Assembly (NCBI GenBank): GCA_964547485.1
Contig: CAZJNU010000006.1
Location: 1,863-65,862, forward strand
Source of the DNA: an uncultured Actinomycetes bacterium
Lineage (GTDB): Bacteria > Actinomycetota > Actinomycetes > S36-B12 > UBA10799
Length of the DNA stretch: 64,000 bases
Reading direction: 5' to 3'
Shown here: positions 1-64,000 of the stretch, one piece after another
How positions within the stretch are numbered: position 1 is the first letter of the stretch
Layout of the letters: each line of letters opens with the position of its first letter
The notes under the pieces: generated by a model
What the model was told of the DNA's origin: nothing
What the model saw: only the letters and a program-made list of their open reading frames with translations
Database searches by the model: none
Translations under genes and position numbers: made by a program

Positions 1-1
1 A

Positions 2-541
2 GACAAGACCGCGAGTTTGCAGCAGAAGGCAGCATCGTTGAAGAAGCAGTCGGAAGAGCTAGATGCGAAGCGCAACGAGCTTCAGACGCTGTCAGAGAAA
101 CTCCCCGACGATGCTGGTGTAGCTCAGATCCTCAATCAGATTTCGTCGGCGTCTGCTCGCGCCGGTGTGACGGTTAACTCCTTTACTCCAGGGGCTCCGA
201 CGCCGCTCGTGGCGCCCGTGCCGGCGGCGGCCGCAACAGCGGATGCAAGTGGTTCGGAAGGAGGCACCCCTTCGGCCGCACCCTCGGCCGCCCCGGTGAG
301 CAAACTCAGTTATGTTCCCGTGACGATCGCAGTCGAAGGGACGCCGACCCAGGTGTCGGCCTTCGTCACCAACCTGGAGAACATCACGCGGGCGATGCTG
401 ATCACTAATCTCGATCTGACTTCGAGCGCGGGCGAGCAGGGCAGCACTCTCACCGCGAACATCCAGGGTCGGATCTTCATGCGGCCGACGGGTACCGGCA
501 AGACCACTGCTTCTGCGAGCCCTTCGCCCGCAGCCTCCTAG
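2..541 (+). CDS. pilO: PilO-like type IV pilus assembly protein (5' partial)
   Basis: The frame is open to the window edge. N-terminal coiled coil (LKKQSEELDAKRNELQTLSEKLP), then GVTVNSFTPG and a C-terminal VPVTIAVEGTPTQVSAFVTNLENITRAMLITNLDL pattern typical of PilO-family proteins. Confidence 0.55.
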   Translation, partial: DKTASLQQKAASLKKQSEELDAKRNELQTLSEKLPDDAGVAQILNQISSASARAGVTVNSFTPGAPTPLVAPVPAAAATADASGSEGGTPSAAPSAAPVSKLSYVPVTIAVEGTPTQVSAFVTNLENITRAMLITNLDLTSSAGEQGSTLTANIQGRIFMRPTGTGKTTASASPSPAAS

Positions 542-611
542 ACCCGCACCGGTTCCCGCCATGTCGCCGGACTCGCCGCGCGCGCCTGGGCAGGCATGAA
601 AGCATGGGCCC

Positions 612-1786
612 ATGCTGCGATGGTTGACCGCCGGTGAGTCACATGGTCCTGCCCTGGTGGCGATCCTCGAGGGCCTACCCGCCGAGGTATCCATAACCTC
701 CTCCGAGGTCGGCGCCCAACTGGCCCGACGGCGGCTCGGCTTCGGTCGCGGCGCGCGGATGAAGTTCGAGCAGGACGAAGTCACCTTCCTCGGTGGCGTT
801 CGCCACGGTCTTACCCAGGGTGGTCCGGTGGCGGTGCAGGTCGGCAACTCCGAGTGGCCCAAGTGGTCGGAGGTGATGAGCCCCGACCCGGTGGATGCCG
901 AGGTGCTGGCCGGACTTGCGAGATCGGCGCCTCTTACCCGCCCTCGGCCCGGTCACGCGGACCTGGTCGGGATGCAGAAGTACGGCTTCTCCGACGCCCG
1001 ACCGGTACTCGAACGCGCCAGCGCAAGGGAGACAGCCGCCCGAGTCGCGCTGGGAGCCGTCGCGCGGGCCTTCCTCGAGCAGGTGGGTCAGATCGCTGTG
1101 GGGAGCCACATCGTGGAGATCGGCAGCATCGCCACCGGCAATCCGCGGGTACCTGACCCGTGGGAGTCCGACGCGATCGACGCCGATCCCGTTCGGTGTC
1201 TCGACCCCACCACGAGCGCCGCAATGGTCGCCGAGATCGAGCTGGCCAAGTCCGAAGGGGACACGCTCGGGGGAGTCGCGGAGGTGCTCGTCTACAACCT
1301 GCCACCGGGCCTTGGTTCGCACGTTCACTGGGACCGGCGGCTGGACGCTCGGCTGGCTGCCGCACTGATGGGGATCCAGGCAATCAAGGGGGTGGAGGTC
1401 GGCGACGGTTTCACGCTTGCACGCACCCGTGGCTCGCTGGCGCAGGACGAGATCGTCAGCTCGGAGGGACGGATCCGGCGTGTTTCCGACCACTCCGGTG
1501 GCACCGAGGGCGGTATGTCGACCGGCGAGGTGCTGCGGGTGCGGGCGGCGATGAAGCCGATCTCGACCATCCCGCGGGCGCTGCGCACGATCGACACCGC
1601 CACCGGCGAACCCGCCACCGCACACAATCAGAGGTCCGACGCGTGTGCGGTACCGGCCGCCGGCGTGATCGCTGAGGCGATGGTGGCGCTGGTGATCGCT
1701 GACGCGATGTTGGAGAAGTTCGGCGGCGATTCGGTGCCGGAGACCCGCCGCAACCTGGCTTCCTATCTCGACGAATTGGATCTGAG

Positions 1787-1790
<4 letters not shown>
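612..1790 (+). CDS. aroC: chorismate synthase
   Basis: [24 protein letters not shown]-terminus and full-length similarity to AroC (392 aa). It sits in an aro operon. Confidence 0.97.
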
Positions 1791-4178
<2,388 letters not shown>

Positions 4179-4182
<4 letters not shown>

Positions 4183-5312
4183 GCGTCGACCGCGACGGCT
4201 GGCCCTCCGACACCCGTGAGCGGCTGCACGTACTCAAGAACCGCTGGCAGGCCGTCACGGATCAGTTGGCCGCGGCCGACCTTCACGGTCTGCTGCTAAC
4301 CGACCACAGCGATGTCCGTTGGCTCACAGGCTTCGCCGGCAGCAACGGTGCCGCCCTCGCGATCGCCGGCTCCGCCCCGCAACTCGCCACCGACGGCCGC
4401 TACGCAGAACAGGCGGCAGTGGAATGTCCCGGGGTCGGGCTGCTCATCACCCGGCAACTCGTCGAGCAACTGCTGATGCGCCTCCGCGAGCATTCGGTCT
4501 CCAATCTCGGCGTCGACCCAGTGTCGATGACCCTGGCCGAGTTTCGAATGCTCGGTGCGCACCCGTCGATGTTCGGGGTCCGGGTCACCGAGGTCGACTC
4601 GCCGTTGGCCGATCTGCGCCGGATCAAGGACAGCAGTGAGATCGCCAGTCTGCGGGAGGCCTGCCGCATTTCCACGGAGTCGCTGCGGGTGGTTCTGCAG
4701 GAGGTCCGGGTGGGGATGACTGAGCTCGAAGTGGCTCGGATGCTGGAGTTGACGATGGGTGAACTCGGCGCATCCGACCGGGCCTTCACCACCATCGTCG
4801 CCGCCGGGCCGAACGGCGGCGAACCCCACCACGCCCCTACTCCACGCCCGATCGAGGCGGGAGATTTCGTGACCATCGACTTCGGTGCGCTGGTGGATGG
4901 CTACCACGCGGATTGCACCCGGACCGTGATCGTCGGCGGTGACCCAGCGGACTGGCAGTCGGAGATCTACCAGGCCGTGCGTGAGGCAGCCGAGGCCGGC
5001 CGGGCGGCCGCCGTCCCCGGTGCCGAGACCAAGGCCGTCGACGCCGCCGCTCGCACGGTGATTTCCGCCGCTGGGTTTGGCGAGTTCTTCGTCCACGGTC
5101 TCGGCCACGGCGTCGGCCTGGACATCCACGAGTCGCCGATGTTGGGCGCCGCGACGACGGGTACGCTGTCTGCTGCTGTCCCCATTACCGTCGAGCCGGG
5201 GATCTACCTGCCAGGTAAGGGTGGGGTCCGGATCGAGGACACCTGCCTGGTCGGCGACGGGGGACCGGAGATCATGACGGATTTCCCGCGCGACCTGCTG
5301 CGTGTGGACTAA
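4179..5312 (+). CDS. pepQ: M24-family Xaa-Pro aminopeptidase
   Basis: Metal-binding pattern DFG...[10 protein letters not shown]...[13 protein letters not shown]...EPG...IED. Its position between aroQ and efp matches mycobacteria. Confidence 0.85.
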
Positions 5313-5326
5313 CGAAAGAGGCGCGG

Positions 5327-5884
5327 ATGGCGACCACGAACGATCTGAAGAACGGCTTGGTCCTCAAGATCGACGGCAATCTGTGGGCCGTGGTCGACTT
5401 CCAGCACGTGAAGCCGGGTAAGGGCGGGGCGTTCGTCCGGACCAAGCTCAAGAACGTCCTCACCGGCAAGGTCGTCGACCGCACCTTCAACGCCGGGGTG
5501 AAGGTGGAGACCGCCAGCGTCGACAAGCGCACGATGACGTACCTCTACAAGGACGGCTCGGACTGGGTGTTCATGGACGTCCAGACCTACGACCAACTCC
5601 CCGTGTCGGAGGCTGTCGTAGGGGAGGCGTCGAACTACTTGCTGGAGAACCAGGAAGCGATCGTCGCGGTACACGAGAGCCTGCCGATCTACATCGAGTT
5701 GCCGGCCAACGTCGAACTGACCGTCGAGTACACCGAACCCGGGCTGCAGGGCGACCGCTCTTCCGGTGGCACCAAACCGGCCAGGCTCGAGACCGGCGCG
5801 GAGATCCAGGTGCCGCTCTTCCTTGAGAACGGCGAGCGGATTCGGGTGGACACGCGCGACGGGTCGTACCTGGGCCGCGCCTAG
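5327..5884 (+). CDS. efp: elongation factor P
   Basis: [43 protein letters not shown], 185 aa. Confidence 0.97.
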
Positions 5885-6294
5885 TGGCGGCCCGCAGCAA
5901 GGCTCGCAAGCGCGCTCTGGACGTCCTGTACGAGGCCGACATTCGGGGCGTCGATCCGGTTGAGGTGCTTACCGTCCACGAGGCTGAGGCAAGCTCGCCG
6001 ATGAATCCCTATGTGCGCGAAGTCGTCACCGGAGTGGCCGACCACCGCGGCCGGATCGACGACCTGATCTCCACCTACGCCGAGGGCTGGAACCTCGACC
6101 GGATGCCCGTGGTCGACCGCAACATCCTGCGGATGGGTTGCTGGGAGGTCATGTGGGGGGAGGTGCCCGACCCGGTGGCGCTCTCAGAAGCAGTCGCGCT
6201 GGCCACTTCGCTGTCCACCGACGACTCGCCCGGATACGTGAACGGGGTGCTCGGGCGACTCGCCAAGGTGAAACCCCGCCTCACCCTCGACTGA
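5884..6294 (+). CDS. nusB: transcription antitermination factor NusB
   Basis: ARSKARKRALDVLYEADIRG N-terminus, 136 aa. The GTG start overlaps the efp stop by 1 nt. Confidence 0.94.
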   Translation: MAARSKARKRALDVLYEADIRGVDPVEVLTVHEAEASSPMNPYVREVVTGVADHRGRIDDLISTYAEGWNLDRMPVVDRNILRMGCWEVMWGEVPDPVALSEAVALATSLSTDDSPGYVNGVLGRLAKVKPRLTLD

Positions 6295-6527
6295 CACCCA
6301 CTGCCGCCCGCGGGCGCCCCGGACGGTTCGCGTCCACCTGGCCGGACGGTTCGCCGTCGTCGATTGGCGGACGCCGCCGCGTTCAATCGGCGCCCGCCTA
6401 TCACGAACGAGGGATGTGAGCGGGGTCGATTTGTCGTATCGTCTGATGTGTGTGCGGCGGGTCTTCTTGTCGCGCCGTGAATCGGCGACCGTGATCTGGC
6501 TTCAGCGGAGCCTCGGAGGAGGTCGAT

Positions 6528-8366
6528 ATGCTGGGCCACAGGCTCCGCAGGGGACCTCCGCCGGGCAATCACGCTCGGGATGAAGGCACCTCGCTGGTGG
6601 AGGCAATCATCGCGATGTTCGTGATCGCGACCGTCTTCGGGGGCCTGGCCGGGCTCCTGATCCAGTCCTTGAGTTCGCTGCGCGGCAGCAAAGACTTCGA
6701 AACCGCCACCCAACTCGTGAACCTGAAACTCGAGGAGGCCCGAGCGCTGCCCAGCGACACTCTGGACGCCGGAGCGCTGGACACCGAAGTTTCGAGCAAC
6801 GTCTCCGGAGGTCAGGAGACCCGACTCGTGGGGGTGCCCCCGGGCCCTTACACCTTCAATGGCGAGACGCTTCGGACCAACACCTCGCCATCGGCGGTCG
6901 ACACGCCGCTGAGTCCCTATCGGACCACCGAGTCCATCAACAATGTGACGTTCACGCTGTCGACTTACGCAACCGAGTGCCACCAGGCAGTCGCCTCGCC
7001 CGGCACCTGCGGACCGACCGCCTCTGCGACGACCAAGGAGATGACGAGGGTCACCGTCATTGTCAACTGGGTGCAGGGCGCCAACGCGACGCCGCGGAGT
7101 ATCACCGGCCAGACTCTCCAGTACTCGCCGACAAGTTGTCTCTCGTCAGCGACCCATCCTTTCAGCGCACCCTGCCAGGCCTTCTTTTATGGCAACGCCC
7201 GCAGTGGTGGTTCGTCATTTGCCGTAACCGGCGGACTGCCGGATTCCACCATCCTGTCCGGATCCGGGGTGGAGCAGTTCAACCTGGATCTGCCGAAGGC
7301 GAGCGCGTCGATCCAATCCGAGCAGACTGCGTCAGTCGTCACGCAGGCGTCGGCCCCGGCAATCTCGCGTAAGAACACCGGGGGGGCACTTGCCGTCGTC
7401 GCCGGCGGGCAGGTTGCCTCCGCGCAGGCAGTAAATGATCCCGGCGGCGGAGGGCCCAGCCAGTCGAACACCTTCACCGCCGCCGCTCAGACCCAGAACG
7501 TCACCGGCAGCGGGGTCACCCTGCGAGCGACGAGCTCGGCGACGACCGGCGTGGCGACCGCCAGAACTGCCGCCAGCGCAAGTCCTTCGTGCACAACCAC
7601 AACATCCGTCACCACCGTCGTGAACGGCCTGCCATGCGGGTCGGCCAGCGCCACTCCGTCGGCGGCGTCCACGCTCACCACCTTGGGAACGGTCAGCGGA
7701 GTGAACATCGCCGCGACACTCGGCTCGGTCGCCGCGCCCGGGTCGCTCACCCCGCCCCCGATCCGAGCCCATTCCGGTGCCTACACCTCCTCCGGCACCA
7801 CGGTGTGCGCAGCCGCCACAACGACCGGTTGCATGGTCGGTGACTCCGCCTCCAACACTGGCGCCGTCACCCTCGGTCAGCTTCCGCCAACCATGACGCG
7901 ACCGGGTGGGTTCACGAACGCCGTCAACATATCTGCAGAAGCCCTCAGTTCGGCCGCCGAACGGGGTCCCGGATCTCCCGTTCCCGGCACGCCCGCCGCC
8001 ACCCCGACCGCGACCGCGATGACCGTCTGGAACGGCGCGGGCTACACGGTGCTGAGCACGGCGAACCTCGTCACTGGGGCCTCACTGACGATTCCTGCGA
8101 CCAACGCGACCTCCGGCGGCGTCGTGTTCCGCATCGTCACCGGCACGGTCACGGTGGGCCCTCGCGTTGGCACCGCAGACCCGTCGGGGGGGTCGCCTGT
8201 CTGCACAAGTGGTTGTGACGCGTCATCCTCCACTACCGGCATCGCGGTCTCGATCACCTACGAGATCACTTCGGGCGGTCAGGTTGCCCAGTTCACTGTG
8301 GACTCCGTTTTCAGTGCCAGTGCGTCGTCGGCAACGTACGTGACCGCGCCCACGCCGGGGAGTTGA
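6528..8366 (+). CDS. large prepilin-signal protein (type IV pilus minor pilin / pseudopilin-like), Thr/Ser/Ala/Gly-rich
   Basis: Class III signal RDEG|TSLVEAIIAMFVIATVFGGL with Glu at +5. GGAGGA RBS sits 6 nt upstream of the ATG. The remainder is low-complexity T/S/A/G-rich (612 aa). Confidence 0.7.
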   Translation: MLGHRLRRGPPPGNHARDEGTSLVEAIIAMFVIATVFGGLAGLLIQSLSSLRGSKDFETATQLVNLKLEEARALPSDTLDAGALDTEVSSNVSGGQETRLVGVPPGPYTFNGETLRTNTSPSAVDTPLSPYRTTESINNVTFTLSTYATECHQAVASPGTCGPTASATTKEMTRVTVIVNWVQGANATPRSITGQTLQYSPTSCLSSATHPFSAPCQAFFYGNARSGGSSFAVTGGLPDSTILSGSGVEQFNLDLPKASASIQSEQTASVVTQASAPAISRKNTGGALAVVAGGQVASAQAVNDPGGGGPSQSNTFTAAAQTQNVTGSGVTLRATSSATTGVATARTAASASPSCTTTTSVTTVVNGLPCGSASATPSAASTLTTLGTVSGVNIAATLGSVAAPGSLTPPPIRAHSGAYTSSGTTVCAAATTTGCMVGDSASNTGAVTLGQLPPTMTRPGGFTNAVNISAEALSSAAERGPGSPVPGTPAATPTATAMTVWNGAGYTVLSTANLVTGASLTIPATNATSGGVVFRIVTGTVTVGPRVGTADPSGGSPVCTSGCDASSSTTGIAVSITYEITSGGQVAQFTVDSVFSASASSATYVTAPTPGS

Positions 8367-8367
8367 C

Positions 8368-8970
8368 GTGGACGCGCGCCGGAGCTCCGCTGACGACGGC
8401 ACCAGCCTCATCGAGTTGATGACCGTCATCGTCATCGCCAGCATCGTCGGGGCGATGTCCGTCTGGGCCCTTTCCAGCGTCCTGCGGGTGCAGCGGACCA
8501 TTGATTCCCGAGCCAATGCCCAGCAGCAAATGCAGATAGCGGCCGATCAAATCGGCGCTCAAGTTCGAAATGCGAACATCCTGTACCCACCCACGGCGAT
8601 CGTGGACGGCTGGGAGCTCGTGGTCTACACCCCGATCGGAAACGTCCAGAAGTGCGTTCAGTGGGAGTACCTCAACACTGGTGAGTTGCGTACCCGGTCA
8701 TGGCTGCCCAACTGGCGCAATACCGACGACAGCGTCTCGAGTTGGCGCACGTCTGCCACGGGCCTGAGCAATCAAGACATCCCCCCTTCCCCAGGAGTGG
8801 CGCCATTCGAACTCGCGCCGTTCGATCCCTACGGTGATCGACTGCTCTACATCGACCTGCGCGCCGACGGCGGGGACGACTCCGCCTTGCAGGTGCGGAC
8901 TGCGGCTGATGGGCGCAACGCCGACTTCAACTTCCCTGACACAATCTGTAACGATCGACCGCCGGAATGA
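8368..8970 (+). CDS. prepilin-signal protein (minor pilin / pseudopilin-like)
   Basis: DDG|TSLIELMTVIVIASIVGAM with Glu at +5. The GTG start lies 1 nt after the upstream stop. Confidence 0.72.
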   Translation: MDARRSSADDGTSLIELMTVIVIASIVGAMSVWALSSVLRVQRTIDSRANAQQQMQIAADQIGAQVRNANILYPPTAIVDGWELVVYTPIGNVQKCVQWEYLNTGELRTRSWLPNWRNTDDSVSSWRTSATGLSNQDIPPSPGVAPFELAPFDPYGDRLLYIDLRADGGDDSALQVRTAADGRNADFNFPDTICNDRPPE

Positions 8971-8980
8971 GGTGTCTCTG

Positions 8981-10498
8981 ATGTGGTTGGCGACCATTCA
9001 ACGCTTCCGGGAGTCACATAGCTCGGACGCCGGATTCATGCTGCCGATGGCGCTCTTTGTCACCTTGATCGCGGTGGCGGCCAGCACGCTGGTAGTGGGA
9101 ATGGTGCTGTTCTCCATCGGCCAGACGCAGATCGGTGAGGCACGGGTGCAGGACAATGTGACCGCCGAGGCGGGGCTGGATGCCGCCCTCGCGGCGCTGG
9201 AACAATCCTCCGGCACGACCCCACCGTGTGGGTTCTCCGGGACGTCCAGCGCGACGAACGGGGCCACCTTCAACGTGACCATCGAGTACTTCGCCCAGAC
9301 TCCCGCCCTGGACGGATCGGGCAACCCCATCCCGCTCACGTGCCCGTTGACGGTTAATCCGTACAACGCCATCATCACCTCGACTGGGCAGGCGACCGCG
9401 GCAGGACCGGCCGGATCGACGTCGACGCAGACGATGGAAGCCATGGTTCGGCTGCGGGCGGGAGTGGGCCCGGATCCATGGACGAACGGGTTCGCGGCGG
9501 CGGTGTCGGCTGGACGCGCGGTTACGCTGAACACGAACTGGATTGTCACGGGCGCTGGTGGCAACTTCTATGTGTTGGGCAACTTCCGCTGCAACCGGAA
9601 CCTGGCGGTGCCCGGGAACCTCTACGCTTCGGGCACGCTGAGGTTTAGTGCCAACGCCAGCACCCAGTGCACCGTCCAAGGTGACATGTGGTCAGGGAGC
9701 ACCATGACCAACGCTGACCCCTCAATCGTCACCGGCAATGTCAAAGTCAATGGCACTCTCAACGTCGCCTCCGCAGTGCTGACCGTGGGCGGTGACGCGA
9801 GCTACTTGACCCGAAGTGGTTCGGCGGCGAATCTCGACGTCCCGCCCGGGGGCGACCACGCCGGGGTGGTCGTCGGAGCCCCGCCGCTGCCGACGCAACC
9901 CAAGGTGGCCTACAACGCGGCGGATTGGACTGGGTGGAGCATCATCACTCCGGCGGCAGGCACGTTCCCGTGCTCCACAGCGGGCCCCTCAACACCTGCG
10001 TCGTGGAGTAGTCCCGCCGGGCAGACCGTCTACCGGTCCGTCTGCAACCCGGTGTGGGATGCATCAGGCAGCAACGTCACCTTGACCCTGAATGGCGACG
10101 TCACGATCATCCTCGGCAGTGCCAACAACATCAATGTGGTCGACAACTTGATTGTCTCGTCGGGTGATGCGCTGCCCCACAAACTGCGCATCGTCGTGCC
10201 GTTTGCGACCCTGACTAGCCCTTGCGCCGGTACGCCGAGTAGGACCTTTCGTCTTCAGCGACAGCTCACTGTCAACTCACCTATTTCGGCACTTCTCTAC
10301 ACCTCGGGGAGATTTGACAATGCGGGGACGTCCATTGTGCGGGGCCAAGTTTTCGCGTGCGGAATCAACTCCACCGGTACCGGCAACATGACACTGGACT
10401 ACCAGACCGTCGGTATGCCAAGTTCCGCAAGTTCGGGTGGCGCCGGGACGGGGAATTACGAGGCGGACGTGCTGTATCGCCGCGACGTCGTGGGCTAG
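8981..10498 (+). CDS. PilX-N-like pilus-associated protein with repetitive beta-rich C-terminal region
   Basis: The internal ATG at 8981 follows GGAATGAGGTG. SDAG|FMLPMALFVTLIAVAASTLVVGM is a hydrophobic N-terminus without Glu+5, as in PilX-type proteins. The track ORF start at 8834 overlaps the preceding gene. Confidence 0.6.
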   Translation: MWLATIQRFRESHSSDAGFMLPMALFVTLIAVAASTLVVGMVLFSIGQTQIGEARVQDNVTAEAGLDAALAALEQSSGTTPPCGFSGTSSATNGATFNVTIEYFAQTPALDGSGNPIPLTCPLTVNPYNAIITSTGQATAAGPAGSTSTQTMEAMVRLRAGVGPDPWTNGFAAAVSAGRAVTLNTNWIVTGAGGNFYVLGNFRCNRNLAVPGNLYASGTLRFSANASTQCTVQGDMWSGSTMTNADPSIVTGNVKVNGTLNVASAVLTVGGDASYLTRSGSAANLDVPPGGDHAGVVVGAPPLPTQPKVAYNAADWTGWSIITPAAGTFPCSTAGPSTPASWSSPAGQTVYRSVCNPVWDASGSNVTLTLNGDVTIILGSANNINVVDNLIVSSGDALPHKLRIVVPFATLTSPCAGTPSRTFRLQRQLTVNSPISALLYTSGRFDNAGTSIVRGQVFACGINSTGTGNMTLDYQTVGMPSSASSGGAGTGNYEADVLYRRDVVG

Positions 10499-10693
10499 GT
10501 GCTACTCCCGCGAGGCCGGATTCGTGGCGCCTCGTCCCACTGCGCGGCCACGCGGCCGCCCGAACGCAGGCTGGTCGGTCCGCTGGCGCCGTTGTCGGTC
10601 CGGCCGGCCTCACCCTCGTCCGGCGGAGGGTGCCGCGTTCGGTCCGGCGGGCCACGCAGCGTTCGGTCAGGCGGAGGGTGCCGCGTTCGCAAG

Positions 10694-11671
10694 TCAGGGG
10701 CCCAGGCGACAGCCAGCGCCGCAGGCCTCTGGCGTGCCATGCCAGCCGCGCGCCACCAGGACGGCGGCGATCTCGGCGGCGCACTCACAAGCCCTCTCGT
10801 GGACGTCCTGCCACCCGTATCGCAACGGCACCCTGCCGGTCCGCGCAACAAAGTTGTCGCGGCGATTGTCGCGTAGCCGACCTGTTGGATCCGAGTGTCC
10901 CAGGCGACCATCGAACTCGATCACTATCCCGAAAGGCTCCAGCACGCGATCGCGCAGCACAGTCGCGCCGTCTTGCGACTCCCGCACTTGGCCTCGTCCG
11001 GTGGGCAAGCCATGGGCACGGAGTACCAGACGCACGCCATCCACTTCAAGCGTGCTGGTGGCGCCTCCCCTGATCTCTGCGATCAGACTCGTGAGCAGCG
11101 CGCGGTGGCGACACGAACCGCGGGCGGCAATGGCGCGCTCAAACGAACGCAGTCGGAACCGTCGATGCTGGCCGACGCTCGTGACCGCGTCGATGACGTC
11201 CCGCTCGCCGTCGGTGTCAATGACCATGTCCAAAAGTGCGTGCTCAAGCTCGACTGTGGGTGGGAATCCCCGCGGCGACCGTACCGGCCGCGGGGCCCAG
11301 TAGCGCTGGACGCGTAATTCTTCCGGAGGCTTGCGCAGTCTGCGGGCTCCTGGGATGGCGATCTCCACAGGCAGTTGTGGAGCCCTCAGGCCCCACGCCT
11401 GCAAAGCGGAGGCCCGGGTCAGGCGGGAGGCGTCGCCGGCGTACAGGTGGGCAGCCCACCACCAGGCTGCCATGTCGGGTTCACCGGTCACGGTGTTGTA
11501 GACACCGGGCAACAGCCTCGCCCATCGGCTGGCTGCGATCTGACCGCGGATTCTGCAGTCCGTCCACCCGATGCTGAGCAACTGCTGCCGACTCACCACT
11601 CCGCCCTGCGGCGCTGCCCGGCGTGCGATGTCGGCATGTCTACTGCCGGCTGGGGGAGTTGTCGCTGTCAC
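10694..11671 (-). CDS. AbiEi-N-like / DUF559 endonuclease-like domain protein
   Basis: N-terminal GVVSRQQLLSIGWTDCRIRGQIAASRWARLLPGVY. C-terminal IEFDGRLGHSDPTGRLRDNRRDN...PLRYGWQDV is typical of DUF559 proteins. Confidence 0.78.
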   Translation of the reverse strand: MTATTPPAGSRHADIARRAAPQGGVVSRQQLLSIGWTDCRIRGQIAASRWARLLPGVYNTVTGEPDMAAWWWAAHLYAGDASRLTRASALQAWGLRAPQLPVEIAIPGARRLRKPPEELRVQRYWAPRPVRSPRGFPPTVELEHALLDMVIDTDGERDVIDAVTSVGQHRRFRLRSFERAIAARGSCRHRALLTSLIAEIRGGATSTLEVDGVRLVLRAHGLPTGRGQVRESQDGATVLRDRVLEPFGIVIEFDGRLGHSDPTGRLRDNRRDNFVARTGRVPLRYGWQDVHERACECAAEIAAVLVARGWHGTPEACGAGCRLGP

Positions 11672-11720
11672 TGCTCAACCCTGGTGTGCGCGTTGGCCAG
11701 GTCCAAGGCCTGAGCCGCCG

Positions 11721-11812
11721 CCTGTGCGTAACCCGGCGCCTGCGGCGCCCCGCCACCTGCGGTGCCCAACAACCTGTGCGTAACCCGGCGCCCCACCACC
11801 TGCGGTGCCCAA
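11721..11812. repeat. two imperfect tandem direct repeats (about 50 and 40 bp)
   Basis: CCTGTGCGTAACCCGGCGCC...CACCTGCGGTGCCCAAC occurs at 11721-11770 and 11773-11812. The first copy carries a 9-10 nt insertion. Confidence 0.85.
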
Positions 11813-11872
11813 CCAGAGCGCACAGTTGGGACTCAGCGATGCGCTGAAGGCCGCGCATCGAAATGCAGAATG

Positions 11873-11946
11873 TGCCCCCGGTGGGATTCGAACCCACACT
11901 GGCGGGATTTTGAGACCCGTGACTCTGCCGGTTGGTCTACAGGGGC
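11873..11946 (-). tRNA. tRNA, 74 nt with no encoded CCA; anticodon loop CUCAAAA (anticodon CAA as read); isotype uncertain
   Basis: Minus-strand cloverleaf: acceptor GCCCCUG/CGGGGGC (one G-U pair), D loop with GG, anticodon stem CGGGU/UCCCG (U-U at the loop-closing pair), 5-nt variable region, canonical T arm GUGGG-UUCGAAU-CCCAC. The plus-strand reading gives a C-A mismatch and a non-canonical T loop. Confidence 0.8.
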
Positions 11947-12105
11947 GCTAGACGGTCTAGTGTACCGGCGGGGCTTCACCGGTGAGGGACCCCTGCCGGT
12001 TGGCAACGGACGGTGCCCCCGGTGTCTATCGCAGTCGCATGAAGTGTGCGCTCGTTTCGCGTCCAGCTGGCATCGTGAATCGCCATCCTTGAGGGCTACC
12101 CGCCG

Positions 12106-12153
12106 GTAACCGGAACCGGGCGTACCCCCTGGCGTACACCCGGTTCCGGTTAC
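12106..12153. repeat. 20-bp inverted repeat (strong hairpin), 8-nt loop
   Basis: GTAACCGGAACCGGGCGTAC (12106-12125) pairs with GTACACCCGGTTCCGGTTAC (12134-12153) with one mismatch. Confidence 0.85.
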
Positions 12154-12189
12154 TGCTGAGTAACCACTGCATGGCACGCGTAAGCGCCG

Positions 12190-12339
12190 CCAGAGGGCGA
12201 TGGAACACGCCGCCGGAACGCGATGGGAGGCCGCCAGAACGCGATGGGAGGCCGCCGGAACGCGATGGGAGGCCACCGGAGCGCGATGGGAGGCCACCGG
12301 AGCGCGATAGAACGCTGCCGGAACGCGATGGGAGGCCAC
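12190..12339. repeat. 21-bp tandem repeat, about 7 copies (minisatellite)
   Basis: The unit CGCCGGAACGCGATGGGAGGC starts at 12211, 12232, 12253, 12274, 12295 and 12316. A degenerate copy lies at 12190. Copies 0 and 5 share a GCGAT(G/A)GAAC variant. Confidence 0.9.
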
Positions 12340-12426
12340 TGCGGGTGCATTCGCCGGGTCCTGCCGGATCGAATGCGGTTGGGCTGACCCCTCACAGTCG
12401 TGTCGTGGACCTCATAGTCTGGGGTC

Positions 12427-13104
12427 GTGCCAAACCAACCTTCCCGCCACGCCCAGCCAGGCCGCGCGGGTCCGGGGGCAGAGACGGCGGCAACCACAAC
12501 ACAGGCCGCCGGCCGGGGGTCGGGATCCGCACCGCGGGTGCGGGTGGTGGTGGCCGAGGATGAGGCGCTGATCAGGATGGACCTAGTCGAGATGCTCGCC
12601 GAGGAGGGCTACGAAGTCGTCGGTCAGGCGGCGACGGGGGAGGCAGCGGTGGCGTTGGTGGAGCGGCTGCGGCCCGACGTCGTGCTGCTCGACGTACGGA
12701 TGCCCGTGATGGACGGAATCACCGCGGCCGAAGCCATCACCGCTCGACATGGGTGTGCGATCGTCATGCTGACCGCCTTCAGTGAACGCGAACTCGTGGA
12801 GCGCGCCGCGGAGGCGGGAGCGGCGGCGTACCTCGTGAAGCCAGTTTCGGCGGTGCACCTGATCCCGGCGATCGAGGTCGCGCGCGCGCGGCGGTCGGAG
12901 GCGGCTGCGCTCTCGGCTGAGGTAGAGACGCTCGAGCTGCGCCTTGCGGCGCGGAAGGTCATCGAGCGGGCCAAGGGGATCCTCATGCGGGACTTTGGCC
13001 TCGACGAGGCTGGCGCGTTCGCGTGGTTGCGTCGGGAAGCGATGGACCGCCGAATGTCGATGGCCGACGTTGCAGAGGTTGTCACGCGAGACGACAACGC
13101 CTGA
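12427..13104 (+). CDS. pdtaR: ANTAR-domain response regulator (PdtaR-like)
   Basis: Receiver RVVVAEDEALIRMDLVEMLAEEGYEVVG...VLLDVRMPVMDG, plus C-terminal ANTAR KVIERAKGILMRDFGLDEAGAFAWLRREAMDRRMSMADVA. The start codon is uncertain and may be downstream of 12427. Confidence 0.85.
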   Translation: MPNQPSRHAQPGRAGPGAETAATTTQAAGRGSGSAPRVRVVVAEDEALIRMDLVEMLAEEGYEVVGQAATGEAAVALVERLRPDVVLLDVRMPVMDGITAAEAITARHGCAIVMLTAFSERELVERAAEAGAAAYLVKPVSAVHLIPAIEVARARRSEAAALSAEVETLELRLAARKVIERAKGILMRDFGLDEAGAFAWLRREAMDRRMSMADVAEVVTRDDNA

Positions 13105-13231
13105 TTGGCCGTCGCTGCGGGCGAGCCCAAACGTGACACGCCGGTGAACATGCGGCAAATACTCCCGAGGTCCACTATTTTCAAGCAGAACCGCTGAAGC
13201 GTCGGCGGAACCCCCTACGAAGGAGTCGCAC

Positions 13232-14542
<1,311 letters not shown>

Positions 14543-14551
14543 TCCGTTCTG

Positions 14552-14592
14552 GTCGAAGGTCCCGAGCCCCAGGTGGGTTCGGGACCTTCGAC
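14552..14592 (+). terminator. intrinsic-terminator-like hairpin after the binding-protein gene
   Basis: Perfect 14-bp stem GTCGAAGGTCCCGA / TCGGGACCTTCGAC with a 13-nt loop, 10 nt after the stop. The only U tract is a short GTT. Confidence 0.6.
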
Positions 14593-14684
14593 GTTGCCGC
14601 GGGTTACGCGGCGCGAACTCGCCACCGGCGACCGTCTGCGGAAAGTTCCGCCGACGCCGGTCCCGAGGGCAGTAGCGTGGCGCC

Positions 14685-15722
14685 ATGAGTGATGATTCCA
14701 CAGCCACTGACGAGGTCACGTCTCCAACCGGCGCCCGCCGTGACGGTCTGCGCGAGGCTTCCAGCGCCGCGGACGCTCGCCGGAGATTGGTGCTGACCGA
14801 GGGCGACGCGGTTGCCCGCGCAACGGGATACCCGGGGCGTTACCTGCGGGAGCGACTGGAATTCGCGGATCCCAAATTCGAATACCGGCGACTCTTCTCG
14901 GAGTTCTACGGCACCTTCCTGCTTGTTTTGGTGGCCGTCGGTGGTGGAATGGTGAACGCCAAGTTTGGCGGCAGCGTGATACCGCTGGCCGTCGCCGTCA
15001 CGGCCCCTGCGTTGATGGTCGGAGCGATCATCCTGTTCATGGGATCGGTGTCAGGCGCTCACCTGAATCCGGGTGTCAGCCTGGCATTTGCGATGCGAGG
15101 CGACTTCCCCTGGGCTCGCGTGCCGGGGTACATCATCGTGCAGTTCCTTGGGGCGATGGCCGCGACCGGCCTGCTCATCCTGCTGATCGGGAAGCAGGGG
15201 GCGGCTGGGCTCACACTGCCGGGCCCGGGCATCTCACCGACGACCGCCATGCTGTGGGAAGCCCTGCTGACCTGCGGGTTGGTCAGTGTCATCCTCGGCT
15301 CGTCGTCGGGCGCGCAGAGCGTGGGTCCGCTGGCGGCCATCGCGGTGGTCAGCTACATCGCCCTCGCGGGGATGTGGGGAGCGCCGGTGTCGGGTGCGTC
15401 GATGAATGGGGCGCGCTCGCTGGGTCCGGCGATTGTGTTGGGCAACTTCACAGCATGGTGGGCCTACCTGTTGGGGCCACTGCTGGGGGCGCTAATTGCC
15501 GTCGGGATCGCGTATATCCTGCGGGGCCGCGGCGGCGGCTACTACGGCAAGAAGGCGGCTGAGGGGTCGTTAGGCTGGCTCTGGCAACCCGGTCCGATGG
15601 CGGCCAAGCACGGCCAGAGCCAGCGGCCGGTGGCCGCGGCATCGGCACCGGGGGCTGCCGCGACGCCCTCGGCGGCCGAACAGGCGGCGTCGCAAGCGCC
15701 AACGACGTCTGCGTCTGACTAG
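14685..15722 (+). CDS. MIP/aquaporin-family channel with non-canonical NPA boxes
   Basis: SGAHLNPGVSLAFA and GASMNGARSLGPA align to the two NPA boxes. Six predicted hydrophobic helices. About 70-aa N-terminal and Ala/Pro-rich C-terminal extensions. Confidence 0.82.
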   Translation: MSDDSTATDEVTSPTGARRDGLREASSAADARRRLVLTEGDAVARATGYPGRYLRERLEFADPKFEYRRLFSEFYGTFLLVLVAVGGGMVNAKFGGSVIPLAVAVTAPALMVGAIILFMGSVSGAHLNPGVSLAFAMRGDFPWARVPGYIIVQFLGAMAATGLLILLIGKQGAAGLTLPGPGISPTTAMLWEALLTCGLVSVILGSSSGAQSVGPLAAIAVVSYIALAGMWGAPVSGASMNGARSLGPAIVLGNFTAWWAYLLGPLLGALIAVGIAYILRGRGGGYYGKKAAEGSLGWLWQPGPMAAKHGQSQRPVAAASAPGAAATPSAAEQAASQAPTTSASD

Positions 15723-15808
15723 ACGCATCGTGGGGAGGGACAGCCCCGCGTCGGCCGCCCTGATCTCACCCCTCCAGTGATCCGGCTATACCGAGTTAAA
15801 CTCGTCCC

Positions 15809-16141
15809 GTGAAGGCAGCGATTTCGGTGCCGGACGCCACTCTTGAACGTGCTGAACAGAAGGCGCACGACTTGGGCTGGACCCGATCTGAGTTCTACTC
15901 GACCGCGGCCGAGCGGTTCATCGATCAGATCGAACGGGAAGACCTAGCAGTCGACAGCGATGCGGCCGTAGACAATGTCCTTCTTCCCAAGGAAACTGCG
16001 GGCCTGCCCGCTGATTCCGTCGTCAACGTCACCGCGATCGTCACGCTCGACAAAGCGGACTGCAGGCAAGTCGCCGGCACCGTGCCTGCGCATCTGATGA
16101 GCACTGTCGATGAGGGCTTGCGATCCGTGATGGGCCTTTGA
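15809..16141 (+). pseudogene. in-frame fusion remnant of an RHH antitoxin (N-terminal part) and a MazF/PemK toxin (C-terminal part)
   Basis: MKAAISVPDATLERAEQKAHDLGWTRSEFYSTAAERFI is RHH-antitoxin-like. VLLPKETAGLPADSVVNVTAIVTLDKADC..VAGTVPAHLMSTVDEGLRSVMGL matches only the C-terminal half of MazF. Confidence 0.6.
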
Positions 16142-16160
16142 CACCTGCTCGCACCTCGTG

Positions 16161-16424
16161 CTACTCGTAGTGGTAGCGCAGCGCAGCTATGTCGAGGTCG
16201 TCGCCATGGACCAGATAGACCATCCGGTGCTCATCTGTGATCCGCCGAGACCAAGCCCCCGCCAGGGTGAACCGGAGCGGCTCTGGCTTCCCGATACCTT
16301 CGAACGGATCGCGCCGAGCGGCTTCGATGAGTCGGTTGATCCGCTTCAACACGGCGCGGTCTTCCCGCTGCCACCACAGGTAGTCATCCCATGCTTGGTC
16401 CGAGAAGATCAGTCGACTGGCCAT
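16161..16424 (-). CDS. yoeB: YoeB/Txe-family toxin
   Basis: LIFSDQAWDDYLWWQREDRAVLKRINRLIEAARRDPFEGIGKPEPL...RRITDEHRMVY...RYHY, 87 aa. Confidence 0.9.
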   Translation of the reverse strand: MASRLIFSDQAWDDYLWWQREDRAVLKRINRLIEAARRDPFEGIGKPEPLRFTLAGAWSRRITDEHRMVYLVHGDDLDIAALRYHYE

Positions 16425-16666
16425 ATGAGCTCTCGCTCGCGACCTCTTCCCGCAGCCAGTGCCTCCAGCGACTCAGTCAGTCTCTTCGCGTTCGCGGGTA
16501 CCCGTAGCAGGTGGGACGTCTCCTGCAGCGCCCGATACTCGGAAGCGGAGATCAACACTGCGTCGCCGCGCTTGGACAGAATCTCCACGGCTTCGCAGTT
16601 CTCATTGACCTGCTCGATCAATCCGAACAGAGTGCGCCTCGCCTCGGTGGCAGTGATGGCCGTCAT
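16409..16666 (-). CDS. yefM: Phd/YefM-family antitoxin
   Basis: MTAITATEARRTLFGLIEQVNENCEAVEILSKRGDAVLISASEYRALQETSHLL. Overlaps the yoeB start by 16 nt. Confidence 0.88.
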   Translation of the reverse strand: MTAITATEARRTLFGLIEQVNENCEAVEILSKRGDAVLISASEYRALQETSHLLRVPANAKRLTESLEALAAGRGRERELIWPVD

Positions 16667-16734
16667 GTCTGAAACGTACCACATCATGTACGTTTCGAGT
16701 TCGCGGGATTGGCGCCTGACGCGGTCTCACGGGG

Positions 16735-17150
16735 CTACCCCCCCTGGGCATTGCGGATGGCTTGAATCGCAGCAGCGCAAGAGCCGCGGGAGCGGAGACC
16801 CCATCGACATCGCGGAGGGGGGTCATCGACGCCGTCGGCCGCACACCCACCGAGTCTGGCGGACAGCAACGCGCGTCTGAGGTCCTCATCGCCCGGGGTG
16901 CTGGAGGGTCCGCTGGCGGTCCGGTAGAGGCGGCACGCCAAGCCCACCGGGGTGTCCGGCCTGGCGAAAGGGCCCACTCGTTCACGTGAAGCGAGGGCGA
17001 TCCGTGGAACTCGAGATCCAGCGCCGACTCGGGAGTTTCCACTAGGACCGAGGTCCAGGTGAAGTTCAGCTCGGTGGCGAGGCGATCGAGCTGGTCCGCC
17101 ATTGCCTGCCAGTTCGGGCAGCCACGAAAGTAGAGGAGTTCGACCTTCAT
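16735..17150 (-). pseudogene. frameshifted thioredoxin-like DUF2703-type gene
   Basis: MKVELLYFRGCPNWQ...LEFHGSPSLHVNE in one frame continues as PFARPDTPVGLACRLYRTASGPSSTPGDEDLRRAL in another. The frame switch is near 16975-16985. Confidence 0.5.
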
Positions 17151-17225
17151 GGTCGCGATGATAGGACGTCCGGCGACCCAGGCCGCAACCCATTCATCCC
17201 GCTTGGGCACGGTTATACTGGTGGT

Positions 17226-17456
17226 ATGACTTCTCGTGTTGGAGCCAAGGGTCAGGTGGTTATCCCGAAAGAACTGCGGGATCGGCTCGGCATCCAGCCG
17301 GGAGATCGGATGGACTTCTGGCTTGACGGCGATCATGTCGCAGGCCAGAAGTCGGGAGCGGCAACTCCGCTGCGTGGGCGATTCAGGGGGCGGTCACTCA
17401 CCACTGATCTGGCAGCGGAGCGTGCCCGTGAGCGCATCGCTGAGGACGAGCGTTGA
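17226..17456 (+). CDS. vapB: AbrB/SpoVT-family antitoxin (VapB-like)
   Basis: GAKGQVVIPKELRDRLGIQPGDRMDF looped-hinge-helix motif. Immediately upstream of the PIN gene and overlapping it. Confidence 0.8.
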   Translation: MTSRVGAKGQVVIPKELRDRLGIQPGDRMDFWLDGDHVAGQKSGAATPLRGRFRGRSLTTDLAAERARERIAEDER

Positions 17457-17857
17457 GTCACCGGATGGCACTTGATTCCTGGGCGATCCTCAACCTGCTG
17501 GACGACGGCCCGAATGCCGATTTGGTCGACGCGGCAGTTGAATCCGGCGACGCCGTCATGTCGTGGATCAACCTGGGAGAGGTCGCCTACATCGTGACCC
17601 GCAGTCAAGGCGAAGGCGCGGCCCACGCTGTGGTGGCTGACGTCCGCTCTGGCGTTGACGTCCAACTGCCGGACGCACCACTCGTGCTCGCCGCTGCCAG
17701 GATCAAAGCTGGAATCCCGATGGCGTACGCCGACGCGTTCGCGGCCGCGACCGCCGTGCGATACGACGCCGCGCTCATGACGGGTGACCCCGAACTGCTG
17801 GTCAGACCCAACAAGCGCACAAAGATCAAACCCTGGCGTTGGGTTGACCTGCGCTGA
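17453..17857 (+). CDS. vapC: PIN-domain toxin (VapC-like)
   Basis: ALDSWAIL...NLGEV...YADAFAAATA...LMTGDPEL acidic-residue pattern of PIN domains. Start is TTG at 17453 or ATG at 17465. Confidence 0.82.
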   Translation: MSHRMALDSWAILNLLDDGPNADLVDAAVESGDAVMSWINLGEVAYIVTRSQGEGAAHAVVADVRSGVDVQLPDAPLVLAAARIKAGIPMAYADAFAAATAVRYDAALMTGDPELLVRPNKRTKIKPWRWVDLR

Positions 17858-18052
17858 AACAGGGGGCGGCGCGGGTGACCCAGGTATGAAAAGCGCGAAG
17901 CCCGCAATGCCAACCGTCCGGAAGGCTCGCGGGCTCGCTTCGCAGGGCTCATGCCCCTGGCGCTAAGAAATATAGAGGTCCGCGCCGATATTTACCAACT
18001 CATTGTGCTGGCGGGATGTCCCGCATCCGCCGCCTGGCTGCGGCAGGGCCTC

Positions 18053-18376
18053 CTATGGGTTTCGGAAGACGGAGTGGTCGCCGATGCGGCGCCACCGGCA
18101 GTGCCACTCGCCATCGATGTTGACAAGTTGGAAAGTGGCGCGGCCATCGGGTGACGCAGAACTCCAGGTCATCTCACGGATGCCGGGCGTGCGTGCCATC
18201 GCGGAGACTCTGAGGCTCGCTGGCCATGAGTAAGGTCGGCCATCGTGCGCCTTGGCGGCCCACTCGTCACATGCCGGGGAGAACTTGTCCCGGACCACGG
18301 CACGGAACTGATCCTGATGTTCCGGTTTGAGTCGGCGGTAATCACTGTCGAAAGCGGGCGTGGTGTCGAATTTCAC
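18053..18376 (-). CDS. putative RelE/ParE-superfamily-like toxin
   Basis: The GTG at 18376 overlaps the upstream antitoxin stop (GTGA). 108 aa: VKFDTTPAFDSDYRRLKPEHQDQF...PASLRV...GIREMTWS..PDGRATF...RRIGDHSVF. Family assignment is tentative. Confidence 0.5.
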   Translation of the reverse strand: MKFDTTPAFDSDYRRLKPEHQDQFRAVVRDKFSPACDEWAAKAHDGRPYSWPASLRVSAMARTPGIREMTWSSASPDGRATFQLVNIDGEWHCRWRRIGDHSVFRNP

Positions 18377-18690
18377 CTGTCGGTGGAGATCTGGTCGAGA
18401 TGAAGTAGAAAGTCCTCGGCGGAGTCGTGGACTTTCACTTGACCAGCGGCGACGTGTCGATCGACTTGCTGCTCGCGGGCTTGCCAGGCAGGCTGCCAGA
18501 ACCACGTTTGGGGTGTGGGTATGGCCGTGTGCGGGCGTATCTCAATGACGCCGTCATCCCTTTCGGTGATCTCCACCTGCGCACCGGGCTCGTCCAGTCC
18601 GCATTTCTTACGCAGGGCGCTGGGCAGCGCCAACAACCCGCGTGATTGTAATGCGACGAACTCGTGGGACAGTTCAACGGCCTCGCTCAT
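18373..18690 (-). CDS. AbrB/MazE/SpoVT-family antitoxin
   Basis: LQSRGLLALPSALRKKCGLDEPGAQVEITERDDGVIEIRP motif. Translationally coupled to the downstream small toxin-like gene. Confidence 0.72.
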   Translation of the reverse strand: MSEAVELSHEFVALQSRGLLALPSALRKKCGLDEPGAQVEITERDDGVIEIRPHTAIPTPQTWFWQPAWQAREQQVDRHVAAGQVKVHDSAEDFLLHLDQISTDR

Positions 18691-18750
18691 GACAGCAGTA
18701 TGGGCCGTAATCCAGCGTCCCTGCAGTGCAGCCCCGCCGGCCCCATCGCG

Positions 18751-19602
18751 TCAGGTCTTGGCGAGGGTGCCGAGGTAGAGCTCGATCACCTTTGGGTCGT
18801 TGGCGAGCGCCGCGCCGGTGCCGGTGTAGGCGTTGCGACCCTGATCTAGGACGTAGCCTCGGTCGACGATCTGCAGACAGCGGGCCGCGTTCTGCTCGAC
18901 CATGATCACGGTCACGCCAGCCTTGTTGATCTCCCTGACCCGCACGAAAGCGTCGTCGGTCAACACGGGGGAGAGGCCGGCGCTGGGTTCGTCGAGCAGC
19001 AGCACGGCCGGATCCATCATCAGCGCGCGTCCCATCGCGACCATCTGACGTTCCCCACCAGAGAGGCTGCCGGCACGCTGCTTGCGACGGTCGGACAATG
19101 CCGGGAACAGTCCCGACACGAACTCGAACCGCTCAGTAAACACCTTGGGTCGCTGGTAGCAGCCCATCTGCAGGTTTTCCTCGATCGTCAACGACGGGAA
19201 GACGTTGTTGGTCTGCGGGACGAAGCCGATACCGCGCTGCACCAACTGGTCGGCCCGCATGTTGGTGATGTCGTCACCGCCTAGGGTGACCTTGCCGGCA
19301 CTCACTTTGACGAGCCCGAACAGCGCCTTCAGCAGGGTGGACTTCCCGGCGCCGTTGGGTCCGATGATCCCGACCAACTCGCCCTGCTGGGCGTACAGGT
19401 CGGCCCCGTTGACGATGTTCACACCGGGGATGTAGCCGGCGACGACCTCGTCCATCCGGACCACCGCGCCGGAGGCGGCGTTCAGGTGGGCGCCGCGGTC
19501 CTGGTGCGCGGTGGAAGCGTGATGGTGACCGCCGCGTTGCGCTGCGTCCAGATCGATTTCGCGCTCGAACTCCCCGGCGTCGTCGGGGGAGACCTCCACC
19601 AT
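18751..19602 (-). CDS. livF: ABC transporter ATP-binding protein (LivF-like)
   Basis: Walker A GPNGAGKST, signature LSGGERQM, Walker B LLLDEPS. The true start may be the internal MDEVVAGYIPG. Confidence 0.9.
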   Translation of the reverse strand: MVEVSPDDAGEFEREIDLDAAQRGGHHHASTAHQDRGAHLNAASGAVVRMDEVVAGYIPGVNIVNGADLYAQQGELVGIIGPNGAGKSTLLKALFGLVKVSAGKVTLGGDDITNMRADQLVQRGIGFVPQTNNVFPSLTIEENLQMGCYQRPKVFTERFEFVSGLFPALSDRRKQRAGSLSGGERQMVAMGRALMMDPAVLLLDEPSAGLSPVLTDDAFVRVREINKAGVTVIMVEQNAARCLQIVDRGYVLDQGRNAYTGTGAALANDPKVIELYLGTLAKT

Positions 19603-19604
19603 GG

Positions 19605-20591
19605 CTACTCCATCTCCGTGTAGCTCAGCGCTTCACCAGTCGCAGTCAGCGCCTTGTCGTGGTGGGCGCCGAGGTAGGCCTCGATGACCGCCGGATTGGC
19701 CATCACCGCCTCGGGTGGCCCCTCGGCGATCACCCGACCCTGACCCATCACGATCACCCAGTCACTGATGTCACGGACTACGTCCATGTCGTGCTCGACG
19801 AAGACCACCGACATACCCTGCTCGCGCAGATCCTTGATGTGACCCAGCAGCGACTGGGTGAGGGCCGGATTGACCCCGGCCATCGGCTCGTCGAGCATCA
19901 CCAGATCGGGGTCGCTCATCAGCGCCCGGGCCATCTCCAGCAGTTTCCGCTGGCCGCCAGAGAGGGACCCGGCGAAGTCTGTCCGCTTGGCGTCGAGCTG
20001 GAACCGGGTGAGCAGACCGTCGGCCTTGGCCTCGATCGACGACTCCTGGGAACGCCAGAACGCCGGGATGAGGGCGGCCAGAAATCGCTCACCGGTCTGG
20101 CCGGTGGCGCCAAGGCACATGTTGTCGATCACCTTCAGGCGGCTAAGGGCCTTGGTCAACTGGAAGGTGCGCACCATTCCCAACCGCGCCACCTTGTAGG
20201 CGGGCTTCCCGGCGAGTTCGATGTTGTTGAAACGCCACTGGCCCTCCTGCGGCTGGTCGAAGCCGGTCAGCAGGTTGAAGAAGGTGGTCTTACCGGCGCC
20301 GTTGGGTCCGACCAGGGCGGTGATGGCGCCGCGCTGGATCTCGACGTGCTCGACGTCGACCGCGACCAACCCGCCGAATCGGCGGACGACGCCGTCGGCG
20401 ATCAGGATGGCGTCGGGCTTGGCGACGCCCGGCTCGTGCGCGACCCCCGCGAGGGCCACCATCGCGCGTCGTTTGCCGGCCGGCAACTCACCGGGTGCGA
20501 CCGGGCTGCCGGGCAGGGGCGTGCCGACCGCAGGAGCAGCAGCGTCAGCCGCAGACGCGCGCGGCGACACCGGCACGGGGCTATCGGGCAT
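19605..20591 (-). CDS. livG: ABC transporter ATP-binding protein (LivG-like) with Pro/Ala-rich N-terminal extension
   Basis: GPNGAGKTT, LSGGQRKLLEMARAL, VMLDEPMAG and a C-terminal LivG-type motif AYLG. Confidence 0.9.
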   Translation of the reverse strand: MPDSPVPVSPRASAADAAAPAVGTPLPGSPVAPGELPAGKRRAMVALAGVAHEPGVAKPDAILIADGVVRRFGGLVAVDVEHVEIQRGAITALVGPNGAGKTTFFNLLTGFDQPQEGQWRFNNIELAGKPAYKVARLGMVRTFQLTKALSRLKVIDNMCLGATGQTGERFLAALIPAFWRSQESSIEAKADGLLTRFQLDAKRTDFAGSLSGGQRKLLEMARALMSDPDLVMLDEPMAGVNPALTQSLLGHIKDLREQGMSVVFVEHDMDVVRDISDWVIVMGQGRVIAEGPPEAVMANPAVIEAYLGAHHDKALTATGEALSYTEME

Positions 20592-21564
20592 CGAGCGCCA
20601 ACTCCTTCTTGTCGCCGAGGATCCCTTGCGGCCGATAGATCATCAGCAGCATCAGCGAGGCCCCGAGGATCCAGTAGCGCACCTGACCGACCTGGTCGCT
20701 GCGGATGAAGCTGATGGTGCCATCCTGCACAGCCCCGGCCAACGCGCCGTCGATGAACACCAGCAGGAACCAGAACACGATTGCGCCGAGCACCGGCCCG
20801 AGCACCCGGCCGGCACCACCCAGGATCAGCACCGCGTAGGCAAAGAAGGTCAGGTCGGTGGCGAAGAAGTCCGGTTGCACCGACTGGAACGCGACCGCGG
20901 CGACGAAGCCACCGAAGCAGCCGAGCACGCCGCCCAAGATCAGCGATTGCATCTTGTAGAAGTAGACGTTCTTGCCGAGGCTGCGGACCGCGTCCTCGTC
21001 TTCCCGGATTGCCTTGATCACGCGACCCCACGGGGCACGCATCAGCAGGAACACGAGAACGCAGCAGGCAGCCACCAGCAGCCAGCCGATGGTGACGACC
21101 CACAGATCGTTCGCGCTGAGGTCGATCGGACCCATTTTCAGCGGCTGCGAATACGGCGACAATTCGTAGAACTCGTCGGCGAACTTGTTGAGGCCGTCGG
21201 ACCCACCGAAGATCTCCCGGAAGGTCACCGAGCGCACCAACAACCGGATGATCTCGGCTGCGGCGATGGTGACGATCGCCAGGTAGTCGGCCCGCAGTCG
21301 GAGCGTCGGCAGACCGAGCAGCAGCGCCAACAGCACGGCGGCGACGATGCCGACGATGATGCCGATCCAGAGCGGCAACCCGAGGAAGACGATGGTGACG
21401 CCGAGGCCATAGGCGGCAACCGCGAGGAAGCCTGCCTGCCCGAAGTTGAGCAGGCCTGTATACCCGAAGTGCACGTTCAGGCCGATCGCAGCCAGCGCGA
21501 AGATCACCGCCTGCACACCCAAGCCCTGGGTGATGGCCTGGCTGAAGATGTTTCCCCAGTCCAT
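20581..21564 (-). CDS. livM: ABC transporter permease (LivM-like)
   Basis: Multi-TM protein with GYTGLLNFGQAGFLAVAAY. Overlaps the livG start. Confidence 0.9.
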   Translation of the reverse strand: MDWGNIFSQAITQGLGVQAVIFALAAIGLNVHFGYTGLLNFGQAGFLAVAAYGLGVTIVFLGLPLWIGIIVGIVAAVLLALLLGLPTLRLRADYLAIVTIAAAEIIRLLVRSVTFREIFGGSDGLNKFADEFYELSPYSQPLKMGPIDLSANDLWVVTIGWLLVAACCVLVFLLMRAPWGRVIKAIREDEDAVRSLGKNVYFYKMQSLILGGVLGCFGGFVAAVAFQSVQPDFFATDLTFFAYAVLILGGAGRVLGPVLGAIVFWFLLVFIDGALAGAVQDGTISFIRSDQVGQVRYWILGASLMLLMIYRPQGILGDKKELALDAR

Positions 21565-21577
21565 GTCCGCGCCCCCT

Positions 21578-22891
21578 CTACCCGACCCGCTCGCGTCGAC
21601 CGAGGATGCCCTGCGGTCTGACGAGGAGGATGAGAATGAGAATGACCAGTGCGCCCACGTTCTTCAACTCGGGCGGAACGAACAGGGTGGATAGCTGAAT
21701 CATCAGTCCCACGATCAGCGAGCCCACCAATGCCCCGAAGGCTGTGCCGAGTCCTCCCAGGGTGACGCCGGCGAACACGAGGAGCAGCATCGAGAAGCCC
21801 TCCAGCCAGTTCACGCCGTTGCTCAGGCTGTAGAGGATGCCGGCCAGCGCGGCGAGCCCGGCGCCGAGGATCCACACCTGGTTGATGACCCGCTCGACGT
21901 CGATCCCGGAGGCGCTCGCCAGCGCCGGATTGTCGGAGATCGCGCGACTCGCCTTGCCGCTCTTGGTGCGCAGCAACCAATAGGCGGTCGCAAGCAGGAA
22001 CAGCAGTGCCACCACGGCACCGACCGCAGCCTTCGGGGTGATCACGATCGGGCCCAGCTCGATTCCCGGCTGGCCACTGAAGGACGCGTATTGTCGAGTC
22101 GAGCCGCCGAAGAAGAACAGGTAGACGTACCGCACCAGGATGCCGAAACCGATCGAGACCACCAGCATCGCAATCAGGCCGGTGCCCCGGCGGCGCAGGT
22201 TGCGCCACAGCAGTCGGTCCTGCAGGGCACCGGCGATTCCACAGACCACAACCGCCGCTGCAGCGGCGAACACGAACGGCCAACCCAGGATGTTGTTGAA
22301 GAAGTACGCCGCCAACGCGCCGAGGGTGATCAACTCGCCGTGGGAGAAGTTCGTGAGGCCGGTCGTGCCGTAGACCAGGGAGAGTCCGATAGCTGCCAAC
22401 GCGATGATCAGGCCGAATAGCAGGCCGTCGACGGTGAGCTGCAGCGCCTGATTGGACGAGGGCTGGTCGCCTTCGTCTGGACCGGTTCCGCTGGAGGTGG
22501 GGAATAGCACCGATGAGGTTCGACCGGTGAAGACATCCACGGTCCGGCTGGATTGGCTGGTGTTGCGCAGGCTTACCCCCGGCGGCAGGGTCTGCTGATC
22601 GAGGCTCACGGTGTATTCGCCGCCGGTCGGCAATGGGACTTCCCAGACCCCCACCTTGTTGGTGCTGACGGTCTTTGTGAAGGCGCCCTCGACGGTGGTC
22701 TTACCGTTGACGGTGAGGTCCTCGGCGTTGGTCACCGTGATTTTCACACCAGCCACCGGCTGCTTGTCCGGGCCGATGATGAGGCCCTTGAGTGCGGTGG
22801 GCTCGTCGGCCGCCATCGCCGGGGCCGCACCCACCAGGACACAGAGGGCAGCCAGCAGGGCGCCCACGACCGCGGCGATGCGTGCTCGCAC
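21578..22891 (-). CDS. livH: ABC transporter permease (LivH-like) carrying an N-terminal signal peptide plus about 120-aa extracytoplasmic domain
   Basis: The core starts near LTVDGLLFGLIIALAAIGLSLVYGTTGLTNFSHGE (about aa 150). The N-terminus MRARIAAVVGALLAALCVLVGAAPAMA is followed by a beta-rich segment (GLIIGPDKQPVAGVKITVTN...GGEYTVSL). Confidence 0.88.
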   Translation of the reverse strand: MRARIAAVVGALLAALCVLVGAAPAMAADEPTALKGLIIGPDKQPVAGVKITVTNAEDLTVNGKTTVEGAFTKTVSTNKVGVWEVPLPTGGEYTVSLDQQTLPPGVSLRNTSQSSRTVDVFTGRTSSVLFPTSSGTGPDEGDQPSSNQALQLTVDGLLFGLIIALAAIGLSLVYGTTGLTNFSHGELITLGALAAYFFNNILGWPFVFAAAAAVVVCGIAGALQDRLLWRNLRRRGTGLIAMLVVSIGFGILVRYVYLFFFGGSTRQYASFSGQPGIELGPIVITPKAAVGAVVALLFLLATAYWLLRTKSGKASRAISDNPALASASGIDVERVINQVWILGAGLAALAGILYSLSNGVNWLEGFSMLLLVFAGVTLGGLGTAFGALVGSLIVGLMIQLSTLFVPPELKNVGALVILILILLVRPQGILGRRERVG

Positions 22892-23038
22892 CGGGTGCTC
22901 CTCCCGCCGACACGCGCGACAGTGTCAGTCGCGCGTTGGAGAGCATAGTGCGGGGGTCGGACAATGCGCAGGTAGCCGCACCGACACGCCCGTGACAAAT
23001 ACCGGACGTCCCGATCAACCCCGACCGAGGTGGCTGGT

Positions 23039-23806
23039 TCAGCCGCGGGCGCTCACCTTGCGGAAAACCGGGCGGGGGAGCGCCTTCATCGTCCCCATCA
23101 CTGCACGCAGCACGGGCGGCGAGTAGACCACCGGCTTGCCTGCCCGCCAGGCCTTCACAGTGTCCTGGGCGACTTCGTCGGCGGTGGTCGAGAACGGTGC
23201 CTCCTCGAGACCCTCGGTCATCCTGGTCCGGACGAACCCTGGCCGCACCACCAGAACTTCGACGCCGGTATCCACGAGTGAGTCGCCGAGCCCCTGGCAG
23301 AGGGAATCCAGGCCAGCCTTGGTGGATCCGTAGACGAAGTTGCTGGCGCGAGCACGGTCGCCAGCAACCGACGACAGCACGATCAACGATCCATGGCCCT
23401 GCTTGCCCATCAGTGCAGCCAGGTGCAGGGTCGCACTACCGGCTCCCACGTAGTTCGTGAGCATCACCGGTACCGCAAGGTTTGGGTCGTCATTGATAGC
23501 CGCCTGGTCGCCGAGCACCCCAAAGGCGACGATTGCGACATCAACATCGCCACCGTCGAACACCTCGGCCAACGCCTGCTCGTGGCCACTGAAGTCCTCC
23601 GCGACGAAGGAGACCGTCTCCACCGTCGACATCGGCATCGCTGCCTGGGTCGCGGCCTTCGCTGCCTCGAGGCGGTCACCGGGACGACCCGCCAGGATCA
23701 CCCGGCTGAGACGCTCGGTCGGTAGGGCGGCCAGGATGGCCAGCCCGATCTCGGACGTTCCGCCCAGGAGAAGCACAGATTGGGGTTGTTTGACTGCGTT
23801 GATCAC
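23039..23806 (-). CDS. dprE2: decaprenylphospho-D-erythro-pentofuranosid-2-ulose 2-reductase (SDR, DprE2-like)
   Basis: LLLGGTSEIGLAI Rossmann motif and SDR YGSTK. Immediately downstream of dprE1, overlapping by 4 nt. Confidence 0.85.
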   Translation of the reverse strand: MINAVKQPQSVLLLGGTSEIGLAILAALPTERLSRVILAGRPGDRLEAAKAATQAAMPMSTVETVSFVAEDFSGHEQALAEVFDGGDVDVAIVAFGVLGDQAAINDDPNLAVPVMLTNYVGAGSATLHLAALMGKQGHGSLIVLSSVAGDRARASNFVYGSTKAGLDSLCQGLGDSLVDTGVEVLVVRPGFVRTRMTEGLEEAPFSTTADEVAQDTVKAWRAGKPVVYSPPVLRAVMGTMKALPRPVFRKVSARG

Positions 23807-25167
23807 AGCTGGAGCCTCCGACTCAGATCTGACGAGAACAGGTGGTTGGGGTCGACCGCCGCGCGGGCCCGCTGGAATTCAGCGAGTTGCGGGTAGCCGG
23901 CCGCGATGGTGCGACTGCTTGCCCGGGAGTCCTTGGCAAGGTAGAGCCGACCGCCGGAGTCGATGACCGCCGCGTCTAGTACGTCCAGCGTGTCGCCGAG
24001 GCCGGGGATGCCGGCGGGGATGTCCAACGCCAGCGTCCAGCCGGCGCGGGGGAAACTCAGGTAGAAGTCATTCTCGGGCCCGAACCGCTTTAGCACGCTC
24101 AGGAAGGATGGCACGCCGATCCGCTGCAATTCCGTCAGCGCGTGCCCGACCAACCACGACTGGTCATCCGGCACCGCGAACTGATACTGCAGGAAGCCCC
24201 CGGGTCCGTAGACCCGGTTCCATTCCGACACCCCATCCAGCGGATGGAAGAAGGCCGCAATGCTTTGAAGCTCATCGGTGCGATGCTTCGGCGCCTTCCG
24301 GAACCACGCCTCGTTGAACGCCCCGACGGTCAGCTTGTTCAACAAGCCACCGGGCACCATCGACGGTGCCGTGGCCAGCATCGAGGGGTCGTAGGCCAAC
24401 GGATCGCCGGCCTTGCCCGCAGGGAGCTGGTCGAGGCGTGCGTGTTCGCCGCTGGTGAGCACCCCCCGGCCAAACCTGGCACCCTTGGCGACCGAGTCGA
24501 TCCAGGCCACCGAGTAGGTGTATTCCTCATCCGCGCGAACCATCTGGGCCATCAGGTCGTCCAGATCGGTGCACCGCTGAGTGTCCACTGAGATCAGCGA
24601 GGTCTCGATCGGCAGCATCGCGATGGTGGCGGTGAGGATGATGCCGGTCAGGCCCATCCCGCCGACGGTGGCGGCGAACAACTCACGGTCGGCCGGGTCC
24701 GCGGCGGTCGGGGTGACGGTCCGCAGCTGGCCGCTGGCCAGCAGGACGTCCATCGACGTCACGTGGGCGCCGAAGGTGCCTACCCGGTGATGGTTCTTGC
24801 CGTGGATATCGGCGGCGATTGCGCCCCCGACGGTGACATACCGGGTACCCGGAGTAACTGGCACGAACCAGCCGTGCGGGACAACTCTGCGCAGGATTTC
24901 ATCCAGGCTGGTACCGGCATCAGCGGTCAACGTACCCGCTGCGGCGTCCAGCATGATCGTGCCGCCGGCGGGACGAATCACCAGCCCACCGCCGTTCTGC
25001 GCGGCATCCCCGTAGGCGCGGCCCAGTCCGCGGGCAAGCGCCCCGCGGGGACCGGCCGCGGTCAGCACGGCTGCAGCGCTATCCCCGGGCAGCAGCGATG
25101 CGACCGTTGACGTGCTGGGGGAGGTGCGACCCCACCCCGCGAGCAGTTCCTCTTTCATGATGACCAT
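23803..25167 (-). CDS. dprE1: FAD-dependent decaprenylphosphoryl-beta-D-ribose oxidase (DprE1-like)
   Basis: LLAGWGRT, RGLGRAYGDAAQN, GGAIAADIHGKNHH, GGRLYLAKDSR. The ATG at 25167 lies 6 nt after the ubiA stop. The track start at 25212 would overlap ubiA. Confidence 0.9.
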   Translation of the reverse strand: MVIMKEELLAGWGRTSPSTSTVASLLPGDSAAAVLTAAGPRGALARGLGRAYGDAAQNGGGLVIRPAGGTIMLDAAAGTLTADAGTSLDEILRRVVPHGWFVPVTPGTRYVTVGGAIAADIHGKNHHRVGTFGAHVTSMDVLLASGQLRTVTPTAADPADRELFAATVGGMGLTGIILTATIAMLPIETSLISVDTQRCTDLDDLMAQMVRADEEYTYSVAWIDSVAKGARFGRGVLTSGEHARLDQLPAGKAGDPLAYDPSMLATAPSMVPGGLLNKLTVGAFNEAWFRKAPKHRTDELQSIAAFFHPLDGVSEWNRVYGPGGFLQYQFAVPDDQSWLVGHALTELQRIGVPSFLSVLKRFGPENDFYLSFPRAGWTLALDIPAGIPGLGDTLDVLDAAVIDSGGRLYLAKDSRASSRTIAAGYPQLAEFQRARAAVDPNHLFSSDLSRRLQL

Positions 25168-25172
25168 TGCTG

Positions 25173-26054
25173 TCAGACCCCCAACGCGCCTAGTCCAAAG
25201 GTGACGACCCACAACACGCCCATGCCGAGCAGCGTGCGGTCAGAAAGTACAACGCGATCCGGCGCCTCGGCGGTGTCCCGGTCGATGTCCACCGCGTAGC
25301 GCATGATCGCCAGCACGAACGGGATGATGCTGAGCTTCGCCCAGGGCAAGGTTGACTGCACCACGGCGACTTCGAATGCCCACAGACAGTAGGCCGTGAT
25401 CGTCACAGAGGCGGCCGTCGCCCAGACGAATCGGAGATAGCCGGGGGTGTAGCCGGTGAGCACCCGGCGGGTGGTTTTGGGTGCTCCCTCCGATGCCGCG
25501 AGCGCCACATTGAGTTCACTGGATCGCTTCCCTGCGGCCATGAACAGCGAACCGAAGCCCGCCACGATGAGGAACCAACTCGACACCGCGATCCCGGTGG
25601 CTGCGGCACCCGCGATGGCGCGCAACAGGAACCCGAGGGCAAGGAAGGCCATCTCGATGACCGGCTCGTGTTTGAGCCACAGGGAGTAGGACAGGGTCAC
25701 GATCACGTAGGCGGCCAGCACCACGGCCAGTTCAGGTGCGACCAGCAGAGCGATCAACTCGCCGACGACGATGAGCACCGCAGCGGCAATCAGGGCTGCC
25801 CGCGGCGCGAGTTCGCCGGCGGCGATCGGCCGGGTGTATTTGGTCGGATGGGCGCGGTCCGCCTCGGCGTCGACCATGTCGTTGATCAGATACGTGGCAC
25901 TGGCTGCCAGACAGAACACGATGAACGCGGCCACTGTCTGCAGCAGAATCGTCGGGGCGAGAAGTTGGCCCGCAGCCAGCGGCACCGCGGCCACCAGGAC
26001 GTTCTTAGTCCACTGGTGCGGTCGCATGGCGCGGAGCAAGGGGGGCATTGCCAA
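25173..26054 (-). CDS. ubiA: decaprenyl-phosphate phosphoribosyltransferase (UbiA-family prenyltransferase)
   Basis: RAMRPHQWTKNVLV, YLINDMVDAEADRAHPTKYTRPIA. Sits upstream of dprE1-dprE2. Confidence 0.85.
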   Translation of the reverse strand: MAMPPLLRAMRPHQWTKNVLVAAVPLAAGQLLAPTILLQTVAAFIVFCLAASATYLINDMVDAEADRAHPTKYTRPIAAGELAPRAALIAAAVLIVVGELIALLVAPELAVVLAAYVIVTLSYSLWLKHEPVIEMAFLALGFLLRAIAGAAATGIAVSSWFLIVAGFGSLFMAAGKRSSELNVALAASEGAPKTTRRVLTGYTPGYLRFVWATAASVTITAYCLWAFEVAVVQSTLPWAKLSIIPFVLAIMRYAVDIDRDTAEAPDRVVLSDRTLLGMGVLWVVTFGLGALGV

Positions 26055-26165
26055 GGCTGCCGGTCTCCTCGTCCGTGTTGCTGAATCGATCGTGGGCCGG
26101 ACAATCTGCGGGCGAGACAGCCGGGTCGTGCGAGTGGTTCTGGTGGTGCGGGTAGTGCGCGCTTG

Positions 26166-26606
26166 CTAGGCGTCCCGCAATAGACAGGTTAGTCGAGCGG
26201 TGCAGACTGGCCGACCCGCGTCGTCGGTGATCTTGATCTCGTAGCTGGCCAGCGTCCGCCCCCGGGAGAGCGGCGTCGCGGCCGCGTGCACGTGCCCTTC
26301 GCGGGCGCCGCGGTGGTGGCTGGCGTTCAACTCGATGCCCATCACTATCCGGTCAGGTCCGGCGTGCATGGCTGCCGCCACCGAACCGACCGTCTCGGCC
26401 AGCACCGCCGAAGCGCCACCGTGGAGCAGTCCGTAAGGCTGCGTGTTGCCCGCGACCGGCATGGTCGCCGTCACCAGATCCGGGGAGACGTGTACATACT
26501 GAATCCCCATCTTCTCGACCAATGAGTCGACCGACATGTCGTTCATCCCGCGGGCGGCCTCGGCGGGACTCGGAAGGTCGACGGGCCAGGTTGGTGGTTC
26601 GCTCAT
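26166..26606 (-). CDS. PaaI-family hotdog-fold thioesterase
   Basis: MPVAGNTQPYGLLHGGASAVLAETVGS motif, 146 aa. Confidence 0.8.
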   Translation of the reverse strand: MSEPPTWPVDLPSPAEAARGMNDMSVDSLVEKMGIQYVHVSPDLVTATMPVAGNTQPYGLLHGGASAVLAETVGSVAAAMHAGPDRIVMGIELNASHHRGAREGHVHAAATPLSRGRTLASYEIKITDDAGRPVCTARLTCLLRDA

Positions 26607-26734
26607 GATGCCACCCTAATCGCGACTCGAGGGACGGCTCCGAGACCCTAGACACCGCGATGTGGGTCGGGCACAGGTCGACGAGCCTCGTTGGCCGAAT
26701 CCCGGACGGCGTCGCGTGGATGTTGCCGGTGTCA

Positions 26735-26910
26735 ATTCTCGCCGGTTTGGCTCGCGCCCGGGGCCGCACTGGCGGGCGCAAGCCCAAAGTGACACCTGAG
26801 GTGATCGACAAAGCCCAACGCATGTACGACTCACGAAAATTCAGCCTGGCTGAGATCGCACACACTTCGACGTCATCCCGATAACCATCCACCGCAACAT
26901 CCGCACCGAC
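26735..26910 (+). pseudogene. remnant of a serine recombinase/resolvase (C-terminal HTH only, frameshifted)
   Basis: LAGLARARGRTGGRKPKVTPEVIDKAQRMYDSRKFSLAEIAHT continues in the +1 frame as FDVIPITIHRNIR. No catalytic N-terminal domain is present. Confidence 0.55.
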
Positions 26911-27046
26911 CAATCGGTCGGCCAGAAGTCGAAACGCCGAACCACGGCAGCGAGCAGGAGATCGCGGTGAGCCTGTCCAAGAGCACCATCTGGCCAGGCA
27001 TTAGGCCACCCGCCGGCGAGGCAGCTTTCGGCGTAGAGTCCTTGGT

Positions 27047-27220
27047 ATGAGTGCGCAGCCTGACGAGCCGAGCATCGTCGTAGTCATTGATGATCCGAAC
27101 GCGGACAAGCTCGTCCCGTTCACCGAATGGCTGGCTCTTGTCGGGGTGAAGGCGCCAGTCACATTGCCCAAGCCCGCCGCGCTTTATCTGGATGAGGCCA
27201 GGGAGGCCGGTGAAGTGTGA
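27047..27220 (+). CDS. small putative antitoxin (57 aa) of the downstream PIN toxin
   Basis: ATG at 27047. In-frame stop at 27218-27220 overlaps the GTG of the PIN gene (GTGA). Too short for the ORF track; no recognisable domain. Confidence 0.45.
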   Translation: MSAQPDEPSIVVVIDDPNADKLVPFTEWLALVGVKAPVTLPKPAALYLDEAREAGEV

Positions 27221-27624
27221 GCCCGGTTGTCCTCGACGCTTCGGCAGCCGTCGAAATCATCCTGAACACCGTCACAGGCCAGCAACTCAAATCCCGCGTC
27301 GCAACTGACGACGTGTGGGTGCCTGAACATTTCTACATCGAAATTGCTGGCGTCTTTCGGCGGATGCAACGCAACGGTGCGATCACCACGACCAACGCAG
27401 GCGAGGCATTCACCGAACTGATCACGCTGCGGGCCAATCGTGCCCAAGTCAAGACGCTCCTTCCTGCGGCGTGGGCGATTCGCGCCAACATCACCGTTGC
27501 GGACGCTGTTTACGTCGTCCTGGCTCAGCAGCTAACCGCTCCGCTCGTCACCGGCGACAACCGTCTTGCCCGCGCACCATCGCAGGCCCTCGGCGGAATT
27601 CAGGTCATCAGCCCAAGCGGCTAA
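27217..27624 (+). CDS. vapC: PIN-domain toxin (VapC-like)
   Basis: VVLDASAAVEIIL...EHFYIEI...ADAVYVVLAQQL..PLVTGDNRL PIN acidic pattern, 135 aa. Confidence 0.82.
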   Translation: MSPVVLDASAAVEIILNTVTGQQLKSRVATDDVWVPEHFYIEIAGVFRRMQRNGAITTTNAGEAFTELITLRANRAQVKTLLPAAWAIRANITVADAVYVVLAQQLTAPLVTGDNRLARAPSQALGGIQVISPSG

Positions 27625-28060
27625 CTCAAACGAGGCGAAGCTGACCGGCGACAAACTGATCGGTAACGGTCTAACCGACCTTGATCACAAGCTGCACGCA
27701 AACGAGCAATTACGGTCGCGCGTTTCAGGCCTCAATATGGAGGACGGGGTTGTGGGGGAACCGGGCGCCCAATCGCGTGTCCGAAACCTCAAGCGACCGA
27801 AACCCAGCGATGAGACGTTTTCGGGCGGACCCAACTACTGATGACATGTGGCAGTAAAGGGTCGGCCAAATGATGAAACCTGAGGTTTGCACGCGTGCCC
27901 GGCTTCCAAGATCATCGCTAGCGCTAACCGCTGCACGAATCCTCCCCGAACCCCCGACCCCCGACCCCGGACCATACTTCGCGCTGGGGCAGCAGCGGCG
28001 CTGGCTGGTCGACAGTGCGGTGGCTGACCCCTGCGACCGCCACCCCCTAGGATCGGGCAG

Positions 28061-30748
28061 GTGAACCCCGCGCCGAGTCAGCCCGAGGCGATACACCGCC
28101 GTCTCCTTCTCCTGGACGGCCACTCGCTGGCCTACCGAGCCTTCTACGCGCTCCCGGTGGAGAACTTCTCAACCACCACCGGCCAGGCCACCAACGCCGT
28201 CTACGGGTTCACCTCGATGCTCATCAACGTCCTCCGGGACGAGCGGCCGACTCACGTCGCGGTCGCCTTCGACGTCTCCCGGGTGACCTTCCGCACCGAG
28301 GCCTTTCCCGCCTACAAGGCCACCCGGTCCGCCTCGCCCGCCGAGTTTGCCGGCCAGGTGGAACTGACCAAGAATGTGCTGACGGCCCTTGGTATCCCGT
28401 CATTGGCCGTCGATGGATTCGAGGCTGACGACATAATCGCGACCCTCGCCACGGAGGCCGAGAACGCCGATTTTGAGGTATTGGTGGTGACCGGGGATCG
28501 GGATGCGTTTCAGCTCATCGACGAGAACGTGACGGTGCTGTACCCGGTCCGGGGCGTGTCGGAGCTTGCCCGGATGGACCCGGCCGCCGTGACGGCCAAG
28601 TACGGCCTGGCCCCTGAGCGCTATGCCGACTTCGCGGCTCTTCGTGGCGACAAATCCGACAATCTGCCCGGGATCCCCGGCGTGGGGGAGAAGACAGCGA
28701 CCAAGTGGATCACCACCTATGGCGGGCTCGACGGCCTCGTCGCGCGCGCGGAGGAGGTGCCCGGCAAGGTCGGGGACTCGCTGCGTGAGCACCTTGGCCA
28801 GGTGCTCACCAATAGGCAGTTGACCGAGTTGGTGCGTGATGTGCCGCTGGACCTGTCGGTCGCAGAACTGGAATGGCACGGCTTCGATCGGGACTCGGTC
28901 CACGAGGTGTTCGATGCCCTCGAGTTCCAGGTCCTGCGCGGCCGACTGATCGACTACTTCAGCGACGAGGACTCCACCACCACTGATCGCACGATTGAGG
29001 TCACGCTGAGCTCGGAGCCGGTTCCCGCATGGCTGGCCGCGCACGGAGGCGGTCCGGTGGGACTGGTGGTGGCGGGTCGCTGGGGTCGGGGCACAGGTGA
29101 GGTGGACTCGCTCAGTCTGGCCGCGGCAGGAGCCGACGTGCTGGCTGTGGACCTGCGGGAGGCGTCTGAGGCAGACACCGACGCGCTGGCCGGCTGGCTT
29201 GCCGACCCTGACGCCGAGAAGGTGATGCACGACGCCAAAGGTCCGCTGCTGGCGCTACTGGCCCGCGGGTGGCAGGTCCGTGGACTCGTGATGGACACGG
29301 CACTGGCCGCGTACCTTCTGCTCCCCGGTCAGCGCACCTTCGAGATCGCCGACCTGGTCGCGCGGTTCTGCGGTATCGACCTGACCCCGCCCACCGACGA
29401 CGCCGGACAGCTGTCGCTGGCAGGGCTCGATCAGGAGTCCACCGTGTTGCCGCGGGCGCAGGAGGCCGCCGCGCTGCTGCCGCTCGAGGCGGAGTTCTCC
29501 GGGCAACTGGCGGAACGGGACAGCCTGGAGCTACTCCGGGAGGTGGAGTTGCCGGTGTTGGCCGTGTTGGCGGAGATGGAACGCGACGGTATCGCCGCCG
29601 ATCGGGTCTACCTGACCGAGCTCGAGGCGACCTATGCCGCGTCCCAGCGTGAAGCCGAGGCCAGCGCACACGATCTGGCCGGCCGCGAATTCAACCTCGG
29701 CTCCCCGAAACAACTGCAGGAGATCCTGTTCGGCGAACGGCAGCTGCCCAAGACCAAGAAGATCAAGACCGGCTACACCACCGACGCCGATGCCCTCAAC
29801 GACCTCTTCACCCGCACCGGCGATCCGCTGTTGGAGGCGATTCTGCGGTACCGCGACGTGTCGAAGTTGCGACAGACGGTGGCTGGTTTGCTCCCGCTGA
29901 TCGACGCCGGGAGTCGCATCCACACCACCTTCAACCAGATGGTGGCGGCCACCGGTCGACTCTCGAGCACCGACCCCAACTTGCAGAACATCCCGATCCG
30001 AACCGCCGAAGGCCGCCAGATCAGGGCCGGCTTCGTGGTCGGCGAAGGTTACGAGACGCTTCTCACCGCCGACTACAGCCAAATCGAGATGCGGATCATG
30101 GCGCATCTCTCAGGTGACGAGGGTCTGATCGACGCCTTCCGGCAGGGCGAGGACCTGCACACCACTGTCGGCTCCCGGGTGTTCGGCGTGCCGGCGACCG
30201 AAATCGACGCCGAGCAGCGACGACGAATCAAGGCGATGTCCTACGGCCTGGCTTACGGACTCTCCGCGTTCGGACTCGCCGCGCAACTGGGGATCTCCCG
30301 GACTGAGGCGCAGGCGCTGATGGACGAATACTTTCTGCGGTTCGGGGGAGTGCGCGACTACCTGGCGGCAGTGGTCGAACGGGCCCGCGCGACCGGCTGG
30401 ACCGAGACCGTGATGGGGCGTCGACGCTACCTGCCCGATCTGAACAGCGACAACTGGCAGCGGCGACAGATGGCCGAGCGGATGGCGTTAAACGCGCCCA
30501 TCCAGGGATCGGCAGCGGACCTGGTGAAAGTGGCGATGCTGCGGGTCCATGCCGCGTTGGCGGCGGCCGGGTTGCGATCGCGACAACTGCTGCAGGTCCA
30601 CGACGAACTGGTGTTGGAGGTGGCACCCAGGGAAGCCGACGACGTCGCCGAGATCGTCCGCCGCGAAATGGGGGCCGCCTATCCGCTCGACGTGCCGTTG
30701 GAGGTCTCCATCGGCACCGGGCGCACCTGGGCCGACGCCGGGCACTGA
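28061..30748 (+). CDS. polA: DNA polymerase I
   Basis: 5'-nuclease N-terminus (LLLLDGHSLAYRAFYAL), polymerase motifs DYSQIEMRIMAH and QVHDELV, 895 aa. Confidence 0.97.
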   Translation: MNPAPSQPEAIHRRLLLLDGHSLAYRAFYALPVENFSTTTGQATNAVYGFTSMLINVLRDERPTHVAVAFDVSRVTFRTEAFPAYKATRSASPAEFAGQVELTKNVLTALGIPSLAVDGFEADDIIATLATEAENADFEVLVVTGDRDAFQLIDENVTVLYPVRGVSELARMDPAAVTAKYGLAPERYADFAALRGDKSDNLPGIPGVGEKTATKWITTYGGLDGLVARAEEVPGKVGDSLREHLGQVLTNRQLTELVRDVPLDLSVAELEWHGFDRDSVHEVFDALEFQVLRGRLIDYFSDEDSTTTDRTIEVTLSSEPVPAWLAAHGGGPVGLVVAGRWGRGTGEVDSLSLAAAGADVLAVDLREASEADTDALAGWLADPDAEKVMHDAKGPLLALLARGWQVRGLVMDTALAAYLLLPGQRTFEIADLVARFCGIDLTPPTDDAGQLSLAGLDQESTVLPRAQEAAALLPLEAEFSGQLAERDSLELLREVELPVLAVLAEMERDGIAADRVYLTELEATYAASQREAEASAHDLAGREFNLGSPKQLQEILFGERQLPKTKKIKTGYTTDADALNDLFTRTGDPLLEAILRYRDVSKLRQTVAGLLPLIDAGSRIHTTFNQMVAATGRLSSTDPNLQNIPIRTAEGRQIRAGFVVGEGYETLLTADYSQIEMRIMAHLSGDEGLIDAFRQGEDLHTTVGSRVFGVPATEIDAEQRRRIKAMSYGLAYGLSAFGLAAQLGISRTEAQALMDEYFLRFGGVRDYLAAVVERARATGWTETVMGRRRYLPDLNSDNWQRRQMAERMALNAPIQGSAADLVKVAMLRVHAALAAAGLRSRQLLQVHDELVLEVAPREADDVAEIVRREMGAAYPLDVPLEVSIGTGRTWADAGH

Positions 30749-30769
30749 CCCGTCGAACCGCTCGGCAGC

Positions 30770-31285
30770 TCAGGTGTAGCCGTCGGCCTGCAGGTCGAAG
30801 AGGAGTTGCTGCGCTGCCCGTAGTTGGTCCGCTTCGTCTGCTTCGTCGGGCTCACCCATCCAGGTGGCATGGAGAACCTCGAAGCCGTCCGCCCGCAGGG
30901 CGTCCACGACCACCGGGTCGTCGTCCACGATGAGGTCCACGCCGGCTCGGTCGCGGAGCCGCCGGGCGACCGCCAGCTTCGTCAGACGGCCGGGTCGACG
31001 GTCGCGGTCCGGGCGCATGAACAGTTGGGCTGCAGGCAGACCCTGGGCCGTGAGCCACGCCGACGTCGCGGCCCGGCATCGCTCCGGTCGTCCGGTCGAA
31101 TAGACGACGTGCCGTCCGAGCGACAGCTGCTCGTCGATCAGGTCGCGCCCCTGCGCCAGCAGCGGGTCGTCCGGGGCAAGAGCGAAGAACTGCTCCCAGT
31201 CCTTCGGGGTGGTACGGATGGCAGACAGTCTGTGGCGCACGTCGGCCAGGACACCATCGATGTCGAAGATCGCGAACCGAGCCAC
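30770..31285 (-). CDS. HAD-superfamily phosphatase-like protein
   Basis: FDIDGVLAD motif I, STGRPE motif II region, and a DDD motif near the C-terminus. Confidence 0.72.
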   Translation of the reverse strand: MARFAIFDIDGVLADVRHRLSAIRTTPKDWEQFFALAPDDPLLAQGRDLIDEQLSLGRHVVYSTGRPERCRAATSAWLTAQGLPAAQLFMRPDRDRRPGRLTKLAVARRLRDRAGVDLIVDDDPVVVDALRADGFEVLHATWMGEPDEADEADQLRAAQQLLFDLQADGYT

Positions 31286-31320
31286 AGCGGGACGCTAGCG
31301 CACAGCCGCGGAATACGCTG

Positions 31321-31785
31321 GTGGGCATGGCCATCGATTTCGAGACAGTGCGCACGAGTATGCCGACCGCCGTCCCCATGATGGGAACGCTGAACATTAA
31401 GTTTCTGGAGCTGGAATCGCAACGGTGTCTGCTCCGGTTGCCCGACAGTGCGGAATATCACAATCACATCGGTGGCCCCCACGCCGGCGCGATGTTCACG
31501 CTGGCCGAGTCCGCATCCGGTGCCCTGGTGCTGACGAATTTCGGGGATCGCCTTGCCGAGGCGACGCCGCTGGCGGTGGAGGCGACGATCCGCTACCTGA
31601 AGGTGGCGATGGGTGACGTTACTGCAGAGGCCACGATGGCCAGTGACCCTGCGGACGTACTCGCCGAACTGGCCGCCGGCAGCCGGCCGGAATTTGAGGT
31701 GGTGGTCACGATCCGTGACCGCGACGGTGTCGACACCGGCATCATGACGGTGCTGTGGACGCTCCGGCCGAACCGCCGGAGGTAG
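31321..31785 (+). CDS. hotdog-fold protein (PaaI/DUF4442-like)
   Basis: NHIGGPHAGAMFTLAESASG pattern, 154 aa. Confidence 0.62.
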   Translation: MGMAIDFETVRTSMPTAVPMMGTLNIKFLELESQRCLLRLPDSAEYHNHIGGPHAGAMFTLAESASGALVLTNFGDRLAEATPLAVEATIRYLKVAMGDVTAEATMASDPADVLAELAAGSRPEFEVVVTIRDRDGVDTGIMTVLWTLRPNRRR

Positions 31786-32356
31786 CTCCGGCGACCCTGG
31801 CGGCCAGGCCGAGCGGATCGGCGAACTCCACCCCTGGCTCTGTCGCCAGTGCCCGCACGAGCACCGGCTGCGAGACAAGCGCCGGGTCGACCGCGAGCAC
31901 CCGGCCACCCGCGGCCAACACCTGTCGAGCGCCCGCCAACCCGTCGTTGTTCGCACAGCTGAGCCCCACCACGGTGGCAGCGGAACCGAAGGCGTCGGCG
32001 GCGCTTTCGAAGGCGGAATCGATCGACGGAATGCTGTAGCTCTGGCGCGGTTCCGACGACAGCGTCGGCCCACTGCGGCCGATCAGCGTGTGGTACCCCG
32101 GGGGGGCCAGGTAGACCTGATCCGGTCGGTAGTAGGTCAGGTCCTCAACCTCGACAACCTCCAGCCGACCCACCCGACCCAGTCGATGGGCCAGTGCGGC
32201 GCCGGCCCGGACGTCCATCCCGCGGTGCAGGATGAACACCACCGGAATTGCCAGCAACGGCGGAAGCTTGGTCAGAATCGCTTCCACCTGACCCATCGAG
32301 CCAGCGCTGCCGCCGATGACGACCACCCCGTCGGCCTCTGCCCGGGTGGTCACCAC
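31742..32356 (-). CDS. cheB: CheB-type protein-glutamate methylesterase, catalytic domain only (no receiver)
   Basis: VVIGGSAGSMG (Ser), VVFILHRGMD (His), IPSIDSAFESAA (Asp). The GTG GTG at 32356/32353 overlaps the cheR stop (GTGA). Confidence 0.8.
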   Translation of the reverse strand: MVTTRAEADGVVVIGGSAGSMGQVEAILTKLPPLLAIPVVFILHRGMDVRAGAALAHRLGRVGRLEVVEVEDLTYYRPDQVYLAPPGYHTLIGRSGPTLSSEPRQSYSIPSIDSAFESAADAFGSAATVVGLSCANNDGLAGARQVLAAGGRVLAVDPALVSQPVLVRALATEPGVEFADPLGLAARVAGATSGGSAGASTAPS

Positions 32357-33195
32357 TTCCGCCGATAGAGCCGGGAGCGCTGGTCGATCGTGTCCAGTTG
32401 TCGGGCATGCGCCGAACCGCGAGAGGACTCCCGAGAGCCGAGCCCAAGCACGCCGCCTGGGACCAGCGACTCGAACAGAATCTCGTGCACCCGGGCGTGC
32501 AGTTCGGCGTTGAAGTAGATCAGCACATTGCGACACAAAATGAGATCGAACGAATTGAAGCTGGCATCGGATGCGAGGTTGTGCCGGGCGAAAACGATGC
32601 GCTCGCTGAGCGTCCGGTCGAACAGGGGTTCCTCGCCGGTCGACCCGCCGCCGGAGATTGGGAAGTAGTCGGCCAGGGCTGCGGTGCCGCCGCTTGCGAG
32701 GTAGTCATGGTTTCCGGCTGAGATACGGTCCGGAGCGACGAAACCGGCGCGCGCCTGGGCGAGGGACTGCTCGTTGATGTCGGTTGCGTAGATCCGGAAC
32801 CGCTGTGGTGACAACCCGCTCTCGACGAGGGTGATGGCCAACGAGTAGGCCTCCTCGCCGGTGGCCGCACCCGCCACCCAGGCGCGGACCAGGGTGCGGG
32901 AGTCGAAGGCCGGCAGCACGTCCGAACGCAGTGTGGCCCACATGCCTGGATCTCGGAACAGGTGGGTGAAACCCAGGCTCAGGGAGTCGATGACATCATC
33001 GACCAGCAGCGGGTTCTCCCCGACCCGCGCGGCCAACTCTGTGACGCCGCCGTTCATCCGGTGGCGGTCGGCGACGCGCCGGAGTCGCCGGATCACGAAC
33101 GGGCGTTGGTAATTGTTGAAGTCGGCGCCGCGGGTGGCCAGCACGGCAGCCAGCACGTGATCGACCGCGCCGTCGAGTTCAGCGGGTTCGAGCAC
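32350..33195 (-). CDS. cheR: CheR-type protein-glutamate O-methyltransferase
   Basis: THLFRDPGMW, RAWVAGAATGEEAYSLAI, IYATDIN, ILCRNVLIYF. Overlaps the kinase gene end by 17 nt. Confidence 0.85.
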   Translation of the reverse strand: MLEPAELDGAVDHVLAAVLATRGADFNNYQRPFVIRRLRRVADRHRMNGGVTELAARVGENPLLVDDVIDSLSLGFTHLFRDPGMWATLRSDVLPAFDSRTLVRAWVAGAATGEEAYSLAITLVESGLSPQRFRIYATDINEQSLAQARAGFVAPDRISAGNHDYLASGGTAALADYFPISGGGSTGEEPLFDRTLSERIVFARHNLASDASFNSFDLILCRNVLIYFNAELHARVHEILFESLVPGGVLGLGSRESSRGSAHARQLDTIDQRSRLYRRKW

Positions 33196-36100
33196 CGAGC
33201 CACACCCGGATCAGGGACACCAACTGTTCGGCATCGATTGGCTTCGTCAGGTAGTCCGAGGCCCCCGAGGCCAGGCTCCGGGCCCGGTCCTCCGGCATGG
33301 CCAAGGCGGTCACGCTGATCACCGGAAGTTGCGCCGTCGCGGGGTTGGACCGGATTCGCCGGGTGGCCTCCAGCCCATCCATCACCGGCATCATTACGTC
33401 CATCAGTACAAGTTCCACGTCACCACGTTCGGCGAGCACGGCCAGTGCCTGCTGGCCATCCTCGGCGTCCAGGACCTCCATCTCGTGTTGCTCCAGGATC
33501 GTTGCAAGAGAGAAGACATTCCGTGGATCGTCGTCGACAACCAGCACCACCCGGCCGGCCAGGTCGGGGTCCCGTTCGTAGAGCGCGGCCACCATCTGCT
33601 GCTGCTCGGCAGGCAGATCGGTCGAGACTCGATGCAGGAACCGAATCGTCTCGTCGATGAGTCGGGCATGGGCACTTTGATCCTTGGCGATCACTGCGCT
33701 CGCCACATGTTTCAACTCCGCCAGCCCGCCGGTGCTTTCGTCCGGGTCGTAGAACACGATCAACGGCAGGGACTGGCTGAGCGGTTCCTCACGCAGTGCC
33801 CGCAGCACGGACTGACCATCGTCACCCGCGGTCGCCAGGTCCACCACGACTGCGTCGAATCCTCGTTCCCTTATCGCGGGCAGAGCTGTCGTCACATCGG
33901 TGAACACCTGCACGTCAAGGTCGCCGCCGCGCAGTAGTGACGAAACGGCGGTCGCCTCATCGGGGTCCGACTCCACGACTACCACCCGCCGCGGCTGACC
34001 TGCCAGCATCTGGGTGAACCTGTGCAGCACCCCGGCGATGTCGGCCGCCGCAGCCGGCTTGATGAGGGTGCCATTGACGCCCAGCGCTGCCAGCGCGGAC
34101 TCTGAACCGGAGATTATCTGCACCGGCGTGTGCCGGGTCTGCTGGTCGTGTCGAATCCGATCGAGGAGTACCCAACCGTCCATGTCCGGCAAACCGAGGT
34201 CGAGCGTGATCGCATCGGGGGCGCGTGCCGCGAGGAATTCCAGCGCCTGCTGGCCGCTGCCCGCGATCTCGGTGTGGAACCCCAGAGCACGCGCCTCGTC
34301 CGCGATCAGCGAGGCGAACAACGGGTCATCCTCAATGATCAAAAGAACCGAGCCAGCTGGATCGACTGTCTCCGGCTGAGTCTGACTTTCAGCGCCGGGT
34401 CGGACTTCGGTCACGGGGGTTGGCACAGGCATCTCTACACTTGCGGCCGCTGCTGGCGGGTGGAGAAACGCCGATCCGCTCCCAGCTGGTCCGTCAGCAG
34501 CAGGTGGAGCAGCCGTGGCCATCTGGCCGCTGTCTGTCGATGCGGCAGGAGGGCCTGCGATAGGCAGCGTTAATTCGAACTGCGAACCGACCCCCTGCTC
34601 GCTTCGGACGACGAGGTCGCCGCCCATCTTCCGTGCCAGTTCCTGCGCGATCGACAGTCCCAGTCCCGTACCGGCGGTGGTGTGGCCGCGGGCGTTACCC
34701 AGTTGTTTGAACGGTTCGAACACCGCGGCGAGGTTTTCCTCGGCGATCCCGGACCCGGTGTCAGCAACTGTGAAGGAGACGAATTCGCCACTGACCGCGA
34801 CCGTCAGGTCCACTGATCCCACGATCGTGAACTTCACCGCATTGGACAGCAGGTTCTTCAGGATCTGCTCGACTCGTAGCCGATCTGACACGATCGAATC
34901 CGGCGTACCCGGACTGACGCTGATCCCCAGCTGGAGTCCCTTCTCCTCGGCAAGGGGTCGGAACTGGCGGTTCAGCGCTGCGCAGACGGCCTCGATCGGC
35001 ACCTGTTCGGCAGCAATGTCGATCTTCCCCGCCTCCACCTTTGACAGGTCGAGGACATCGTTGATCAACGCCAGCAAGTCCTTGCCGCAGGCGTTGATGG
35101 TGGCCGCGAATTCCACCCGACGCTCCACCGGAAGCGACTCCGGACTCTTCACGAGCCGCTCGCTGAGGATGAGCACGCTGTTCAACGGAGTACGCAATTC
35201 GTGCGACATCTTGGCCAGGAAGGCCGACTTGTAGGCCGAGGCCTGGTCCACGATCTCGGTGCGGAGCAGCAGATCCTGGTGCGCCTGCTCAAGTGCCACA
35301 TTGCGCTCGGCGAGGGCGGCCTGCTGTTCCTCCATCAGCGCGGCCCCCTCCTCCAGGCCTACATTGGCGTCCTCCAACTCCCGTGACTGCGACTCCAGTT
35401 CCTCCGTCTGAGACTGCAGCTCCTCTGCCTGGGCCTGGAGTTCCTCGGACTGCGCCTGTGCCTCCTCGAGGAGTTCAAGGGTCCGTTGCTGAGCGTGGCG
35501 GACGGCCAGGTGCAGTCCGATCAGGTCCGCCGACTGGGTCAGCACTTCGCGGGCTTCGGCCTCGAAGGTCCCGAATGTGGCGACCTCCAAAACGCCCAGG
35601 GTCTTTCCGCCTGCGACGCAGGGGATCACCGCAATCTGGGCGGGCTTCGCGGCGCCAAGAGCTGACTCGACAGTCAGATAGTCGGCTGGAGCCGCCATGA
35701 ACCTGGCCTGCTGATCTGCGGCTGCCTGGCCCACCAGCCCCTCGAGGAATGCGATCCGCTCGGGAACCCGGTGACCGTCGCTGGCTCCGACAGCCGCGAC
35801 CCGGACCAGCGTCTGTTGGTCAGTCCGCGCCGTCTCATACAGCACTGCGGTAGGGGCCTCGGCGGACATGGCCAGCAGCGTGAGTACCTCGTCGTCAGCC
35901 GTGCTGGCATCGCTCTCGCCCTGCATGCTGCGGCTGATCCCGAGCAGGGTCTCCTGCACCCGATCGTCGGCATCCCGGGCGTCCCTGGCGCCGGCGAGCG
36001 ATGTTCGCATCGCGTCGATCTTCGTGCCGAGTGAACCCAATTCGTCTCGACCAGTGACGGTCACCGGCGAGTCGAGCTTGCCCGCGCCGATGAGGTCGGC

Positions 36101-36775
36101 ACTGCCCTCCAGCAACTTGAACCGGCGTGACAGGTTGCGCCCCAGGATGACCAGCAGGATCGTGCTGCTGGCCGCAATCAACAGCAGTACGCCGTAGAGG
36201 ATGTACTGGGTTGTGGTGAGCTCGTCGGAGAGCTCTGTCGAGATCCGATCTCTGATTCCCTGTGCATGTTCGACGTTGATGAACTGGTCGAGTTCCTGCG
36301 TGAGCTGGTCATGAGTTGCAGGATTCTGCGCGACGGCGATGAACGGCTGCAGGACGGAACGCGGCGCCTCGCCGGTTGCCACCCGGTCGGCCGCCGTGAG
36401 CGCAGGGTCGACGGTCCCATCCACCCAGGACTGCACCGAGGCGAAGACCGCTGCGTCCTGGGATGTCGGATCAGTCGCAATTACATTCGAGATCGCCTGG
36501 TCGATCCTGTTGATCTCCTCCTTGGCGCGTGCTCGCCAGACGGGATTGAGTGTCGTCAGGTAGTCGGTGCGGGCGGCGTCGAGGCTCTCCACCGCCAACT
36601 GCATCGCGCGCAACTCGCGGACGTCGGAGGTGGCCACGGTCAGTTGGTCATTCAGTTGCTCGGCCCGGCCGACCGCACTGATCGCGACCGCGCCGCCAGC
36701 GGCACCCAGCAGCAGCGTGCAGCCCAGCACCAGGCCAACCTTCACCGGGATCTTCCGGTTGTCCAGCCAACTCAT
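33179..36775 (-). CDS. hybrid sensor histidine kinase: TM, helical extracytoplasmic sensor, TM, HAMP, GAF, coiled coil, HisKA, HATPase, three receiver domains
   Basis: Two TM segments flank a helical domain of about 170 aa. HAMP region (RRFKLLEGSADLIGAGKLDSPV). H-box FLAKMSHELRTPLNS. N/G boxes NLLSNAVKF and DTGSGI, GTGLGLSI. Receivers at LLIIEDDP..., VVVVESDP... and VLVVDDDP...MDVMMPVMDG. Confidence 0.9.
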   Translation of the reverse strand: MSWLDNRKIPVKVGLVLGCTLLLGAAGGAVAISAVGRAEQLNDQLTVATSDVRELRAMQLAVESLDAARTDYLTTLNPVWRARAKEEINRIDQAISNVIATDPTSQDAAVFASVQSWVDGTVDPALTAADRVATGEAPRSVLQPFIAVAQNPATHDQLTQELDQFINVEHAQGIRDRISTELSDELTTTQYILYGVLLLIAASSTILLVILGRNLSRRFKLLEGSADLIGAGKLDSPVTVTGRDELGSLGTKIDAMRTSLAGARDARDADDRVQETLLGISRSMQGESDASTADDEVLTLLAMSAEAPTAVLYETARTDQQTLVRVAAVGASDGHRVPERIAFLEGLVGQAAADQQARFMAAPADYLTVESALGAAKPAQIAVIPCVAGGKTLGVLEVATFGTFEAEAREVLTQSADLIGLHLAVRHAQQRTLELLEEAQAQSEELQAQAEELQSQTEELESQSRELEDANVGLEEGAALMEEQQAALAERNVALEQAHQDLLLRTEIVDQASAYKSAFLAKMSHELRTPLNSVLILSERLVKSPESLPVERRVEFAATINACGKDLLALINDVLDLSKVEAGKIDIAAEQVPIEAVCAALNRQFRPLAEEKGLQLGISVSPGTPDSIVSDRLRVEQILKNLLSNAVKFTIVGSVDLTVAVSGEFVSFTVADTGSGIAEENLAAVFEPFKQLGNARGHTTAGTGLGLSIAQELARKMGGDLVVRSEQGVGSQFELTLPIAGPPAASTDSGQMATAAPPAADGPAGSGSAFLHPPAAAASVEMPVPTPVTEVRPGAESQTQPETVDPAGSVLLIIEDDPLFASLIADEARALGFHTEIAGSGQQALEFLAARAPDAITLDLGLPDMDGWVLLDRIRHDQQTRHTPVQIISGSESALAALGVNGTLIKPAAAADIAGVLHRFTQMLAGQPRRVVVVESDPDEATAVSSLLRGGDLDVQVFTDVTTALPAIRERGFDAVVVDLATAGDDGQSVLRALREEPLSQSLPLIVFYDPDESTGGLAELKHVASAVIAKDQSAHARLIDETIRFLHRVSTDLPAEQQQMVAALYERDPDLAGRVVLVVDDDPRNVFSLATILEQHEMEVLDAEDGQQALAVLAERGDVELVLMDVMMPVMDGLEATRRIRSNPATAQLPVISVTALAMPEDRARSLASGASDYLTKPIDAEQLVSLIRVWLGARTR

Positions 36776-37815
36776 GACTGCCGGCCTTCGCCAGACTCTT
36801 CCGCACCGGAGATGACCAGGCCGGAGCCCGCCTTCTTCGCCTCATACATGGCCCGGTCGGCCGCCGCCAGGATCTGGTCGATCGTGACGTTGTGGGACGC
36901 GAGGTGCAGAGCGAGGCCGACGCTGCCCGGTGCCGCAACGAATCGGCCGTCACTGAGTTGGTAGTCGGCGGCGAGCGCCCCGTGGATCCGCTCGCCCATA
37001 CTTGCGAGGTCGTCGTCATCCTGGATCTCCTGCACGACGACGCAGAACTCGTCACCGCCGAGCCGGGCCACCAGGTCGTACGGTCGCGCGATGCCGCGAA
37101 GTCGGCCTGCAGCCAGCACCAGGACCTCATCACCCGCCGCATGGCCCAGCGTGTCGTTGATCGTCTTGAATCCGTCCAGATCGATCACTGCCACCCCGTG
37201 ATGGCGGCCGGAGCGCTGCTGGTGGGCGCGGACTGCCGCCAGCGAATTCATCAGTTGCCGACGATTCATCAGGGAGGTGAGTGGGTCTGTCGCGGCAAGC
37301 AACTGCAAGTTCGCGTTGGCCTCCGACAATTGCTGTTCAATCGCCCGAAGCCGATCCCGTTGCCGTTCGATTTGCTTCAACTGTTGGGCGAGGGTGCAGA
37401 AGACGTTGACCTTTGACTGCAGAATCTGCGGTACGACCGGCTTCGACAGGTAGTCCACCGCCCCCAGGTCGTACCCGGCCGACATCGCGTCGTCATTGAA
37501 CGCGTACCCGGTGACGAACAGGATGGGTGTCGTTGCCAGTCGAGGATTTGCCCGGACCAGGCCGGCGAGCTCGAACCCCGTCATGTCGCCGAGGTTGACA
37601 TCGAGCAGGATCGCCGCAGGTGTGGTCTTGCGCAGCAGCCGCAGCGCTTCCGTTCCGGATGCGGCGAACACCAGTTCCCGGTCCGGTTCGGCGAGCAGAT
37701 CGCCGATGAGCAGATTGGCGTTGGGATCGTCATCGATCACCATCACCACGACGGGATCGATCGGCTCGGTTGGTGCCTCCGACTCAGCCACCTGTGACCC
37801 TTTCGATCGTGCCAC
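36772..37815 (-). CDS. response regulator with GGDEF diguanylate cyclase output
   Basis: Receiver VVMVIDDDP...LLDVNLGDMTG...KP. GGDEF active site RLGGDEF with an RPYD (RxxD I-site) 5 residues upstream. The stop overlaps the kinase start (ATGA). Confidence 0.9.
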   Translation of the reverse strand: MARSKGSQVAESEAPTEPIDPVVVMVIDDDPNANLLIGDLLAEPDRELVFAASGTEALRLLRKTTPAAILLDVNLGDMTGFELAGLVRANPRLATTPILFVTGYAFNDDAMSAGYDLGAVDYLSKPVVPQILQSKVNVFCTLAQQLKQIERQRDRLRAIEQQLSEANANLQLLAATDPLTSLMNRRQLMNSLAAVRAHQQRSGRHHGVAVIDLDGFKTINDTLGHAAGDEVLVLAAGRLRGIARPYDLVARLGGDEFCVVVQEIQDDDDLASMGERIHGALAADYQLSDGRFVAAPGSVGLALHLASHNVTIDQILAAADRAMYEAKKAGSGLVISGAEESGEGRQS

Positions 37816-37935
37816 GGCAGGCCGTCTGCCCCCGGGCTCGCCGGCGCCGGGATCGGCGTCTCGCTTCGAGTATGGCCGGGAATCAGGTGTGAGTCAGGCT
37901 CGGCGGAAATCTCCCCGATGCCCAGCGGCTTCCGG

Positions 37936-39063
37936 TCAGTGGCAGGCGTCGGAACCGGCGTCGGTGAACGTGCCATTGCCGTCGAAGGTCGCGGGTATGT
38001 ACTGCCAGGAGTACCCCGCCGAGGCCAGTTGCAGTTTCAGCACTCCGAAGGTGTCGTCGTTGCGCGCCTCTGATTGTGGATTTCCGCCTTCGGAGACCGA
38101 GTACAGGCTCTTGCCGCCCATCCCCACGACGAACTCCCGGACGCCGTTGGGGTTTTCGGAACCGTCCGACGTCAGCGGTGGGAACCGCTCGTAGGAGTGA
38201 TTGTGGCCGTTGAGGACGACTTCGGCCCCGGCCTTTTCGAGGAGCTCCCAGAGCGGCCGCACGGCCGAGGACCCGCTGTGCTTGCCGTTGGTGAACAGTG
38301 GTCGATGCCAAAAGGCGAGGGTGCATTTCGACTCGTTCGCCGCGAGGTCCTGCCGGAGCCACTCGTACTGCGGTGATCCCTGCCCGCACTCCACCCCAGT
38401 TTCGGAGTTGCATTCGGAATTCAGGGCGATCACGTGCCAACTTCCGATCGAGCGGCTGTACCACCCTTGGTAGCTCCGGCCAGCCACCCCGGACGGGTTC
38501 GGTGACTCTTCGGTACCGCCATTGAAGTAGGCCCAGTAGCCGGGGGCTTTCGCGAACTCCGCGTCACCGTTGCCGTATTCGTGGTTCCCGGGGACAGGCC
38601 ACAGTCTATTGGTGGCCGGGTCGGTTGCGTTCAGAAAGCGCCCCCAGGACTGCGCGAAGGATGCGCGGAAAGCGTCCAGCCGACCATCCTGGTACTGGTT
38701 GTCGCCGAGGGTGAGAACCGCATCGGGGGAGAGGCTGGCGGCTGCCTCCGCGGTCGCGGCCTGTCGGCAGTGGTCGCCGTCACCACGGCCGTCATTGAAG
38801 TCCGAATCGTCCGGGGCGCAGGCAATGTCGCCGACCGCGGCGATCGTCACGGTGGCAGGGGTCTGGCCGGGGGAGCGGCTCGCGTCAACGGGGGACCGAG
38901 GAGGGGATTGGCGTCCGCCGGTCGGGGCTGCGGGGGAAGTGGTGGCTGGTCCGCTGCCTGAGGAGGCTGCGGTCGGGGGACTCTGGCCGCTGCATCCGGT
39001 CCCGGCCGCCCCGAGTGCGGCAGCGGTCAGCAGCACCGTCGTCACCCGACCCCGGCTGTTCAC
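37936..39063 (-). CDS. secreted calcineurin-like metallophosphoesterase (lipoprotein)
   Basis: The GTG at 39063 gives VNSRGRVTTVLLTAAALGAAGTGC|S. Motifs AVGDIAC, LGDNQY, GNHEY, GHNHSYER. The upstream part of the track ORF is Arg/Ser-rich and non-coding-like. Confidence 0.78.
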   Translation of the reverse strand: MNSRGRVTTVLLTAAALGAAGTGCSGQSPPTAASSGSGPATTSPAAPTGGRQSPPRSPVDASRSPGQTPATVTIAAVGDIACAPDDSDFNDGRGDGDHCRQAATAEAAASLSPDAVLTLGDNQYQDGRLDAFRASFAQSWGRFLNATDPATNRLWPVPGNHEYGNGDAEFAKAPGYWAYFNGGTEESPNPSGVAGRSYQGWYSRSIGSWHVIALNSECNSETGVECGQGSPQYEWLRQDLAANESKCTLAFWHRPLFTNGKHSGSSAVRPLWELLEKAGAEVVLNGHNHSYERFPPLTSDGSENPNGVREFVVGMGGKSLYSVSEGGNPQSEARNDDTFGVLKLQLASAGYSWQYIPATFDGNGTFTDAGSDACH

Positions 39064-39100
39064 ACGCGGGATCCTAGCGTCCGGCCCGGCAGCCCGTGGG

Positions 39101-40042
39101 TCATCCTGCGACGGGAGCTGCTTGCTGTTGCGGTGCGCGGGCAGTCGGTCCGCCGCTGGCAATCCGATCGCGCAGCATCGCCCGATCGATGGCGACGCCG
39201 TCAGTGGACTCCAGGAATCCCAACACAGTCCTGGCGAATCGCGCCGGCTCATCCATGTGCGGGAAATGCCGCGACTGCTCGAAGATCTCCAATTGGCTGC
39301 CCGGGATCGCCTGGTGAGCCGCATAGGCGTGGGAGACCGGGATGAGGGTGTCCAACGCACCCCAGACAATCAGAGTGGGGCGACCCTCGCCGAGGTAGAG
39401 CCGGTCGGCTGCGCTGACACGCTGGCCACCTGGTTCGACCACACTGCGCAGCGAGTGCACGAACGCCGTCCGGGCAGGTCCGTCTGCCAGTGACGCGTAG
39501 CCGCGTGCCACCTCGGCCACCGATGGCCGGGGTCGAATCGGGACTCGCCGAAGCAGGCGGCCGACTGCCACCCCAGCGTCGCGGACCCGGCGATTGGCGA
39601 TCACCGGCAGGACGAACTCGGCGCCGGGCAGGGTGGCGGCCCGCAGCGCCGGGGTCACCTCGCGGCCGAGACCGCCACTATCCACCAGCACTACCCGCTC
39701 GCAGTACTCGCTGTACTGATAGGCGAATTGCAGAGCCACGCCGCCGCCGAGGGAGTGCCCGACGATGGTGACCCGATCGTGGCCGAGGTGTTCCAGCAGG
39801 TCGCGCAGGCCGCTAGCGAACCCGCCAAGGGAGTAGTCGGTGCGGGGCTTGTCCGACTCGCCATGGCCCAACAGATCGGGCGCGATCACGTGCGCGTGCT
39901 CTGCCAATGCCGGGATCACCGGGTCCCAGGTGGCGCTGCTGCTGGTGATCCCATGAATCATCAGCAGCACGGGCAGGTTGGGGTCGCCCGCGACTCGGTA
40001 CACCATTCTGTGCCCGTGCAGGGTCACCTCTGTCTGTTGCAT
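39101..40042 (-). CDS. alpha/beta-fold hydrolase
   Basis: LLMIHGITSSSATW, nucleophile elbow GHSLGG, 313 aa. Confidence 0.85.
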   Translation of the reverse strand: MQQTEVTLHGHRMVYRVAGDPNLPVLLMIHGITSSSATWDPVIPALAEHAHVIAPDLLGHGESDKPRTDYSLGGFASGLRDLLEHLGHDRVTIVGHSLGGGVALQFAYQYSEYCERVVLVDSGGLGREVTPALRAATLPGAEFVLPVIANRRVRDAGVAVGRLLRRVPIRPRPSVAEVARGYASLADGPARTAFVHSLRSVVEPGGQRVSAADRLYLGEGRPTLIVWGALDTLIPVSHAYAAHQAIPGSQLEIFEQSRHFPHMDEPARFARTVLGFLESTDGVAIDRAMLRDRIASGGPTARAPQQQAAPVAG

Positions 40043-40181
40043 GGCGACCTCCTATTGCTGGTCATCCCAGCAGACCATGCCAGCGGCGCCTGCCGACACC
40101 CGGGGGTCGCGGTTGCCCCGGACGCAACGGCGCAGCAGGCCGGTTAGCTGCCGAATTAGTCACAGTCTAGAGTCAATCCCT

Positions 40182-42548
40182 GTGGCAAATAGATCACTGT
40201 TCACACGGGGAAGCTCCAGCGACTGGCCACGAGCAGTTCGACTGCTTCCGTTGGCCGCGGCGATCGCCTCCTACGTCTTGATCGTCTTTGGCAGTCATGT
40301 CCGCGTCAGCGAATCGGGGATGGGGTGCCCCGACTGGCCACTGTGCTACGGCCAGCCAGGGCCAATCCTGGAGTTTCACGCCTTGATGGAACAGGGACAT
40401 CGCTATCTAGCAGCCGTGGTCTCACTGTTGGTGCTGGTAACCGCAGTCCTGGCGTTCTGGTATCGACGTTCACGCCCGGCAGCGGTTCGGCCAGCGATGT
40501 TCACGGTGGTCATGCTGGGTGTTCAGGTACTGCTCGGGGCCGTCACAGTGTTCGCCGGCAATGGGTCGCCGACGGTGGCTCTGCACCTCATCGGGGGCCT
40601 TTCGCTGCTGGCCGGGGCCACGGTCACGGCGCTCTGTGTGTTCCTCCCCAAGGTCCAAGTCGCCGGTGCTCGGCTGCGTCGGCTGGCGTGGGCCGGTGTT
40701 GCGGCAGTGGCACTGCTCGTTACCTCAGGGTCGTTGATCGTCGACGCTGCGGTCGAGGGTCTGTGCCCCAGCATTCCGTTCTGTCCGGCGGGCAGCTCTG
40801 GGGCCGAGACAATGCTGCATGTGGGCCACCGCAGCGTGGCGTTGGTGACCGGGGTGGTGGTCTGGGCGCTCGCGATCCACGCCTGGCGACAGTGGTCCGG
40901 GGTGCGCGGGGCCCGCCCACTGGCGGTCCTTTCCGCGGGCATGATCCTCCTCACCGCCGCAATCGGCGTCACCTCTGCCCTACTGATGGCACCCCCGGAA
41001 TGGGCAGACCTTCACCTGGCAGGTGCCGCTGCGGTGCTGGTGAGCGTCGTGAGTCTGACGACACTCGGCTGGCTGTCGGGGGCAGACGCTGTCGGTGATG
41101 GCACCGGAGGGCGGGGTGACCAAATCGTGGCAGCCTCGCCCGACGACCACCGCCCGGCCACCTCCAGGACCAGGGTTCGCGATGGTGTGCTGGTGTCTGC
41201 GCTCACGGTCGTCCTTGTTGCCATCGGCTACCTCATGGGGGCCCAGCAGGGAGCAGCCAATCCCTCCGATCCCGAGGCCGGGTCCGCCAGCGCTGCCGTG
41301 ACTCCAACCGGTCACACGACCATGGCGGAGGTCACGATCGAGGATATGCGTTTCGTCCCCGATCTGATCGAGGTGCCAGCGGGGGACACACTAGAGATTC
41401 GGCTGGCCAACCACGACGATCGCGACCATGACCTCGTACTGGACTCGGGTCAACGAACGGCCCGGCTGGCCACCGGAAGCACCGAGACCCTCAGCGTCGG
41501 AGTTGTGACGGACCCGATTGAAGGGTGGTGTTCGATTGCTGGCCACCGATGGCTGGGAATGGCACTGAAAGTGGCAGTCATCGGAGGTTCGCCACCCAGT
41601 GATGCCGACTCCGAGGCACCCCACGGTTCCGGATCCCACAAGATGCCGATGGCCACGGCTTCGGGGGATGAGGTTGGTGACCTGGATCTGATGGCCTCGC
41701 CTGAGGCGACTTTTGCCGCGCACAATCCGGCACTCGCGCCGTCCACTCGGCAAGCAGTACACAGGGTCCGGCTTCCGGTGACCCAGCGTGAGTACGAGGT
41801 CGCCCCCGGGGTGCGACAGACACGCTGGACGTTCGCCGGGTCGGCACCGGGGCCGACACTTCGCGGAAGGGTGGGCGACAAATTCGAAATCACACTGATC
41901 AACCGAGGCGACATCGGGCATTCGATCGACTTCCACGCCGGCGCGCTTGCCCCGGATCGTCCAATGCGCACCATCGAGCCCGGACAGGAATTGCGCTACA
42001 ACTTCACCGCCACCAAGGCAGGAATCTGGCTCTACCACTGTTCAACCATGCCAATGTCGATGCATATCGCCAATGGCATGTTCGGTGCGGTGATAATCGA
42101 CCCGCCTGACCTTCCGGAGGTCGACAAGGAGTTTCTGCTGGTGCAATCCGAGTTGTACCTTGGACCGCAAGACGGCACCGCAGACCCGTCCGACATCGCT
42201 TCTGAACACCCTGATCTGGTGGTGTTCAACGGGTACGCCAATCAATATGACCATCGGCCGTTGCAGGTGGGCAGAGGCGAGCGGATCCGCATCTGGGTAC
42301 TGGCAGCCGGACCGAACCGGGGCAGTGCTTTTCACATCGTGGGCGGTCAGTTCGACACGGTCTACGCCGAAGGCAGCTACCTGCTGCGCCCAGGCACTTC
42401 CGTCGGCGGTTCGCAGGTGCTCGGATTGGCCACAGCTCAAGGCGGGTTCGTCGAAACCACCTTGCCCGAACCCGGCAGGTACCCGTTTGTGTCGCACACC
42501 ATGGCCGATGCCGAACGAGGAGCCCACGGGGCGGTGGTGGTCCGATGA
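40182..42548 (+). CDS. fusion protein: COX15/CtaA-like polytopic heme-binding membrane domain, cupredoxin domain, and NirK-like two-domain multicopper nitrite reductase
   Basis: N-terminus GSHVRVSESGMGCPDWPLCYGQ plus repeated His in TM helices (GHRYL, ALHLIGG, HVGHRS, DLHLAG). Middle VTIEDMRFVPDLIEVPAGDTLEIRLANHD. C-terminus GHSIDFHAG and LYHCSTMPMSMHIANGMFGAVIIDP (type 1/type 2 Cu ligand pattern of NirK). The GTG at 40182 avoids overlap with the divergent hydrolase gene. Confidence 0.8.
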   Translation: MANRSLFTRGSSSDWPRAVRLLPLAAAIASYVLIVFGSHVRVSESGMGCPDWPLCYGQPGPILEFHALMEQGHRYLAAVVSLLVLVTAVLAFWYRRSRPAAVRPAMFTVVMLGVQVLLGAVTVFAGNGSPTVALHLIGGLSLLAGATVTALCVFLPKVQVAGARLRRLAWAGVAAVALLVTSGSLIVDAAVEGLCPSIPFCPAGSSGAETMLHVGHRSVALVTGVVVWALAIHAWRQWSGVRGARPLAVLSAGMILLTAAIGVTSALLMAPPEWADLHLAGAAAVLVSVVSLTTLGWLSGADAVGDGTGGRGDQIVAASPDDHRPATSRTRVRDGVLVSALTVVLVAIGYLMGAQQGAANPSDPEAGSASAAVTPTGHTTMAEVTIEDMRFVPDLIEVPAGDTLEIRLANHDDRDHDLVLDSGQRTARLATGSTETLSVGVVTDPIEGWCSIAGHRWLGMALKVAVIGGSPPSDADSEAPHGSGSHKMPMATASGDEVGDLDLMASPEATFAAHNPALAPSTRQAVHRVRLPVTQREYEVAPGVRQTRWTFAGSAPGPTLRGRVGDKFEITLINRGDIGHSIDFHAGALAPDRPMRTIEPGQELRYNFTATKAGIWLYHCSTMPMSMHIANGMFGAVIIDPPDLPEVDKEFLLVQSELYLGPQDGTADPSDIASEHPDLVVFNGYANQYDHRPLQVGRGERIRIWVLAAGPNRGSAFHIVGGQFDTVYAEGSYLLRPGTSVGGSQVLGLATAQGGFVETTLPEPGRYPFVSHTMADAERGAHGAVVVR

Positions 42549-44011
42549 GACGGGGCTCCACGACTGTCGAGACCGTGGGGGTGATCGGTGCCGGCGTCGC
42601 GGGCCTCGCCGCGGCTGGGGTGCTGGCTCGGCAGGGATTCAAGGTCGAGGTCTTCGAAGCAAATGACAAAATCGGCGGTTGCTGCTCGACGACCGAAATC
42701 GGGGGCTTCACGTTCAATGACGGCGCCCTGTACCTGGCTTTGCCAGCCCTGCTTGACCGCACTTTCGAGGCGGTTGGGTTGGATCGGCGATCTGCTCTTC
42801 CGCTGCGACGGATCACGGCGCCACAAACCACTGTCCTGCCCACTGGTGATCGCGTCACCTTCGGTGATGGTCGACGTATCACGGTTCAGCGAGCTCGAGG
42901 AACGATCGACGAGCTACTGCTGGAGCGTGAACTTGACCGAATGATGTCGCGCTGGGAACCAGCATTGCGCCTGCTCACTGATGAGATCCTGGCCGAGCCG
43001 CTCTCCCTCCCGCGCGCCCTGGCCAAAGGGTGGCGGCAGTTGCCCAAGTTTCGCGGGACAGTGGCCGCCGAGCTGAATCGTCTTTTCAGCGACGACGCCG
43101 TTCGGGCGGCGATGTCAGGAGTCCTGTTGTACACCGGAATCCCCCCACAGCAGCAACCCGTCATCTCCATCCTTGGTCTTGTCACGTTGTTCAGCGACGG
43201 CTTTCATCTGCCGGAGGGTGGCATGGGACAAGTGCCCAAGGCCTTAGGTGACGCCGTCCGCATCGGCGGGGGGAAGATTCACCTCAACAGCCGAATCGAC
43301 CGGATTGCCGTCAGCGGAGATCGTGTCCGAGGCCTGCGCCTTCGAGGTCAGGAACTGGTCGAACTGGATGCAGTCGTCTCCACCGCCAGTGGAATGTTGA
43401 CGTTCGGCTCGTTGCTGAGCCCGACGGATTCGCCCCGAAGGTTGGCGCGCAAGGCCGAACGGGCGCAACTTTCGCATAGCGCGTTTTCGGTCCAACTTGG
43501 TCTGCGGAACAAGATCAACACACCCAGTCACTCGAATTGCCAGTTGCCGTTGATGGAGCGGCAAGGCGACGTTTTCAGCCCGTGCGACGACGGCGTGAAG
43601 TGGCTTGTCTACGACACGCCGACGGTGACCCTGCCGGAATTGTCGCTCACGGGCGGCAGCATCATCGAGATGTACCCGCCGGTGCAGCGGGGTCTCCCCA
43701 TCGATGACTGGACCGATTCGCGCGACGCCCACATTGTCGACAAAGCCTTGGAAGCACTGTCACGAGTCCACGATCTGGATGTCGCCGTGACCCGGGTAAC
43801 CAGTCCGAAGGGCTTTCAGGACAGACTCAATCTGTATCGCGGGGCGGTGTACGGATTGTCCCCGCAGGTCGCACCGTGGAACCATTTTCCCCACCGCACT
43901 GCTATCCGGGGCTTGTATCAGAGCGGCCAGACAACGTACCCGGGATATAGCGTCGGACGATCAGCCATCTCTGGCGTCCTGGCCGCCGAAGCACTTATAC
44001 AGGACCAGTGA
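42545..44011 (+). CDS. FAD/NAD(P)-binding oxidoreductase (phytoene-desaturase/CrtI-like family)
   Basis: VGVIGAGVAGLAAAGVLARQGFKVEVFEANDKIGG dinucleotide-binding motif. The start overlaps the stop of the NirK fusion gene (ATGA). Confidence 0.8.
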   Translation: MRRGSTTVETVGVIGAGVAGLAAAGVLARQGFKVEVFEANDKIGGCCSTTEIGGFTFNDGALYLALPALLDRTFEAVGLDRRSALPLRRITAPQTTVLPTGDRVTFGDGRRITVQRARGTIDELLLERELDRMMSRWEPALRLLTDEILAEPLSLPRALAKGWRQLPKFRGTVAAELNRLFSDDAVRAAMSGVLLYTGIPPQQQPVISILGLVTLFSDGFHLPEGGMGQVPKALGDAVRIGGGKIHLNSRIDRIAVSGDRVRGLRLRGQELVELDAVVSTASGMLTFGSLLSPTDSPRRLARKAERAQLSHSAFSVQLGLRNKINTPSHSNCQLPLMERQGDVFSPCDDGVKWLVYDTPTVTLPELSLTGGSIIEMYPPVQRGLPIDDWTDSRDAHIVDKALEALSRVHDLDVAVTRVTSPKGFQDRLNLYRGAVYGLSPQVAPWNHFPHRTAIRGLYQSGQTTYPGYSVGRSAISGVLAAEALIQDQ

Positions 44012-44057
44012 CACCCGGCGCCGACCCTGCGGACTCACCCTGCAGCAGGGCAACCGG

Positions 44058-44696
44058 CTACCGCCGCGGCGCCCAAAGCGGGTAAGGCAAACCTGCGAGG
44101 CGGTTGATCGCCAGCCCTTCCAGGATCATCAGCACCACCGCGATCATCAGGATCAGCAACTGCTCCGGGGTCCGCATCAGGCCGAGGGCCACGATCAGGG
44201 TCGTCGCGCCTGCCGGCGCGTGCGGCACCCCCAGCCAGACCATGAACGACAGGGTCAGGCACAGTGCGACGGTGGCAGCCCCCACCCGAGGCCAGGTGAC
44301 ATCCTCGAGGTCCGGTGCCACCGTCGTCAGTCCAAAGATGAGTAGAGCCAGAAAGCCCGCGACCACCCCGATCAGATGCCCGCAGAAGACGTTGCGAGGG
44401 GCCGCCTGATCACCGAGCGCGGCGAAGAAGAGCAGGAATGCGGTGGGCCCGAGTGACGGGAACACGAAAGGCTGGTCGGTTACCGCCGCGATGCTGGAGA
44501 GCACGGCGATGGAGATTGCGGAGTTGATCAGAACATAGGCGCCGAGTACGATCCGGTTGTTGTGCCGCGTTTGCAGCCCCTTGAGGCCGAACCGGGTGGC
44601 CAGTCCGTGTACCTGTGCTGGCAGGTCGCCGTAGGGTCCTCGAGGTTCGCCGCCAGCTACTCCGGACGCCTCGATCCGAGCCTGCTCATTCGTCAT
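44058..44696 (-). CDS. HPP-family integral membrane protein
   Basis: Polytopic, with FPSLGPTAFLLF and VPHAPAGATTLIVALG (HPP-like motif). Lies 25 nt downstream of narI on the same strand. Confidence 0.68.
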   Translation of the reverse strand: MTNEQARIEASGVAGGEPRGPYGDLPAQVHGLATRFGLKGLQTRHNNRIVLGAYVLINSAISIAVLSSIAAVTDQPFVFPSLGPTAFLLFFAALGDQAAPRNVFCGHLIGVVAGFLALLIFGLTTVAPDLEDVTWPRVGAATVALCLTLSFMVWLGVPHAPAGATTLIVALGLMRTPEQLLILMIAVVLMILEGLAINRLAGLPYPLWAPRR

Positions 44697-44721
44697 CGGT
44701 GATCCTTTCGCTGCGGCGGAA

Positions 44722-45474
44722 TCAGTCTCGACCGATCGTCTGCCAACGCCGGGACGTTCCCGGATTGGGGATGTGAGCAGCTGCCCTGCTCCGGTAGACG
44801 ATGTACGGCCGGGTCAGATAGAACACGGGGGCACTGAAGGCGTGCACCAACCGCCCCCAGGGGAAGAGCGCGAAGAAGAGCCAGGCGATGGTCACGTGGA
44901 CCTGATAGATCGTCGGCGCACCGACCATCAGCGAAGGGTCCGGCTGAAGGTAGAACAGGCTGCGGAACCATTCACCGACCGTCGGACGGTAGTTGTAGCC
45001 GGGACCGAAGATGTTGTAGCCCACGGTCTCGGCCATTCCCAGCAGGATCATGATCCACAGGATTATGAAGGTCATCAGGTCGGTCCAGGTGGTGGCGCTG
45101 CGCACTCGGGGATTGTGGAGTCGGCGCGCGGTGAGTATCGCCAGCCCGGCCACGCACAGCACCACCGCGAATCCGCCCGCATACTTCGACACGGAGGCGT
45201 ATAGGGATTCGTTGATACCGAAGAACTCAGTCCAGGATTCGGGTATCAAGATGCCGAGCACATGCCCGGCGATTGCCAGCAGCGCGCCGTAGTGGAACAT
45301 CATCGCGCCGATGATGAGCCACTTCTTTTCATACAGTTCCGAGGACCGGCTGCCCCATCCGTACTTGTCGAACCGATATCGCCACACCAGCCCGACGACG
45401 AAAACGGAAATCCCGATGTAGGGCAGGATTCCGAAGAGCAACCAGTCCCAGGTGCTTGCGGTGGAATCGGTCAT
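44722..45474 (-). CDS. narI: respiratory nitrate reductase gamma subunit
   Basis: WDWLLFGILPYIGISVFVVGLVWRYRFDKYGW...MMFHYGALLAIAGHVLG, 250 aa. Confidence 0.93.
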   Translation of the reverse strand: MTDSTASTWDWLLFGILPYIGISVFVVGLVWRYRFDKYGWGSRSSELYEKKWLIIGAMMFHYGALLAIAGHVLGILIPESWTEFFGINESLYASVSKYAGGFAVVLCVAGLAILTARRLHNPRVRSATTWTDLMTFIILWIMILLGMAETVGYNIFGPGYNYRPTVGEWFRSLFYLQPDPSLMVGAPTIYQVHVTIAWLFFALFPWGRLVHAFSAPVFYLTRPYIVYRSRAAAHIPNPGTSRRWQTIGRD

Positions 45475-46130
45475 CTGCGGGCCCCGCTCACGCTGGCGTT
45501 CTCAATCTGGTACACGTCCAACCCAACCGACTCCTCGGGCGGGCCCTCAGCGGCCAGCGACACCACTGCGGCAAGATCGGCGTCGTCGAGTCGGGGTAGC
45601 ACGGCGAGTACGGCAGCGATCAACGGCGCGAAAGGGTCGTCGAAATCGGCCAGGGAGCGACGCAACAGTTCCAATGACCGCCGATGTGATCCCAGCAACC
45701 GGATCCCGCGGGGTTCGTCGGCCGCGAACTCCAACAGCAGCGGAAGGTAGTCCGGGAGTTCCCCGCTGCTGATGTCGTAACCGTGTCGTAGGAGTACATG
45801 TTTGATCTGCAGGAGCGCGGCCCCCCGATTGCGGGTATCGCCATGAGTGAGGTACGTCAGATGCAGGGGAGTTCTGCGTCGGAAGTCGAACGCGGCGACG
45901 TAACGTTGTTCGCGCTCGTCGGCGGGTAGTGCGACCCACCAAACCGTAAATGATGTAAGGGCATCGGCGGCGCCCCCGGCAGGCAATTGCCGTGACCGAA
46001 CAATCAGATCGGGGTAGAGCGCGACCGTGTCCGGCGTCGGGTAATCCAGCAAGACCGAAACGATCGACAACAGCGTGGATGTTCCCGCCGGGTCGAGTGA
46101 TCGCCGGGAGGACCTGCGCAGGATGCTCAT
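45471..46130 (-). CDS. narJ: nitrate reductase molybdenum cofactor assembly chaperone
   Basis: Position between narH and narI. The ATG at 46130 overlaps the narH stop. LLDYPTPD...YVAAFDFRRRTPLHLTY pattern. Confidence 0.85.
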   Translation of the reverse strand: MSILRRSSRRSLDPAGTSTLLSIVSVLLDYPTPDTVALYPDLIVRSRQLPAGGAADALTSFTVWWVALPADEREQRYVAAFDFRRRTPLHLTYLTHGDTRNRGAALLQIKHVLLRHGYDISSGELPDYLPLLLEFAADEPRGIRLLGSHRRSLELLRRSLADFDDPFAPLIAAVLAVLPRLDDADLAAVVSLAAEGPPEESVGLDVYQIENASVSGARR

Positions 46131-47767
46131 AACGCACCTGCCTGACCGAACGGGTTGCCCGTGGTCAGCTCGCCGTTCCACCCGAGCAGGTTGAACCGTT
46201 TGTTGCCGTCCCCGTCGACAAAGATGCTGCCACTGCCGTCTGTCGCCGGGATTCCTCCGGAACCCAACCCGCGAAACTCTGCGCCCTGACCCTGCCCGAC
46301 GAGTGCTTCGGCGACTCCGGGGCCGCCAGGGAAGTCCAGGCTGCAGTGCTGCGTCTGCAGTGCACCGGCGTCCTCGCGGTGAGCGGTCGGGATGACGTAT
46401 CGGTCTCGGTACTCGCCCACCGCCAGCAGTCGGAACAACTTCTCAACGTCATCGTCATCGAATCCGACGGCAGCGAGGAGGTCGTCGGGCACATCCTCAC
46501 CGAACTGCATGGCCCGCTTGACTGCCCGCAGCACCGTAAGTCTCCGCAGAGCGTCGCGCACCGGAGCCGCATTTCCGGCCGAGAAGATCGAAGCGAGGTA
46601 GTCGATGGGAATTCGCAGATTCTCGATCCCCGCCAGCACCTTCTGGGTGTCGTCGGCATCGAAACCGGCATCGGCGGCATTATCGGCCATTGGAGCAAGC
46701 GGAGGGACGTACCAGACCATCGGCATCGTGCGGAACTCGGGATGCAGCGGAAGCGCCACCCGCAAATCCTTGGCCAAAGCGTAAACCGGTGAGTTCTGAG
46801 CCGCCTGCAACCAGTCGAACGGCACGCCACTGCGCTCTGCGGCACGGAGGACCTCTGGGTCGCGCGGATCCAACATTACGCGTCGATGGGCCTCGACGAG
46901 GTCGTGCGCCTCAGGGGTCTGGGCCGCGGCCGTCACCGCGTCCACGTCATACAGGACCACGCCGATGTAACGGATACGGCCGACGCAGGTCTCCGAACAA
47001 ATGGTTGGCTGACCATCCTCGATCCGGGGGTAGCAGAACGTGCACTTCTCGGCCTTGCCGCTGACGTGGTTGAAGTAGACCTTCTTGTAGGGGCAGCCCG
47101 ACACGCACATCCGCCAGCCGCGACAGGCATTCTGATCGACCAGCACGATCCCGTCCTCGACGCGTTTGTACATGGCGCCCGAGGGGCAGGAGGCGACACA
47201 TGCCGGGTTAAGGCAGTGGTTGCAGATCCGGGGGAGGTAGAACATGAACACTTGCTCATACTCAAGCTGCGCCTGCTGTCCCAGGGAGGCTGCGTTCGGG
47301 TCCTGCTGGAAGCGCTCGTTGGTGCCGGCGAGGTTGTCATCCCAGTTGGGTCCCCAGGTGAGCTTCAACGGCTCTCCGGTCAACCGGGATCGGGATTGGA
47401 CGACGGGGGAGTGTTCCTGCAGCGGAGCACTGACCAGGTTGGCGTATTCGTAGGTCCACGGCTCATAGTAGTCGTCGATTTGAGGCAGGTCGGGATTGCC
47501 GAAGATGCTGAGCAGTTTGCGGATTCGGCCGCCGGCCTTGAGTTTGAGTCGGCCCTTGCCGTCCAGGGCCCAGCCGCCCTTCCAGTGTTCGTTGTCCTCC
47601 CACCGCTTGGGATAGCCGACCCCAGGTTTGGTCTCAACGTTGTTGAACCACACGTAGTCGGTACCCGAACGGTTGGTCCATGCTTGTTTGCAGGTGACGC
47701 TGCAGGTGTGGCACCCGATGCATTTGTCCAGCGCCATCACCATCATCAGTTGCGCCCGCACCCGCAT
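46127..47767 (-). CDS. narH: respiratory nitrate reductase beta subunit
   Basis: MALDKCIGCHTCSVTCK and further Fe-S Cys clusters, 546 aa. Confidence 0.97.
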   Translation of the reverse strand: MRVRAQLMMVMALDKCIGCHTCSVTCKQAWTNRSGTDYVWFNNVETKPGVGYPKRWEDNEHWKGGWALDGKGRLKLKAGGRIRKLLSIFGNPDLPQIDDYYEPWTYEYANLVSAPLQEHSPVVQSRSRLTGEPLKLTWGPNWDDNLAGTNERFQQDPNAASLGQQAQLEYEQVFMFYLPRICNHCLNPACVASCPSGAMYKRVEDGIVLVDQNACRGWRMCVSGCPYKKVYFNHVSGKAEKCTFCYPRIEDGQPTICSETCVGRIRYIGVVLYDVDAVTAAAQTPEAHDLVEAHRRVMLDPRDPEVLRAAERSGVPFDWLQAAQNSPVYALAKDLRVALPLHPEFRTMPMVWYVPPLAPMADNAADAGFDADDTQKVLAGIENLRIPIDYLASIFSAGNAAPVRDALRRLTVLRAVKRAMQFGEDVPDDLLAAVGFDDDDVEKLFRLLAVGEYRDRYVIPTAHREDAGALQTQHCSLDFPGGPGVAEALVGQGQGAEFRGLGSGGIPATDGSGSIFVDGDGNKRFNLLGWNGELTTGNPFGQAGAL

Positions 47768-50700
47768 CAGTACTGCACCTCCTGCGACCGCCGCCGCAGC
47801 ACCGCAACCTCATCGCGTTGAGATCCTGTGCAGCCGTAGTAGTTGAAGCCGTAGGACAACTGGCCATAACCACCGATCATGTGAGTGGGTTTGAGCAATG
47901 CCCGGGTCAGACTGTTCTCGGTACCGCCCCGTCGACCAGTGCGTTCGGTCAGCGGCGTTTGCACCTGTCTGTCCTTGGCGTGATAGACGTACACCAAACC
48001 CTTCGGCATCCGCGGAGACACTGCGGCCACACCGTCGATCACGCCGTTGCGATTCCACACCTCGGCCCACTCCCCGTCTCGTAGCCCGATCTCGGCCGCA
48101 TCCTCGACACTGACCCAGACTGTCGGCCCGCCCCGGAACAGGGTGAGCATCAATAGATCGTCCTGGTATTCGGAGTGGATACTCCACTTACTGTGCGGAG
48201 TTAAGTACCGCACCGCAATACTGCCCTCGTCGAGGTCGTGCACCTGTGAGTACTTCGCCATCATGTTCAGCGGTGGTCGGTAGATCGGCAGCATCTCCCC
48301 GTACTCCTTCATCCACTCGTGGTCCAAGAAGAACGAGATCCTGCCCGTCAACGTGCGCCAGGGCAGCGCCTTGGCCACGTTGACGGCGTAACCCGTGTAT
48401 GCCTTTTGCGCTGATACGTCACCGGTCCAATCGGGCGAGTTGATGACCTGTTGCGGGCGTTGGCTGACATCGTCCCAAGTGATCCGAATGTCGCTTTGCC
48501 CTGCCACCAGGTCGGTCAGGTCCAACCCGGAAACCGACTCGGCATCGCGCCAGAGGTCCAGCGCGACCGCACCGTTGGTGGCACCGGAGAGCGCCAGCAT
48601 TGCCTCCGCGCAGTGTTGATCCGTCGTCAACTGCGGTCGTCCCGCCGCTGGCCCGGTAGCCACGGTGCCGTTCTTCTCTGCCAGCCAGGCGACCTGTTCG
48701 GTCGGGACGCTGTGGTAATCCTTGGCCGTCACACCGGCGGTCTCGACCCTGGGTCCGAGGGCTTGCCACTTGGCATGCACCGCTGCGTAGTCGCGTTCAA
48801 CGACTACCAGCTTCGGCGCATTCACACCAGGGATCGGCCGACTACCGCTGACGCGCCAGTCATCCACCCGTCCGTGCGGAACGGACAGTTCGCCGGCGGA
48901 GTCATGCGCGATGGACACGGCGACGATGTCTTGGCGAACCCCCAGGTGCTTGGCCGCCAGCTCACTGAATGACTCCGCGATCGCGCTGAAAGCGTCCCAA
49001 TCGCTGCGTGATTCCCAGGGCGGGTCGATCGCCTTGTTGAACGAGTGCACGAACGGATGCAGATCGGTACACGATAGGTCGAACTTCTCGTACCAGGTCG
49101 CCGCCGGGAATACGACGTCGGCGAAGTTGGCGGTACTGGTCATCCGGAAGTCAAAGTTGACCAGCAGGTCGAGTTTTCCGATGGGCGCCTGATCTCGCCA
49201 GATGACCTCCTGCGGCCGACGATCCGGCTCGGTCTCGCTGGCGTCCGCGTTCGCGGCGCCTCCCAACAGGTGACGGATGAAGAACTCATGACCCTTACCC
49301 GAGCCGCCAAGGATATTGCTGCGCCACACCATCAACAGCCGCGGAAAGTTCACCGGGTCATCTGGATCCTCGACGCTGAACCGCAACGAACCGTCCGCCA
49401 GCCGATCGACGACATGTTCGGCTGGTTCCTTGCCTAGCGCCCTGGCTTCGTCCGCTAGATCGAGGGGGTTCGCCGCAAAGGTGGGGTAGGTCACCTGCCA
49501 ACCAAGTCGAACAGCCACGTTGAGGCAGTCCATGAAGGATCGCCCTTCGAACCTGCCATCACCCAGGGGAGAGGCGAGGTCGTCGGCTTGCCACACCTCG
49601 TAGCGCCACTGGTCGGTTGCCGTGTAGTAGTACGCCGTGCCGTTGCACTGTCGCGGCGGCGCGCTCCAGTCCAAGGCGTGCGAGAGGGTCACCCAGCCGC
49701 CGAAGGGTCGGATGGCCTCTTGCCCCACATAGTGGTTCATGCCGCCGCCATTGCGTCCGACGGTTCCGCAGGTAATCAGCAACGTCAGGATCGATCGGTA
49801 CACGGTGTCGGAGTTGAACCAATGGTTGATGCCGGCGCCCATGATGGCCATAGCCCGACCCTCGGTCTTCTCCGCCGCGGTGGCGAATTCCCGCGCGATC
49901 CTGATGCACAGCGCTGCATCGATCCCGGTGATGTCCTCCTGCCAAGCTGGCGTATACGGTTCGGTTGCGTCCTCGTAGCCCGTGGGCCAAGTACCTGGCA
50001 TATCCGGGCGTTCGACACCGTAGTGAGCGAGCATGAGATCGAACACAGTGGTCACCGGAACGCCGTCGACGTCGATCACGGGGACGCCGCGCCGCACTAC
50101 CCCGGCCGGTTCCTGGTCGAAGCGCGGGAAGAGTACCTCCGCCGTTCCGGTGCCGTGCTTCGCCATGCTCATCGCGGGCACAAGATCGTCGAGCCGAAGG
50201 TTCCAGGTGCCCCGATCCGAGTCGGCGTACTTGGCTGCCATAACACCGGGCGGACTGACGATCGTCGCAGTCGCTTCGTCGAAGATGACCGGTCGGAAGG
50301 CGGCCAGTTCAGGTTGCTCGCCCAAATCGGACACCGTCATCATCCGATCTGGCACGTACCCGCCCCTGGGGCTCTCTGCCAGCCGCACGAGAAACGGCAG
50401 ATCTGTGAAGGTGCGGCAGTACTCAGTGAAATAGGGCGACTGCCGGTCGACGTGGAACTCCTTCAGGACCACGTGCCCCATGGCCATGGCCAGAGCGCCG
50501 TCACTTCCCGGTGCCACCGGCAGCCAATGGTCGGCGAACTTCGCATGCTCGGCGTAATCCGGGGCAACCACCACCACCTTCTCTCCGTGGTAGCGGGATT
50601 CGGCAAGGAAGTGCGCATCAGGTGTTCGCGTCACGGGCACGTTGGAGCCCCAGACGAGCACGTACGACGAATTCCACCAGTCCCGAGCTTCGGCAACATC

Positions 50701-51438
50701 GGTTTGTTCGCCGAAGGTCTGCGGGCTGGCCGGAGGAAGGTCCGCGTACCAGTCGTAGAACGAAACGTGCGCACCACCTGTGAGGGCCATGTAGCGCGAA
50801 CCGGACGCGTAGGACACAGGTGACATGGCCGGCAGGGGGGTGAACGCTGCGGCCCGATCGGGGCCATGGACTTTGATCGTGTGGACATGGGCGGCGGCGG
50901 TGATCTGCACCGCCTCGTGATACGTCGCCCGCATCAGCCCACCCCGGCCGCGCTCGCCCTTGTAGCGGGCTACCAACTCGGTATCCGCCTGGATGGCTGA
51001 CCATCGTTCGACCGGATCGGGGTGACTGTCCGCCATCGAGCGCCAGGACCGCAGCAGCGCGCCGCGAACGTAGGGGAAGCGCACTCGCGCTGGGCTATAG
51101 ACGTACCAAGAAAAGGAAGCCCCCCGAGGGCAGCCGCGCGGCTCATGGTCGGGGACCCCAGGTGGGGTCTGCGGATAGTCGGTCTGCTGCGTCTCCCAGG
51201 AAATGATTCCATCGCGGACGTACACCTTCCATGAACAGGAACCAGTGCAGTTCACGCCGTGCGTGGACCGGACCTCCTTGTCATGGCGCCATCGGTCGCG
51301 ATAGAACTCTTCCCACGAGCTGGGGTCCTCCCGGTCGACGCTTCGTGCGTCGGAACTGACCGTTCCCTTGGTCAGGTGGCGCAGTCCCGGCGGCATCAGC
51401 GGGTCGGCGCCGTGCGCCTGCGAGCGGGGTCCGGACAT
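47767..51438 (-). CDS. narG: respiratory nitrate reductase alpha subunit
   Basis: HGVNCTGSCSWKVYVRDGIISWETQQTDYP N-terminal Fe-S motif, 1223 aa. Confidence 0.97.
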   Translation of the reverse strand: MSGPRSQAHGADPLMPPGLRHLTKGTVSSDARSVDREDPSSWEEFYRDRWRHDKEVRSTHGVNCTGSCSWKVYVRDGIISWETQQTDYPQTPPGVPDHEPRGCPRGASFSWYVYSPARVRFPYVRGALLRSWRSMADSHPDPVERWSAIQADTELVARYKGERGRGGLMRATYHEAVQITAAAHVHTIKVHGPDRAAAFTPLPAMSPVSYASGSRYMALTGGAHVSFYDWYADLPPASPQTFGEQTDVAEARDWWNSSYVLVWGSNVPVTRTPDAHFLAESRYHGEKVVVVAPDYAEHAKFADHWLPVAPGSDGALAMAMGHVVLKEFHVDRQSPYFTEYCRTFTDLPFLVRLAESPRGGYVPDRMMTVSDLGEQPELAAFRPVIFDEATATIVSPPGVMAAKYADSDRGTWNLRLDDLVPAMSMAKHGTGTAEVLFPRFDQEPAGVVRRGVPVIDVDGVPVTTVFDLMLAHYGVERPDMPGTWPTGYEDATEPYTPAWQEDITGIDAALCIRIAREFATAAEKTEGRAMAIMGAGINHWFNSDTVYRSILTLLITCGTVGRNGGGMNHYVGQEAIRPFGGWVTLSHALDWSAPPRQCNGTAYYYTATDQWRYEVWQADDLASPLGDGRFEGRSFMDCLNVAVRLGWQVTYPTFAANPLDLADEARALGKEPAEHVVDRLADGSLRFSVEDPDDPVNFPRLLMVWRSNILGGSGKGHEFFIRHLLGGAANADASETEPDRRPQEVIWRDQAPIGKLDLLVNFDFRMTSTANFADVVFPAATWYEKFDLSCTDLHPFVHSFNKAIDPPWESRSDWDAFSAIAESFSELAAKHLGVRQDIVAVSIAHDSAGELSVPHGRVDDWRVSGSRPIPGVNAPKLVVVERDYAAVHAKWQALGPRVETAGVTAKDYHSVPTEQVAWLAEKNGTVATGPAAGRPQLTTDQHCAEAMLALSGATNGAVALDLWRDAESVSGLDLTDLVAGQSDIRITWDDVSQRPQQVINSPDWTGDVSAQKAYTGYAVNVAKALPWRTLTGRISFFLDHEWMKEYGEMLPIYRPPLNMMAKYSQVHDLDEGSIAVRYLTPHSKWSIHSEYQDDLLMLTLFRGGPTVWVSVEDAAEIGLRDGEWAEVWNRNGVIDGVAAVSPRMPKGLVYVYHAKDRQVQTPLTERTGRRGGTENSLTRALLKPTHMIGGYGQLSYGFNYYGCTGSQRDEVAVLRRRSQEVQY

Positions 51439-51547
51439 GCAGTCCTCCTGGGGAAAGGCACCTGGGCGCCGATCGGGACTCGATCGCCCTCAGCGGGCCG
51501 CGACGCCGCGGAACTTGGACATCGTAGCCATTTATTACACTTGTGTC

Positions 51548-52732
51548 GTGAATAATGTGCCCGATTCGGATCAGGCCTACGATTGGACCCCAACGGACGC
51601 CGGAGAAGACCCGCTCCGGAACTACGAAGCGTTGCGGGAGCGGTGCCCGGTGGCGCATAGTGAAGCCCAAGGTTGGTCATTGCTGAGGCATGCCGATGCA
51701 CTCGCGGCCTTGCACGACCCGGCGACGTTTAGCTCACAGGTGTCGACCCACGTGGCTGTCCCCAACGGGATGGATGGGGCGGAACACGCAGCGTTCCGGG
51801 CGATCGTCGACCGGTGCTTCACCCCGGAGCGAGTGGCGGCATTCGCTCCGCAGTTGCGAGGAATCGCCCAATCGCTGGTGGCGGACCTGCCTGGGACTGC
51901 TGGCCTGACCGTTGAGGTGATGGATGGGCTGGCAGAGCCCTACGCGGCCCGTGCCCAGTGCGCGTACTTGGGCTGGTCGACGAGTGTCGCCGAGGATTTG
52001 CGGGCGTGGGCCATCGAATCGCGGTTGGCGACCCGGAGTCGGGACCGCGACGAGCTCGACCGAGTAGCCCGCAGATTCGACCACATCATCGTCGCGGAAC
52101 TCGACCGGGCTCGTGCTCAGAGCGCTGCCACGCCGCCGTCGTTGACCCACCAGCTATTGGCTGAACGAGTGAACGGTCGACCGCTGACCGACGAGGAACT
52201 GGTCAGTATCGTTCGGAATTGGACCGCGGGGGAGTTGGGCACGATCTCGGCCGCTGTCGGCATCACGGTGGCATTCCTGGCTCGTCACCGCGACGTGCAG
52301 GACATGCTGCGCGCCCAGCCGAATCTGCGGCAGGCGGCCATTGATGAGATGCTGCGACTGGAACCACCGCTCTTGTCCAACCGGCGGCGGACCACCCGAA
52401 CCGCGCTGGTCGCGGGCCGGTCCATCCCCGCAGAAGAGCCTGTGACGATCCTGTGGCCGGCGGTGCAGCACGACCCGACCGTATTTCCCGAGCCGAGTGA
52501 GTTCCGGCCTGATCGTGACGCAGCCCACAATCTGCTCTACGGCCGTGGTGTGCACTACTGCCCAGGGGAGGGCCTGGCGAGGCTGGAACTCGAGATTGCG
52601 CTGGACACCCTACTTATGCAGCGGCCCGGGTTCCGGGTGGCTGCCGCGCCGGTCCGGGCGATCCCGCCCGCTGGCGGGTTCGCCGAGGTGCAAGTCACGT
52701 GGGTACCGTCCCAGCGCAACCCCAATTCATAG
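51548..52732 (+). CDS. cytochrome P450
   Basis: ExxR (EMLRLEPP) and heme loop YGRGVHYCPGEGLA. The start was chosen downstream of the divergent narG start and is uncertain (51545-51557). Confidence 0.85.
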   Translation: MNNVPDSDQAYDWTPTDAGEDPLRNYEALRERCPVAHSEAQGWSLLRHADALAALHDPATFSSQVSTHVAVPNGMDGAEHAAFRAIVDRCFTPERVAAFAPQLRGIAQSLVADLPGTAGLTVEVMDGLAEPYAARAQCAYLGWSTSVAEDLRAWAIESRLATRSRDRDELDRVARRFDHIIVAELDRARAQSAATPPSLTHQLLAERVNGRPLTDEELVSIVRNWTAGELGTISAAVGITVAFLARHRDVQDMLRAQPNLRQAAIDEMLRLEPPLLSNRRRTTRTALVAGRSIPAEEPVTILWPAVQHDPTVFPEPSEFRPDRDAAHNLLYGRGVHYCPGEGLARLELEIALDTLLMQRPGFRVAAAPVRAIPPAGGFAEVQVTWVPSQRNPNS

Positions 52733-52866
52733 GCGCCCGACGCAAATCCTGGGCGGGAGTGGTGTCGGTGACGTCGCCGAGTGGGACTCACCCCGACGCG
52801 GTGCGGCGCCTGAGGAGGGCTAGCCTCAGAAGAGAGGGATGAGCCATCTGATTTCGCCGAAAGAAG

Positions 52867-53541
52867 GTGCTGACGATGCCTGCAGTTGCCACCGCCTCGC
52901 AGAGCGAGCCAGGAGCAGCGGAAGTACCGAACTCCGGCTTCTTCGCCCGCGCGAACGTAGCCTGGCAGGTGACCGGCGGCTGTCTGCTCGCCCCGATCCT
53001 GATCACTGTCCTGGTCATGGCCCGGTTCCAGGACTGGGACATTCCCACCTACACGTGGCTGTTGTGGCTGCAACTACCGATTTTCATGCTGCACGAGTTC
53101 GAGGAGTATGTGCTGCCTGGCGGCTTCAAATCCTTCTTCAACCATGACACGGTTTTCGCCTCACCCGAGCCGGGCGACAACACGCCCCTGGATGACGGTT
53201 ACGTCTTCTTCGTCAACATTGTCATCGCCTGGGGGTGGGCGATCCTCGGCGCCCTGCTGGCGCCAGTCGCGCCCTGGGTCGGGCTCGGCCTAGTGCTGTG
53301 GAATGTGGGCATCAACTGCGTCCAGCACACGGTGATCTTCCAGATCCGACACGAGGGCTACAACCCGGGGCTGATCACGACGATGATCCTGCTGCTGCCG
53401 TACAGCACGTTTATCATCTTCTACGTCATCCAGAACGGCATCCTGTCACCGCTCGACTGGGTGCTCGCTGCGCTGTTGGGAATCGGGGTCGTCGCCGCGT
53501 TGGTCGCAGTCACCACCGTGAAACGCAAACGGGCGGCGTAA
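52867..53541 (+). CDS. HXXEE-domain membrane protein
   Basis: LPIFMLHEFEEYVLPGGF motif and several hydrophobic helices. Confidence 0.68.
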   Translation: MLTMPAVATASQSEPGAAEVPNSGFFARANVAWQVTGGCLLAPILITVLVMARFQDWDIPTYTWLLWLQLPIFMLHEFEEYVLPGGFKSFFNHDTVFASPEPGDNTPLDDGYVFFVNIVIAWGWAILGALLAPVAPWVGLGLVLWNVGINCVQHTVIFQIRHEGYNPGLITTMILLLPYSTFIIFYVIQNGILSPLDWVLAALLGIGVVAALVAVTTVKRKRAA

Positions 53542-53602
53542 CCGCTGGTGGAAGCACCGCAGAGGATCGGGCGTTCGCGGCCAGACTCTCGAACCGAGTA
53601 CA

Positions 53603-53630
53603 CATTGGCGGCCATATATGGCCGCCAATG
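53603..53630. repeat. 28-bp perfect palindrome
   Basis: CATTGGCGGCCATATATGGCCGCCAATG, between convergent genes. Confidence 0.95.
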
Positions 53631-53808
53631 CCCGATCCTCTGCACTCATGGCCGCGAGTGCCCGATTTAGTCGCGGTTGGCTTGGTGAGGGGAGCGGTTG
53701 CGCTCCGGAATTGTTGAAAGTGTCATAATATGCATTATCGGTCACTTTCAGGTGGACCCCAGCGGTCCATCTCTCTGCGGAGAACGGGTATGCCGTCGAA
53801 AACTGACC

Positions 53809-54687
53809 TCAGTCCACTAGTTGGAGTTGCGGCTCCGGTGCGCGGCGAATGGTGATGTCCCCGCCGGCGGTGCGGGCATGCACCTCGACGGTGGAGTCCG
53901 ACGCCTCGGGTCCAGCTGCGGCTGCGAGACCGTTGCGGACCGAGCCGTACCGGGCTGACACCTCCAGCCAGGCGGCGACACCTTCGAGAACGCCGATGTC
54001 GATCGCGCCAGCGCCGGTGCGCGCGGTGACGGAACCGTCCGACACCTCGGCGATGCGGATATCACCCATCGCAGACACGGCGCTGAGCGACGTCAGGGCA
54101 CGTCCGATGGTGATGTCACCGCAGGCAGCTCGTATGTGTGCGTAGCGACCGCACTCGTCGATCTCCACCGAGCCGTTGGAATTCTTGACCGTGGCCGTCC
54201 CCGCGAGAACTCCCAGTCGCAGCGATCCGGAACTGGTTGTCACCTTCGCATCGCCCGCAACGCGATCCACGGTGACGTCCCCGAGGCCGGACTTTGCTGT
54301 CAAGGCGCCCACCCGATCCAGCCGGATGTCGCCCATCCCCGTCCTTGCACTCGTGTCGGCTAGTTCGCCCTCGGTGTGAACAAGCCCCATTCCGGTTGTG
54401 GCCTTCAGCGAGGAGGCGGTAGGAAGGTCGACTTCGACAGCAAGGAATCCGTCACGCTTGGTGGCTCCGGCAAGTCGCTGCCACGATTTGCCCGTCCTGA
54501 TCACCAGCGTGTTGTTGGTGAATTCGACGAATGCGGCCGCGGCGGCTTGGATGTCGGCCGGCCTGTCCTTGTCCCGTGGACGGATTGACACCGTGCAATC
54601 GCCACGATCGCTGGCATTGACTCTGATGTCACCGACCCGTAGTTCGATGACGGCAGCAATTGGGCCTGGACTTTGGAAGGTCTGCAT
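53809..54687 (-). CDS. DUF4097-type beta-strand repeat protein
   Basis: Repeated GD(I/V)(T/R)(I/V/L) strands (GDIRVNA, GDIRLDR, GDVTVDR, GSLRLG, GDITIGR, GDIRIAE, GDITIRR). Confidence 0.72.
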   Translation of the reverse strand: MQTFQSPGPIAAVIELRVGDIRVNASDRGDCTVSIRPRDKDRPADIQAAAAAFVEFTNNTLVIRTGKSWQRLAGATKRDGFLAVEVDLPTASSLKATTGMGLVHTEGELADTSARTGMGDIRLDRVGALTAKSGLGDVTVDRVAGDAKVTTSSGSLRLGVLAGTATVKNSNGSVEIDECGRYAHIRAACGDITIGRALTSLSAVSAMGDIRIAEVSDGSVTARTGAGAIDIGVLEGVAAWLEVSARYGSVRNGLAAAAGPEASDSTVEVHARTAGGDITIRRAPEPQLQLVD

Positions 54688-54726
54688 CTTGGGTACCTCG
54701 GAATCAAATGGGTGTCGACGAGTGGA

Positions 54727-55239
54727 CTAGCGGACCCAGCCGGTGAACGACTGGCCTTGGCCAGGAACTGCTGGCTGTGGTCTGGCGCTGCCTGAGTCGC
54801 CGGCGGTGGCGGCAGTGAGGGCCCGTACGAGCCAGGCATTGACCGAGAGCGCCTCGCGACCGGCGGCTTCCTCAACCCGGGTCTTGAGTGCCTCTGAGAG
54901 TCGAAGTGTGATGCGCGCGGTGCCACCGTCGTCGGACTCGCGAGCTGCTGACCGCGCGACGGGATCGGTCACCTGGCCCGGTGGTGCTGACTGGTCTATC
55001 GGCACAGTCACCGCGAACTCTGGGTCGCGGCCGTGAAGTCTGACCTCGACCGAGCCAGGTGCCAAGTCGAGCGTGATTTCGGCCGCGGCCGCCGAGATGG
55101 CCTCCAACAGCGAGAGCCGCACCGCCGAGTCAATGCCGGCGGTCATCCGCTCAGCAACGACTCGAGCGTCCGATCCATCCTCCCCCGCGGTACGAAGGAG
55201 CTGTTCGCGGACGTCGTCAACAAGTGGCTGAAGGTCCAT
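54727..55239 (-). CDS. protein with C-terminal ribbon-helix-helix-like DNA-binding segment
   Basis: C-terminal ARITLRLSEALKTRVEEAAGREALSVNAWLVRAL (RHH pattern). Upstream of the DUF4097 gene. Confidence 0.55.
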   Translation of the reverse strand: MDLQPLVDDVREQLLRTAGEDGSDARVVAERMTAGIDSAVRLSLLEAISAAAAEITLDLAPGSVEVRLHGRDPEFAVTVPIDQSAPPGQVTDPVARSAARESDDGGTARITLRLSEALKTRVEEAAGREALSVNAWLVRALTAATAGDSGSARPQPAVPGQGQSFTGWVR

Positions 55240-55247
55240 GACATCAG

Positions 55248-55289
55248 TATGACGTCATACCGATGTCAATGTCAACGTCCATGACGTCA
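55248..55289. promoter_or_regulatory. two TGACGTCA palindromic boxes upstream of the RHH gene (candidate operator)
   Basis: TATGACGTCATA at 55248-55259 and ATGACGTCA at 55281-55289. They lie 9-50 nt upstream of the start codon at 55239 (minus strand). Confidence 0.5.
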
Positions 55290-55349
55290 CTCGGTGTCAG
55301 AGGCGGTGGGCCCGGGAAACCAAGCGGTCGGGTCGACCGCCACCGCCCA

Positions 55350-56882
55350 TCACTGGGACGGCTTGGCCATCGGTTCGCGCTGCCCTGGGCACAGTCCTTC
55401 CTGCGGCGACTTCACAGATCCATCAGGCATGATCGTGTTGCAGTATTGGGCGCCGGCAAAGTTCGTGCCGGTCAGTGTCGCGCCGGTCAGATCCGCGTTG
55501 GCCAGGTTCGCTCCCTGCAGATCCGCATTCGACAGGTTCAGCCCGATGGCGTTGGAATCAGAGAGGTTGACCCCGGACATTTTCGCGCCAGTCAGGTCAG
55601 CGCCGATGAGGTCCCCGAAGCTGAAATTGGCGCCAGTGAGATCGGCTCCCCTCATGTTGGCCAACGCCGCCGAGGCAAACGTCCATTGGGTGTTAGGAAG
55701 TTGCGACTCGCTCAAATTCGACGATGTGACCGCACCACTGACAAAGGTCGCTCCCGCGGCGCTCGCACCCGCCAAGTTCGATAGCGCGAGCGAAATGTCC
55801 AGGCCCTGTACCCCGGTGAGGTTGGCCTTGGTCAGGTCGGATTGTCCCAGCAGCACACCGGTGAGGTTCTGGCCGCTGAAGTCCACATTCGGGCACTTCG
55901 TCTGCTGCACCAGCAGGCAGCCGGCAAGTGTCGAACCATACTGTTGCGCCGGTGTTGCGTTGGCCTGCGACTGCGCCCCTTGGAAGAATGGCTCCGCAGG
56001 CGACATCGTGATCGTCGAATTCGGCGGTCCGAACTCCGGTGCCCCAGCGCAGGGCTCGTCTTGTGCGCCACGGACCGAGCCATCCGGCATCAAAGTGTTG
56101 CAGTACTTCGCCCCCTCCCAATTGGCCCCGGTCGCCTTCGCCCCGACAAAATCCGATTCGCTGAGATCCGCGCCGGAGAAGTCAGCACCACTCATGTCCG
56201 CACCCGAGAAGACGCCACCGCGAACTATTGCCTTCTTCAGGGACGCGCCCTGAAGGTTCGCAGACACAAACGAGGAGTCCACAACGGTGGCGTCATCAAG
56301 CACGGCGTTGGACAGGTTGACTTCAGATGCGTCGTTGAGCACCATTTTTGCGCGGGTGAGGTCAGCTCCCGACAGGTTGGTGCGCACCAGCGACGTACCG
56401 GAGAGGTCGACGTCAGTTCCGGTGACCTTGGCAAAGTCGGCAAAGGCAATCGAACCCACCTTCAGATTGGCCTTGCTTATGTTCGCCTGCGGGAACTGCG
56501 AATATGAAAGAAACGCTCCTTGCAGACTCTGCCCCGAGAGGTCGGCACCCGGGCACTTCGAGTAACTGGCGATGATGCAACCCGCGACCTTGCTGCCGGA
56601 TTGCACCTGCTCGCCCTGGTAGGTCACCTGCATCAGGTAGTACGGGTTGGTCGACGTCACCGTGATGGACTCGGGACTGGTCGAGGTCGCCGGGCTGGAG
56701 GCTCCGCCGGATCCGGCCGAGGGCCCTGAAGTTGACTGCGATGAACAGCCAGCGAGCATCAAGGTGAGAACTGTCCCAGCAGCAGCCGCTGCCAGGAGGC
56801 GTTGTATCTGCATGGGCACGGATCGTAGTGGGAATCCAGCCGCGATACTCCCCCGCGGTGACTTAAGTGCTACTGCGCCCAC
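55350..56882 (-). CDS. secreted pentapeptide-repeat lipoprotein, internally duplicated
   Basis: Lipobox LAGC|S. There are two long runs of A(D/N)LxG-type pentapeptides. Each run is preceded by a CxxxxxxxC segment and followed by AQYCNT(L/I)MPDGSV. Confidence 0.88.
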   Translation of the reverse strand: MGAVALKSPRGSIAAGFPLRSVPMQIQRLLAAAAAGTVLTLMLAGCSSQSTSGPSAGSGGASSPATSTSPESITVTSTNPYYLMQVTYQGEQVQSGSKVAGCIIASYSKCPGADLSGQSLQGAFLSYSQFPQANISKANLKVGSIAFADFAKVTGTDVDLSGTSLVRTNLSGADLTRAKMVLNDASEVNLSNAVLDDATVVDSSFVSANLQGASLKKAIVRGGVFSGADMSGADFSGADLSESDFVGAKATGANWEGAKYCNTLMPDGSVRGAQDEPCAGAPEFGPPNSTITMSPAEPFFQGAQSQANATPAQQYGSTLAGCLLVQQTKCPNVDFSGQNLTGVLLGQSDLTKANLTGVQGLDISLALSNLAGASAAGATFVSGAVTSSNLSESQLPNTQWTFASAALANMRGADLTGANFSFGDLIGADLTGAKMSGVNLSDSNAIGLNLSNADLQGANLANADLTGATLTGTNFAGAQYCNTIMPDGSVKSPQEGLCPGQREPMAKPSQ

Positions 56883-56921
56883 GGTTCCGCGTCGTCGGCG
56901 AGCTCCCCCTGTTCGCGGAGG

Positions 56922-57515
56922 CTAGCCGTTCTCCGATGGCGAACTGGCATCTTCAAGCGGACTACGTGCCTCCAGCGGGATACCGGACGCGTTCACGACT
57001 CGGCACACGCAGCTGTAATGACCAAGCGTCACCAGTAGCGCCATTGCCCCCTTGTCACCGAAGCGGTCCAGCAACTCAGAGCGGGTGGCGTCGGAGATAG
57101 TGGCTTCTGCCTCCATCTCATCGGCGATCCGGCACACAAAGTTGGCGTCACCGTCAAGGGAAGTGACCGGCTCTGGATCCAGAATCGCCATCAACTCCGA
57201 ATCCGATATGCCGTGCTTCCGCGCCATTGCGGTGTGCTGGAAGAGTTCATACGACGCGTGCGTGCGAGCCCCGTACCGACAGATTGCGATCTCGCGCAGT
57301 CGAGGGTCGAAATCGGTTTGGTAGATGCCCGCGACAAGAGCCATCCAGGGCTCGAGACACTCCGGTGCGAGAGTCAGCAGCCGAATGATGTTCAGGCCTG
57401 GCAATTCGGCCAGCCTGGCCGCCAGCTCGACGGGGAGCTCACTATCGGACGGAAGCGGAATTGATGTCATGACTCTCTCTCCTGCCTTCACCTTCAGTCC
57501 ACGATGGCCGATCAA
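56922..57515 (-). CDS. carboxymuconolactone decarboxylase (AhpD-like) family protein
   Basis: Helical CMD-type pattern (LREIAICRYGARTHASYELFQH). Overlaps the upstream patatin gene stop. Confidence 0.75.
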   Translation of the reverse strand: MIGHRGLKVKAGERVMTSIPLPSDSELPVELAARLAELPGLNIIRLLTLAPECLEPWMALVAGIYQTDFDPRLREIAICRYGARTHASYELFQHTAMARKHGISDSELMAILDPEPVTSLDGDANFVCRIADEMEAEATISDATRSELLDRFGDKGAMALLVTLGHYSCVCRVVNASGIPLEARSPLEDASSPSENG

Positions 57516-58429
57516 CGCATGACCGCCGACAACCGCCTATCCAACCGCACCTCGTCGGCGCTGGTATAGACACCAGGTTCGGTGATCGACGCCCAACGCT
57601 GAGCAAGGGCGGCCAGTTGCTCCTTCGCATTCTGCCGTCCTGCCTCAATCCGCTCGTCGGTCTGGTCCCAGCTGACCCACCCCGGTTCGGCACAGGAGAG
57701 GACCACGACCGGGACCGAAGCCGCAGCTCGCCCGGTATCCAACGATGCCTTGGTGTCGAGCTGATGCCGGATGGCCTCCAAAGTGACCTGGTACCAATGA
57801 CGTGCCGGACTGGGGTCCGCCCGATGCGTCGGCCTGCCGGTGTCGGCGACTACCAACGATGCAGCGCCGGCCGCGATCGCCTGCAATACCGGCACCGGGG
57901 CGACGAATCCGCCGTCGATGATCACCTCCCCGTCGGCGATGACCGGGTTCGCCAACACGGGATGCCCGGCAGCGGCCAGCAGGGCATCCACTATTGGGCC
58001 GGTCGACAGCGGCACGGCCGTTTGTCTACTGAGGTTGGTCGCCACCAGGATGCAGCCGGAGCCGTCGAGGGCTGTCGCACCAAAGACGGGGTCCAGCACC
58101 GCATGCCAGGCCTTACTCACCCGCGGACTGGCGCTGCTGGCAGCAGCTGCGGCCAGTCGGGACCAGCCGGGTCGCGCAGCTTTGCTGGCGCCGATCGCCC
58201 GCCAGAGGTCCGCCGCCATCGCCGGGACGTCACCGCCCGGATCGGTCCCGGCTGCCAGCGCGAACACGGCCGCGGTGACGGCGCCGCCGGAGGATCCCAC
58301 CACCAGGTCAGGTCGCCAGCCACCGGACAGCAGCGGCATCAGCATCCCCGCCTGGGCCACGCAGTTCTGTTCGCCGACACCGAGCACCAGCGCAACTGGT
58401 GTGGGCAGGGTGCTGAGCAATCCAGTCAC
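57512..58429 (-). CDS. patatin-like phospholipase family protein (degenerate glycine-rich loop)
   Basis: GSSGG nucleophile elbow and IIDGGF Asp-Gly dyad. The oxyanion loop reads LGVGEQN rather than GGGxxG. Confidence 0.75.
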   Translation of the reverse strand: MTGLLSTLPTPVALVLGVGEQNCVAQAGMLMPLLSGGWRPDLVVGSSGGAVTAAVFALAAGTDPGGDVPAMAADLWRAIGASKAARPGWSRLAAAAASSASPRVSKAWHAVLDPVFGATALDGSGCILVATNLSRQTAVPLSTGPIVDALLAAAGHPVLANPVIADGEVIIDGGFVAPVPVLQAIAAGAASLVVADTGRPTHRADPSPARHWYQVTLEAIRHQLDTKASLDTGRAAASVPVVVLSCAEPGWVSWDQTDERIEAGRQNAKEQLAALAQRWASITEPGVYTSADEVRLDRRLSAVMR

Positions 58430-59448
58430 GACTCCCCCACTACCGCTCGGAGTACGTCATCGAGTCCAGGCACTCCGGGGCCGAACGCGTCGGGCCTGGC
58501 GTACAGACCAGCGGGCAGAGTGCTGTCGCCCGCCAGCGAGTGGAGGTCGATTAGGAAGGACTGGGCCAGTTCGTAGGCCGACCGGGCGCTGGAGACACTG
58601 CCGGCGAAATCAAGCGAGCCAGCCAGGCCGCCTGGTGTCGGGAGATACAAAACCGGGACCTGCTGGGCTGCCGCCCGAAGCGACGCCGACCGTTGCTGAG
58701 CCGCCAGCATGGCGTTGATCGCCGGCACCACCTGTGCCAGCGACGGGCCGACGGTACGTTCGGCGGAGGCACCAGTATCGAACACCACGATGCTCGCCGC
58801 TCCCCTCTCCACGGCCACCGCGGCGGGGAGATTGGCGCTGGCCAGACCGTCCACGTAGTACCGGCCGTTGATCTCCACCGGTGGAAAGACGCCAGGGATG
58901 GCCGAGGATGCCAGCAGGGCATCGAGCAGCGACCCGCGATCGAGGGCCGTCGGCTGGCCACTGTCCAGATCCGTGGCGACCGCAGCCAGCGGCAGCACCA
59001 GGTCTTCGAAGTCACGAGCCTGGAAGACCCGCTCCAGCGTCGCCCGCTCCCCCGCGCTGTCCGCCAGCGACGCCTTGGTGATGTTCGTCGGCCGCACCAA
59101 ACCCAACCAACCGTCCGGAATGATGTCGGTCAGGTCCATCGCCGACCACAGATAGCCGAGCCGGGTCACGGCGGAAACTGGGTCCTCGGCGATCATCGCT
59201 CCGGTTAGCGCCCCGGCGCTGGTTCCCACCAAGGCGTCCGGAGCCAGGTCCGTCTCCCGTACCGCCTGCAGCGTCCCCCACTGCACAGCCCCGTGGGCGC
59301 CACCTCCGGCCAGTACCCAGTACGCAGGCCGCGGAAGGCGGGCGGCGAGCGGCACAATCCCACCGTTGCTGGTCCGCAGGGATCGGCTGCGGGCAGCGGG
59401 AACCTCAAGCGCGTTATCGGCCCTACTCGTCCGACGCAGCAGGGCCAT
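58426..59448 (-). CDS. patatin-like phospholipase
   Basis: The ATG at 59448 gives MALLRR. Motifs LAGGGAHGAVQWG, GTSAGAL, VDGLASANLP. The upstream part of the track ORF overlaps the divergent gene region. Confidence 0.8.
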   Translation of the reverse strand: MALLRRTSRADNALEVPAARSRSLRTSNGGIVPLAARLPRPAYWVLAGGGAHGAVQWGTLQAVRETDLAPDALVGTSAGALTGAMIAEDPVSAVTRLGYLWSAMDLTDIIPDGWLGLVRPTNITKASLADSAGERATLERVFQARDFEDLVLPLAAVATDLDSGQPTALDRGSLLDALLASSAIPGVFPPVEINGRYYVDGLASANLPAAVAVERGAASIVVFDTGASAERTVGPSLAQVVPAINAMLAAQQRSASLRAAAQQVPVLYLPTPGGLAGSLDFAGSVSSARSAYELAQSFLIDLHSLAGDSTLPAGLYARPDAFGPGVPGLDDVLRAVVGES

Positions 59449-59486
59449 AACGCCATCGTTGCAGACTGTGGGCCTACCATCACCCT

Positions 59487-60263
59487 GTGCGCCTTCATCC
59501 GTTCCTCGCTCTGGGTCGCCCGATCGCCATGGCCCACCGCGGTGGCGCACAGGAGGCTCCGGAGAATACCCCTGCCGCCTTTCAACGGGCTGTCGATCTG
59601 GGCTACGACTACCTAGAGACGGACCTGCGCAGCACTCGGGACGGTGTAATCGTGCTGATGCACGACTCGTCGCTGGAGCGGGTTGCCGGAGTTCATCAGA
59701 GCGTCGCAGACATGGACTGGGACGAACTCTCGCAGGTCCGACTGGCCGAGGGTGAGCGAGTGATGCGCCTCGACGACGCCCTGAGCACCTGGCCGGCAAT
59801 TCACTGGAACCTGGACATCAAGGATGACCAGACACTCGCCCCGGCGCTAGCGGCCCTCGCTGATCCGGCCGTACTGGAGCGTGTCTGCATCTCATCGTTT
59901 TCCTCCTCCCGGGTCCGCACCGTCCGGCGAGAGTTGGGACCTGACGCAGCCACCGGTGCCACTCCCGGAGAGGTGGCCACGATCATGGGGGCCAGCCTCG
60001 CCCGGCCGTTCCTCCGGGCCCTGCGCAGGCATTTGCCCAGTCTGCCGGTCGCCATGCAGGTACCGCGGGCGCAGACCGGCGTTCCAGTGGTCACCCGCCG
60101 CACGATCGACCTCGCCCACGATCTCGGGATCCAGGTACATGTGTGGGTGGTGGACGACCCCGCCGACATGACCAGGTTGTTGGACATGGGCGTCGACGGT
60201 CTGATCACCGACGCACCGACAACGCTGCGAGCAGTTCTGAACGGTCGAAGCAGCACTCTCTAG
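59487..60263 (+). CDS. glycerophosphodiester phosphodiesterase family protein
   Basis: AHRGGAQEAPENTPAAFQRAVDLGYDYLETDLRSTRDGVIVLMHD. Confidence 0.85.
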   Translation: MRLHPFLALGRPIAMAHRGGAQEAPENTPAAFQRAVDLGYDYLETDLRSTRDGVIVLMHDSSLERVAGVHQSVADMDWDELSQVRLAEGERVMRLDDALSTWPAIHWNLDIKDDQTLAPALAALADPAVLERVCISSFSSSRVRTVRRELGPDAATGATPGEVATIMGASLARPFLRALRRHLPSLPVAMQVPRAQTGVPVVTRRTIDLAHDLGIQVHVWVVDDPADMTRLLDMGVDGLITDAPTTLRAVLNGRSSTL

Positions 60264-60551
60264 TGCCCTTACCGAACCCTTACAATGTCGTCCTGCCAGT
60301 GGTGAAACCACGCCTGCGCGGGTGACGTCAGACGCCTATCGATCTACTCCGGGTCGACAAGTCCAGCTCGCAGGGCGCAGTTCGATGCGCAATTGTGGGC
60401 CACGTCTCAGCCATTCGGGTTTAGCCACCGGTGCCGGTGGGAACAATCTGAACCGAGGGGCGTGTTAAACCCCTACACCCCACCATCGGGCAACCGCCCG
60501 CGCGCCGGAGTTTCCGGTGCCGCTGCGGCGGGCCTGCAAGGAAGGAAGCAC

Positions 60552-60905
60552 ATGTCTGAGGGAGCTCTTCGCGGGACTCGATTGGGTGCCGCCAGCTACG
60601 AGACCGACGAGAATGTGGTGCTGGCACCACGCTCGGACGTCTACTACGACTGCCCGAATGGCCACACTCTGTCAATGCCGTTTTCGGTCGAGGCAGAGGT
60701 GCCAGCAACCTGGGACTGCCACTGCGGGGCCCGGGCTGCGCTACGAGACGGAGTGACGCCCGAGTTGAAACCGATGAAGCACGTCCGGACCCATTGGGAC
60801 ATGCTTCGTGAGCGTCGCAGCATCGACGAACTGGAGATTCTGCTGGCCGAGCGGCTGGAAATCATCCAGGGAACCGCGTACTCCGAGGAGCGTAAAAGCG
60901 CCTGA
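60552..60905 (+). CDS. rbpA: RNA polymerase-binding protein RbpA
   Basis: The ATG at 60552 gives MSEGALRGTRLGAASYE...YYDCPNGH...WDCHCG...HWDMLRERRSIDELE. Preceded by AAGGAAG. Confidence 0.9.
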   Translation: MSEGALRGTRLGAASYETDENVVLAPRSDVYYDCPNGHTLSMPFSVEAEVPATWDCHCGARAALRDGVTPELKPMKHVRTHWDMLRERRSIDELEILLAERLEIIQGTAYSEERKSA

Positions 60906-60925
60906 CGGCGCCATCTGAACTTCCC

Positions 60926-61573
60926 CTACGAAGCGCCTGGACCGTCCATTGGACGATCTGGGCGCTTCGTTGCGCCATCGGTCGGTGCGACGTCATTCGG
61001 CCCGGCCACGATCTCGCCGGAGATGATCACCGGTCCCGCGGGACCACTGGCTCCGGGCCGGCCCGTACCCCCTGCACCACTGGGGCCGGGTTTCCGATAA
61101 CCGGAGGCCCCCGGGGCCGGCTCGGTGTAGGAGGTGACCGTCTCTCCTTCGATGATGGTGACCCGTTGGTATCCCTGTCTGCTGGCCATCGTCGACAGTC
61201 GCCCGCCGAAGGCACGCCCCAACAGCCGCCGAGTCGGCGGGAACACCAACAGCAGACCTGCCAGTGCGGTGATGAATCCCGGGATGATGAGCAGGATTCC
61301 ACCAACCAGCAGCAGGCCGGCGTCACCGATCGCCGGACCAAAACCGGTGTTCAGAAACCCCGGATCGGTTTGGGCTCGTTCGGCAAGTCTGCGCCACGCC
61401 TGCATCGCGCGACGGACCATCGCGATCCCGAATCCGAACAGCAGCGCCGCGACGATCAGTACCGGGCCCCACCCCACCTGCTGGACTGCCCAAACCGCGG
61501 CCCAAATTTCCAGGAACGGCAGCGCGATGACGGCCAGCAGGATCACGAGCGCCTTCACTGTTCGCCCTACCAA
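60926..61573 (-). CDS. fxsA: FxsA-family membrane protein with Gly/Pro-rich C-terminal tail
   Basis: LPFLEIWAAVWAVQQVGW...LLIIPGFITALAGLLLVFPPTRRL. Confidence 0.8.
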   Translation of the reverse strand: MVGRTVKALVILLAVIALPFLEIWAAVWAVQQVGWGPVLIVAALLFGFGIAMVRRAMQAWRRLAERAQTDPGFLNTGFGPAIGDAGLLLVGGILLIIPGFITALAGLLLVFPPTRRLLGRAFGGRLSTMASRQGYQRVTIIEGETVTSYTEPAPGASGYRKPGPSGAGGTGRPGASGPAGPVIISGEIVAGPNDVAPTDGATKRPDRPMDGPGAS

Positions 61574-62364
61574 CCTTCGCCGGTGGTGTGGCGCTGGCGA
61601 GCGTTGCGTCGGCGCCCGAGCCTGCGGGTGCGGTCACGGACACCCCAGACAGTGACGTGCCAGAGGGCCTCCGAGACGATCTTCTGATTCATCTTGGATT
61701 CGCCGACCTCGCGCTCCACGAACTCGATGGGTACCTCGGTCACGGTCAATCCCCGTTGCACGGCGCGATAGGCCAGATCGACCTGGAAAATGTAGCCGGC
61801 ACTTCCGACCCCGTTCAGGTCGAGCGCTCGCAGGGTGCTGGCCCGGAAGGCGCGGTAGCCGCCGGTGGCATCCTGCACCGGCAGACCCAGCGCTTTGCGG
61901 GTGTACCAGTTGCCACCGCGGGAGAGGAACTCCCTCGACTTGGGCCAGTTCACCACGCTGCCGCCGGGCACGTATCGCGACCCCAGAACCAGATCGGCGT
62001 CGCGCAGGCCGTCCAGCAGGCGCGGCAGCTGCTCAGGTTGGTGGGACCCGTCGGCGTCCATCTCGACCACAACGTCGTAGCCGTGTTCCAGGGCCCAGCT
62101 GAAACCGGCCAAGTAGGCGGCGCCCAGGCCCTCCTTGCCCATCCGGTGCAGAACATGAACGTGATCGTCGACCTCCGCCATCCGGTCAGCCAGCACGCCG
62201 GTACCGTCGGGGCTGTTGTCATCCGCAACGAGGACGTGCGCCTCGGGCACCGCAGCCCGCAGCCGGGGCACGATTCGGGGGACGTTCTCCTTCTCGTTGT
62301 ATGTCGGAATAATCACGAGGATCCGCCCGAGGTCAGCGAAGTCTTCGCCGTCGATGGTGCTCAC
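61567..62364 (-). CDS. ppm1: polyprenol-phosphate mannosyltransferase (GT2, Ppm1 catalytic domain)
   Basis: VIIPTYNEKENV, VADDNSPDGT, EMDADGSH. The GTG at 62364 overlaps the lnt stop (GTGA). Confidence 0.87.
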   Translation of the reverse strand: MSTIDGEDFADLGRILVIIPTYNEKENVPRIVPRLRAAVPEAHVLVADDNSPDGTGVLADRMAEVDDHVHVLHRMGKEGLGAAYLAGFSWALEHGYDVVVEMDADGSHQPEQLPRLLDGLRDADLVLGSRYVPGGSVVNWPKSREFLSRGGNWYTRKALGLPVQDATGGYRAFRASTLRALDLNGVGSAGYIFQVDLAYRAVQRGLTVTEVPIEFVEREVGESKMNQKIVSEALWHVTVWGVRDRTRRLGRRRNARQRHTTGEGW

Positions 62365-63899
62365 GACGACGACCCTATCCGCTGGCCGCCCCGCCGACGC
62401 CACCCGACTACGCCCCCCACGACGCAACCGATCACGCCGACCGCCGCGAGTACCGCTTCCGGCCACACCCCAAGCCGATCGGCAACGCTGAGGGTGTCTC
62501 GCAGGGGCACCTGCGCGACCATCGTGCCGGGACGCGACTCGGGCAACTGGTCGACCACGGTGCCGTCGGCCGCCAGCACCACCGAGATCCCACTGGTGGC
62601 CGCCACCAGCACCCCGCGGCCATGCTCAACGGCCCGAAGCCGAGACATCGCCACCTGTTGCTCCGGTTGGCTGGTACCGCCGTAGGTCGCATTGTTCGTC
62701 TGCACTACCAGCACCCGACCGCCGGATCGTACGACGTTACGGACGATGTCGTCATAGGCGATTTCGAAGCAGATGACATCACCCACCCGGGCCGGTCCGA
62801 CCTGCAGCACGCCAGGTTCGTTGCCACCGACGAAGTCCCGCGGAATCCGTTGGAATCGGTCGACCAACCCACCGAGCAGTGACCGGCCGGGTAGGTACTC
62901 GCCGAACGGGACGGGATGCTGCTTGGCGTAGGAATCGCTAGGGCCGCTGCCCGGCTGCCACACCAGGCCGACATTCCACAACTGGTCGCCCGCACCGGGT
63001 GCATCGACCACTGCCCCCACCAGGATCGGTGCATTGATCGCGGTTGCGGCTGCGTCGATCCGCTGTGCGGCCAGCGGGTCGAGGAAGGGGCTGACATCTG
63101 AGGAGTTCTCCGGCCAGATCACTGCCTCCGGGGCCGGCACCTCCCCTCGGGCCACCCGTTGGCTGAGCAGGATCGTCTCCGTCACGTGGTTCTCCAACAC
63201 CGCCCGCCGGCGGGCGTTGAAATCCAGCCCCACCTGGGGGACATTGCCCTGCACAACGGCGATGGTGGCAGACGGCGGTGCCCCCTCTCCCGCTACCGGA
63301 AGCGGCACCAGCAACCCCGCGCACGCCACTGCCACCGCCGCCAGCAGTGCGAGTCCGGCGGCACGGATCCGACCGGCGCGAGCCGCCAGTGCCACCGCCG
63401 CCAGCAGCGTTCCCACCAACGCCACCGCAAAGGTGACCCCTGGTGCGCCCAGGAGTGCAGCCAGTGGGGTCAGCGGCGAGTCAGGTTGCGAAAACGCCAA
63501 CCGACCCCAGGGGAACCCGCCCCACGGCATCCGATCCCTGAGCGCCTCTGACAGTGCCCAGACCGTCGGCACGGCGATCGGCCACCACCTCAGCTGGGTC
63601 GTCAAGGCTGTGCCGAGTCCCACGAGAGCACTCCAGAGGCTCCAGCCGAGTGAGAGAAGGATCCAGGCATCGGTACCGATCACCTGCAGCCAGGAGAGCA
63701 GGATCAGGTAGAACACCGAACCCGCCAGGAAGCCGCAGCCCGCGCCCACCCACGGGCGGGCCCGCCAGCAGGCCAACGTAAGCAGGGCGACGCCGAGCGG
63801 AGCCAGCACGCTCGACCCGACTGGCGGGAATGCCGCCGCGAGCACCGCCCCCGACACCAGCGCCGCCATCGGCCTGCGCAGCAGAATCCACCAGGCCAT
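62361..63899 (-). CDS. lnt: apolipoprotein N-acyltransferase
   Basis: Polytopic N-terminus plus a nitrilase-type CN-hydrolase domain (IWPE, ICFE). The start is uncertain; the track ORF extends to 63986. Confidence 0.85.
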   Translation of the reverse strand: MAWWILLRRPMAALVSGAVLAAAFPPVGSSVLAPLGVALLTLACWRARPWVGAGCGFLAGSVFYLILLSWLQVIGTDAWILLSLGWSLWSALVGLGTALTTQLRWWPIAVPTVWALSEALRDRMPWGGFPWGRLAFSQPDSPLTPLAALLGAPGVTFAVALVGTLLAAVALAARAGRIRAAGLALLAAVAVACAGLLVPLPVAGEGAPPSATIAVVQGNVPQVGLDFNARRRAVLENHVTETILLSQRVARGEVPAPEAVIWPENSSDVSPFLDPLAAQRIDAAATAINAPILVGAVVDAPGAGDQLWNVGLVWQPGSGPSDSYAKQHPVPFGEYLPGRSLLGGLVDRFQRIPRDFVGGNEPGVLQVGPARVGDVICFEIAYDDIVRNVVRSGGRVLVVQTNNATYGGTSQPEQQVAMSRLRAVEHGRGVLVAATSGISVVLAADGTVVDQLPESRPGTMVAQVPLRDTLSVADRLGVWPEAVLAAVGVIGCVVGGVVGWRRRGGQRIGSSS

Positions 63900-64000
63900 A
63901 CGTCGACTAGTCCCCCGCCAGCGCGCCGACGTCGTACACCGTTGTTCCCCGGACCACTGTGCGCAAGCACACCGGTGACGGGGCACCGTCGGTCAACACC

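Follow-up and report, generated by a model that had tools for sequence, protein, structure and literature searches.

The 64-kb window analysed here, that is, the whole stretch of DNA under study, comes from an uncultured high-GC actinobacterium and contains a compact locus that is best explained as a nitrate to nitrite to NO module; in its full form, which includes a cytochrome P450 acting on NO or on NO- or nitrite-derived species, this explanation is given a probability of about 0.55. The original prediction was of a compact cluster within 40182-52732 that comprises a NirK fusion, an FAD oxidoreductase, an HPP-family protein, narGHJI and a divergently transcribed P450, and each of the eight genes was found where predicted. 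The finer points of the layout hold as well. The ATG of the FAD oxidoreductase overlaps the TGA of the NirK fusion as ATGA (42545-42548), the ATG of the HPP gene lies 25 nt past the narI stop, and the P450 gene diverges from narG across 109 bp. The features of the locus are as follows.

40154-40175, forward strand: conserved 22-nt element AATTAGTCACAGTCTAGAGTCA, shortly before the start of the NirK fusion
40182-42548, forward strand, GTG start: NirK fusion, 788 aa (Pfam COX15-CtaA, Cupredoxin_1, Cu-oxidase_3)
42545-44011, forward strand: CrtI-like FAD oxidoreductase, 488 aa (Pfam Amino_oxidase, NAD_binding_8)
44058-44696, reverse strand: HPP-family membrane protein, 212 aa (Pfam TM_HPP PF04982, 74.9 > 27.2)
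44722-45474, reverse strand: narI, nitrate reductase gamma subunit (TIGR00351, 200; cut-off 105.6)
45471-46130, reverse strand: narJ, nitrate reductase chaperone (TIGR00684, 82; cut-off 59)
46127-47767, reverse strand: narH, nitrate reductase beta subunit (TIGR01660, 714; cut-off 524)
47767-51438, reverse strand: narG, nitrate reductase alpha subunit (TIGR01580, 1499.6; cut-off 1084)
51439-51547: divergent narG/P450 control region, 109 bp (alignment with L001)
51548-52732, forward strand, GTG start: cytochrome P450, 394 aa (Pfam p450 PF00067, 85.8; cut-off 22.8)

Related loci keep this layout to varying degrees. The whole cluster is conserved in L001-3, with a P450 identity of 78%, while L091 has the gene order fusion-FADox-HPP-narIJHG at a fusion identity of 69% and carries DUF2249, radical-SAM and cupin genes upstream of the cluster. 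In L098, where P450 identity is only 54%, the order is HPP-narIJHG / P450-FADox; L094 has the same narG/P450 pair.

All four subunits of NarGHJI score above their NCBIfam equivalog cut-offs, and the genes overlap or abut. The start of narJ has been revised to the ATG at 46130, which gives an ATGA overlap with the narH stop and agrees with the 219-aa products of its relatives; a longer, 236-aa ORF was rejected, its start lying too far upstream. As family membership and motifs show, NarGHJI reduces nitrate on the cytoplasmic side of the membrane. The operon resembles the narGHJI-narK operons of Actinobacteria and Proteobacteria in its four canonical, translationally coupled nar genes, but here there is no narK in 64 kb and narI is followed by the HPP gene; relatives of the P450 come after narK in Burkholderiaceae and Actinotalea. 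The absence of a NarK-type gene, which had been predicted, was confirmed within the 64-kb window by tblastn (with an Actinotalea NarK-like MFS query) and Pfam. NorB-like, NnrS, cd1, DUF2249, Rrf2 and Crp/Fnr queries likewise gave zero tblastn matches within the window, and Pfam scans of its remaining ORFs agree with these absences.

The HPP gene is the last of the nar operon, and the gap that separates it from narI holds an AAAGGA Shine-Dalgarno-like site. Cyanobacterial and plastid members of this family have been linked to the transport of nitrite (Maeda et al. 2014, in the form in which PMC7438415 cites it), a Kuenenia HPP gene is induced under nitrite limitation (PMC7438415), and an HPP gene of M. 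smegmatis is bound by GlnR (PMC3662644). The protein encoded here is, like the cyanobacterial and plastid transporters, a small multi-pass Pfam HPP protein, and its gene sits in a nitrate/nitrite operon; however, the cyanobacterial and plastid setting is assimilatory, whereas here it is respiratory, the carrier is putative, and the motif reads HAPAGAT, with HAP in place of HPP. Three related lineages (L001, L091 and L098) retain the pairing of narI with HPP, and L086 encodes an HPP protein of 78% identity beside a NirK operon; two more distant HPP genes have no nar or NirK-type context at either locus. Taken together, the earlier proposal of a nitrite (or nitrate/nitrite) carrier is reasonable, and the odds that this protein carries nitrite are judged to be about even. 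It would move nitrite, or swap nitrate for nitrite, in place of the missing NarK.

An NCBI protein of equal length matches the NirK fusion at 100% identity. Its domains follow the order CtaA/COX15-like 8-TM domain, ninth TM helix, cupredoxin and copper nitrite reductase core. The core finds its best match in HdNIR of Hyphomicrobium denitrificans (PDB 2DV6, 6e-50), and the T1Cu and T2Cu ligands as well as the catalytic Asp and His align with those of 2DV6 (motifs HSIDFH, YHCSTMPMSMHIANGM, FHIVGG and VSHTM), which places it among the NirK proteins. The TIGR02376 equivalog score of 164 falls below the cut-off of 296, as is expected of so divergent a clade. HdNIR, the best solved relative, shares the cupredoxin-plus-NirK order and the copper ligands; it is a three-domain protein with an N-terminal cupredoxin, whereas here an additional 9-TM CtaA/COX15-like anchor precedes the cupredoxin. 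The anchor scores 109 bits against PF02628 (cut-off 29.9), and the hydropathy profile shows nine TM segments; four conserved His residues lie in TM2, 4, 6 and 8, and there is a GCPDWPLC loop. Judged by sequence, the first eight helices belong to the heme A synthase (CtaA/COX15) fold, an assignment of fold membership only. This architecture is rare, being confined to six protein clusters; most actinobacterial NirK relatives are ~870 aa long and have another polytopic N-terminal half without a Pfam match. The ninth helix would place the cupredoxin and NirK domains outside the cell, and the CtaA-like domain may bind heme b, such that electrons would pass from menaquinol via the cupredoxin to NirK. 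That the anchor feeds quinol electrons to NirK is a tentative proposal, somewhat more doubtful than not.

The 22-nt element AATTAGTCACAGTCTAGAGTCA is identical in L091 although the fusion protein there is only 69% identical, and TAGAGT lies 8 nt before the GTG of the fusion; the element is a candidate operator and -10 region with a putative regulatory role. The coupled FAD oxidoreductase gives a full-length match to CrtI (4DGK, 6e-23) and remains below the cut-off of the CrtI family model (TIGR02734 crtI_fam, 168.9 vs 238.1); it is CrtI-like and probably not a carotenoid desaturase. Three lineages have its gene beside the NirK fusion, and a fourth has it beside the P450; it follows the fusion in L001 and L091 and the P450 in L098. 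The flavoprotein may serve as an accessory redox protein of the module.

The P450 equals in length a 97%-identical database protein and belongs to the P450 superfamily, as seen from PF00067, the Cys loop YGRGVHYCPG and the EXXR motif EMLR. It represents a large family, so far uncharacterised, that is marked by the signature RNWT[AV]GE[LV]GT and in which 39 positions are invariant among 71 sequences; these include C338, E267 and R270 and the basic residues R223, R279 and R280. The AlphaFold model has a pLDDT of 90.4. In the I-helix sequence AGELGT, the canonical acid before Thr is absent in both alignment registers: BLAST and hhalign equate T232 with T243 and G231 with A242 of P450nor (GELGT vs GNAT), and HMMER sets AGELGT against AGNETT, one residue over. 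The control region contains AT-rich conserved blocks, CCATTTATTACA (51528-51539) and CGTGAATAATGTG (51547-51559, with the GTG start inside it). A distance of 6 nt separates this GTG from a preceding -10-like hexamer, TACACT, which suggests that the P450 mRNA is leaderless. A search for upstream motifs turned up neither a shared FNR/Dnr box nor any other common element.

The original prediction also pointed to P450nor (CYP55), CYP105 and TxtE-type enzymes, and kinship with these beyond the superfamily is not borne out. CYP families are conventionally set at ~40% identity or more. The P450 is 25% identical to CYP55A1 (70 bits; reference sequence verified 403/403 against PDB 1EHE), which rules out membership of CYP55, and a score of 56.1 against a cut-off of 500 (TIGR04458) rules out a TxtE-type nitrating enzyme. 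P450nor matches the CYP105s at ~1e-78, whereas this P450 does so at ~1e-29, as for any other P450, and P450nor is absent from its top 60 PDB sequence hits and top 50 Foldseek structural hits. Opposite the NADH-binding B' region of P450nor, the hhalign alignment has a gap of ~14 residues, and residues 63-77 of the model are non-helical and of low confidence.

What the two enzymes have in common lies elsewhere. Fungal P450nor (CYP55A1) and the protein described here are both soluble heme-thiolate P450s whose gene or activity is associated with a copper nitrite reductase; a redox-partner gene is missing from the surroundings of either, and, with GELGT set against GNAT as in the BLAST and hhalign register, both are without the canonical I-helix acid before Thr. 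Across the family, no ferredoxin or reductase family occurs among the families seen at least twice in 144 immediate P450 neighbours. Fungal P450nor is an NADH-dependent NO reductase and differs in the low identity and in the B' region, which is shortened and non-helical here, and the NO role of the protein described here is putative. Putative P450 NO reductases outside CYP55 have been proposed in the ammonia-oxidising archaeon Nitrosocosmicus solely from expression and context (Jung et al. 2019, PMC6775971). Both these and the present P450 are prokaryotic proteins outside CYP55 put forward, putatively, for NO to N2O conversion; the evidence in Nitrosocosmicus is low-pH induction in one organism, whereas here it is the gene neighbourhood across many bacteria.

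This neighbourhood was surveyed with a strict set of markers (NarG, NirK, cd1 (NirS), NorB-like, NnrS, DUF2249 and HPP) and a distance limit of 10 kb. At least one marker lies within that distance of the P450 gene in 29/80 GTDB species-representative genomes and in 2/3 further contigs, counts that are not phylogenetically independent (about ten loci are from Halomonas) and that stand beside a background rate of proximity estimated by reasoning only. Metagenome loci replicate the association, with 14/80 marker-positive overall and 11/38 among loci of at least 8 kb. Markers can be very close: DUF2249 lies <100 bp from the P450 gene in four loci and NnrS at ~120-140 bp in two, and most hits to either are <3 kb away. 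At least eight different gene arrangements from several phyla are involved. Halomonas has nirS...nirJ-nirE-nirN-nnrS-(U32)-P450; Burkholderiaceae plasmids of cultured strains have NnrS-narGHJI-narK-P450-PAS, flanked by Rrf2, hemerythrin and DUF2249; Actinobacteria have NirK-c61 / HTH_20-P450-DUF2249, Actinotalea has narG-MFS-HTH_20-P450, and in Rhizobium NirK is 521 bp from the P450. The family occurs in nar/nir/nor/nnrS loci of Actinomycetota, Alpha-, Beta- and Gammaproteobacteria and one Chloroflexota MAG, and in cultured Paraburkholderia fungorum, Caballeronia, Halomonas, Georgenia and Actinotalea. DUF2249 is itself tied to denitrification, through DrpA and DrpB of Thermus, which are proposed nitrate sensors (PMC6282519), and Haloferax genes that are induced under denitrifying conditions (PMC11218638).

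Because proximity to nitrogen-oxide genes recurs across arrangements and phyla, a functional tie of the P450 to nitrogen-oxide metabolism is likely, and the cross-phyla context gives this part of the original prediction strong independent support. Its genes recur as accessories in loci for nitrate respiration, denitrification and NO stress. Alternatively, the P450 could be a class I monooxygenase of the usual O2-dependent kind for a xenobiotic, lipid or secondary metabolite, brought next to narG by chance or on shared mobile islands. Its best sequence and structure matches are indeed generic hydroxylases (EryK, Vdh, CYP109 and CYP125), ~60-70% of family loci have no strict marker within 10 kb and instead unrelated housekeeping neighbours such as alaS, ruvX and greA-like genes, and L005, whose P450 is 62% identical, lacks nar and nir genes in its vicinity; the GC content of the cluster, slightly below that of its flanks, is compatible with an acquired island. 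Against this, the eight or more arrangements span several phyla, markers crowd close to the P450 gene, the acid-alcohol pair that O2-activating P450s typically have is non-canonical here, and the divergent narG/P450 pair survives at 54% P450 identity in L098 despite other rearrangements, and we consider the ordinary monooxygenase unlikely.

A role in anoxic or hypoxic adaptation, in which the P450 would act on a cofactor, quinone, tetrapyrrole or sulfur amino-acid metabolite and share low-O2 regulation with denitrification, would account for the U32 peptidase-family neighbours in 7 loci, NirJ-like radical-SAM genes in 9, Cys/Met PLP enzymes in 9 and MetE in 2, and for the siroheme and sulfite-reductase genes near the P450 in Deinococcus. 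This is quite improbable, given that the O2 or peroxide normally required by a P450 fits poorly with strictly anoxic biosynthesis, and that the closest and most frequent partners (DUF2249, NnrS, Rrf2 and hemerythrin) are NO-linked rather than biosynthetic. Very unlikely is a non-catalytic heme-thiolate sensor or buffer of NO or redox state that works with an adjacent ArsR-type HTH_20 regulator and DUF2249. HTH_20-P450-DUF2249 strings in five actinobacterial loci (L006, L011, L069, L138 and L150), the PAS protein after the P450 in Burkholderiaceae and the nitrate-sensor proposal for Thermus DUF2249 proteins (PMC6282519) speak for such a device; yet HTH_20 and DUF2249 are both missing from the window and its closest relatives, and the family strongly conserves the complete catalytic scaffold of a P450.

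In the preferred reading, that of an NO-acting enzyme, the P450 is a cytoplasmic heme-thiolate protein that would act on cytoplasmic NO or on NO- or nitrite-derived species. The foremost specific guess is that it removes NO reductively, as P450nor does, although a P450 that makes N2O as an NO reductase is, taken by itself, rather unlikely. Many Actinobacteria that carry NirK are not known to encode an NO reductase. In Halomonas the P450 family occurs beside NorB-like genes, so that the P450 need not serve as the sole NO sink in that genus; this co-occurrence in Proteobacteria also means that it is not simply a Nor replacement. A joint scheme would make the family an evolutionarily independent, bacterial NO-transforming heme-thiolate enzyme, serving as the missing cytoplasmic sink in NirK Actinobacteria without a heme-copper Nor and as an auxiliary sink in many proteobacterial denitrifiers, and the CtaA-like:cupredoxin:NirK fusion a self-contained menaquinol:nitrite oxidoreductase; as a whole it is an unlikely combination.

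A search of the literature found no paper that describes the CtaA-like NirK anchor or the P450 family feature. The rare anchor, if the proposal is true, would represent a new wiring of nitrite reduction to the quinone pool. Should the P450 be an ordinary hydroxylase, the locus would simply be a nar-nirK island with an HPP carrier. The P450 family provides a concrete, clonable NO-handling candidate that is available in cultured strains. If it turns over NO, P450-based NO chemistry would have arisen a second time, independently, and the family would supply a new marker gene for inventories of N2O sources.

The window is a segment of actinobacterial chromosome with a GC content of 65%, and it includes aroC-aroK-aroB-aroQ-pepQ-efp-nusB, dprE1/dprE2/ubiA, polA, rbpA and lnt/ppm1. 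The genes that the original prediction had named at 40182-52732, together with their coupling and spacing, are confirmed by ORF calls and by Pfam and NCBIfam matches, the start of narJ being the sole correction to the earlier gene description.

Features of the island at 40182-52732.
40182 (GTG) to 42548: NirK fusion, 788 aa, identical to database protein P0241
42545-44011: CrtI-like FAD oxidoreductase, start within the NirK stop codon (ATGA overlap)
Strand opposite to the NirK fusion: narG, narH, narJ (start 46130) and narI, translationally coupled
25 nt after narI: HPP-family membrane protein gene, with a Shine-Dalgarno-like AAAGGA
51548 (GTG start): cytochrome P450, 109 bp from the narG ATG

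NarG, NarH, NarJ and NarI all score above their NCBIfam equivalog cut-offs. The claim that no NarK-type gene is present is borne out within 64 kb, since Pfam scans and tblastn found no MFS/NarK, NorB-like, NnrS, cd1, DUF2249, Rrf2 or Crp/Fnr genes in the window. Over the NirK-FAD oxidoreductase-HPP-nar genes (42000-50000) the GC content falls to 0.62-0.635, with flanks at 0.65-0.69, which is compatible with horizontal gain of the island. Adjoining it on the minus strand (32350-37893) are genes for a CheR methyltransferase, a 1220-aa hybrid sensor kinase (HAMP-GAF-HisKA-HATPase with three receiver domains) and a receiver-GGDEF protein, a possible signalling input to the island. Nitrogen-related but away from the island are an ANTAR response regulator, an amino-acid-binding protein and a MIP-family channel (12418-15722), encoded upstream of a Liv-type ABC transporter (18751-22924). 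Elsewhere in the window, two large Ser/Thr/Ala/Gly-rich ORFs (6495-8366, 623 aa; 8768-10498, 576 aa), which have hydrophobic segments at the N-terminus and match nothing in Pfam, may encode secreted or pilus-associated proteins, and small ORFs at 15800-17857, 18373-18750 and 27214-27841 resemble toxin-antitoxin systems of the YoeB/YefM, AbrB/MazE and PIN/VapC types, as judged by eye from their translations.

The gene set and its order are unchanged in the aquatic metagenome loci L001-3, where the P450 and NarG are 78% and 96% identical to those of the window. In a wastewater contig (L091) with a fusion 69% identical, genes for a cupin, a radical SAM protein, DUF2249, an MJ1278-like protein and a 185-aa protein precede the fusion, followed by the FAD oxidoreductase (split), HPP, narI, narJ, narH and, at the contig end, narG. 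A further metagenome locus, L098 (P450 54%, NarG 78%, HPP 72% and FAD oxidoreductase 73% identical), carries HPP-narIJHG divergent from P450-FAD oxidoreductase, so that the divergent narG/P450 pair is retained despite the deep divergence of the P450. Here (region 7595-9634) the flavoprotein gene lies directly behind the P450 rather than the NirK fusion; its move from one to the other indicates that it is a component of the module, perhaps acting with the P450 in addition to NirK. The L098 order thus hints at a redox partner of the P450.

In L086, an HPP 78% identical to that of the window is found next to a NirK operon of the ordinary actinobacterial type, which includes genes for DUF2249, a radical-SAM protein and a cupin. 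At two loci with homologues 75% and 71% identical, the HPP neighbours include no nitrogen-oxide genes. PMC7438415 describes nitrite transport by HPP proteins in cyanobacteria and plastids, and HPP induction in Kuenenia when nitrite is limiting; in M. smegmatis an HPP gene is bound by GlnR (PMC3662644).

Among solved structures, the NirK core is closest to the three-domain nitrite reductase from Hyphomicrobium denitrificans (2DV6, 6e-50), and the alignment of the two reveals that both sets of copper ligands (T1Cu, T2Cu) are retained, as are the catalytic Asp and His. Pfam COX15-CtaA matches the N-terminal half of the fusion with 109 bits. Hydropathy analysis resolves eight helices, with His residues in TM2, 4, 6 and 8 and an outer loop GCPDWPLC, and then a ninth helix; heme A synthases share both the four His positions and the outer loop. 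By the positive-inside rule the N-terminus would be inside, and nine helices would therefore place the cupredoxin and NirK outside, the usual working site of copper nitrite reductases. We infer from these sequence features that the CtaA-like domain could be a heme-b anchor relaying quinol electrons to the cupredoxin and NirK. The architecture, with its CtaA-like N-terminal half (window 40182-41500), is rare, being confined to six 90%-identity protein clusters. More than 100 actinobacterial relatives of about 870 aa, including those of Mycolicibacterium, Pseudonocardia, Georgenia, Streptomyces and Nocardioides, have another polytopic N-terminal half without a Pfam match; in most cases an unannotated protein, c61, of about 381 aa precedes it. 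No description of a CtaA-NirK fusion was found in the literature, the coverage of which was incomplete, so that an earlier description is possible.

Just upstream of the fusion GTG, a 22-nt element, AATTAGTCACAGTCTAGAGTCA, is identical in the window (40154-40175) and in L091 (~3857-3878), the fusions themselves being 69% identical. It holds three AGTC repeats and a -10-like hexamer, TAGAGT, and could thus be an operator at a leaderless promoter; the GTG starts at 40182 and 51548 are both presumed leaderless. A sigma-70 promoter and terminator scan of the cluster gave no signal, with no promoter returned and terminators less numerous than in shuffled sequence, and comparison of the nirK upstream and narG/P450 regions yielded no convincing common words. 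Among 89 regions upstream of family P450s, FNR/Dnr-like boxes occur in five, an uninformative figure against ~1.9 expected, and no inverted repeat recurs across taxa.

The P450 belongs to a large family. Among the candidates scored, 395 database clusters reach E <= 1e-20, and species-representative genomes and metagenome contigs contain at least 578 and at least 495 relatives, respectively. Its members, 45-78% identical to the window P450, occur in Actinomycetota and in Alpha-, Beta- and Gammaproteobacteria, and also in MAGs of Chloroflexota, Planctomycetota, Acidobacteriota and Verrucomicrobiota. Two copies share a single locus, some of them in tandem, in several Proteobacteria (Advenella, Halomonas, Alcaligenaceae; loci L028, L029, L036, L052, L054, L065 and L073). 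In 71 family sequences 39 positions are invariant, among them R223-N224-W225, G228-E229, T232, R279-R280, several Trp and the Cys loop; RNWT[AV]GE[LV]GT and PNGMDxxEH serve as signatures of the family. The I-helix reads AGELGT in place of the usual AGx(E/D)TT, the acid residue before Thr being missing in both alignment registers, and the stretch from FSS to MDPPEH is ~8-14 residues shorter than in P450cam or in P450nor, the fungal NO reductase CYP55A1; in the AlphaFold model it forms no B' helix.

The original prediction had proposed placing the P450 against the CYP55 (P450nor), CYP105 and TxtE-type clades, and the sequence, profile and model comparisons all speak against kinship with these. 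With the NCBIfam TxtE model the P450 scores 56, the cut-off being 500, and neither BLAST in pairs, comparison of profiles, searches of PDB sequences nor Foldseek supported kinship with P450nor or CYP105. CYP55A1 (the query being 403/403 identical to PDB 1EHE) has CYP105s as its own nearest relatives (~1e-78), and matches the window P450 at 25% identity and 70 bits. The closest solved match of the window P450 is EryK/CYP113A1 (1e-33), and the family profile best matches CYP125, CYP107 and CYP109, all generic class I enzymes. An AlphaFold model from 71 family members (pLDDT 90.4, pTM 0.91) retrieves EryK, Vdh and CYP109 on top in Foldseek (TM ~0.82), with P450nor absent from the top 50 matches.

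ORFs were called in 83 P450 loci, and neighbours were clustered, the recurrent clusters being named by Pfam.

Recurrent neighbours of the P450 in 83 loci.
NnrS: 13
NirJ-like radical SAM: 9
Cys/Met PLP enzyme: 9
cd1 NirS/F/N: 8
NirDLGH: 7
NirE: 7
HTHP heme protein: 7
U32: 7
NorB-like COX1: 6
NarGHI: 5-6
DUF2249: 5
Crp/Fnr: 5
Rrf2: 5

With a strict marker set located by tblastn (NarG, NirK, cd1, NorB-like, NnrS, DUF2249, HPP), at least one marker lies within 10 kb of the P450 in 29/80 GTDB loci and two of three other contigs, many loci being well under 20 kb and about 10 of the loci being Halomonas, hence not independent counts. Random expectation, estimated by reasoning, is ~1-3% for a gene in a 4-6 Mb genome with a few such loci. 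A metagenome set replicates the result (14/80 loci positive; 11/38 among those of at least 8 kb). Markers cluster close to the P450, with DUF2249 at 60-92 bp (four loci) and NnrS at 115-139 bp (two loci); DUF2249 proteins have been experimentally tied to denitrification (PMC6282519, PMC11218638). Arrangements include nirS...nirN-nnrS-(U32)-P450 and MarR-P450 beside nirS in Halomonas, narG-MFS-HTH_20-P450 in Actinotalea, Rrf2-P450-NnrS in Ensifer, and NirK 521 bp from the P450 in Rhizobium. Plasmids of cultured Burkholderiaceae carry NnrS-narGHJI-PPIase-narK-P450-PAS amid Rrf2, hemerythrin and DUF2249 genes, and in Actinobacteria NirK-c61 / HTH_20-P450-DUF2249 is found, or NirK convergent with the P450 at 53 bp. 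An ArsR-type HTH_20 regulator and DUF2249 flank the P450 in many Actinobacteria (L006, L011, L069, L138, L150, L095), and neither is present in the window or in its closest relative L001.

Housekeeping genes are the neighbours at most family loci, and L005, with a P450 62% identical, has no nitrogen-oxide gene nearby. The P450 has no fixed operon partner, DUF2249, NnrS, U32 and MarR topping a Pfam census at only 3-4 each of 144 immediate neighbours, which are heterogeneous. Methionine, cysteine and sulfur genes recur near some P450s, including MetE (L045, L074) and cystathionine-synthase-like PLP enzymes (nine loci), as do siroheme/sulfite reductase genes in L175 (Deinococcus).

On balance, we give a probability of roughly 0.6 to a functional tie between the P450 and nitrogen-oxide metabolism. 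In the pathway proposed for the island, nitrate would enter the cytoplasm, where NarGHI would reduce it, nitrite would be exported through HPP, the outward-facing cupredoxin-NirK, drawing electrons from its own CtaA-like heme anchor, would convert nitrite to NO, and NO diffusing back into the cell would be met by the cytoplasmic P450. That the P450 is an NO reductase producing N2O is a tentative suggestion, with the odds well against it. A self-sufficient, P450nor-like reductive mechanism would fit the NirK context, the missing acid residue of the I-helix and the lack of ferredoxins or reductases among the families seen in at least two of the 144 immediate neighbours; however, the P450 has no homology to CYP55, its B' region is shortened, and NorB-like genes co-occur with it in Proteobacteria.

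The AGELGT motif and the shortened B' region depart from standard O2-activating P450s, and the chemistry may be unusual, though these features do not specify it. An ordinary monooxygenase is one reading among several, and we hold it to be unlikely. A hypoxia-related biosynthetic role is more doubtful still, and a function as sensor or buffer is improbable.

NarGHJI and NirK are canonical, and the HPP in narK's place, the CtaA-like NirK anchor and a non-CYP55 P450 in denitrification loci are variations on known themes. A literature search found no paper that links the P450 family to NnrS, NsrR or nir genes, which is weak evidence given thin coverage of subscription journals; the nearest precedent is the proposal of putative P450 NO reductases for archaea (PMC6775971). 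The context signal of the P450 is broad, and could not have been predicted from the window alone. How NO is removed in NirK-bearing actinobacteria that lack Nor is a standing question, and it is now directly testable in cultured strains.
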